DNA of 25,673 bases, from positions 1 through 25,673 of the forward strand of contig JBDRPD010000036.1 of the NCBI GenBank assembly GCA_043827405.1, given 5' to 3'. Positions 1 through 25,673 of the stretch are shown here, one piece after another. The notes below the pieces were generated by a model. That model ran no database searches. It had not been told where the DNA came from and was given only the letters and a program-made list of their open reading frames with translations. The translations under genes were made by a program, and so were the position numbers. The stretch is from Elusimicrobiota bacterium. Its GTDB lineage: Bacteria > Elusimicrobiota > Elusimicrobia > UBA1565. Every line of letters begins with the position of its first letter. The stretch's first letter is position 1.

Positions 1-2
1 TG

Positions 3-629
3 CTGCTGCTGTCCGTCGCCTTCCGGTTCCGCATGGACCGATTCGCCGCGTTTTTATTTCCGCTATTTTTTATTTTATTCAGCGCGGGCCTTTGCGGGCT
101 TTTCGCAGCGGTGCGAAAAGGTTCTCGGCGCGTATACGGGAGCGCTTTGGCGGTCGGCTTGTATCTGCTCATAGCGCCCTGGCCGGCCAAGGCGCTCGCG
201 GTTCCGTTTTCGTCGCGGGGCTTGTATGAGGGATTTGCGACCGTCGAAGTGGAGAAGGCCGTTGCGGATATTCGTCCGCGCTTTAAGCCCGGCGACGTGT
301 TCGCCGCGCGGGCCTCGTTTCTCGTTTCTCATTATCTGGGCCGCAGAATTGATTACGTCATCTCGGACTTTTTCGGCGCGGTTGAAAAAGCGAAGATCGC
401 CCCCCACTATTCCGGAGCGGCGAGAATCGTCGACGCGGCGGATATGGAAAAGGTCATGCTGGCGAACAGCGGCGGCTGGATAATTTTCAATAAACAGCGT
501 TGGGATCAGGGGTACGTGCTGTCGCCGCCGCTGCGCGAGGTTATTTTAAGGCACGCCCGGCGCGTTTCAACCCGAGCCGACGAGAGCGTCGTGGTTTTTC
601 GCTGGGGACACCGCGACGGCAGGCCTTAA
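3..629 (+). CDS. C-terminal part of a polytopic membrane protein, possibly a GT-C/ArnT-like glycosyltransferase (5' truncated by the window edge)
   Basis: The frame is open from base 3 (LLLSVAFRFR-MDRF...), so ATG 33 is probably internal. Two or three hydrophobic helices are followed by a soluble domain (RFKPGDVF...HYLG...GWIIF...VVVFRW) resembling GT-C C-termini. The stop overlaps the convergent gene's stop. Confidence 0.5.
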   Translation: MLLSVAFRFRMDRFAAFLFPLFFILFSAGLCGLFAAVRKGSRRVYGSALAVGLYLLIAPWPAKALAVPFSSRGLYEGFATVEVEKAVADIRPRFKPGDVFAARASFLVSHYLGRRIDYVISDFFGAVEKAKIAPHYSGAARIVDAADMEKVMLANSGGWIIFNKQRWDQGYVLSPPLREVILRHARRVSTRADESVVVFRWGHRDGRP

Positions 630-2383
630 TAGATCGGCTTGCCGGGAGAGGTCTTGCCGCCCGCATAGTCGCGGACCTTGGAAGCGCGGTCGAGCATGCG
701 GCGCGCGTTGGCGTAGTCGCCGCGCCGCTTGTACTGCTCGGCCAGCAGGTGCCAGTGCCGGGGTTCGTCGGGCTCGAGGCGTACCAGCTGCAGCGCCGCT
801 CGATGCGACTGCTCATTCTTGCCCAGGTCGGTGGATACATCGACCAGCAGGCGGTAGGCCTCAGGATCATCCGTGCGGAACTTCACATATGCCAGCAGGC
901 TGCGCTCCGCCTCCGCCCCCCGGTGCAGCGCCGCCAGCGCCGCCGCCTTGCGGAAGTCCAGCCGCCGGTAATGCCGGGCTCGGCGTTCGAGCTGGTCGTA
1001 GCGGCGCAGCGCGTTTTCCCAGTCGCCCGCGCCGGCGGTGAGGTTGGCCGCCAGGTAGCGCGCATGCAGGCCGTTCGGGTGCCACAGCGATACGCCGTCG
1101 AAGCGCGCGACCGCGGCCGCGGTTTCGCCGCGCCCCGCGAGGTGAAGCGCCGTATTATGATTGCAGTCCCAGCCCATCAGGGTCAGTGCCGCGAGGCAGC
1201 CCAGGGCGGCAAGCGCACCGGCGGGCAGGTAAAGCAGCCGCCGCAGTCCCGGGGGCGCCGGGATCGGGATAACGTACACCTGCGCCGCGCCGCGCTCCAG
1301 GGCGAGCCCCGTCAGCGAGCCCGCCAGAAGCCACAGCAGCGCGCCAATTGCCGCCGAGTTCGCGGCCGCTCCGAGCAGCCCGGCCAGCAGAATCGCGAAC
1401 GCGCCGGCCCACTGTCCGGCGATGATGGCGGCGGCCCGGAGTTCGCCTTCGCGCGAGCGCCGCAGGTAGTCCTTGAGAGATGACGCGAAAACGGCAAGCA
1501 GCAGCACCGCACACAGCAGCGCGGGCCCCGTGCCGGAGGCCGGCAGCAGGGAGGGGCGCAGACGCAAAGACAGCAGTGCCGCAAAGCCGCCGCCGTAGGC
1601 GATCGTGCCCAGCGCCGCCGCGGGCACGGCCGCGGCGGCCAGCCAGCCGGCGGCGCGTCCTTCGCCGCCGAGGCGGGCGAGCGCGAAGAGGGAGAACAGC
1701 GCGGCGGCGACGGCGAAGACGGCGAGAGCCGTCCCCGAGCCGGAGAGAATGACGCCGGTGAAGGCCGCGGCCGCGGCCGCATGGGCGGCGAGGCGCTTCG
1801 CGCGCTGCGCCGTGGGGTTAACCGTTAGCGACAAGGCGAGAGGAAAAGCGGCGGCGGAGAAGACGCCCAGCAGTTCCGGCCGTGCCATGGTGGCGAAGGC
1901 TTGCCGGCCATAAGCTCCCTGCCAAAGGAGCGGGTCCAGGCCCGCCGCCTGCAGCACGGCGTAGAGCCCGGCGAGCCCGGCGGCGGCAGATGCCGCGGCG
2001 GAGAGTCCGGCGGCGAACGAGACCGAAGCCGGCCCGGTTGCGACGAGCAGGAAGAGGGTGACAAACAGCAGGAAGCGCATGAGCGGGAAGGCATAGAGCT
2101 CCGGCTGAGCGCTCAGGGCCCAGACGACGAGCAGCCAGCCGCACAGCGCTTTAGCCAGTACGGCGATCAAGGTGCGGTTGGCCGGCCATTCGACGCGTCC
2201 TGCTTCAATATGGCGCGCAACGGTGCAGAACCATATGACGCAGACGCCGGCGAGCAAAGTCGCTTCTTTAACGAGGTCCGTGTTGTAGGTCTTTAGATAG
2301 AAGGCGAGCGGCAGCACGAAGGCCAGGAGTTTTACTCCCGCGTTCGCGCCTTTTTCCCAGAATTCGGTAAGGCGTTCATTCAT
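626..2383 (-). CDS. O-antigen ligase (Wzy_C/WaaL)-like multi-pass membrane protein with C-terminal TPR repeats; appears degenerate
   Basis: About 12 hydrophobic segments, the motif YAVLQAAGLDPLLWQGAYG..FAT typical of WaaL-like proteins, and C-terminal TPR-type helices (ENALRRYDQLE, PDEPRHWHLLAEQY..GDYANARRML). ATGA overlap with the upstream gene. Confidence 0.65.
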   Translation of the reverse strand: MNERLTEFWEKGANAGVKLLAFVLPLAFYLKTYNTDLVKEATLLAGVCVIWFCTVARHIEAGRVEWPANRTLIAVLAKALCGWLLVVWALSAQPELYAFPLMRFLLFVTLFLLVATGPASVSFAAGLSAAASAAAGLAGLYAVLQAAGLDPLLWQGAYGRQAFATMARPELLGVFSAAAFPLALSLTVNPTAQRAKRLAAHAAAAAAFTGVILSGSGTALAVFAVAAALFSLFALARLGGEGRAAGWLAAAAVPAAALGTIAYGGGFAALLSLRLRPSLLPASGTGPALLCAVLLLAVFASSLKDYLRRSREGELRAAAIIAGQWAGAFAILLAGLLGAAANSAAIGALLWLLAGSLTGLALERGAAQVYVIPIPAPPGLRRLLYLPAGALAALGCLAALTLMGWDCNHNTALHLAGRGETAAAVARFDGVSLWHPNGLHARYLAANLTAGAGDWENALRRYDQLERRARHYRRLDFRKAAALAALHRGAEAERSLLAYVKFRTDDPEAYRLLVDVSTDLGKNEQSHRAALQLVRLEPDEPRHWHLLAEQYKRRGDYANARRMLDRASKVRDYAGGKTSPGKPIY

Positions 2384-2775
2384 CGCTGAGCCTCCAGTAC
2401 GCGGGCGGCTTCACCTGAGTGAGCCTGCGACGGCTGGCCGCCGGGAAGGGCATGGGCGGAAAGGAGCAGCGCACAGTAGACCAAAGAGCAGGCTTGAGCC
2501 GGCGACAAGCGAAGCGCCTCGCGCAGTTCCAGCGGCGCCTCCGCCGGTGCGCTTTCCTCGCGCAGTTTTTTCAGGATTGATTCGGTCAGTCCCGCCGGCA
2601 CTTCGATATTTATTTCGCCGGAGCGGACGACAGGCATGAGCGCTTCGTGTTCGGCGCGGCATTCCTCACATTCCTTGAGGTGTGTTTTGACGCGCCTGGC
2701 GGCGCCCGCCGTAAGGCGGTCATCTACATAGAGATCCAGAATATTGCGTACGCTCCAGCAGCGAAAGAAGCTCAT
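2380..2775 (-). CDS. Zinc-binding anti-sigma factor (zf-HC2/ZAS) with one TM helix
   Basis: N-terminal Cys, LDLYVDDRL and the HxxxCxxC motif (HLKECEEC), plus a hydrophobic segment near the C-terminus. Lies directly downstream of the ECF sigma with an ATGA overlap. Confidence 0.85.
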   Translation of the reverse strand: MSFFRCWSVRNILDLYVDDRLTAGAARRVKTHLKECEECRAEHEALMPVVRSGEINIEVPAGLTESILKKLREESAPAEAPLELREALRLSPAQACSLVYCALLLSAHALPGGQPSQAHSGEAARVLEAQR

Positions 2776-3308
2776 GGCTTTCTCCCTTTGATAAAAGACG
2801 CTAAATTTTTTCGCAGCAGCTTGCGGCCCCGGAAGACCCGGACGCCCAAAGTCGAGGCGGGGATTTCCAGAATTTTCGCGGCTTCATCGTAGGCATAGCC
2901 TTCCAGGTCGACCAAGGCAACGGCTACGCGCATCTCCGGCGGCAGAGTTTTCATCGCGTTGCGTACGGCCTCCTGTTGGTCCCGTCGTTCCATGGCGTCT
3001 TCCGGGGTTGGTCCGGGGTCCACCAAGGTTTCGGCGTAGGAGCGCCGCTCCTCCTCCGGGCCGCGTTCGAGCGGGTCCTCCTTGCGGCGCTTCTCCTGGC
3101 GCAGACGGTCGATGAACAGGTTGCGGATGATGCGATAGAGCCACTGCTCGACCTTGTAGGAAGGGTCGTAGGTGTGAAAGCTCTTGAGTACCCGCAGCAT
3201 CGCATTTTGCACCAAATCCCCGGCCGCTGCCTGATTTCCGGTGAGGTGAAAAGCCACCGAATAGGCGTACGGCGTGTAGCGTTCGACAATCTCTTTGGCC
3301 TGTTCCAC
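2772..3308 (-). CDS. ECF RNA polymerase sigma-70 family factor
   Basis: Region 2 (AYSVAFHLTGN..A.DLVQNAMLR..WLYRIIRNLFIDRLR) and region 4.2 (LPPEMRVAVALVDLEGYAYDEAAKILEIPASTLGVRVFRGR). GTG at 3308 is preferred to the track's TTG at 3395 because the extra 29 codons are not sigma-like. Confidence 0.9.
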   Translation of the reverse strand: MEQAKEIVERYTPYAYSVAFHLTGNQAAAGDLVQNAMLRVLKSFHTYDPSYKVEQWLYRIIRNLFIDRLRQEKRRKEDPLERGPEEERRSYAETLVDPGPTPEDAMERRDQQEAVRNAMKTLPPEMRVAVALVDLEGYAYDEAAKILEIPASTLGVRVFRGRKLLRKNLASFIKGRKP

Positions 3309-3345
3309 GTTGTTATGTGACCGTCGCAGACGCCTCTGGGTGCTA

Positions 3346-3372
3346 TACGAGCGGGGCCGCGCGGTTATTTCA
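3346..3372 (-). promoter_or_regulatory. Putative ECF-type (autoregulatory) promoter TGAAAT-N17-CGTA
   Basis: The minus strand reads ctTGAAATaaccgcgcggccccgctCGTAtag-like sequence about 38 nt upstream of GTG 3308, resembling the SigW-type TGAAAC-N16-CGTA consensus. Confidence 0.35.
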
Positions 3373-3521
3373 GCCAATTTTGCCTTCCCCAGCAAGCGGG
3401 GGTCCTAGGTCCCAGGTGATTAGGGGCCTTTTTATATGAGGAATTTTCCTGAAAGACCCATCCCATTCCGGGCATTTTGCAGTATTCTGGACTCCCAATG
3501 CGGAGACCCCTGGAGGCGCAG

Positions 3522-6500
3522 ATGCTTACGTATTTTCCTAATAGAGACACCCTTAAGAAGCTTCTATCCTGCGGTATCGCCGTGTCGCTGACGGCCTTAT
3601 CCCCCGGGATCGGTTCATATCAAGCCTGGGCGGCCAATATCGTCGCCGTACCCGCCAAGGTCGCGGCGCCCAATGTCCGCGTCGGGATGGTTCCGGGAAG
3701 CGTCTCCGCCAAGCCTCTTTCCCTGGACACCTCCGTCTCCGCCGGCATCGGGCTGAAATCCGCGCTGCCCAATGTGGGTTCCGTCGCCATGCAGTCCGGG
3801 ATTTCGGCGCCCTCAGTTAAGACCGCGCCCGTCATTTCGCCGGTGGCGAAGACCGTGCTCAAGCAGGCGGCCGCCGTCGGTTCAAATGCGGCCGGCCGCG
3901 CGGTTAGGGAAGTCGAACAAAAGACGCGGATGCAGAAAGGCGTGATCGGGCGGCTGACAAGCGCCGTCAAAGCGCTGCCCAAGATGCTCAGCCTGCAGGG
4001 CGGTTCGCTCAAGCAGGCCGCAGGCAATAATTTCGATAACGGCGCGGTGCGGCCCGCGCGCGGCAGCGTCCCGGCTTCTTGGAATTTCAAAGCCGCGCGC
4101 AACGGTCTCGGCGGAGGCGGCGACTTTAACGCTCCGCAGCCCGGGAAGGACGCGCAGGCGATGGCGCTGCTCAAGGAGCTGCGCAAGGGGCTTGAGCCCG
4201 GCGACCGTGTCGCGGCGAGCTACATCAAAGGGGCGGCGGCGCTCCTCGGCGTAGCGCAGGACGAGGTCATCCGCCGGCTGACGATCCTGACGAAGTACGG
4301 CTATTTCGCTTCGCTGCATAACGGGAACTTTATATATACCGACCTCGTTGATCGCGCGGAGGACGGAGATGACGAGAATGTTCGCGCCGCGCGCGTCATG
4401 GCGAAATACGGGACGCTGCTCCTCAACAGCCGGACGACGATCGACCACGTGCGGTCCTTCTTCCAGCTCAACGACGCCGCCCGCAAATTGGGCGACGACG
4501 CCTCGGGCAAGACGCCCCACGCCGACTACCGGCAGACCGCGATTCTCCGGGACAATGCCGGCCTGACCGTGCTGCGCGATATCCTCAAGCAGTACGACGG
4601 CGTGCTCGCGCAGGAGAAGGGGGCGGCTGCCGCCGCCAAGCGGCAAAAGATCGGACCGATCCTAGCTTACATGAGCGAGTCCTATTTCGATATCGCGAAC
4701 AATCCCGCGCCGCTTCCCGCGGCGCACGCCAAAACGCTCAGCGAGCTGGTCGAAGGCTTCGATAGGGAAGTCTTTTTCAGCGATAAGAACTATAAGCAGA
4801 TAAACGCGGCCTTGATGCTGCTGCCGAAGTTTATCGCGCAGCTCCAGGCCGGAGCGCGCAGCGACATCGCTCCCCAGAGCGAGAGCACGGCGCTGGTGCC
4901 GTCGGACCAGACCGTCGGGCGCCTGCCTGAAGAGACGCGCGAAGGCTTCGCCAAGGAGCTCCGGCAGGGGTTCCAGCCCGGCGAGGAGGTCTCGGCGGAG
5001 ATGCTCGGCCTTATCGGCGAGTCGCTGCAGCTCGGCCCCAAGGAGCTGGCCATCGCCAAGATGGAGATGACCTACTTCGGTCACTTGGCCCGGACCGGCA
5101 ATGGCCGCTATATCCATGTCGCGCTTGATAAGTCCGCAGGCTCGGACAAGGAGCTCAACGACGCCTCAATGAAGGCGCGCACCGGCTACCGGCTCATGAG
5201 CGAGGGCAAGCTGGAAAGCAGTGCCGAGGCCCTGCGCATGCTGAGCGAGGCGCATAATACCTTCCAGGAGCGCATGGCTCAGGGCAAGGACAGCGCCAAC
5301 CGCCTGCAGACCGAGGTCCTGCGCGACAACGCCGCCATGGACCTGTTGCGCGGGCTGCTGCAGGACGCCAAGACGCCGTCCGACGGCGCCATACTCAAGA
5401 CGCTCGAGACCGCCTTGTATTCCGTCGACTCTAAGCAGGGCGCGCGCGTGGCGGCGGAGTCGCCGCTCAGCCCGGGGCAGTGGAGCTCTCTCCAGCCCGT
5501 TATCAGCCGGCTGGCCGCCCGCAAGGATCTCGCCCACCTCCGCCCGGGAATCCAGGTGCTGGCGAAATTCGCGGCTGACCGCGATATCCCCGCAGCGCCG
5601 GCGGCGGCGCCCGGTCCGAGCGAGGCCGCCAAGAGCTTCCCGGTCATCGCGGATACCGACAAGTCCTACGCGAACCTCAACAAGTACGGGATCAATATCA
5701 CCGGCAAGGCGGCGCGCGGCGAGTATCATCCGCTGATCGGCCGGCGCAAAGAGATCCGGCAGATGCTCAAGACCCTGCTCCGGGTGGAGAAGAACAACCC
5801 GGTGGTTATCGGCGAGAAGGGCGTCGGCAAGACCAAGGTGGTGGAGGGGCTGGCGCAGATGATCGTTGACGGCGACATCCCGCAGCTCAAAGACATCAAT
5901 ATTTTCAAGCTCGACGTGACGGCGCTCGTCGCCGGCACCAAGTACCGCGGCGAGTTCGAGGAGCGCCTAAAAGGCGTGATCGACGAGGCCAAAAAGGGCA
6001 AGGGCAAGGTCCTGCTCTTCATTGATGAGATCCACTCCATCATCGGCCTGGGTTCGGCCTCGGGCTCGACCGACGCCTCACAGATGCTGAAGGAAGCCTT
6101 GAGCTCCGGCGAGCTGAGCCTGATCGGGGCGACGACGCTCGACGAATACCGCAAGATCGAAAAAGACGCGGCGCTGGAGCGGCGCTTTAATCCCATCACG
6201 CTCAAGAGCCCGACGCCCGATGAGGCGGTCGAGATTTTGCAGGGCGTGAAATACCGCTACGAGAACAAGCATGGCGTGACCATCCCGCTGGCGACGGTCA
6301 AGGCGGCGGTGGCGCTGGCCGTGCGCTACATCAAGGCCCGGTCTCTTCCGGACTCGGCCCTCGATCTTATCGACGATGCGGCGGCCGAGGTCAGCCTGCG
6401 TGCGGTCGAGGCGGAAGCCCAGGGGGAGGAGCCGCTTCTCGTCGTTACCGAGAACGACATCGCCACCGAGATCAATATTCGCACCGGCATCCCGGCGCAG

Positions 6501-9500
6501 GACCTCTCCCAGGACGACATGGAGAATCTGAAGAAGCTTCCGGGCGAGCTCGCCAGCCGCGTGATCGGCCAGCATGCGGCGGTCGACGCCGTCGCCAGCG
6601 CCATCCGGCGTTCGCGCCTCGGCTATGCCGAGGAGAAGCAGCCGATCGGCACCTTCGTGTTCCTCGGGCCGACGGGCGTGGGCAAGACCGAGTTCGTGCG
6701 GGTGCTGGCCAAGAACCAGTTCGGCGCGGAGCGCAATATCGTCCGCATCGATATGTCGGAATATCAGGAGAAGCATTCGGTTTCGCGTCTGATCAGCGCC
6801 CCTCCCGGCTACGTCGGCTTTGAGCAGGGCGGCCAGCTGACCGAGCCGGTGCGGCGCAACCCGCATACCGTGGTGCTCTTCGATGAGATAGAGAAGGCCG
6901 CGCCGGAAGTGCTCGACGTTCTGCTGCAGGTGATCGAGGACGGCCGCCTGACCGACGGCGCGGGCCGCACGGTGGACTTCTCCAATACCATTATCGTTAT
7001 GACGTCGAATATCGGCGGCAGCCTGGGCGTCGTTGAGAAGAAGCGCCGCATCGGCTTCGTCTGGGAAGAGGACGAGCAGCCGCAGCCCCAGCGGGAGGCG
7101 GACGAGCGCCGCGACGGCTACTTCGCCGCCTTCAAGGCGCGGGTCAAGCCGGAGTTCTACAACCGGATCGGCAAGCGCCGCGTCATCGTCTTCAATAACC
7201 TGTACCGCGAGCAGCTCGACAAAATCCTGGATCTGCGCCTCGGCGATCTCAACGCGCGTCTGGCGTCCAAAGCGATGACGGTTGAGCTGACCAAGACGGC
7301 GCGCAAGTATATCCTCGACGACGCGACCAGCGCCGAGAACAAGGCCTACGGCGCGCGGCCGCTCAAGCAGGTGATCGAGCATGAGGTTATGGATGCCCTC
7401 GTCGACGCTGAGCTCGACGGCCGCATCTCGCGGGGAGATAAGGTCAGCATTAGCGTCAAGGACGGCCGGCTGGCCGTTTCGCGCCAGGGACGGACGCCGG
7501 CCGACATGAAGGGTTATATGCTGGGCGGCCTCGCGGCGGTCTCCGCTCTGGCGCTTCCCGGCTGGTTGTTTCCGGCGGTGGGTCTAGCGGCGGTGCTGAT
7601 CGCGGCGGGGCTTTATGCGCGGGCGAAGTCCGGGGCTCTGCGGGGCCCGCCGGCCGCCAACGACGGCCTGCTGGGGCCGGGTTATCGCCTGCACAAGAAA
7701 GCGCTCTCGGCGGTCATGATGCTCTCGGTGGCCTTCCCCTTCCTGCATATTCCGCAGCCGAGCGCGCCGCGCATGTCGCCCGAGAACCGGCACGCGCTCG
7801 TTGAGCGCTACAAGGCCAAGAAGCCCAAGCTGCTGCTGATGGACTGGGACAATACCTTTATGGCCAACCGTAATACGCTCAATGATGAAGCGCAGCAGGA
7901 GCATTACGAGCTGCTGCGGGCGCTGCGTGAGGAGGGCATCCGCATCGGCTTCGTCACCAACCGGCCGTTCCAGGGCAAGGGCTTCGGCTTGCAGGACTTG
8001 CTGATGCGCGGGATGGATAAGGCGACGGCGGCGAAGTTCCTGCTGGCCGTCGGCGGCGGCGCCGAAGTCTACCGCTATGGGGAGAACGGCGAGACGCCGG
8101 TCGCGCCCGCCATGAAGATGACCTTCATTGCGGATGCGGACCGGGCGGCCATGAAGGCCGCCATTCGCGAGACCGGAGCCGGTCTCGGTCTCGTCGCGGG
8201 TGATTTTCGCGATCAGAACGAAAAGAGCTACGAATACACCTATATCCTCGAGAACCACCGCGATCAGATCAAGCCGCTTTACGACGGGCTCATGCAGCGC
8301 ATGCGGACCGCCGGCCTCGCCGACAAGTATAAGTTCCAGCTCAAGATGCCGGTCAATCCCGAGCATCAGCCCTATATCCGCGTGCGCGTTCTGGGGGCGG
8401 TCAAGGAGAACGGCGTAAAGGGCATTCTCGCGCTTCTTAAAGAGGAAGGCGTCGAGATCGCGCCGGAAGAGGTGCTGTTCTTCGGCGACGAGTTTAATCC
8501 CGGCAATGACGACGTGTCGATGGCGCGCTCGCTGCCCGCGGCGACGGCGATCGCCGTCGGCCAGGATGCCGACCCGCGGGTACGCAATGCCTATCTGACG
8601 CCCGGCATCGGACCGGTCTCCACTTTGGCCTTCCTGTGGGATATGCTGGGCCGCAAGCCCGCAGCGGGCGCACAGGGCTACTACCAGTCCATGGGACGGC
8701 CGTATCTGGGCCGGGAAGCCTGGCTGTCGGCGCGCTATAAGCCGATCCTGCAGGCCGGCATTTTCGCCGGCTTCGCGCTGGGCGTGATGGGCTTTGTTCT
8801 CCTTTATAAAGCGACCGGAGGCCTCGCCGTGCTGCTTCTGCCGCTGGTGACCATGGCCGGAACCTTTATTGGGGACCGGATGGCGCGGGGTTCGATTGAG
8901 CAGGTGCGCCGCGAGTATGAGGCGCTGCTGCGCGCCAAGCCGGGGGTGACCGGGGTCGGCATAACGACCAAGGATGGGCGCAGGCTGATCGCGGTCTACT
9001 ATGCATCCGAAGCGTCGAAAGTCGAGAACTCGACCGAGATCCCGGAGATGATTAACGGCTACGACGTTGTCGCCGAGGTCAAGGAGTCGGCGACGGCGAT
9101 GCGCGAGGTGCGCATACCGGGCGTCGATGCCATGGGCTTGGTATCGATGTTCGGCCTGGGGATGGCGAAGTTCACGGCTAGGGCCGCCGACGTGACGCTG
9201 CAAAGCGGCGAGGCCAAGCCCGCCGAGGGCGATCTGAGCTATACCGATGTTCTGTTTTTTCAGGAGACGCTGAAGATCACCCGGCGCTTCCTCGATCAAT
9301 TCGTCAAGCAGAACACCGGCTGGTGGTCGCGGGTTTCCGGCAAGCAGCGCCTGGTCGAGCTGGCACGGCAGGCTTTTCTCCAGGAGTTCGAGCAGGGCCG
9401 CAAGCCCGCCTTCAATATTACTTCGAAGGTCGACGGCGAGAAGCGCGTCATGCTGGGGCCCAACGGTGAGTCGATCGCCGAACTCCTGTGGCAGCAGCTC

Positions 9501-10172
9501 AAGCAGCAGACCAGTCTGAATGAAGAGAAGCTGCAGCGCTACCTTAAGATCGCCCGCCGCGTGCACGGCGAACGTACGGCGAATCTGCACGTCCTGCATG
9601 ACGCCGGCGGTTTGCCGGCTTTCGGCGAGCAGCTCGCGGGCGGGCTCGTGAGCCGTCTGCTGAGCGTCTATCCGATTGTGCCGGCAGCCAGCTTCGGCGG
9701 GAAGCCGTACCTCGGCAAGAAGGCCTGGCTCTCGGCACGCTACAAGCCGATTTTGCAGGCCGGCATCTTCGCCGGCTTCGCGCTCGGTTTGCTGGGCTTC
9801 GGCGCCCTGCACGCGATGACCGGAGGACTGTCGCTTCTCCTGGTGCCGCTGCTCACGGTCGCGGGAACCTTGATCGGCGACCGCATCGCCCGCGGTTCGA
9901 TCGACAAGGTCTACCGCGAATATGAGACCCTGCTGCGCCGCCAGCCCGGTGTACGCGCTGTCGGCACGACGACCCAGGATGGACGCAAAGTCATAGCGGT
10001 CTACTACGACAATGCAGCGTCCATTAAGGAATATGCTTCCAAACTGCCGGAAATGATCAACGGCTATGATGTCATCGCCCTGGTCGCCGGACAGCAGCGA
10101 GGAAACCCGACCTATCGCGAGCAGGCCGCCGGCGGACTGGCCTCGCGGCTGCGGCAGAATCTAGTCAAATAA
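3522..10172 (+). CDS. Giant multidomain protein: signal-like leader, low-complexity linker, 2x helical repeat domain, ClpA/ClpC-type AAA+ ATPase, TM segments, HAD-IIB hydrolase, 2x TM-hairpin module
   Basis: GGAGG at 3512-3516 precedes ATG 3522 (the track used TTG 3477). NBD1: [51 protein letters not shown]2: [47 protein letters not shown] motifs: [20 protein letters not shown]. Confidence 0.9.
8694..10079 (+). repeat. Intragenic duplication: 381-nt/127-aa module at 8694-9074 and 9699-10079
   Basis: The copies align without gaps, with about 87/127 identical residues by hand count, including the identical run [22 protein letters not shown]. Confidence 0.95.
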
Positions 10173-10204
10173 TTGAAGTTGAATAAATTTGCGTTGTTAA
10201 AATA

Positions 10205-10307
10205 AGCCTTTTCCGGTAAGGCTATTGGCCTATTCCCGTCTAGGCCAATTAATCGATGTTGGTTGGGTCCTACGCTGCATGTGGGACCTCATAAGTGCCG
10301 GTATAAT
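10205..10307 (+). promoter_or_regulatory. Intergenic regulatory region: three inverted repeats followed by a TATAAT box
   Basis: agcctt-N7-aaggct (10205-10223), attggccta-N8-taggccaat (10224-10249), ggtcctac-N7-gtgggacc (10266-10288), TATAAT at 10302-10307, and GGAGG at 10324-10328. Confidence 0.55.
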
Positions 10308-10336
10308 TTTTACATGACCGCCCGGAGGCGCCGTAT

Positions 10337-13300
10337 ATGATTAAAAAACAGATTAATTTTATGCTGAAAAAATCTATCGCTCTCGTTGTGGCCGCGGCCC
10401 TGGTCGCGACCGCTCCCGGCTTGGGGACTTACGAAGTCCTGGCCAATAATTTCGCCGCCGGCGCGGCTAAAGGCGTATCCGTGGTGCCGGGCGGCACTTC
10501 GGCCGCGGGGGTGGGCGGGATCAACAAGGCTGGCTTCTCCGGGCACAGCCTGAACTCATCGATCAATATGGATTTCAGCGGCGGTCTTCCTTCCGTCGAG
10601 TCGGTCATTCATACCGGCAGGGTGAATGCGGTCGCGGTTGGACAAAACGCGGTAATGCGGATGCCTACCGGCGGCGGCAATGAAGGCGAAGGCCTTGAAG
10701 ACGGCCTCCTGAAGCACAAGCAGCCCGGCACTCCCGCGGCGATGATAAAAGGCCCGACCGGCGGCGGCAACCAGGGCGACAAGAAAGGCGGCGAGCAGAC
10801 GTCGCGGCCGACCAAGGGTATTCCCGCCTGGGTAAAACAGGGCAATCTCAATCTCAAAGGCGTCGACGTCGCGGAAATGTCGGCCGCGCAGGCGCGGTCT
10901 TTCGGCGCCCGCATGATGGATCAACTGCTCGGCCGCAAGACCGGGCGCTATGCCGAACTCAGCGCCGCTCCGGTCGCCGGCGTCATCGGAAACGTCAGGA
11001 GCCGGATGCCGGGCCTCAAGCCCGTCGCGCTGAGCCGCGCCTCCTCTTCCGATGCTGTTGCGACGGACGCCGTGCCCGCGGCGGAAATCGCCGCTAACGG
11101 CGGCAGCGCGCCCCAGGGCCGCGGCAGGATTTTTGGCTTCGTGAAGACGGTCGCCGTCATGGCGGCCGCCGCCGGCGCCGTTTTCGGCGTTCATGCGGCG
11201 GCAGCGGCGCTGCTGCCCGCGGTTTTCGGCACGGTTCCGATCGCGGCCGTCTGGGCCGTGAGCACGGGAGTGTTTATCCTCCCGGTGGCGCTCTACTCCC
11301 GCTACCGCCTGAGCCTGCGCGACTCGGCGCGGTTGGGCAAGGTCAAGATTTTCGCTGATCTGGCGATCGGCGCCTTCATTGGAGCGTCCGCCATCGCCGC
11401 GCCGGTGCTTTTCACCGGTGCGGTTATGCAGAGCATCGCGGTCTCGCTGCCGGCCGTCCTCGGCCTGACCTATGCCGCCACTGCGTCCAACCAGAATACG
11501 GACGGCATGGTCGGCGGCATCATCAATTCCATCCTGACCTGGATGTCGCTCAATCTCATCGCGCCGCTCTTCGGCACGGCCGTCGGGGCGCTGCCGATTA
11601 CCTTGGGTTCTGTTTTCGGCCTGATGGCGATTCCGGCCATGGTGACCTTCTCCTTCTTCCTCGGCCGCATCATACGCTCGGCTGAGAGCGGGCGGCAGTT
11701 TTCGGTGCCGGGCTCGCAGCAAAAGATCCGCTTCCCGTCCTATACCTGGGTCATGACGGGCGTCGTGTTCGCCCTGCTGACCGGCTATAACCCGGTATGG
11801 ACCAATGCGGCCTTCGGCGCCTGGATGCTCTTGGGCTCGAAGAAGTGGTTCAACTACGTCTACTTTGCGCTCCTGGGCTGGTCGGCGATAACCGGTTTCG
11901 CCGCGCCGGTGACCTTCCTGGCCATCGCTTTCCTGCCCGAGCGCGCGTCCATGTGGACGGAGAACCTGCTTGAGAAGCTGCTCCCGGAAGGCAAGGCGGC
12001 GCCTTCGACGGCCAAGGAGCAGACGATCGACCCGTACATGGACAAGCCGGAGAGCTGGCCGCGCTTCCGCTACTGGCTCAAGACCGGCATCGTCATGGCC
12101 TCGCTGGTGGGCGCGGGCGTGGTGCTGAGCGCCACGGTTTTCGGTTTCGGCAAGTTTTTCGTCAATCTGGGCATCGCCGGCGCCCTGTCTTTGGTCCCGC
12201 TCATTTTCAGCAAGTGGCTGATCAAGAAGACCATGCGCGCCGAGCCGATGAGCGAGGAGGATGATCCCGAGGTCTTCGGCATCATGCGGGAGCTCCGGGA
12301 GAAGATCAATGAGGAAAGGACCGCGAAAGGCAAGAAGCCCATCCCGATGCCGGAGATGGTCAACGTGCCGATGCAGGTGCCCAACGCTTTCGCTACCGGC
12401 TTTAGCCCGATGAGCGCCATGGTCGGCGTGACGTATGAGATGAAGGACATGACGCTCAACCCTCGCCGGGCCAAGGAGGGCCTGATACGACTGCTCTACA
12501 GCGTCGATCCGCAGAGCAAGTCCTACCGCGTATTCCGGCGTGCGATTCGCGGCTCGATTCCCGGGATCGCCGAGGATGCGGGACCGCAGGAAGTTATCCA
12601 GGCCCTGCAGGACGCCGAGGCTTCCCAGATCAAAGCGCTGGGCGTGCGGGCGCTGCGCGGCGTGATGGGCCATGAATTCAGTCATGTGATGCACCGCGAC
12701 ATGCTGTTGGGCGCGATCACCGGGGCGGTCGCTTCCGCGATTTCATTCGCTTCCTACGGCGTCCTGTGGGCCGCCGGTCATGCCGAGGCGATGCTGCAGG
12801 GCTTGTGGGATAAGATCACCGGCAAGAAGGCCAAGGCGGACCAGCGGGCGCGCAAGGGCAAGCCGCCGGTTCGGATGCCCGAAATGAGCGTCGATGCCCA
12901 GTCCGCACCCGAGGCGCAGCCGGGGCCGGTCAGGCCCGAGGTCGTGGATCCGGTCACGACGGCCGCCGGCGTCGGCATTCTTCTGGGCTTGGCGAAGATC
13001 TTCGCGGCACTGTGGGCGCCGATTATGGCCCGTGTTCTGCAGATGGCTTCTGGACGCACCCGCGAGGGGCATGCCGATGAGGCGGGCGCCGAGCTGACCG
13101 AGGACCCCGAATCGCTCGCGCTGGGGCTCGGCCTGCTGACCTCTTGGCGGCCGGCCAGCATGTTCACCTTCGAGCGGGCGCTGCTGCCGCGGCTCGCCGC
13201 GATGGCGAATGTCATGACGGTCAACCCGCTGCAGCAGCTGCGCGAAGCCGGCGCTCTGCCGGGCGCGACCCCAAAGAGCGTCAAGGGGATGCCGGTGACC

Positions 13301-15244
13301 CAGCAGGACGACTGGTTCTTCAACCTGTTCATTACCCATCCCGATACCACGCAGCGCATCGAGCGCCTTGACGCGATGGCGGAGGCGCTCGCCGCACAGC
13401 AAAAGTCCGACGCCGCGGCGGCCGATGAGAGCGGCGCTCCCTCTTCCCGTTCCGACGGCAGCCTGCGGGCGGCGTCCTCCCTGGGCGAATCGTCCAGCGT
13501 CGATCCCAACAGCACCGAAGCGCTGGCCAAGCCGGGACTGGATGTGCGCCTGATGCCGCTGGCGCAGGTGCTGCAGGATGAGATCACTTCGTCGCAGGAG
13601 AAGTTCAATAAGCTGGGCCACCTGCTGTGGACGCTCGACGAGCTGCTCAAGCGGGGCGGCGTGGTGCGCTACGCCTACACCTTCGATCCGGAGACCCAGG
13701 AGTCCCTCCCGGGCTTCTTCAACCCTTCCGAGAAGGCGCTTTATATCAATGACACGATCATGCGGGCGGAGCCGCGCCTGCAGGGTTCAATTTTGGCGGG
13801 GCTTCTGCAGCAGGCCTATGACCACCTCAATAGCCGGGCGGCGGGGACGCAGGAGTCCGCGGTCCGCCAGATTCTGGCCCGGGACTCTTTTCTGGACGGC
13901 GCGGATATGGCGGATATCGCCAAGTCGGTAGATATCGGCAATGTCGTTTCGGTGGAGCTCTTCGAGTCCGTGCTGCAGAACCGGCTGTGGGCCGCCTCCG
14001 GCATGTCGGCGCTGGAGCGGATTTTCGGCGAGAGCGTGAGCATCAATCATCTGATTCAGCGGGGCAAAGACCATGTCTCCCTGCTCAAGCGCGAGCTGCG
14101 CGATCTCGAGGACCAGATGCAGCTGTTCGAGGATGGACTGCGCAAGGACAAGGGCAATGAAGGCTATGACCGCCAGGTTCGGGTGCTGCGGGAAAAGATC
14201 GGGATCAAGAAGGGCAATATCCGCGTGGCCCAGACCCAGCTCAAAATGGCCGAGACCGAGCGCGGCGCCGCCGAGTCGCTGCTGACGCCGCTTTCCGTCG
14301 ATAAGGCCCATCGCGCACGATTCGATACCAATAAGCTCGGCGTTGTCGGCGTCAAAGCCCGGCCCAAGGTCGACCCCAAGCTGCAGACGGTTCTCAATAT
14401 CATCGGCGAGACCATTCGCACCAGCAAGGATCCGGCGATTCGCGGTCTCGCCTATATCGAGGAGACGGTCGAGAAGCTGCTGGAGTCGGGCGGCCATATC
14501 CAGTTCGCGGCCCCCGGCGACGGCGCGGCGGCCTATTTTTCGCCGGTGACCCTCGACGTGGTCATCGGGCGCGAGTTCGCGCAGACCCATCCGGCGCTGA
14601 TCGCCGCCCTCATGGTGCACGAATTGACCCATGCGGCGGACTACTTCGGCGTGCCGAGCCGAAAGGGCGAGCCCTGGCTGCAGCGGCCGCTGACGCGCGA
14701 GACCGAGCGCAACGCCTTTACCAACGAGGCGATCTTCATCGGCGCCTTCGATCCGGAGGAGGTCGCCTCCCGCCTCGACGTCAATAATCCGATGGAGCAT
14801 GCGGCTTACCAGCTCGTCTTCCATGCGCGGATGAAGTACGTCGAAGGCAAGACCAGTCTGGAGGCCATGATCTCCGACGCCTACCGCGACCTCTTCGGGG
14901 CGCATTTCAGCGGGCTGCAGACCGCCCAGCAGTTCAAGGCGGAGATCGCCAACAGCAAGCTGGCGAAGATCGTCGAAGCCTATGAGGACCTCCGGCAGCG
15001 CGCTGAGCTGACCCAGCGGGCGGTGGAGAACGGGCAGGAAACCCGGCGGGTGCAGCTGCTGCAGATGCTCAAGGCGCTCTCCCTCTACGAGGCCTATATC
15101 ACCGTTTACCAGCGGCAGATGGCGCAGATGGACCTCGAGGCGGCGGAGGCGGGTCCCGAGGAGTTTTCCGCCGATTCCCGGACCGCCGACCCGGCGCGCT
15201 GGTCCCTGTTCGGCCTGCGCCGCAAGGCTGATCGGGCGTCGTAA
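10337..15244 (+). CDS. Giant multidomain membrane metalloprotease: signal-like leader, linker, polytopic TM domain, HtpX/M48 peptidase, two tandem zincin-like + coiled-coil units
   Basis: GGAGG RBS. M48 motifs PNAFATG (NAF at 12383), GVMGHEFSH (HEFSH 12671-12685), R.RE..AD (13064) and THP....RI..L (13334). A second HExxH, HELTH (14618-14632), has a downstream E..A (ETERNAF). More than 10 hydrophobic helices lie in ~11130-12230. Confidence 0.9.
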   Translation: MIKKQINFMLKKSIALVVAAALVATAPGLGTYEVLANNFAAGAAKGVSVVPGGTSAAGVGGINKAGFSGHSLNSSINMDFSGGLPSVESVIHTGRVNAVAVGQNAVMRMPTGGGNEGEGLEDGLLKHKQPGTPAAMIKGPTGGGNQGDKKGGEQTSRPTKGIPAWVKQGNLNLKGVDVAEMSAAQARSFGARMMDQLLGRKTGRYAELSAAPVAGVIGNVRSRMPGLKPVALSRASSSDAVATDAVPAAEIAANGGSAPQGRGRIFGFVKTVAVMAAAAGAVFGVHAAAAALLPAVFGTVPIAAVWAVSTGVFILPVALYSRYRLSLRDSARLGKVKIFADLAIGAFIGASAIAAPVLFTGAVMQSIAVSLPAVLGLTYAATASNQNTDGMVGGIINSILTWMSLNLIAPLFGTAVGALPITLGSVFGLMAIPAMVTFSFFLGRIIRSAESGRQFSVPGSQQKIRFPSYTWVMTGVVFALLTGYNPVWTNAAFGAWMLLGSKKWFNYVYFALLGWSAITGFAAPVTFLAIAFLPERASMWTENLLEKLLPEGKAAPSTAKEQTIDPYMDKPESWPRFRYWLKTGIVMASLVGAGVVLSATVFGFGKFFVNLGIAGALSLVPLIFSKWLIKKTMRAEPMSEEDDPEVFGIMRELREKINEERTAKGKKPIPMPEMVNVPMQVPNAFATGFSPMSAMVGVTYEMKDMTLNPRRAKEGLIRLLYSVDPQSKSYRVFRRAIRGSIPGIAEDAGPQEVIQALQDAEASQIKALGVRALRGVMGHEFSHVMHRDMLLGAITGAVASAISFASYGVLWAAGHAEAMLQGLWDKITGKKAKADQRARKGKPPVRMPEMSVDAQSAPEAQPGPVRPEVVDPVTTAAGVGILLGLAKIFAALWAPIMARVLQMASGRTREGHADEAGAELTEDPESLALGLGLLTSWRPASMFTFERALLPRLAAMANVMTVNPLQQLREAGALPGATPKSVKGMPVTQQDDWFFNLFITHPDTTQRIERLDAMAEALAAQQKSDAAAADESGAPSSRSDGSLRAASSLGESSSVDPNSTEALAKPGLDVRLMPLAQVLQDEITSSQEKFNKLGHLLWTLDELLKRGGVVRYAYTFDPETQESLPGFFNPSEKALYINDTIMRAEPRLQGSILAGLLQQAYDHLNSRAAGTQESAVRQILARDSFLDGADMADIAKSVDIGNVVSVELFESVLQNRLWAASGMSALERIFGESVSINHLIQRGKDHVSLLKRELRDLEDQMQLFEDGLRKDKGNEGYDRQVRVLREKIGIKKGNIRVAQTQLKMAETERGAAESLLTPLSVDKAHRARFDTNKLGVVGVKARPKVDPKLQTVLNIIGETIRTSKDPAIRGLAYIEETVEKLLESGGHIQFAAPGDGAAAYFSPVTLDVVIGREFAQTHPALIAALMVHELTHAADYFGVPSRKGEPWLQRPLTRETERNAFTNEAIFIGAFDPEEVASRLDVNNPMEHAAYQLVFHARMKYVEGKTSLEAMISDAYRDLFGAHFSGLQTAQQFKAEIANSKLAKIVEAYEDLRQRAELTQRAVENGQETRRVQLLQMLKALSLYEAYITVYQRQMAQMDLEAAEAGPEEFSADSRTADPARWSLFGLRRKADRAS

Positions 15245-15304
15245 TTCTCTGATTTTTTTGCCATAATTCCTTCCAGGGCCGTCCTCCGGCCCGAGTGGCT
15301 GCTT

Positions 15305-15673
15305 ATGAAAAAAGTGCTGGTTGTAGACGATGATGCCATGGTCGTAGAGTTTCTTATTGCCTGCCTGAAAAAGGAAGGCTATGAGACCCAGGAAGCCTAT
15401 GGCGGGGAGCAGGGCTATAAGCGGGCGGTATCATTCAAGCCTGATTTGATGGTTCTCGATTTGATGATGCCCGACATGCACGGCTTCGACGTTTGCCAGA
15501 CGGTCCGCAGCGATCGCTCGCTCAACGAGATGAAGGTCCTTATCTCCTCGGCGAAGGGGTATGAGGTCGACAAGAAGGCCGTCCAGCGCCTCGGCGCCAA
15601 TGGCTATATCAATAAGCCTTTCGGCGCGGAGGAGTTCATAAAAGAAGTTGAAGGCTTGATCGGCAAGCCATGA
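15305..15673 (+). CDS. Single-domain response regulator (receiver)
   Basis: KKVLVVDDD, PDLMVLDLMMPDMHG (phospho-Asp), SA and YINKPF; 122 aa. Confidence 0.95.
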   Translation: MKKVLVVDDDAMVVEFLIACLKKEGYETQEAYGGEQGYKRAVSFKPDLMVLDLMMPDMHGFDVCQTVRSDRSLNEMKVLISSAKGYEVDKKAVQRLGANGYINKPFGAEEFIKEVEGLIGKP

Positions 15674-16539
15674 GCGGCATTCGGGTTCACTTTTGGGGCA
15701 CGCGCGGTTCGATTCCTGTTCCCGGCAAGGGTACCGTGCGCTACGGAGGCAATACCTCCTGCGTCGAGATCAACGACGGCAAGAACCTGTTCATCTGCGA
15801 CTGCGGCACCGGCATCCGCGAACTGGGACGGCGCATCATGGCGGAGACCAAGGGCGCGCCGGTCGAGGTCGCCCTATTCGTCGGTCATACGCATTGGGAC
15901 CATATTCAGGGCTTCCCCTTCTTTATCCCCGCGTACCTGCCCAAGAATAGGGTCCATGTCTACAGCGTCAAGGCCGTAGGGGACACTTTTGAGAATATTC
16001 TTCGCGGCCAGATGGGCATGAACTACTTCCCGGTCGAGGTCGGGGATATGCAGGCGCAGATCGAGTTTAAGCATACCTCGGCGGAGTTCGAGGTCGGCGG
16101 CGTCAAAGTGCGTACGATGTATACCAATCATCCGGGCGTGAACGTCACGTTCCGCTTCGACTATCCTGGCGGCAAGTCGGTGGTTTATTTGACGGACCAT
16201 GAGAATCATCAGGCGTTCGGCGGGAAAAACGAGCTGATGGTGCGCCAGGACGATGCGATCGAGGAGTTCTGCCGCGGCGTCGACCTGCTGATCGCCGACT
16301 CCCAGTACAGCGACGCGGACTACAAGATGAAAAAGGGCTGGGGCCACAGCCGCTGGCGCGACGCGCTGAACCTGGGGATGGCGGCGGGCGCCAAGCGCCT
16401 CGCCCTGTTTCATCATGAGCCGGACCGCAACGACGACGAAATCGACAAGATAGTTCAGGAGTGCCGAGAGGTTGTTAAGGCCTCTGGGAGCAAGCTCGAT
16501 TGTTTCGCCGCATCTGAAAATGAGGAGGTCATTCTCTGA
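15670..16539 (+). CDS. MBL-fold metallohydrolase (RNase Z / class II cyclic nucleotide phosphodiesterase-like)
   Basis: FWGTRGSIP, YGGNTSC, DCGTG, HTHWDHIQG (HxHxDH), TDHE, WGHS and FHHEP. ATGA overlap with the receiver gene. Confidence 0.9.
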   Translation: MSGIRVHFWGTRGSIPVPGKGTVRYGGNTSCVEINDGKNLFICDCGTGIRELGRRIMAETKGAPVEVALFVGHTHWDHIQGFPFFIPAYLPKNRVHVYSVKAVGDTFENILRGQMGMNYFPVEVGDMQAQIEFKHTSAEFEVGGVKVRTMYTNHPGVNVTFRFDYPGGKSVVYLTDHENHQAFGGKNELMVRQDDAIEEFCRGVDLLIADSQYSDADYKMKKGWGHSRWRDALNLGMAAGAKRLALFHHEPDRNDDEIDKIVQECREVVKASGSKLDCFAASENEEVIL

Positions 16540-16540
16540 T

Positions 16541-17176
16541 ATGAAACTGCTGCTCAGTCTGTTTACGACATCCATCGGCAAGAAACAGTTCGTCGCCGCG
16601 ACGGGTCTGCTCTTGATCGGCTTCCTGCTCGGTCATTTGACGGGAAACCTCCTGATCCTGAAGAGCCCCGAGCTCTTCAATCAGTATGCGGATTTTCTGG
16701 TCCATCACCCGCTGATCATCCCCGCGGAGATCGGCCTGGTTGTGCTGTTTTCGGCACATATCGTAATGGGGCTCAAAATCAGTATTGAAAATTGGAACGC
16801 GCGTCCCGACGATTACGACTACAAAGTCGCGGAAGGCGGCCGCACGGTGGGCTCGGCGACCATGAAGTATTCGGGCCTGCTTACCTTTGTGTTCTTGTGC
16901 GTGCATCTCTCCACCTTCAAGTACTCGCATCCGGGCGCGACGCTCTACGATACTGTGGTTATTTACCTGAAAATGCCGCTTTACTGTGCGTTCTACTTAT
17001 TGGCGCTGACGTCGCTGGGTATCCATCTGAGCCACGGCATAAAGAGCGCCTTCCAGACTTTCGGCGTGAGCCATCCGAAGTACACGCCGGCGATCGGCGT
17101 CGCCGGTCTGCTGCTCGCGGTCGCGGTCACGGCGGGTTTTCTGCGGCTGGCGCTGCACGGGATTATAGGGGGCTGA
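16541..17176 (+). CDS. sdhC: Succinate dehydrogenase/fumarate reductase cytochrome b subunit (b558 family)
   Basis: SIGKK..A.TG..L..FL..HL.GN, five TM helices and four candidate heme-ligand His (HL, HI, HL, HLSHG..SAFQT). GAGGAGG RBS at 16522-16528 precedes ATG 16541. Confidence 0.92.
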   Translation: MKLLLSLFTTSIGKKQFVAATGLLLIGFLLGHLTGNLLILKSPELFNQYADFLVHHPLIIPAEIGLVVLFSAHIVMGLKISIENWNARPDDYDYKVAEGGRTVGSATMKYSGLLTFVFLCVHLSTFKYSHPGATLYDTVVIYLKMPLYCAFYLLALTSLGIHLSHGIKSAFQTFGVSHPKYTPAIGVAGLLLAVAVTAGFLRLALHGIIGG

Positions 17177-17179
17177 GCG

Positions 17180-19108
17180 ATGACATCAACCGAGAAGCTA
17201 CTGAACGCGAATATCCCCGACGGGCCCATTGAGACGAAATGGGACCGCCATCAGTTCAATCTAAAGCTCGTCAACCCGGCCAATAAGCGCAAATATGATG
17301 TTATCGTCGTCGGTACCGGGCTGGCCGGCTCCTCCGCGGCGGCATCGCTCGCCGAGCTGGGCTACAACGTCAAGGCCTTCTGCATTCAGGACAGCGCCCG
17401 CCGGGCGCACTCGATCGCGGCCCAGGGCGGAATCAACGCGGCCAAGAACTACCCCAACGACGGCGACAGCATCTTCCGCCTCTTCTACGACACGGTAAAG
17501 GGCGGCGACTACCGGTCGCGCGAAGCCAATGTCTACCGCCTGGCCCAGGTCTCCAATAATATTATCGATCAGTGCGTGGCGCAGGGCGTTCCCTTCGCCC
17601 GTGAGTACGGCGGGACGCTGGCCAACCGCTCCTTCGGCGGCGCCCAGGTTTCGCGCACTTTCTATGCCCGCGGACAAACCGGGCAGCAGCTGCTGCTGGG
17701 CGCCTACAGCGCGCTGACGCGGCAGGTGAGCGCCGGCAAGGTCAAGCTCTATACCCGGCGGGAGATGCTCGATCTCGTGGTGGTCAACGGCCGGGCGCGC
17801 GGCATCGTCTGCCGCAATCTCGTCAGCGGCAAGCTGGAGCGCTATGAGGCGCATGCGGTGCTGCTGTGCACCGGCGGGTATGGGAATATCTTCTATCTGT
17901 CGACCAACGCCGCCGCCTGCAATGTGACGGCGACCTACCGCGCCCACAAGAAGGGTGCGTTCTTCGCCAACCCCTGCTTCACGCAGATCCATCCGACCTG
18001 CATCCCGGTCGCGGGCGACTACCAGTCCAAGCTGACCTTGATGAGCGAGAGCCTGCGCAACGACGGCCGCGTCTGGGTTCCGAAGAAGAAGGGCGACGAC
18101 CGCAAGCCCGGCGACATCCCGGAAGAGGATCGCGACTACTACCTGGAGCGGCGCTACCCGGCGTTCGGCAACCTGGTCCCGCGCGACGTGGCGTCGCGGG
18201 CGTCCAAAGCTTCCTGCGACGAGGGCCGCGGCGTCGGCTCGACCAAGCTCGCGGTTTACCTGGACTTCCAGGAAGCCATCAAGCGCGACGGCGAGGATAC
18301 TATCCGCCAGAAGTACGGCAACCTCTTCGAGATGTACAAGCATATCACCGATGAGGATCCGTACCATTCGCCGATGCGCATCTTCCCCGCGGCCCACTAC
18401 ACCATGGGCGGGCTGTGGGTGGACTATAACTTGATGACCACCGTGCCCGGGCTGTTCGTTCTGGGCGAGGCGAACTTTTCCGATCACGGCGCCAACCGGC
18501 TGGGCGCCAGCGCGCTCATGCAGGGGCTCGCGGACGGCTACTTCGTGATCCCGTCCACGCTCGGAGGCTATCTGGGCGCGGAGAAGTTCGATAAGGTTAC
18601 TACCGCGGCGCCGGAGTTCGACGCGGTCGAGCATGCGGTCGATGAAAAGGTGCGCAAGCTGCTTAAGGTCAACGGCAAGCGCACCGTCACCGAGTTCCAT
18701 CGTGAGCTGGGCCTGACCATGTGGGACAACTGCGGCATGGGCCGCAACGAGGTGGGGCTCACCAAAGCGCTGGGCCGCATCGAGGAGCTGCGCAGCGAGT
18801 TCTGGAAGGACGTCAAGGTGACGGGCACGCATATGGACTTCAACCAAGCCCTGGAAAAGGCGGGGCGCGTCGCCGACTACCTGGAGTTCGCCGAGCTGAT
18901 GGTGCGCGACGCCCTCGAGCGCGAGGAGTCCTGCGGCGGGCACTTCCGCGAGGAGCACCAGACGGAGGATAACGAGGCGAAGCGCGACGATGAGAACTTT
19001 GCCCACGTCGCCGCCTGGGAGTTCAAGGGCGACGGCAAGGAGCCGGTGCGCCATAAGGAAGAACTGAAGTTTGAATATGTGAAGCTGACGCAAAGGAGCT
19101 ACAAATGA
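17180..19108 (+). CDS. sdhA: Succinate dehydrogenase/fumarate reductase flavoprotein subunit
   Basis: VVGTGLAG Rossmann motif, [12 protein letters not shown] (covalent FAD His), QIHPT, SESLR, HYTMGG, HGANRLG and REESCGGH. Confidence 0.97.
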
Positions 19109-19854
19109 ATCTGACGGTGAGGATATGGCGCCAAAGCGGTCCCGACGACGAGGGAGCTTTCGTCGATTATCCGGCGAAGGGCGTGTCGCCCGATATGTCC
19201 TTTCTCGAGATGCTCGATGTGGTCAACGAGGAACTTATGCGCGAGGGCAAAGAGCCGGTCGCCTTCGACCATGACTGCCGCGAAGGCATCTGCGGTATGT
19301 GCTCGCTGGTCATCAACGGCCGGACGCACGGCCAGGATAAGGGGGCGACCACCTGCCAGCTCCATATGCGGCATTTTAAGGACGGTGAGACTATTACGGT
19401 CGAGCCCTTCCGGGCGAAGGGCTTCCCGATCATCAAAGATCTCGTGGTCGATCGCGCGGCCTTTGAGCGCATCATGCAGGCGGGGGGCTTCGTTTCGATT
19501 CGCACCGGTTCGGCGGGCGAAGCCAACGCGATCCTCGTTAATAGAGAGAACGCCGAGCTCGCGATGGATGCGGCCGCCTGCGTCGGGTGCGGCGCCTGCG
19601 TCGCGGCTTGTCCCAACGCCTCGGCGATGCTGTTTGTGGCGGCCAAGGTCTCGCAGTACGCACTCCTGCCGCAGGGGCAGCCCGAGCGCACCGCGCGCGT
19701 GCTCAAAATGATGGCCCAGCACGACAAGGAAGGGTTCGGCAACTGCACCAATGAGTACGAGTGCGAGAACGCCTGCCCCAAGGCGATCAAGGTCTCCAAT
19801 ATCGCGCGCCTCAACCGCGAGTTCCTGCGCGCGAACATCGTCTCGGCCGAATAG
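19105..19854 (+). CDS. sdhB: Succinate dehydrogenase/fumarate reductase iron-sulfur subunit
   Basis: [11 protein letters not shown] (2Fe-2S), [12 protein letters not shown] and [16 protein letters not shown] overlap with sdhA. Confidence 0.97.
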
Positions 19855-19924
19855 CGACAGAAACTAGTCCCGGTACCGGTTTTTAACTTTCAACTTTCCT
19901 GTTGATAACCGGTTATGGTTGGGT

Positions 19925-20782
19925 TCAGGGGCGGATATTGGCCTTTGACACCGCGGCACTCGAACATCCAAGAAAATGGGCAATAGCGGTGGTCGAGTGC
20001 CCATATTCGGCCGCCCTCAATATGAGCGCCCTCTTCGCCGGCATGATGTAGCGGCTCTTCCTGCCTGATCGAATATGCGCAACCGGAACTCCGCATTCTT
20101 TTTCGATTATATTCCCGAGCTGTTCTAGAGATAGGGGATCTCCGAGATTATCTGTTTGATGGTGCGTATAAACATCGCTCGCAGATGCGATGCATGCTGT
20201 TCGCTGTGTGATTGTCGCGTGCTTTTCGGGCCTGGGCTCAGCCTTAGTTCGCATAAAACGCATATAGCTATCACGAGCTCCCCATCGGTCAGCGCCGAAT
20301 ATCGAGAGAGGAAAGGATGTATCGACAAGGGAGGAGGGGGCGTCGGCCGCATATGCCGCATGGCTCGACCAGGGATAATTTATCGTGAATCCAGGCTCTT
20401 TTGAGCGAACGGGATTTTGATGGATGTAGCGAAGCTGTTCAAGGAATTGACTGTTCGTGCGGCAGTAAACGGGATAGAAGCGTTTCTGAAAGACATGTCC
20501 AACCCTATCGTGCACCGCATTGAAGTGCTTGGCGTAGATGAGCAGAAGCCGGTGCATGATCGTCGACAAACTCGCATGGCAGACTTGTATTAAAAGATGT
20601 ATGTGATTGGGCATGAGGCAGTAGGCATAAAGTCTGCAGGCGCTGTGTCGCTTTATCTTTTCGAGGGTGGATAGGAAGAAAGAGTAATCAGCGTCAGTGT
20701 GGAAGATGCGCTGCTTATTATTTCCCCTGGCGGTAACGTGCGCGATGGCGCCGGGATAGTGAAGCCTCGGGATTCGCCCCAT
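19925..20782 (-). CDS. REP-associated tyrosine transposase (Y1_Tnp/IS200-like HUH) with a C-terminal DnaA-C-like helix-turn-helix
   Basis: MGRIPR...HVTARGNNKQRIF..D, AYCLMPNHIHLL (HUH), GHVFQKRF, RYIHQNPV (catalytic Tyr), YPWSS, and C-terminal IAHFLGCSSAAVS. Confidence 0.92.
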   Translation of the reverse strand: MGRIPRLHYPGAIAHVTARGNNKQRIFHTDADYSFFLSTLEKIKRHSACRLYAYCLMPNHIHLLIQVCHASLSTIMHRLLLIYAKHFNAVHDRVGHVFQKRFYPVYCRTNSQFLEQLRYIHQNPVRSKEPGFTINYPWSSHAAYAADAPSSLVDTSFPLSIFGADRWGARDSYMRFMRTKAEPRPEKHATITQRTACIASASDVYTHHQTDNLGDPLSLEQLGNIIEKECGVPVAHIRSGRKSRYIMPAKRALILRAAEYGHSTTAIAHFLGCSSAAVSKANIRP

Positions 20783-20816
20783 GCCAGCATGTACGATTCG
20801 CGGCGCAATAAGTTCC

Positions 20817-20868
20817 GAAAGTTAATGTTAATACCCGGTACAGGAAAGTTAATGTTAATACCCGGTAC
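20817..20868. repeat. Perfect 25-bp tandem direct repeat (gaaagttaatgttaatacccggtac), period 27
   Basis: Copies at 20817-20841 and 20844-20868, just upstream of the transposase start. Confidence 0.95.
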
Positions 20869-20891
20869 GGGAAGGGGGGCGGGAGGGGGAA

Positions 20892-21578
20892 CTACTTCTT
20901 TTTCTGCAGCTTCGCGGACTGCACTATCTTCATGCCCTTGGTGCTGTGGCGGACGGCGTACGCCAGCATGAGGCTCAGTACGAGCATAATCCCGCCGATC
21001 GTGAGGTTGCGCGGCTCGAACCAGCCGCTGCCGAAGAAGACCAAGGACAGGATGCTGGGGAAGGTCCCGATCAGGGTCCCTAGGGCGTAGTCGCGAAAAC
21101 GTATGCGGGTCAGGCCGCTGCCGTAGTTGACGGCGTCGAAGGGCGCCAAGGCGAGCCGCAGGACCACTATGGTCATGAGGCCGTGTTCGCGGACCTGCGA
21201 ATCAAGTCCCTGCAGGAACTTGATCTTCGACACGGCCAGCAGGTCCTTCCCGAAGTGCCGTCCGATCCAGAAAGCGAAGATCGCGCTGAGATTGTCGCCG
21301 ATAACCGAGCAGACGAGTCCCCAGAACGGCCCCCAGAGCAGTCCCGCCGCGGCGATAAGAAGCGCCGAGGGGAAGAGCACCAAGGAGCGCAGGATGAAAA
21401 AGAGGATGAAGAGCAGCGGCCCGAACGCTCCCCGACGGGATATGAAGGTGTGCAGGACCGTCGGTATTTCGTTGAGCGGGATGCCCTTGGCGAGGAAGTC
21501 CGCCGCTACGATGAGCAGCGTGACGGCCCAAATAACGAGGAGCATCGTCTTAAAGCGTATTCTCTTGTCGGTGGCCAC
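20892..21578 (-). CDS. TVP38/TMEM64 (VTT/DedA superfamily) membrane protein
   Basis: GPLLFILFF..R..VLFP..LL..AAG.LWG...G, F.IGR.FG and LRL...PFD.VNY.SG.T.I.F.DY..GT..G..P. Confidence 0.9.
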   Translation of the reverse strand: MATDKRIRFKTMLLVIWAVTLLIVAADFLAKGIPLNEIPTVLHTFISRRGAFGPLLFILFFILRSLVLFPSALLIAAAGLLWGPFWGLVCSVIGDNLSAIFAFWIGRHFGKDLLAVSKIKFLQGLDSQVREHGLMTIVVLRLALAPFDAVNYGSGLTRIRFRDYALGTLIGTFPSILSLVFFGSGWFEPRNLTIGGIMLVLSLMLAYAVRHSTKGMKIVQSAKLQKKK

Positions 21579-21704
21579 GGAGGAGGTATTGTCCCTATTT
21601 GCCCGCGGGCTTTCAAGGAATGCGAACCAAAAATTCCGCCGCTTGGGCGCGCCCGCCCGATGGGCGTAAAAGAGGTCCCTTTATTAACTAGAATTCTGGA
21701 GTAT

Positions 21705-22427
21705 ATGACAGAAACTTCTCCCGGAACGCCGCCGCCGGTCGAGACCGGATTGTTCAAAGCTTCCGAATGGCGGCAGATCACTTTTATGCTGGTGCTCTCG
21801 ACGATGACGCTTTTCGCGATCGGCGCGATGTTCCGGTTTGATGAACGTCTCGCCATCACCCTGCTCTCAAGCATTGGAATGCATCTCGCCGGTGCCCGCG
21901 CCCCGGCAATCCTTTTCGGTCTGTCCCGCGGCCTTTCGCCCGTGGTGACGCTGTTTTTCAATTTCTACATTGAAGTCCTTATTGTCGTTCTCTGCTACTA
22001 CTCATTCGTGCTCATTATCCGAGAAGGCATCGAGTCGAAGTTTATGCACTTGGCGGCGAAGCGCGCGGAGACGGCTGCTCAGGAGCACCGTAATGCCATT
22101 AAGCGCTTCGAACTTGCCGGCCTTTTTTTCCTGGTTATGGCGCCGTTCCCTATGACCGGACCGATCACCGGGGCCATCGTCGGGTATTTGTTGAACCTCC
22201 GGCCGTGGGCAACCTTCGCCATCGTGCTCTCGGGTACTTTCGTGGCGCTATTCGCGTATGTGGTGCTGGGGAAGGTGGCGCTCCAAGCAATCATCGCCTT
22301 CCAGAGTCGTTACGCGTACGAAGTGGCCCTGGTGATAATGTTCGTGATCGCCGTTTTTACGATTGTTCACGTCCGCAGCATCGCCCGCTGGGTGCAGAGC
22401 GCCATCGACGATTACGAGAAGTTGTAG
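21705..22427 (+). CDS. Small multidrug export-like membrane protein (COG2426 type)
   Basis: GLFFLVMAPFPMTGPITGAIVGYLL family motif and about 6 TM helices. GGAG precedes ATG 21705; ATG 21660 is an alternative. The track's start at 21183 overlaps the opposite-strand gene. Confidence 0.75.
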   Translation: MTETSPGTPPPVETGLFKASEWRQITFMLVLSTMTLFAIGAMFRFDERLAITLLSSIGMHLAGARAPAILFGLSRGLSPVVTLFFNFYIEVLIVVLCYYSFVLIIREGIESKFMHLAAKRAETAAQEHRNAIKRFELAGLFFLVMAPFPMTGPITGAIVGYLLNLRPWATFAIVLSGTFVALFAYVVLGKVALQAIIAFQSRYAYEVALVIMFVIAVFTIVHVRSIARWVQSAIDDYEKL

Positions 22428-22473
22428 CGCCGGGGGCTCTCGGGCGTCGTCGTCGGCCAATGAGGTAAAGACT

Positions 22474-23424
22474 ATGAGAAACGTTCTGGCCTGCGGTGCC
22501 GTTTGCGTATTTCTCTTCGCCGCGCCGTCGGTTTGCAGCGGCGCGGCCAAGAAGGAGAGTGCGCGCGTCACCGATGGCATGAAGCATCCGCTGCAGCGCT
22601 ATATCCAGGCCAACATCAAGGCGAACGACGGCTTCTATCTTGCCGAGGGCCGCGATGGGCAGGTCTGGATGGGCCGGTTTAAGAGAATATTGAGCCGCGC
22701 GGTGCGGCGAAACTCGGCATCGCAGTACGTTCTGCGGGCGGCCTTCCTGCAGCTTGCCGAGGACGGCAGTGTGTCAAAAGACGACTGGCTGCTCATCGAC
22801 TTTGATCTCGTCGGCAGCGGCGGGGCGTGGCGGGTCGCCGGAGAGCATATATATAAAGCCGGCAAGCGCGAACTATTCTCCTATGCGAGCGACGGCCGCC
22901 GTGTTCCCGAAAAGACCCGCGCCGGAAGACGAACGCTCGTGGTGGGGGGAGGCTCGCCGGCGGCCATGGACGAGCACTCTGCAGACGAAGAGTCTGAGGA
23001 GAGGGAGCCGTCGGGCATTCTTCTTAATGCTGTGGGCTCTGCCGATCAGGTGGACCCCTTCGACTGTCCCGGTAAAAGATGCCTATTGGCCTATCTTGCG
23101 CCTTGGTGTCCTGCATGCAAGAACGTTACCCCCATGCTTATGGAGCTGAAGCCGTGGCTTGAGGAGCGGGATATAACCTTCCATATCGTCGTAGGCGCGG
23201 CAAACGCGGCAAGCTGCGCGGATTTCGCTTCTCAATTCGGACCGGACACGCTGCTGGATGCGGGGAAACAGATGACCGTCAACAAGTACCCGACTTTTAT
23301 GGTCATTGACGCGAAAGGGAAAGTTATTAAGGAGCCCGGCACTCCAGGGGTACTTGAAACTCCGATGGATGACGCCGAGTTGCGTTCCTTGGCCGCGCAC
23401 TTCGGGTTGAGCAGCAAGAAATGA
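22474..23424 (+). CDS. Exported two-domain protein with a C-terminal thioredoxin/TlpA-like domain
   Basis: GAGGT RBS before ATG 22474, a signal-peptide-like start (MRNVLACGAVCVFLFAAPSVCSGA), APWCPAC, and the cis-Pro motif YPTFMVIDAKGKV. Confidence 0.8.
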   Translation: MRNVLACGAVCVFLFAAPSVCSGAAKKESARVTDGMKHPLQRYIQANIKANDGFYLAEGRDGQVWMGRFKRILSRAVRRNSASQYVLRAAFLQLAEDGSVSKDDWLLIDFDLVGSGGAWRVAGEHIYKAGKRELFSYASDGRRVPEKTRAGRRTLVVGGGSPAAMDEHSADEESEEREPSGILLNAVGSADQVDPFDCPGKRCLLAYLAPWCPACKNVTPMLMELKPWLEERDITFHIVVGAANAASCADFASQFGPDTLLDAGKQMTVNKYPTFMVIDAKGKVIKEPGTPGVLETPMDDAELRSLAAHFGLSSKK

Positions 23425-23467
23425 AGATGATGTCCCCGTCGCGTTCTCCCTGGAGCGCTATCGCCAG

Positions 23468-24682
23468 CTACTTATTGAGGGCGCGGCGGACCTCGTCGCG
23501 CAGATAGCGCTCGAAGGCTTCGCGGGCTGCCGGGCTGCCGATGCGCGCCAGCGCCTCCGACGCGCTGTAGCGGACGTCGGGGTGCTTGTCCCGTAGGGCC
23601 TTGATCAAGCGCGGGACCGCCGGATCGGCCGCCCAGCCGATCTTGCCCAGCGCCAGCGCGGCGCTTGAGCGCACCCGGGGGCTGCGGTCCGCCAGCGCCG
23701 CGGTCAACTCCGGCACCGCCGCGGCCGCCTGGCCGCCGAGAGCTCCGAGCTCATCGGCGGCGCGCGCGCGCTGACGGTATGTGCCGCTTTTCAGCATACT
23801 GAGCAGGTCGGGCAGCGGGTTGTGGTAGGGCGGGGCGCCATGGTCCTCGACCCGTCCGGCTTCCGTGTGCCGTGCCGCCGGGTTTCGGGTTATTACGCCT
23901 TGCGGCGGCGCGAGCGCGTCTTCGGGCGGCCCCAGCGAATCTGCGCCCGCCAGCAGAACCTCCGCTTCGGTCCGCTGCGTCTTCTCGGGCGTGACTTCCG
24001 CCGTCACCTGCGGTTCTTCGCGGCGGGGCGGCGGCAGCCCCGCCAGCAGGGACTCCAATTCCCTGAGGCGGCTGACATTATCTACCTTGTCCTGCCGCCG
24101 CTTCAACGCTTCGCGGGCGATCGCCTCTTCCGGCATTTCATGTTCAGCCGGCGCGGCGGTCGAGCGCACGATGCGAATGCCGTCAGCGGGCGCCGCCGCT
24201 GCCGCGTGCCTCGCCAATTTACCGCGCACCTCGTCGGCGACGGGGAAGGGGGCGTTGAGGCAGGTATTGGGATCGCGCCGCAGCGCGTAGACGGCGGGCG
24301 GGGCGGCATCTGAGTCGAAACTGGCCAGCCAGTGGAGCGCGGTGAGGCGAACGATCCAGCAGGGGTCGCTGCGCAGCGAATCCATGAGGGCGGGGGTTGC
24401 CTCAGGGCCCTGCTGCCCGAGCCAATGCGCGGCCGTGAAGCGTACCTGCCAGTCGGCGTCCTTGGCCGCGCGGCCCAGCTCCGGCAGCGCGGCCGGGCCC
24501 ATCTGCCCCAGGCGGTGCACGGTGTGGATGCGCGTGTTCCAGTCGCCGGTCTTGATCTGCCGCCGCAGGTTCGGCAGCTCGCTTGCGGGAGTGGCCGGCA
24601 TGCCGCCGGGAAAACTGTCGGCGGCCGTCAGCGGCGGCGGGGAAAGAGCGGCTAGCAGGATAATCGCGATGTAACGTCTCAT
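23468..24682 (-). CDS. Exported HEAT-repeat (PBS lyase-like) protein
   Basis: Signal-peptide-like N-terminus. Two blocks of D...VR..AA.ALG.IG..A..AVP.L repeats are separated by a Pro/Ala/Glu-rich linker. Confidence 0.85.
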   Translation of the reverse strand: MRRYIAIILLAALSPPPLTAADSFPGGMPATPASELPNLRRQIKTGDWNTRIHTVHRLGQMGPAALPELGRAAKDADWQVRFTAAHWLGQQGPEATPALMDSLRSDPCWIVRLTALHWLASFDSDAAPPAVYALRRDPNTCLNAPFPVADEVRGKLARHAAAAAPADGIRIVRSTAAPAEHEMPEEAIAREALKRRQDKVDNVSRLRELESLLAGLPPPRREEPQVTAEVTPEKTQRTEAEVLLAGADSLGPPEDALAPPQGVITRNPAARHTEAGRVEDHGAPPYHNPLPDLLSMLKSGTYRQRARAADELGALGGQAAAAVPELTAALADRSPRVRSSAALALGKIGWAADPAVPRLIKALRDKHPDVRYSASEALARIGSPAAREAFERYLRDEVRRALNK

Positions 24683-24770
24683 ACCGCTGGGTGAAAATAG
24701 TATAGCTCCGCCCCGGATCCTCCGCCATAAGCAGTTGCCGGGCGACGGGAAATAGGGTGTAATACCTCAT

Positions 24771-25673
24771 ATGGCCGGCAAGCTGTCGCAGAATCTGACT
24801 ATTCTCCTGACCGATATTAAGGGCTTTACCGAGAAGACCTCGCATAAGTCGCGGGCCGATATCCTTACCATGCTGGAGAACCATAAGGAGATCGTGCTGC
24901 CGGTCCTCGAGGGCAAGGGCGGGCGCCTGGTCAAGACGATCGGCGACGCTTTCCTGATGGTGTTCGAAAGCCCGACCGACGCCGTGCTGGCGGGTATGGC
25001 CGTGCAGGAGGCGCTCGCCGTCTTCAATAAGGACAAGAAGGGCGATGATCGCATTGATGTGCGAATCGCCATCAATACCGGCGAGGTCACGCTGTCGGAC
25101 GACGACATCTTCGGCGACCCGGTTAATATTACCGCCCGCATTGAGGGTATCGCCGAAGCCGGTGAGGTGTTCTTCACCGAGGCCGTCTATCTGGCGATGA
25201 ACAAGCAGGAGGTGCCTTCGAGCGAGGTCGGGCTGCTGCAGCTCAAGGGCATACCGGAAAAGGTTCGAGTTTATAAAGTCGTCTCTGAGGAGCCGGTTGA
25301 GGAACATCCCGGAGTCAAGATGCCGGTCGCGCCGCTAAAGAAGGGGCTGCTCGACGCGCTTAGGCCCCGGGCGCCGAAAGCTGTGGTCGCTGGTGAGCCG
25401 CCTTCCCCGGATGCGCCCAAGGTCTCCATGTGGCGGCGCACCGCCGCGCTGGCCGTCGACGCGATCATCGTTTCGATCCTGGCCGGCATGCTCTTCGGCA
25501 AGGAGTCGGCGAATATCCATGTGACGCATCGCGGCGGTGAACGGGCAAAAAAAGCGGGCATCCAGGTTAACGAGCAGGGCATCAAAATCGGCGACAGCAT
25601 TAAGATCGACGAAAAAGGCGTCAAAGTCGGCGACGGTATTCAGATCGACGAGGACGGCGTCCGCATCGGCGGC
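24771..25673 (+). CDS. Class III adenylate cyclase fused to an RDD-like membrane domain (3' truncated; absent from the ORF track)
   Basis: Manual translation: MAGKLSQNLTILLTDIKGFT...VKTIGDAFL...RIAINTGEV...DIFGDPVNITARIE...LQLKG, then WRRTAALAVDAIIV (RDD start). No stop before the window end. Confidence 0.9.
   Translation, partial: MAGKLSQNLTILLTDIKGFTEKTSHKSRADILTMLENHKEIVLPVLEGKGGRLVKTIGDAFLMVFESPTDAVLAGMAVQEALAVFNKDKKGDDRIDVRIAINTGEVTLSDDDIFGDPVNITARIEGIAEAGEVFFTEAVYLAMNKQEVPSSEVGLLQLKGIPEKVRVYKVVSEEPVEEHPGVKMPVAPLKKGLLDALRPRAPKAVVAGEPPSPDAPKVSMWRRTAALAVDAIIVSILAGMLFGKESANIHVTHRGGERAKKAGIQVNEQGIKIGDSIKIDEKGVKVGDGIQIDEDGVRIGG

Follow-up and report, generated by a model that had tools for sequence, protein, structure and literature searches.

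Two adjacent giant genes, A and B, encoding a Clp/Hsp100 ATPase fusion and an HtpX/M48 membrane protease fusion, were found to be part of a genome-wide family of leader-tagged proteins and not an isolated two-gene system. The explanation favored here, given a probability of roughly 0.45, is that they form the proteolysis module of a lineage-wide, export-tagged kit that would be sent inside a second prokaryote (prey or host), where A would unfold and B would cleave membrane proteins. The window analyzed is a stretch of 25,673 nucleotides (contig JBDRPD010000036.1) from an uncultured groundwater bacterium, and the named relatives of A and B are Elusimicrobiota. Coordinates of all features within the window are listed in Table 1.

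Both genes lie on the same strand, separated by 164 bp; GGAGG precedes the ATG of each, and the frame of A is open already from 3477. A/G/S/P residues account for 43-45% of positions 1-200 in A and for 38-51% of positions 1-300 in B, and the open reading frames and composition together confirmed an initial, sequence-only reading that had described two co-oriented giant genes with a signal-like leader and an Ala/Gly/Ser/Pro-rich linker. The genes were confirmed as real and intact, with no misassembly. A single contig of 9214 bases from run X1 (possibly the source) covers 5939-15152 at depth 19, and very similar pieces of up to ~1 kb were found along A and B in run X2, from a separate study, none of them crossing the A-B gap among the matches listed. 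The architectures of both genes were found again in dozens of genomes, and this recurrence, together with the X1 contig, rules out the chimeric assembly raised as a concern in the sequence-only reading. The contig is metagenome-derived and the whole stretch is spanned by no record among the matches listed, but with independent genomes carrying the same architectures the probability of misassembly or spurious open reading frames is negligible. Promoter and terminator scans gave no signal beyond chance, and a search of a plasmid collection returned a partial HtpX-like match only.

Table 1. Features of genes A and B and their upstream regions (positions are those of the window)
Feature	Position	Strand	Description
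AT-flanked GGNCC sites	3400..3430	.	candidate shared regulatory motif, between divergent ECF sigma gene and A; motif picked after viewing the data
Gene A	3522..10172	+	leader-tagged Clp/Hsp100 ATPase fusion, 2216 aa; zero cysteine past the leader
Leader of A	3522..3632	+	aa 1-37; basic n-region, hydrophobic h-region, PG-x-x-x-Y-x-A-x-A; putative signal peptidase I cleavage, site predicted after A37
Linker of A	3633..4145	+	low-complexity, net-basic; hidden transmembrane helix absent
Winged-helix + helical-bundle domain (236 aa) x2	4149..5594	+	aa 210-445 and 470-691; in place of Clp_N
Clp D1 + D2 + D2-small	5655..7469	+	middle domain absent; Walker A 764/1049, Walker B 832/1119, pore loops KYRG 807 and GYVG 1096, IGF loop 1177-1179
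Hydrophobic helix or hairpin	7518..7616	+	immediately past the ATPase
HAD-IIB-like phosphatase domain	7761..8654	+	DWDNT 1441, GDEF 1655; accessory
Transmembrane hairpin + small domain x2	8694..10091	+	~aa 1725-1855 and 2060-2190, flanking domain 1905-2015; without Pfam family
GGNCC sites ahead of B	~10225-10292		similar to those ahead of A; candidate shared motif
Gene B	10337..15244	+	leader-tagged HtpX/M48 membrane protease fusion, 1635 aa; zero cysteine
Leader of B	10337..10444	+	aa 1-36; putative cleavage predicted after A36
Linker of B	10445..11128	+	low-complexity
Transmembrane bundle	11129..11980	+	~10 helices, conserved, no known family; N-terminus on basic (cytoplasm-type) side
HtpX/M48 zinc protease	12071..13396	+	HEFSH 779-783, third ligand E910, THP 1000
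Zincin-like repeats x2	13523..15136	+	HELTH 1428-1432 in the second, the first being degenerate; accessory; zincin label based on HExxH motif

The ATPase core of A was matched by Pfam AAA, AAA_lid_9, AAA_2 and ClpB_D2-small, and its best matches among solved sequences are ClpB and ClpC. Walker A1 is kept in 42/42 and Walker A2 in 41/42 rows of the A alignment, and an IGF-type loop, the element that docks ClpP, was recognized by pattern in 34/37 rows (1 mis-anchored, 1 duplicate), being absent in G090, G412 and G192. The earlier description as a Clp fusion stands for D1 and D2, both intact, but not for the remainder of a Clp protein: Clp_N (PF02861) gave no match in A (E 2.5e-38 in the housekeeping ClpC), and Walker A spacing of 275-299 in A-type proteins (~285 in A) vs 338 in ClpC indicates that the ClpB/ClpC middle domain (coiled-coil/UVR) is absent. 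A resembles ClpA/ClpC, the class I Clp/Hsp100 ATPases that partner with ClpP, in its two intact AAA+ modules, pore loops and IGF loop and lacks a middle domain as ClpA does, and differs in its export-like leader and linker, its winged-helix repeats in place of Clp_N, and its membrane and HAD modules. It scores below every equivalog cut-off (for ClpV/TssH, 569 bits vs 885 for TIGR03345), and A-type Clp proteins form a separate, fast-evolving clade with support of 100 in a FastTree phylogeny that left out ClpA/ClpB of other phyla.

The N-domain of A was found in this order alone, in 17/32 of its genomes searched, and sits before tagged Clp or Lon proteases or in stand-alone signal-bearing proteins. 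Its model has a pLDDT of 95, and in a wide fold search, run with the winged helix only, it matched a GntR wHTH (Z 9.7, rmsd 2.9, 70 aligned); ESM Atlas gave no usable match for the domain, and Foldseek at E 0.001 gave none for this model or for the model of B. The C-terminal part of A is accessory. A HAD-IIB match at aa 1437-1667 (TIGR01484, E 7e-6) is below its cut-off, no Pfam family was found for the C-terminal repeats, the domain at 1905-2015 recurs in G180 and G410 and in B of G316, and the C-terminal membrane modules are interchangeable between homologs.

B was matched by Peptidase_M48 at E 7e-14 (52.6 bits vs a Pfam cut-off of 20.3), and the HExxH, third Glu and THP motifs are kept in 99, 100 and 99 of 100 B homologs, respectively. 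HtpX models remained below their cut-offs (HtpX equivalog, 124 bits vs 412 in NCBIfam), and the model of B came closest in fold to ZMPSTE24/Ste24 (E 0.011, TMq 0.25). B resembles HtpX and Ste24/ZMPSTE24 in these three motifs and in an N-terminal helix pair, and differs from them in its leader, its linker, its ~10 added helices (no Pfam family found) and its swappable C-terminal modules. The two C-terminal repeats align to each other at E 1e-9 and contain a single HExxH, at 1428; Pfam gave no match for this duplicated domain, and ESM Atlas returned for the tail only matches under 0.9, with a DUF6782 lead in 31% of one cluster. B was found in 72/101 genomes, with homologs of 950-2400 aa whose C-terminal modules vary (zincin-like, MFS, cold shock). 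In the HtpX/zincin fusion proposed at the outset the M48 domain is present, and the zincin tail is accessory.

Adjacency of the two genes, which the sequence-only reading had singled out, is conserved in part of the lineage. A lies upstream of B in 11/17 readable genomes of families f1 and f2 (fused in one, G090) and is missing from the locus in 6/17, but the two were unlinked in all 5 of the f3 genomes inspected. The adjacency and the natural fusion support functional coupling of A and B. Relatives of A are also fused to Rce1-like (CAAX-type) membrane protease domains (G180, G410) and to Peptidase_A8-like (SPase-II-like) domains (G408, G402, G412, G403, G341; G314 below cut-off), and B is fused to MFS in many relatives. 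Of a dedicated membrane-anchored machine, as first suggested, the coupling is thus supported, but anchoring of the Clp part is not conserved (2/13 A homologs have no transmembrane helix and 3/13 have helices only ahead of the ATPase) and the pair is not isolated. FtsH is a membrane AAA+/M41 protease. A and B together would work in an FtsH-like way, with an unfoldase powered by ATP linked to a zinc protease in the membrane (on a single chain in G090), and differ in being built of unrelated parts (a Clp clade and M48 rather than M41); two ordinary FtsH are encoded elsewhere in the genome, Peptidase_M41 matches fell in two other genes only, and A and B do not constitute an FtsH-type AAA-M41 fusion.

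The leader heads at least 27 open reading frames of this genome. By pattern analysis it has the features of a Sec/SPase I substrate (basic n-region, h-region, A-x-A), with alanine at -3 in 37/54 and at -1 in 43/54 aligned rows vs 5-16 at flanking positions (4 rows mis-anchored), and so resembles a Sec signal that undergoes cleavage. An uncleaved hairpin was ruled out by the absence of a second helix: the best 19-mer after the leader has a median dG of 8-9 (minimum 4.9), vs a median of 2.0 and a 97.5th percentile of 6.3 for real helices. Tagged cargo includes proteins that depend on ATP or whose substrates are cytosolic (Clp, Lon, MoxR, ATP-grasp, PPK2, RNB, uridine kinase, glycogen synthase, ABC and MFS transporters) as well as ordinary exported enzymes (S8, S41, M28, Endonuclease I, PLD), and untagged copies exist for most of the tagged families tested. 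A separate housekeeping set (ClpC, two ClpP, both untagged, two FtsH and seven further M48 genes) rules out that A and B are the sole Clp and HtpX of the genome, a possibility that the initial reading had left standing.

The 38 tagged proteins compared (6 of them added by eye) have 0.38 cysteines per 1000 residues, and 31 of them have none at all. The corresponding figures are 8.7 for 1191 other genes, 5.2 for 168 ordinary signal-peptide proteins and 11.7 for 387 cytoplasm-like proteins, and 100 B homologs contain 81 in 128,513 residues; homologs are related by descent and such counts are not independent. Housekeeping ClpC cores are also cysteine-poor (21 in 13,327; zero in 6/20), so lack of cysteine in the A core alone is weak evidence. 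These data bear on the reading in which the leader is a signal-like tag that is not exported and A and B stay in the producer's membrane. There, topology and cofactor needs would all be satisfied together, the cell's own ClpP genes are at hand, and fusion to three membrane-protease families would fit. The conserved A-x-A site without a return helix, a cysteine content 30-fold below cytoplasm-like and 14-fold below ordinary signal-peptide proteins, the superfluity of an anchor on 12-helix transporters and the untagged copies already in place nevertheless make it unlikely. Effectors sent into another cell, the second suggestion of the sequence-only reading, fit better than a machine in the producer's own membrane, although delivery is a step that we infer.

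Mean Lys+Arg per loop in 90 B homologs, with loop limits set by eye from the predicted model, alternates (2.6, 0.0, 6.4, 0.06, 0.4, 0.02, 3.2, 0, 3.8, 0, 7.9, 0.04, 4.1), which places the linker and catalytic domain both on the 'in' side. By this positive-inside pattern the mature N-terminus of B is on the cytoplasmic side, rather than on the trans side expected after Sec/SPase I cleavage. K/R is higher before than after the first helix in 21/29 tagged membrane proteins, with the reverse bias in 8/29. Surface or periplasmic scavenging enzymes, the ATPase either running on ATP from lysed cells or degenerating, could account for the signal peptide, the cysteine loss and the several cargoes that are normal secreted hydrolases, and extracellular readings have likewise been given in accessible text on Omnitrophota giant proteins. 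Scavenging is nonetheless very improbable, given the retention of both Walker A motifs noted above and a charge bias in B that contradicts normal insertion after signal cleavage.

A second ATP-containing compartment of the producer's own cell (energized periplasm, vesicle or organelle) would explain the cleavable leader, cysteine loss and 'in'-side topology without a second translocation; B and the transporters would enter the far membrane from its inner face, and A would use ATP supplied locally (tagged PPK2, TLC-like carriers). Tagged PPK2 and glycogen synthase, a second SecA, signal-bearing and cysteine-poor, in three relatives (G180, G341, G410), and a signal-bearing ClpP-like protein encoded by this genome are consistent with such a compartment. 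The proposal is doubtful all the same: the presence of secretins and DsbA-family genes suggests that the outer membrane is ordinary and the periplasm oxidizing, YidC occurs once per genome in the 16/17 family genomes that gave a match, which argues against a second insertase, the housekeeping ClpPs carry no tag, and the distribution of the signal-bearing ClpP-like gene does not follow that of A. That gene was also rejected as a dedicated partner of A on mismatched distributions, being present in 12/18 f5 genomes, where the A N-domain was found in 0/22, and not found in G090, G142 and G232.

Ste24-type proteases clear jammed cargo, and A could instead be the motor of an export route, threading tagged cargo through a pore while B clears jams. 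The intact pore loops and ATPase motifs, the helices after the exit face in A and the proximity of the B model to ZMPSTE24/Ste24 would suit this role. A precedent is Plasmodium HSP101 in PTEX, likewise a Clp/Hsp100 ATPase outside the producer's cytosol, described in the accessible part of PMC7355975 as a ClpB-type translocation motor with a middle domain and no indicated ClpP partner; in contrast, the IGF loop is retained in A, which is found together with proteases. No pore gene emerged from the analysis. The retained IGF-type loop, the occurrence of the same N-domain on Lon proteases, the narrower distribution of the N-domain (17/32 genomes of the order vs 72/101 for B) and the swapping of C-terminal membrane modules between homologs render a motor role highly improbable.

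Under the favored reading of delivery into another cell, export by Sec and cleavage by signal peptidase I, as the leader pattern suggests, would be followed by unfolded crossing of the oxidizing periplasm, possibly aided by cysteine loss, the long floppy linker and weakly hydrophobic helices. Entry into the target cytoplasm would occur via a channel, most plausibly type IV pilus or type II-like; the genome contains 17 strong PilB/PilT-type ATPases, 3 secretins, 15 pilin-type genes and 2 TLC-like transporters. T6SS (ClpV) and T3SS readings were rejected, as neither the T6SS sheath (VipB) nor FlhB/YscU was found in the genome (98% complete). B would then insert from the cytoplasm into the membrane of the target, its zinc site on the cytoplasmic face, a topology indicated by charge bias, and A, judging from its motifs, would hexamerize on target ATP, unfold or extract proteins and feed B or, via the IGF loop, ClpP. 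A and B would act like a split FtsH, converting target proteins to peptides alongside the tagged transporters. No Sec-plus-pilus route is known to us in which a protein with 14 helices crosses the SecYEG of the cell that makes it, and to our knowledge neither ATP-dependent proteases nor 12-14-helix membrane proteins are expected to exit the cytoplasm or inner membrane via Sec.

Helices of tagged proteins are slightly less hydrophobic than others (best-four dG 1.42 vs 0.48, 20 vs 249 proteins, p 5e-4), also in an MFS-matched comparison (5 vs 13, p 9e-4), where the single best MFS helix did not differ significantly (p 0.17). Type III/IV transmembrane effectors, according to the accessible part of PMC6110835, show the same lowered-hydrophobicity trend and are likewise membrane proteins with an export signal, but they use T3SS/T4SS signals, not a Sec-type leader, and FlhB/YscU was not found here.

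More broadly, and tentatively at somewhat below even odds, this Elusimicrobiota order may use an undescribed Sec-initiated pathway that installs cysteine-free duplicate machinery in another cell, digesting it and exporting the products, with A and B as a split FtsH-like digester. The duplicate machinery would comprise Clp and Lon ATPases, HtpX and other intramembrane proteases, SecA, RNase, glycogen enzymes and MFS/ABC transporters.

Omnitrophota, a pilus-rich sister lineage linked to predation, encode 'archaeovorins' that combine a signal peptide and helices with cytoplasm-type enzymes (HAD, starch synthase, SecA-like, peptidases), as set out in accessible portions of bioRxiv 10.1101/2023.11.21.568195, 10.64898/2026.06.07.730766 and PMC10066038. 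So far as described there, archaeovorins share with the A/B family the topology problem of a signal peptide on cytoplasm-type enzymes, and differ in size (at least 30,000 aa, vs 2216 aa for A and 1635 aa for B); here, many proteins of 0.4-5.5 k aa each bear one shared leader. Clp and HtpX have 0 mentions in the accessible main text of bioRxiv 10.1101/2023.11.21.568195, and Clp has 0 in that of 10.64898/2026.06.07.730766. No description of the leader or of the A-B pair was found in the literature searched, whose scope excluded the bioRxiv preprint supplements that could list such proteins, and the A-B pairing, the protease fusions and the topology conflict are regarded as new.

Every surviving explanation implies something undescribed, be it a delivery route, a second ATP compartment or a non-exported signal-like tag. 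Delivery, if true, would mean that a phylum about which little is known has a mechanism of predation or parasitism, and with these small, expressible proteins one could test at which site the giant proteins of Omnitrophota deploy their enzyme domains. That a single Clp clade has been fused repeatedly to membrane proteases of three unrelated families amounts to a natural experiment in which an FtsH-like function appears to have been rebuilt.

The window makes up the whole of contig C36 in a 4.33-Mb genome (98% complete) of an order that we take to be GTDB UBA1565. A non-axenic amoeba culture has yielded a complete genome of the same order (PMC9476967). Chimeric assembly, a concern of the sequence-only reading, is countered for gene A (Clp/Hsp100 ATPase fusion) and gene B (HtpX/M48 membrane protease fusion) by a single 9.2-kb contig of a public run, possibly the source, which reaches from the Clp domain through the end of B; closely similar pieces along both genes are present in the run of a separate study. 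A search with the B core found 3 loci, two titled Elusimicrobiota and the third a 28-residue match, and 101 B-like proteins bear, where named, only Elusimicrobia or Elusimicrobiota names. That A and B might be the only Clp and HtpX copies was dispelled by seven further M48 genes and by a ClpC of normal build, having Clp_N and UVR; two untagged ClpPs, two FtsH and a normal Lon are also present. The genome also encodes a signal-peptide-bearing, cysteine-free coiled-coil and ClpP-like protein, a type found in 17/251 phylum genomes, mostly of family f5.

Features discussed in the text (C, contig; L, locus)
Feature	Contig or locus	Coordinates	Strand	Remarks
Gene A	C36	3522-10172		2216 aa, intact, co-oriented with B
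Gene B	C36	10337-15244		1635 aa, intact, co-oriented with A
AT-flanked GGNCC sites	C36	3400-3430, 10225-10292
Divergent ECF sigma/anti-sigma pair	C36	2380-3395
Response regulator to sdhCAB	C36	15305-19854
Low-GC ORF	C36	19925-20782
TLC-like transporter	C39	18535-19803		untagged
TLC-like transporter	C50	211902-213089		untagged
ClpP-like protein	L198 (C10)	757-2205	-	482 aa
Lon or stand-alone protein with the N-domain of A	L148	4918-7974	-
as above	L149	5741-9349	-
as above	L144	10551-12725	+
as above	L145	4498-5943	+
as above	L146	4071-6134	-
Signal-bearing second SecA	L221	1181-4531	-
as above	L222	2236-5565	+
as above	L225	885-5144	-

In gene A, a leader and linker precede two 236-aa repeats and Clp D1-D2-D2small, after which come a hydrophobic helix, a HAD-IIB-like domain and a pair of hairpin repeats. 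Its Walker pairs and pore loops (two of each) are intact, as is the IGF loop, with Walker A1 present in 42/42 homolog rows and an IGF-type loop in 34/37; that A is a PTEX-like motor is highly improbable beside this retained loop. A-type cores lack a middle domain and form a clade separate from 21 housekeeping ClpCs. A would work like ClpA but fails membership on Clp_N, whose position is occupied by a winged-helix and helical domain (model pLDDT 95). A search of 1.84 billion representatives gave only 14 relatives of this N-domain: 8 Clp, 2 Lon and 4 lacking a Pfam match. It was found in 17/301 phylum genomes, all within the order, and in 0/269 genomes outside it. It also heads tagged Lon proteases and, in genome G300, stand-alone signal-bearing proteins without an ATPase (listed together in the table). 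Domains behind the ATPase in relatives of A include Rce1-like (2) and signal-peptidase-II-like ones (6, one under the cut-off). A second, long-branched Clp clade of the source genome (L004 on C50, L034 on C43) lacks the winged-helix domain and diverges in its first ATPase module; L004 carries the tag and L034 is cut by a contig end.

In gene B, leader and linker are followed by about 10 helices, then by an M48/HtpX protease and a pair of zincin-like repeats; it belongs to the M48 peptidases without qualifying as an HtpX equivalog. Among 100 homologs, HExxH was retained in 99, the third ligand in 100 and THP in 99; the model (pLDDT 77) weakly resembles ZMPSTE24/Ste24. The core was found in 72/101 genomes of the order, and matches outside it were limited to the HtpX or zincin-like part, except in G216 and G304.

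The tag shared by A and B, an export-like leader, was found by an iterated N-terminus profile in 27 ORFs at E < 1e-4 and 33 at E < 0.01, one of the latter an ordinary secretin; of 2487 internal segments used as controls, a core-only leader profile matched 1 (E 0.1). About 19 further ORFs with looser leaders were chosen by composition and eye. Cargoes range from Clp, LonB, MoxR, ATP-grasp, PPK2, RNB, uridine kinase/cytidine deaminase, glycogen synthase and amylases to MFS, ABC, SDF, MscS, M50, CAAX, M48, M3, S8, S41, M28 and nucleases, and most types have untagged copies too. On contig C91 the gene right after a tagged 3386-aa BatA/VWA/TPR/DUF58 fusion (L015) is a MoxR ATPase with a loose tag (L181), so that an entire MoxR-VWA system bears the tag. 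Four signal-bearing giants of 3000-5500 aa (L003, L024, L032, L033; C22, C99) are nearly without Pfam match, the first three being cysteine-poor. AT-flanked GGNCC, one of four patterns tried and picked post hoc, lies within 150 bp upstream of 21/25 tagged genes versus 252/945 others, and two such stretches lie in the window; a shared regulon is possible, perhaps tied to the divergent sigma/anti-sigma pair.

Three results predict that the tag directs export. First, n-, h- and c-regions can be recognised in the leader, Ala occupying -3 in 37/54 rows and -1 in 43/54, and no helix able to bring the chain back was found after it. Mature tagged proteins hold 0.38 Cys per 1000 residues, versus 5.2 in ordinary signal-peptide and 11.7 in cytoplasm-like proteins, mature A and B having none; ClpC itself is cysteine-poor, so the argument rests on the figure for the whole family. 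Exclusion of cysteine has been described for exported proteins (PMC2823432), and DsbA-family genes are present. Tagged helices are slightly less hydrophobic than those of 249 other membrane proteins and 13 untagged MFS proteins (after exclusion of four MFS rows, for a stop in one, short length in two and a loose tag in one), as reported for type III/IV membrane effectors (PMC6110835). These leaders would suit ordinary surface enzymes, a reading we consider highly improbable beside the ATPase of A.

Contrary to export, the cargo needs a cytoplasm. No helix separates the ATPase of A from the linker before it. Basic residues alternate loop by loop in 90 B homologs, linker and zinc site sharing the cytoplasm-type side; 21/29 tagged membrane proteins show the first-helix charge bias of B and 8 the opposite. 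A machine of the cell's own membrane with an unexported leader would agree with this topology but not with the leader pattern and the cysteine depletion, and is unlikely; equally unlikely is a tag leading to an ATP-containing compartment of the producer, where A would use ATP. The simplest reading honouring both export and topology would be two crossings (probability about 0.45): the tagged protein would leave by Sec, transiting unfolded, then be delivered into another cell's cytoplasm and insert from that side into the membrane of the target. There A would unfold and B or ClpP would cleave. Pilus/type II ATPases abound in the source genome (22 matches, 17 of them strong), as do secretins and pilins; T6SS and T3SS markers searched there were not found. 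It also has two TLC (ATP/ADP translocase)-like transporters, of which 14 control genomes had none.

Omnitrophota giants are the nearest described phenomenon, combining signal peptides, helices and cytoplasm-type enzymes with the same localisation problem, and their SecA-like domains parallel a second SecA (signal-like N-terminus, P/A/S-rich linker, 0-1 Cys) in relatives G180, G341 and G410 (bioRxiv 10.1101/2023.11.21.568195, 10.64898/2026.06.07.730766); pili and ATP/ADP translocases are cited as symbiosis or predation traits in Omnitrophota (PMC10066038). Such a SecA was looked for in the source genome and not found. A search of mostly open-access literature and preprint main texts found no paper on the leader, N-domain or pair. 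We rate the tagged system, of which the A-B pair is the best-conserved proteolytic module, as outside known kinds; the mechanism proposed for it is a hypothesis.

For families f1 and f2, the DNA upstream of B could be read in 17 genomes, the source included (3 further contigs were too short). An A-type gene lies directly upstream in 8, is fused to B in one (G090, a single 2405-aa ORF that has lost the IGF loop), stands 1.1 or 2.7 kb upstream with small genes in between in 2 and is missing from this place in 6. The proposed conserved adjacency thus held in 11/17 of these genomes and failed in 5/5 inspected f3 genomes, where A is elsewhere; the neighbours of B are then mostly further tagged genes, and B often carries a fused MFS domain. 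G232 has a tagged Clp immediately before a tagged Lon. The constant theme is an unfoldase beside a membrane protease with interchangeable partners; A and B together would act in the manner of FtsH, to which they are unrelated. At this locus B keeps its place, and upstream of it A and further tagged genes come and go. After B, most f1 genomes carry a response regulator, a metallo-beta-lactamase-fold gene and sdhCAB, and the low-GC ORF after sdhB in the window is, by eye from its motif, presumably a REP-associated tyrosine transposase.

Follow-up and report, generated by a model that had tools for sequence, protein, structure and literature searches.

Export signals of the Sec type combine a basic n-region, a hydrophobic h-region, a helix-breaking Pro/Gly and an A-x-A site at which signal peptidase I cleaves. 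Two-part addresses that operate via a secretory step are also known, for example the apicoplast and diatom plastid signals. In autotransporters and type Vb secretion, as outlined in the available part of one account (PMC3297439), a Sec signal precedes an N-terminal region for the second step and the passengers are unfolded and Cys-poor, the TPS domain of type Vb being about 300 aa long, beta-helical and read by a cognate TpsB. The giant proteins of Omnitrophota (West-Roberts et al.) are polyproteins, each a single chain of 10,000 to >100,000 aa, for which the accessible sections of the reports (10.1101/2023.11.21.568195; 10.64898/2026.06.07.730766) list a signal peptide, many membrane helices and cytoplasmic-type domains, including GGDEF, starch synthase, HAD and a divergent SecA DEAD domain. 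Furthermore, the chromatophore transit peptide (crTP) of Paulinella is presented, in the available excerpts (PMC12569754; 10.1101/2021.09.19.461000), as a long two-part address with a folded part 2 that directs many housekeeping enzymes from a eukaryotic host into the second cytoplasm of an organelle. In Atribacter laminatus, a member of another little-known phylum, N-terminal additions on core proteins have been tentatively linked to compartmentation, and the portion of the report at hand places them on housekeeping copies such as FtsZ (PMC7736352).

The N-terminal tag described here was found in an Elusimicrobiota genome that appears to belong to UBA1565, an order of aerobic heterotrophs with amino-acid auxotrophies (PMC9476967). 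It has the regions of a Sec signal, and each genome has one canonical SecA, but it departs from Sec/SPI signals in its PG..Y c-region (in a subset), in some 100-170 further residues of conserved pattern and in its cytoplasmic or inner-membrane cargo. Unlike the TPS domain, it is predicted to be disordered apart from one helix, corresponds to no Pfam/NCBIfam family (none matched >2/58 tags at E<=0.1) and serves as one tag for about 60 dispersed genes. The likeness to crTP would be one of function, and the tag is predicted to be disordered where part 2 of crTP is folded. In contrast to Atribacter, the tagged proteins are extra copies that have a motif set and a promoter in common and are purged of cysteine. 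The Omnitrophota layout, compared by description, recurs in a tagged protein of 4,241 aa from a neighbouring order (genome G119), which has the same PG signal and the same promoter together with SecA-like, GGDEF and MFS parts; otherwise the functions are divided among individual genes, every one of which has a tag and a promoter, and a shared leader motif is absent from the accessible sections of the published Omnitrophota description (10.1101/2023.11.21.568195; 10.64898/2026.06.07.730766). An Omnitrophota-type polyprotein (at least 10,000 aa, SecA-DEAD-like, near a T2SS-like locus) was rejected as a general model, as tagged proteins span 310-5,460 aa and only the G119 layout fits. No published description of the tag was found in the literature.

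Two leaders in the window and the tag they belong to

The window, the whole 25,673-nucleotide stretch that was analysed, encodes P0001 (2,216 aa, 3522..10172) and P0002 (1,635 aa, 10337..15244), both on the plus strand. Their leaders, LKKLL...WAAN (3552-3638) and LKKSI...LANN (10364-10450), align without gaps at 12/29 identical residues with a BLOSUM62 score of 64. By comparison, when 139 generic signal peptides of the genome, picked by regex, were paired at random 1,500 times with the best offset allowed, the scores averaged 12.4 +/- 8.4 (maximum 45) and none reached 64, confirming the gap-free shared leader of the original prediction. Its claim of a c-region unlike that of ordinary Sec signals was also borne out, with PG..[YW]xxxA present in 17/58 family members and 1/139 generic signals. 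As for the proposed consensus, the PGxGxY part held in the 17/58 subset, whereas LKK at its start and N at its end were not conserved in the family. The cargo domains are indeed unrelated (ClpC-type AAA+ plus HAD-IIB versus HtpX/M48), and with an HMM trained on just these two leaders eight further N-termini of the genome were recovered at E<0.1, C105 being a signal-only match. The restriction to giant proteins did not survive the size range given above.

The leader is a real conserved unit but merely the first part of a longer module of about 120-200 residues, in which a Sec-type signal is followed by an acid-free Ala/Gly segment ending in LP (segment A), then by a linker of basic character and finally by a helix that closes with F-D-G. 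In P0001, the signal peptide with its PGIGSY c-region (3522..3632; predicted A-W-A cleavage after residue 37; no lipobox, RRxF or prepilin motif) leads into an acid-poor Ala/Gly/Val/Pro segment A ending in SALP (3633..3770) and a basic linker with an amphipathic helix ending in F-D-N (3771..4040). Beyond the tag lie an unknown region, two ClpA/ClpC-type AAA+ modules (5730..7451; Walker A/B, IGF loop, GARP) with no hydrophobic segment between signal and AAA+ domain, a membrane segment, a HAD-IIB-like hydrolase domain (7830..8522; motifs present, TIGR01484 E 2e-6, below the curated cut-off) and a C-terminal membrane module present in duplicate. P0002 carries a signal with a PGLGTY c-region and predicted V-L-A cleavage (10337..10444; alternative ATG at 10361, the library entry beginning MLKK), a segment A ending in GGLP (10445..10591) and a variant of the FDG helix, ARxxGxxMDxxLG (10892..10933), which is a conserved island in 11 orthologues. 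A multi-pass membrane region, an M48/HtpX peptidase domain (12350..13378) in which the HEFSH, ExxAD and THP motifs are all intact, and a C-terminal region with a second HExxH complete the protein. All these features lie on the plus strand, and the cleavage sites are predicted from the A-x-A rule.

Iterated HMM searches identified 58 tagged proteins in the genome at E<1e-5 (best reversed-proteome match, E 0.077), with about 60 tagged genes scattered over 29 contigs, and tag matches at E<=0.01 occurred in 29/30 relatives of the order. In a six-fold hold-out, which is partly circular because the iterated HMM defined membership, all 58 outranked all but at most two of 3,377 other genes, the gene usually ranked above members being a true fragment; with the post-signal part alone, 38/58 held-out members had at most five of the 3,377 above them. 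All library matches (62/62) were N-terminal, starting within the first 20 residues. In 24/58 members FD[GN] is situated 116-174 aa beyond the start of the tag, compared with 3/119 generic signal proteins (1/55 in a downstream window), the strict motif being missing in 34/58. The 11 P0002 orthologues have retained the islands PG..Y, LP and MD..LG within a region that otherwise diverges. Segment A is of low complexity and drifts between lineages. Its best 19-mer had a median of 8.1 on an insertion scale, versus at most 6 for nearly all true TM minima and a median of 3.9 for the signal h-region; segment A is no membrane helix. N-terminal enrichment, concentration in one order and cysteine-purged cargo together uphold a family-specific N-terminal signal over chance Sec likeness.

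Promoter, signal class and secretion systems

The tagged genes share a promoter as well as a leader. A half-site was located upstream of 48/55 tagged genes versus 271/1,287 others, and in 18/19 cases in relatives, and a promoter model trained on relatives alone scored at least 10 bits for 34/55 versus 100/1,492 (p 8e-22). P0002 has a 14.1-bit promoter under this model (10240..10307, plus strand), comprising site A (10240-10250), site B (10263-10279), a 22-nt spacing and TATAAT (10302-10307). Upstream of P0001, tandem GGNCC half-sites lie at 3401..3414 between an ECF sigma gene and P0001, with no strand assigned, scoring 10.2 bits for P0001 and, read on the minus strand, 19.0 bits for the ECF gene; an alternative motif picked by eye on the plus strand, AGACCC followed after 23 nt by TATTCT, a sigma-70-type -10 box (3454..3488), differs in placement from the model's best site. 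The ribosome-binding context GGAGGCGC that had been remarked on does precede both starts (3512..3519 and 10324..10331, plus strand), but it is an ordinary GGAGG shared by 2/58 members rather than a family feature; CGC follows GGAGG at 11/319 sites genome-wide, and the match of the two genes is incidental.

The tag shows the Sec/SPI hallmarks of basic n-region, hydrophobic h-region and A-x-A site. A plain Sec/SPI signal with its information ending at cleavage was nonetheless rejected, given the 0/1,500 control pairs and the ability of the post-signal part alone to rank members. Other signal classes also failed: RRxF[LI] of the Tat type occurred in 1/58 (any RR in 16/58; KK in both P0001 and P0002), the lipobox [LVI][ASTVI][GAS]C of lipoproteins (SPII) in 0/58 and the class III prepilin motif G|F-x-L-x-E in 0/58. 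Accessory Sec (SecA2/SecY2) was dismissed with a single SecA over the cut-off in 5/5 genomes, a second SecY being present in G000 only and absent from the tag-positive G013, G017 and G021. Effectors of T3SS (FHIPEP, FlhA/SctV, in 0/5 genomes), T6SS (VipB, 0/5) and type IV systems (TrbI, VirB10, only in G000 and the tag-negative G018) were likewise discarded, as was a TpsA domain (no matching family; fold model disordered plus one helix). Omp85 paralogues are present, also in G018. Secretins occur in 5/5 genomes and G000 has 22 PilB/GspE ATPase matches, both being found in tag-negative genomes as well; type II substrates fold in the periplasm, and the cysteine purge argues for unfolded transit.

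A candidate for a second machine is a syntenic cluster in which a SecA-like protein that bears a signal occurs together with a tagged giant of 5,460 aa. The SecA-like protein resembles SecA only weakly (E 3e-4 and 0.05 by pairwise hhalign), although the motifs are collinear, and PDB sequence and fold searches with it gave no match. It was not found in 6/29 tag-positive relatives, three of which are at least 94% complete, and the giant also occurs in the tag-negative G018.

Cargoes and cysteine content

Tagged enzymes include adenylate kinase (Adk), PPK2, ClpC, glycogen synthase (GlgA) and an RNase II-family enzyme (RNB), and the membrane cargo includes MFS and ABC transporters and membrane proteases. 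Further tagged cargo comprises LonC, M3, S41, DegP, HtpX, S2P, Rce1, endonuclease I, phospholipase D (PLD), amylases, SDF, MscS, HD-GYP, Fic, NTase, DUF3626, EEP and a VWA/BatA/DUF58 fusion. S8, S41, DegP, M28 and endonuclease I are ordinary periplasmic types. Leaderless paralogues were present for 20/27 cargo queries, with none at E<1e-5 for LonC, the P0002 M48 domain, MscS, S41, M28, DUF3626 and the MFS subfamily, and catalytic motifs were intact wherever checked. No helix with KD>=1.4 separates the signal from the domain in Adk, PPK2, GlgA, RNB, LonC, P0001 ClpC, M3, two amylases, HD-GYP, Fic, NTase, DUF3626, EEP, PLD or endonuclease I, the exceptions being the soluble-type C50 (ClpB-like) and ABC, which have a hydrophobic segment ahead of the domain. 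In MFS cargoes, a helix before TM1 was absent in 7/7, and motif A or a variant was retained in 4/5 checked. Tagged Adk forms a separate clade, with 38 matches bearing a long extension (P0169 among them not tag-like), intact kinase motifs and FD[GN] at most 45 aa from the P-loop in 25/38. The fold model of a tagged Adk predicts disorder over residues 1-88, one helix to FDG and a normal kinase fold, and the genome-trained HMM detected 3/37 foreign long Adk matches, weakly.

The 58 tagged proteins contain 15 Cys in 53,250 mature residues versus 531 expected from the genome rate, and 49/58 have none, including P0001 in its mature part and P0002. Generic signal proteins of the same genome have 0.6% Cys and its cytoplasmic enzymes 1.08%. 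Tagged and leaderless copies differ accordingly: GlgA 1 versus 10, RNB 0 versus 5, ABC 0 versus 6, SDF 0 versus 4 and ClpC 0 versus 3. In relatives, 17/19 tagged frames are Cys-free. Secreted proteins of the FDQG class, which are co-regulated, show no such purge (0.5-6.4% Cys). Short leaderless Adk relatives (n=46) have 3 Cys in 8,429 residues, and the low Cys of tagged Adk may thus be inherited. Low cysteine is a trait of chains held unfolded in the periplasm, according to the available part of the type V literature (PMC3297439), and unfolded transit of the oxidising periplasm would explain the purge.

Destination of the tagged proteins

As read from the genomes, the tag heads second copies of some 60 cytoplasmic and inner-membrane proteins in one order, which are co-regulated and purged of cysteine. 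It is likely a two-part address, the signal serving Sec and the remainder a second translocation, and probably acts as a bacterial 'transit peptide' in a two-step pathway that would supply another prokaryote, or a cytoplasm-like compartment of the cell itself, with a parallel toolkit. This toolkit would regenerate ATP, control protein quality and turn over nucleic acids, lipids and glycogen, and it would include polytopic transporters.

Tentatively, we favour export of the unfolded chain by Sec and a second translocation into the cytoplasm and membrane of another prokaryote, prey or host. After Sec export and cleavage by signal peptidase I, the unfolded chain would cross the oxidising periplasm, a receptor would recognise the FDG helix and/or segment A, the protein would be threaded through a second machine, for which the SecA-like/giant cluster is a candidate, and it would refold in an ATP-containing cytoplasm, the destination being the least certain step. 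In the target cell, Adk and PPK2 would sustain ATP; digestion or remodelling would fall to ClpC, LonC, M3, S41, DegP, HtpX, S2P, Rce1, the RNase II-family enzyme, endonuclease I, phospholipase D and amylases; and MFS, ABC, SDF and MscS would move solutes across its membrane. A foreign target is favoured by cargo rich in protease, nuclease, lipase, Fic and nucleotidyltransferase domains, and by the resemblance of the G119 protein to Omnitrophota giant proteins that the accessible part of the report links to predation (10.1101/2023.11.21.568195). Against prey digestion, GlgA, MscS, VWA/BatA/DUF58, HD-GYP, Adk/PPK2 and the quality-control proteases fit compartment upkeep equally well.

The main rival, itself rather unlikely, keeps the same tag and Sec export and sends the proteins to an ATP-containing compartment of the bacterium's own, be it a periplasm that is enlarged and energised, a membrane-bound lumen inside the cell, or vesicles. 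The export and cysteine-purge evidence applies to it equally, upkeep functions (Adk, PPK2, GlgA, MscS, HD-GYP) are among the cargo, and no known injection system tracks the tag; a precedent is Atribacter laminatus, for which the available portion of the report describes an extra membrane, N-terminal extensions and unusual Sec signals (PMC7736352). However, 12-helix MFS proteins directly after the linker, with an inside-type N-flank, would require their 'inside' to face the enzyme lumen, nucleases, phospholipase D and Fic are better suited to a foreign target, and no such compartment was found described for the order in the literature consulted.

It is decidedly unlikely that the tag reflects ordinary Sec secretion with no second route, in which duplication would have spread a cassette of promoter and leader, the disordered part would serve as propeptide, spacer or surface anchor, and the cargo enzymes would be periplasmic, at the surface or dispensable. 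The near-identical tag duplicates C56 and C92, the low-complexity, drifting segment A, the weak detection of foreign long Adk matches, the generally lower Cys of secreted proteins and the normal periplasmic enzymes among the cargoes are consistent with such a cassette; yet motif-intact ATP- and ADP-glucose-dependent enzymes would find no substrate in an ordinary periplasm, polytopic transporters would end up inverted, the purge goes about 20-fold beyond generic signal proteins and is missing from the FDQG class, and the FDG position is conserved across lineages. Retention in the own cytoplasm or inner membrane, with the tag as an uncleaved anchor, hairpin or SRP-independent membrane-targeting device, would place all cytoplasmic-type domains and MFS N-termini where substrates are, in a phylum without SRP (no SRP GTPase in 5/5 genomes, tag-negative ones included, P-loop fragments only), but is highly improbable given that the n-region is basic, the downstream segment uncharged and an A-x-A site present, a combination that predicts N-in/C-out export, that the polarity of segment A would keep it from turning the chain back (KD>=1.6 in 2/58), that cytoplasmic enzymes of the genome keep their Cys, and that tag-negative genomes are equally SRP-less and leaderless transporters exist.

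To our knowledge, no bacterial pathway is known that Sec-exports polytopic transporters and ATP-dependent housekeeping enzymes into a second cytoplasm; close parallels are the eukaryotic organelle import systems, and the proposed tag system would be categorically new. The substrate set is now defined by three sequence signatures (tag, promoter and cysteine purge), which makes the question testable. If true, the pathway would offer a modular counterpart to the Omnitrophota giant polyproteins, in an order that is itself free-living, and a handle on the puzzling topology of those proteins, and it would point to the lifestyle of a widespread uncultured order, whether as predator, parasite or compartmented cell.

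The leader pair and the tag family

The two large tagged proteins of the window, P0001 (3522-10172, 2,216 aa) and P0002 (10337-15244, 1,635 aa), both on the plus strand, carry 29-residue leader peptides located at 3552-3638 and 10364-10450, respectively, on the same strand. The gap-free likeness claimed for these peptides in the original prediction was reproduced, with 12 residues in common and a BLOSUM62 score of 64, versus a mean of 12.4 ± 8.4, a maximum of 45 and no score of 64 among 1,500 random pairs drawn from a pool of 139 generic signal peptides that our own pattern selected in the source genome (G000). The mature domains are indeed unrelated: P0001 harbors an AAA+ pair of the ClpA/ClpC type (Walker motifs, IGF loop) and a HAD-IIB-like domain, and P0002 harbors a membrane region and an HtpX/M48 protease with intact motifs, with a second HExxH further on. 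The GGAGGCGC RBS context, also proposed as a shared property, is present at both window genes but in just 2/58 members of the family defined below, and was ruled out as a family-wide RBS.

Several further features were observed in the two genes, which are also neighbours in G013, a relative of the same order. In P0001, two copies of a ~220-aa unit with no NCBIfam match lie ahead of the AAA+ pair (~4150-5650), and the C-terminal membrane module is present in duplicate (~8700-10100). The C-terminal region of P0002 (~13500-15100) resembles two zincin-like units, the second with an intact HELTH and the first degenerate. Downstream, a putative sdhCAB-like operon (16472-19854) and an IS200/Y1 transposase gene (PF01797; 19925-20782) appear unrelated to the tag.

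An HMM built from the two leaders and scanned against G000 (4.33 Mb, 108 contigs, 63% GC), a check suggested in the original prediction, retrieved further N-termini, and their alignment revealed conservation extending beyond the cleavage site. Five rounds of iteration over all 6,847 G000 frames of at least 200 aa yielded 58 members at E<1e-5, all N-terminal, with the best reversed-proteome match at E 0.077; eight borderline frames were set aside and are outside this count, which is a lower bound because a few extra members surfaced later. In a six-fold hold-out, partly circular because the member set came from the iteration, none of the 58 members was outranked by more than 2 of the 3,377 other genes. 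With the post-signal part alone, 38/58 members had at most five others above them, and with the signal alone 26/58.

The tag begins with a Sec-type signal, whose PG..[YW]xxxA c-region was found in 17/58 members versus 1/139 generic signals, and these 17 proteins are longer (median 1,115 vs 660 aa). The signal is followed by segment A, a stretch of ~50 residues high in Ala, Gly, Val, Pro and Ser and low in acidic residues (1.7% vs 12.4% generic), which closes with an LP motif in 48/58 members versus 9/119 generic proteins. A linker containing Lys/Arg comes next, and then a helix terminating in FD[GN] (24/58 vs 3/119 generic), 116-174 residues from the tag start. Segment A is too polar for a membrane span and was therefore ruled out as a second membrane helix. 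For the tagged adenylate kinase (Adk), an AlphaFold model based on 45 aligned Adk relatives predicted residues 1-88 to be without structure and residues 89-112 to form a helix finishing at FDG, ahead of a confident kinase fold. Within an otherwise divergent region of 270 residues, 11 P0002 orthologues retain the PG..Y, LP and ARxAGxxMDxxLG islands.

No Pfam or NCBIfam family matched more than 2/58 tags at E<=0.1, and the top ESM Atlas scores of 0.85-0.87 serve as leads only. Membership tests failed to place the tag among Tat, lipoprotein or prepilin signals, or among accessory Sec, TPS or type III/IV/VI substrate signals. A literature search, with subscription journals mostly outside its coverage, found no description of the tag. 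An HMM of the FDG helix picked up a few additional members. In addition, the tags of C56:216 and C92:216 (contig C56 and contig C92) are near-identical over 70 residues, one being truncated by a contig end; the pair may have arisen by recent duplication or be a repeat due to the assembly.

Cargo, topology and the cysteine purge

Pfam matches behind the tag cover nucleotide and energy metabolism (adenylate kinase, PPK2, uridine kinase plus cytidine deaminase, ATP-grasp), carbohydrate metabolism (glycogen synthase and two alpha-amylases), two Clp AAA+ proteins and proteases (LonC-type, M3, M28, S8, S41, trypsin-PDZ, M48, M50 and Rce1), RNB, phospholipase D, endonuclease I, EEP, Fic, nucleotidyltransferases and HD domains, a VWA/TPR/DUF58 fusion, seven MFS proteins, and ABC, SDF and MscS proteins, with ~20 cargoes giving no match. 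For 20/27 cargo queries, a leaderless paralogue was identified in G000; at E<1e-5, none was found there for LonC, the P0002 M48, MscS, S41, M28, DUF3626 and an MFS subfamily. The tagged Adk shares 28-29% identity with the two housekeeping Adks and falls in a separate Elusimicrobiota clade.

Hydropathy analysis revealed no intervening hydrophobic helix between the signal and the soluble domain in 16/17 proteins tested in that class, and none ahead of TM1 in all seven MFS cargoes. Exceptions with a hydrophobic helix before the domain are a ClpB-like protein on contig C50 and the ABC protein, and the Udk and ATP-grasp domains are placed after multi-helix regions. If the signal is exported, both the ATP-dependent domains and the MFS N-termini, which are normally cytoplasmic, would lie outside the cell's own cytoplasm.

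Cysteine content and promoter sequence provide two independent signatures, as neither was used to define the family. The tagged mature residues contain 15 Cys in 53,250, where the genome rate predicts 531, and 49/58 proteins, P0001 and P0002 included, have none; in G000, soluble, polytopic and generic signal proteins contain 1.08%, 0.87% and 0.60% Cys, respectively. The surviving residues include a zinc-binding pair of the deaminase. Likewise, 17/19 tagged frames of relatives are Cys-free, and 22 foreign library matches contain 12 Cys in 15,036 residues. However, Cys is scarce in 46 short leaderless Adk relatives as well (3 in 8,429 residues), and three tagged/leaderless paralogue pairs are Cys-free on both sides. 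Low cysteine is described for chains that stay unfolded in the periplasm (PMC3297439).

Shared promoter and range

GGNCC-type half-sites were detected 40-110 nt upstream of 48/55 tagged genes versus 271/1,287 genes whose intergenic space was similar, and ahead of 18/19 tagged genes in relatives. A promoter model consisting of site B, a spacer of 21-24 nt and a TANAAT box was trained solely on 18 regions of relatives; its median score was 10.8 bits for the 55 tagged genes versus 1.0 for 1,492 others, with 34/55 versus 100/1,492 reaching at least 10 bits (p 8e-22). P0002 scored 14.1 bits and P0001 10.2 bits, and a second site lies ~22 bp farther upstream of site B. The regulon extends beyond the tag and includes eight secreted proteins with FDQ[GQ] directly after the signal; since these retain Cys, the purge tracks the tag, not the promoter. 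This class, on contigs C54, C76, C83, C53 and C87, reads FDQG-[VI]-D-V-x-x-V-V after the signal peptide, with the same promoter in most and several members paralogous to one another. An ECF sigma factor gene with a zf-HC2 anti-sigma gene (window 2380-3395, minus strand) lies divergent from P0001, with common palindromic sites in the intergenic region (19.0 bits on the ECF strand), and this pair could be a member or a regulator of the regulon.

At E<=0.01, the profile matched 29/30 relatives of the order, 5-34 times in each genome; only G018 (97% complete) gave no match. In the phylum sample, 12/151 genomes matched at E<=0.001, namely G000, five genomes from its order and six others from the same class, the last six weakly. 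The weak matches in three same-class genomes of 1.4-1.8 Mb (G098, G059 and G157) were signal-only on inspection, and no full module was seen in two others inspected (G149 and G153). In a library of 1.84 billion representatives, all 62 matches begin within the first 20 residues, and among 10 looked up, the four with an organism name were all Elusimicrobiota. The profile under-counts, scoring just 3/37 foreign long Adk sequences, nearly all of which show a signal and a low-complexity segment, often with FDG; in relatives G021 and G027, segment A has drifted, with the PG signal and FDG retained. G018 (loci L092 and L093) lacks both a tag match and a P0002 orthologue, its SecA-like partner is truncated and its giant does not carry the module, yet it still has the promoter motif; this may be a natural loss of the tag.

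One of the weak matches in the class is a 4,241-aa protein of G119, a genome of a neighbouring order (L068:320-13042). It carries a PG signal, the promoter motif and N-terminal cysteines; its further parts are GGDEF, a SecA-DEAD-like stretch (E 0.005) and an MFS domain, for which the top G000 match is a tagged MFS. Its polyprotein layout is like that of the Omnitrophota giants (10.1101/2023.11.21.568195; 10.64898/2026.06.07.730766); further comparison literature includes PMC9476967, which reports that this order was enriched from an amoeba culture that was not axenic, PMC11573180, 10.1101/765248 (Meheust et al. preprint), PMC11495043 and PMC7736352.

Candidate export machine and proposed destination

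A second SecY, SRP loss, Omp85 paralogues, secretins, T3SS, T6SS and VirB10 were considered as a dedicated route, and none follows the tag distribution. The ATP/ADP translocase (PF03219) gave partial matches only, including in tag-negative G018, and is not diagnostic. As a side observation, the T2SS/type IV pilus ATPase family has 22 matches in G000 versus 10-15 in three order relatives and 4 in a small class genome.

A cluster on contig C22 is a candidate only. It is syntenic in G013 and G017, has promoter matches, and encodes a tagged 5,460-aa giant, with matches in 26/30 relatives including G018, whose copy has an N-terminus without the module. In the 3,058-aa protein of the cluster, the signal is PG-type, the N-terminal part contains six Cys, the middle is rich in Gly/Ala, and SecA-like motifs occur in the expected order, the SecA likeness being supported by hhalign and motif order only; phmmer with the G000 SecA missed the region, PDB sequences gave nothing relevant, and a low-confidence model (pLDDT 60) had no Foldseek match at E<=0.001. 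Matches to this protein were detected in 24/30 relatives, one being the 797-aa remnant at which the G018 cluster stops; none was found outside the order in the phylum sample or in six tag-positive relatives.

The same contig carries a run of Gly/Ala-rich membrane proteins (C22:64496-73166, L080; also C30:478-2154, L083, and C1:47374-48807) whose N-termini share a basic tail and carry a helix, and which also have a conserved NVTPYQ-like motif and a C-terminal hydrophobic hairpin; they belong to no Pfam family, are syntenic in G013, G017 and G018, and were not linked to the tag by the FDG-helix HMM. A gene resembling, by eye, the IS200/Y1 transposase of the window (C22:50882-51907, L088 and L091 region) is found at 52-55% identity in three genomes, each time between the two giants, an arrangement suggestive of a domesticated regulator.

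The module, its range, the second copies, the topology from hydropathy, the cysteine purge and the shared promoter are demonstrated. By inference, the signal would direct Sec export and be cleaved, the protein would cross the periplasm unfolded, its post-signal part would be recognised, and a second translocation would be followed by refolding where ATP is present. The tag would work similarly to two-step signals such as TPS and bipartite transit peptides. A compartment of the bacterium's own cell is a rather unlikely destination. Ordinary secretion of proteins that carry a duplicated cassette is improbable, and retention in the cell's own cytoplasm is very doubtful. The favoured reading, a tentative but serious possibility, is delivery into another prokaryotic cell, proposed on account of a cargo of bacterial type with many hydrolases and of the likeness to the Omnitrophota giants, in which case these bacteria may send a purged set of enzymes and transporters to function inside a different cell.
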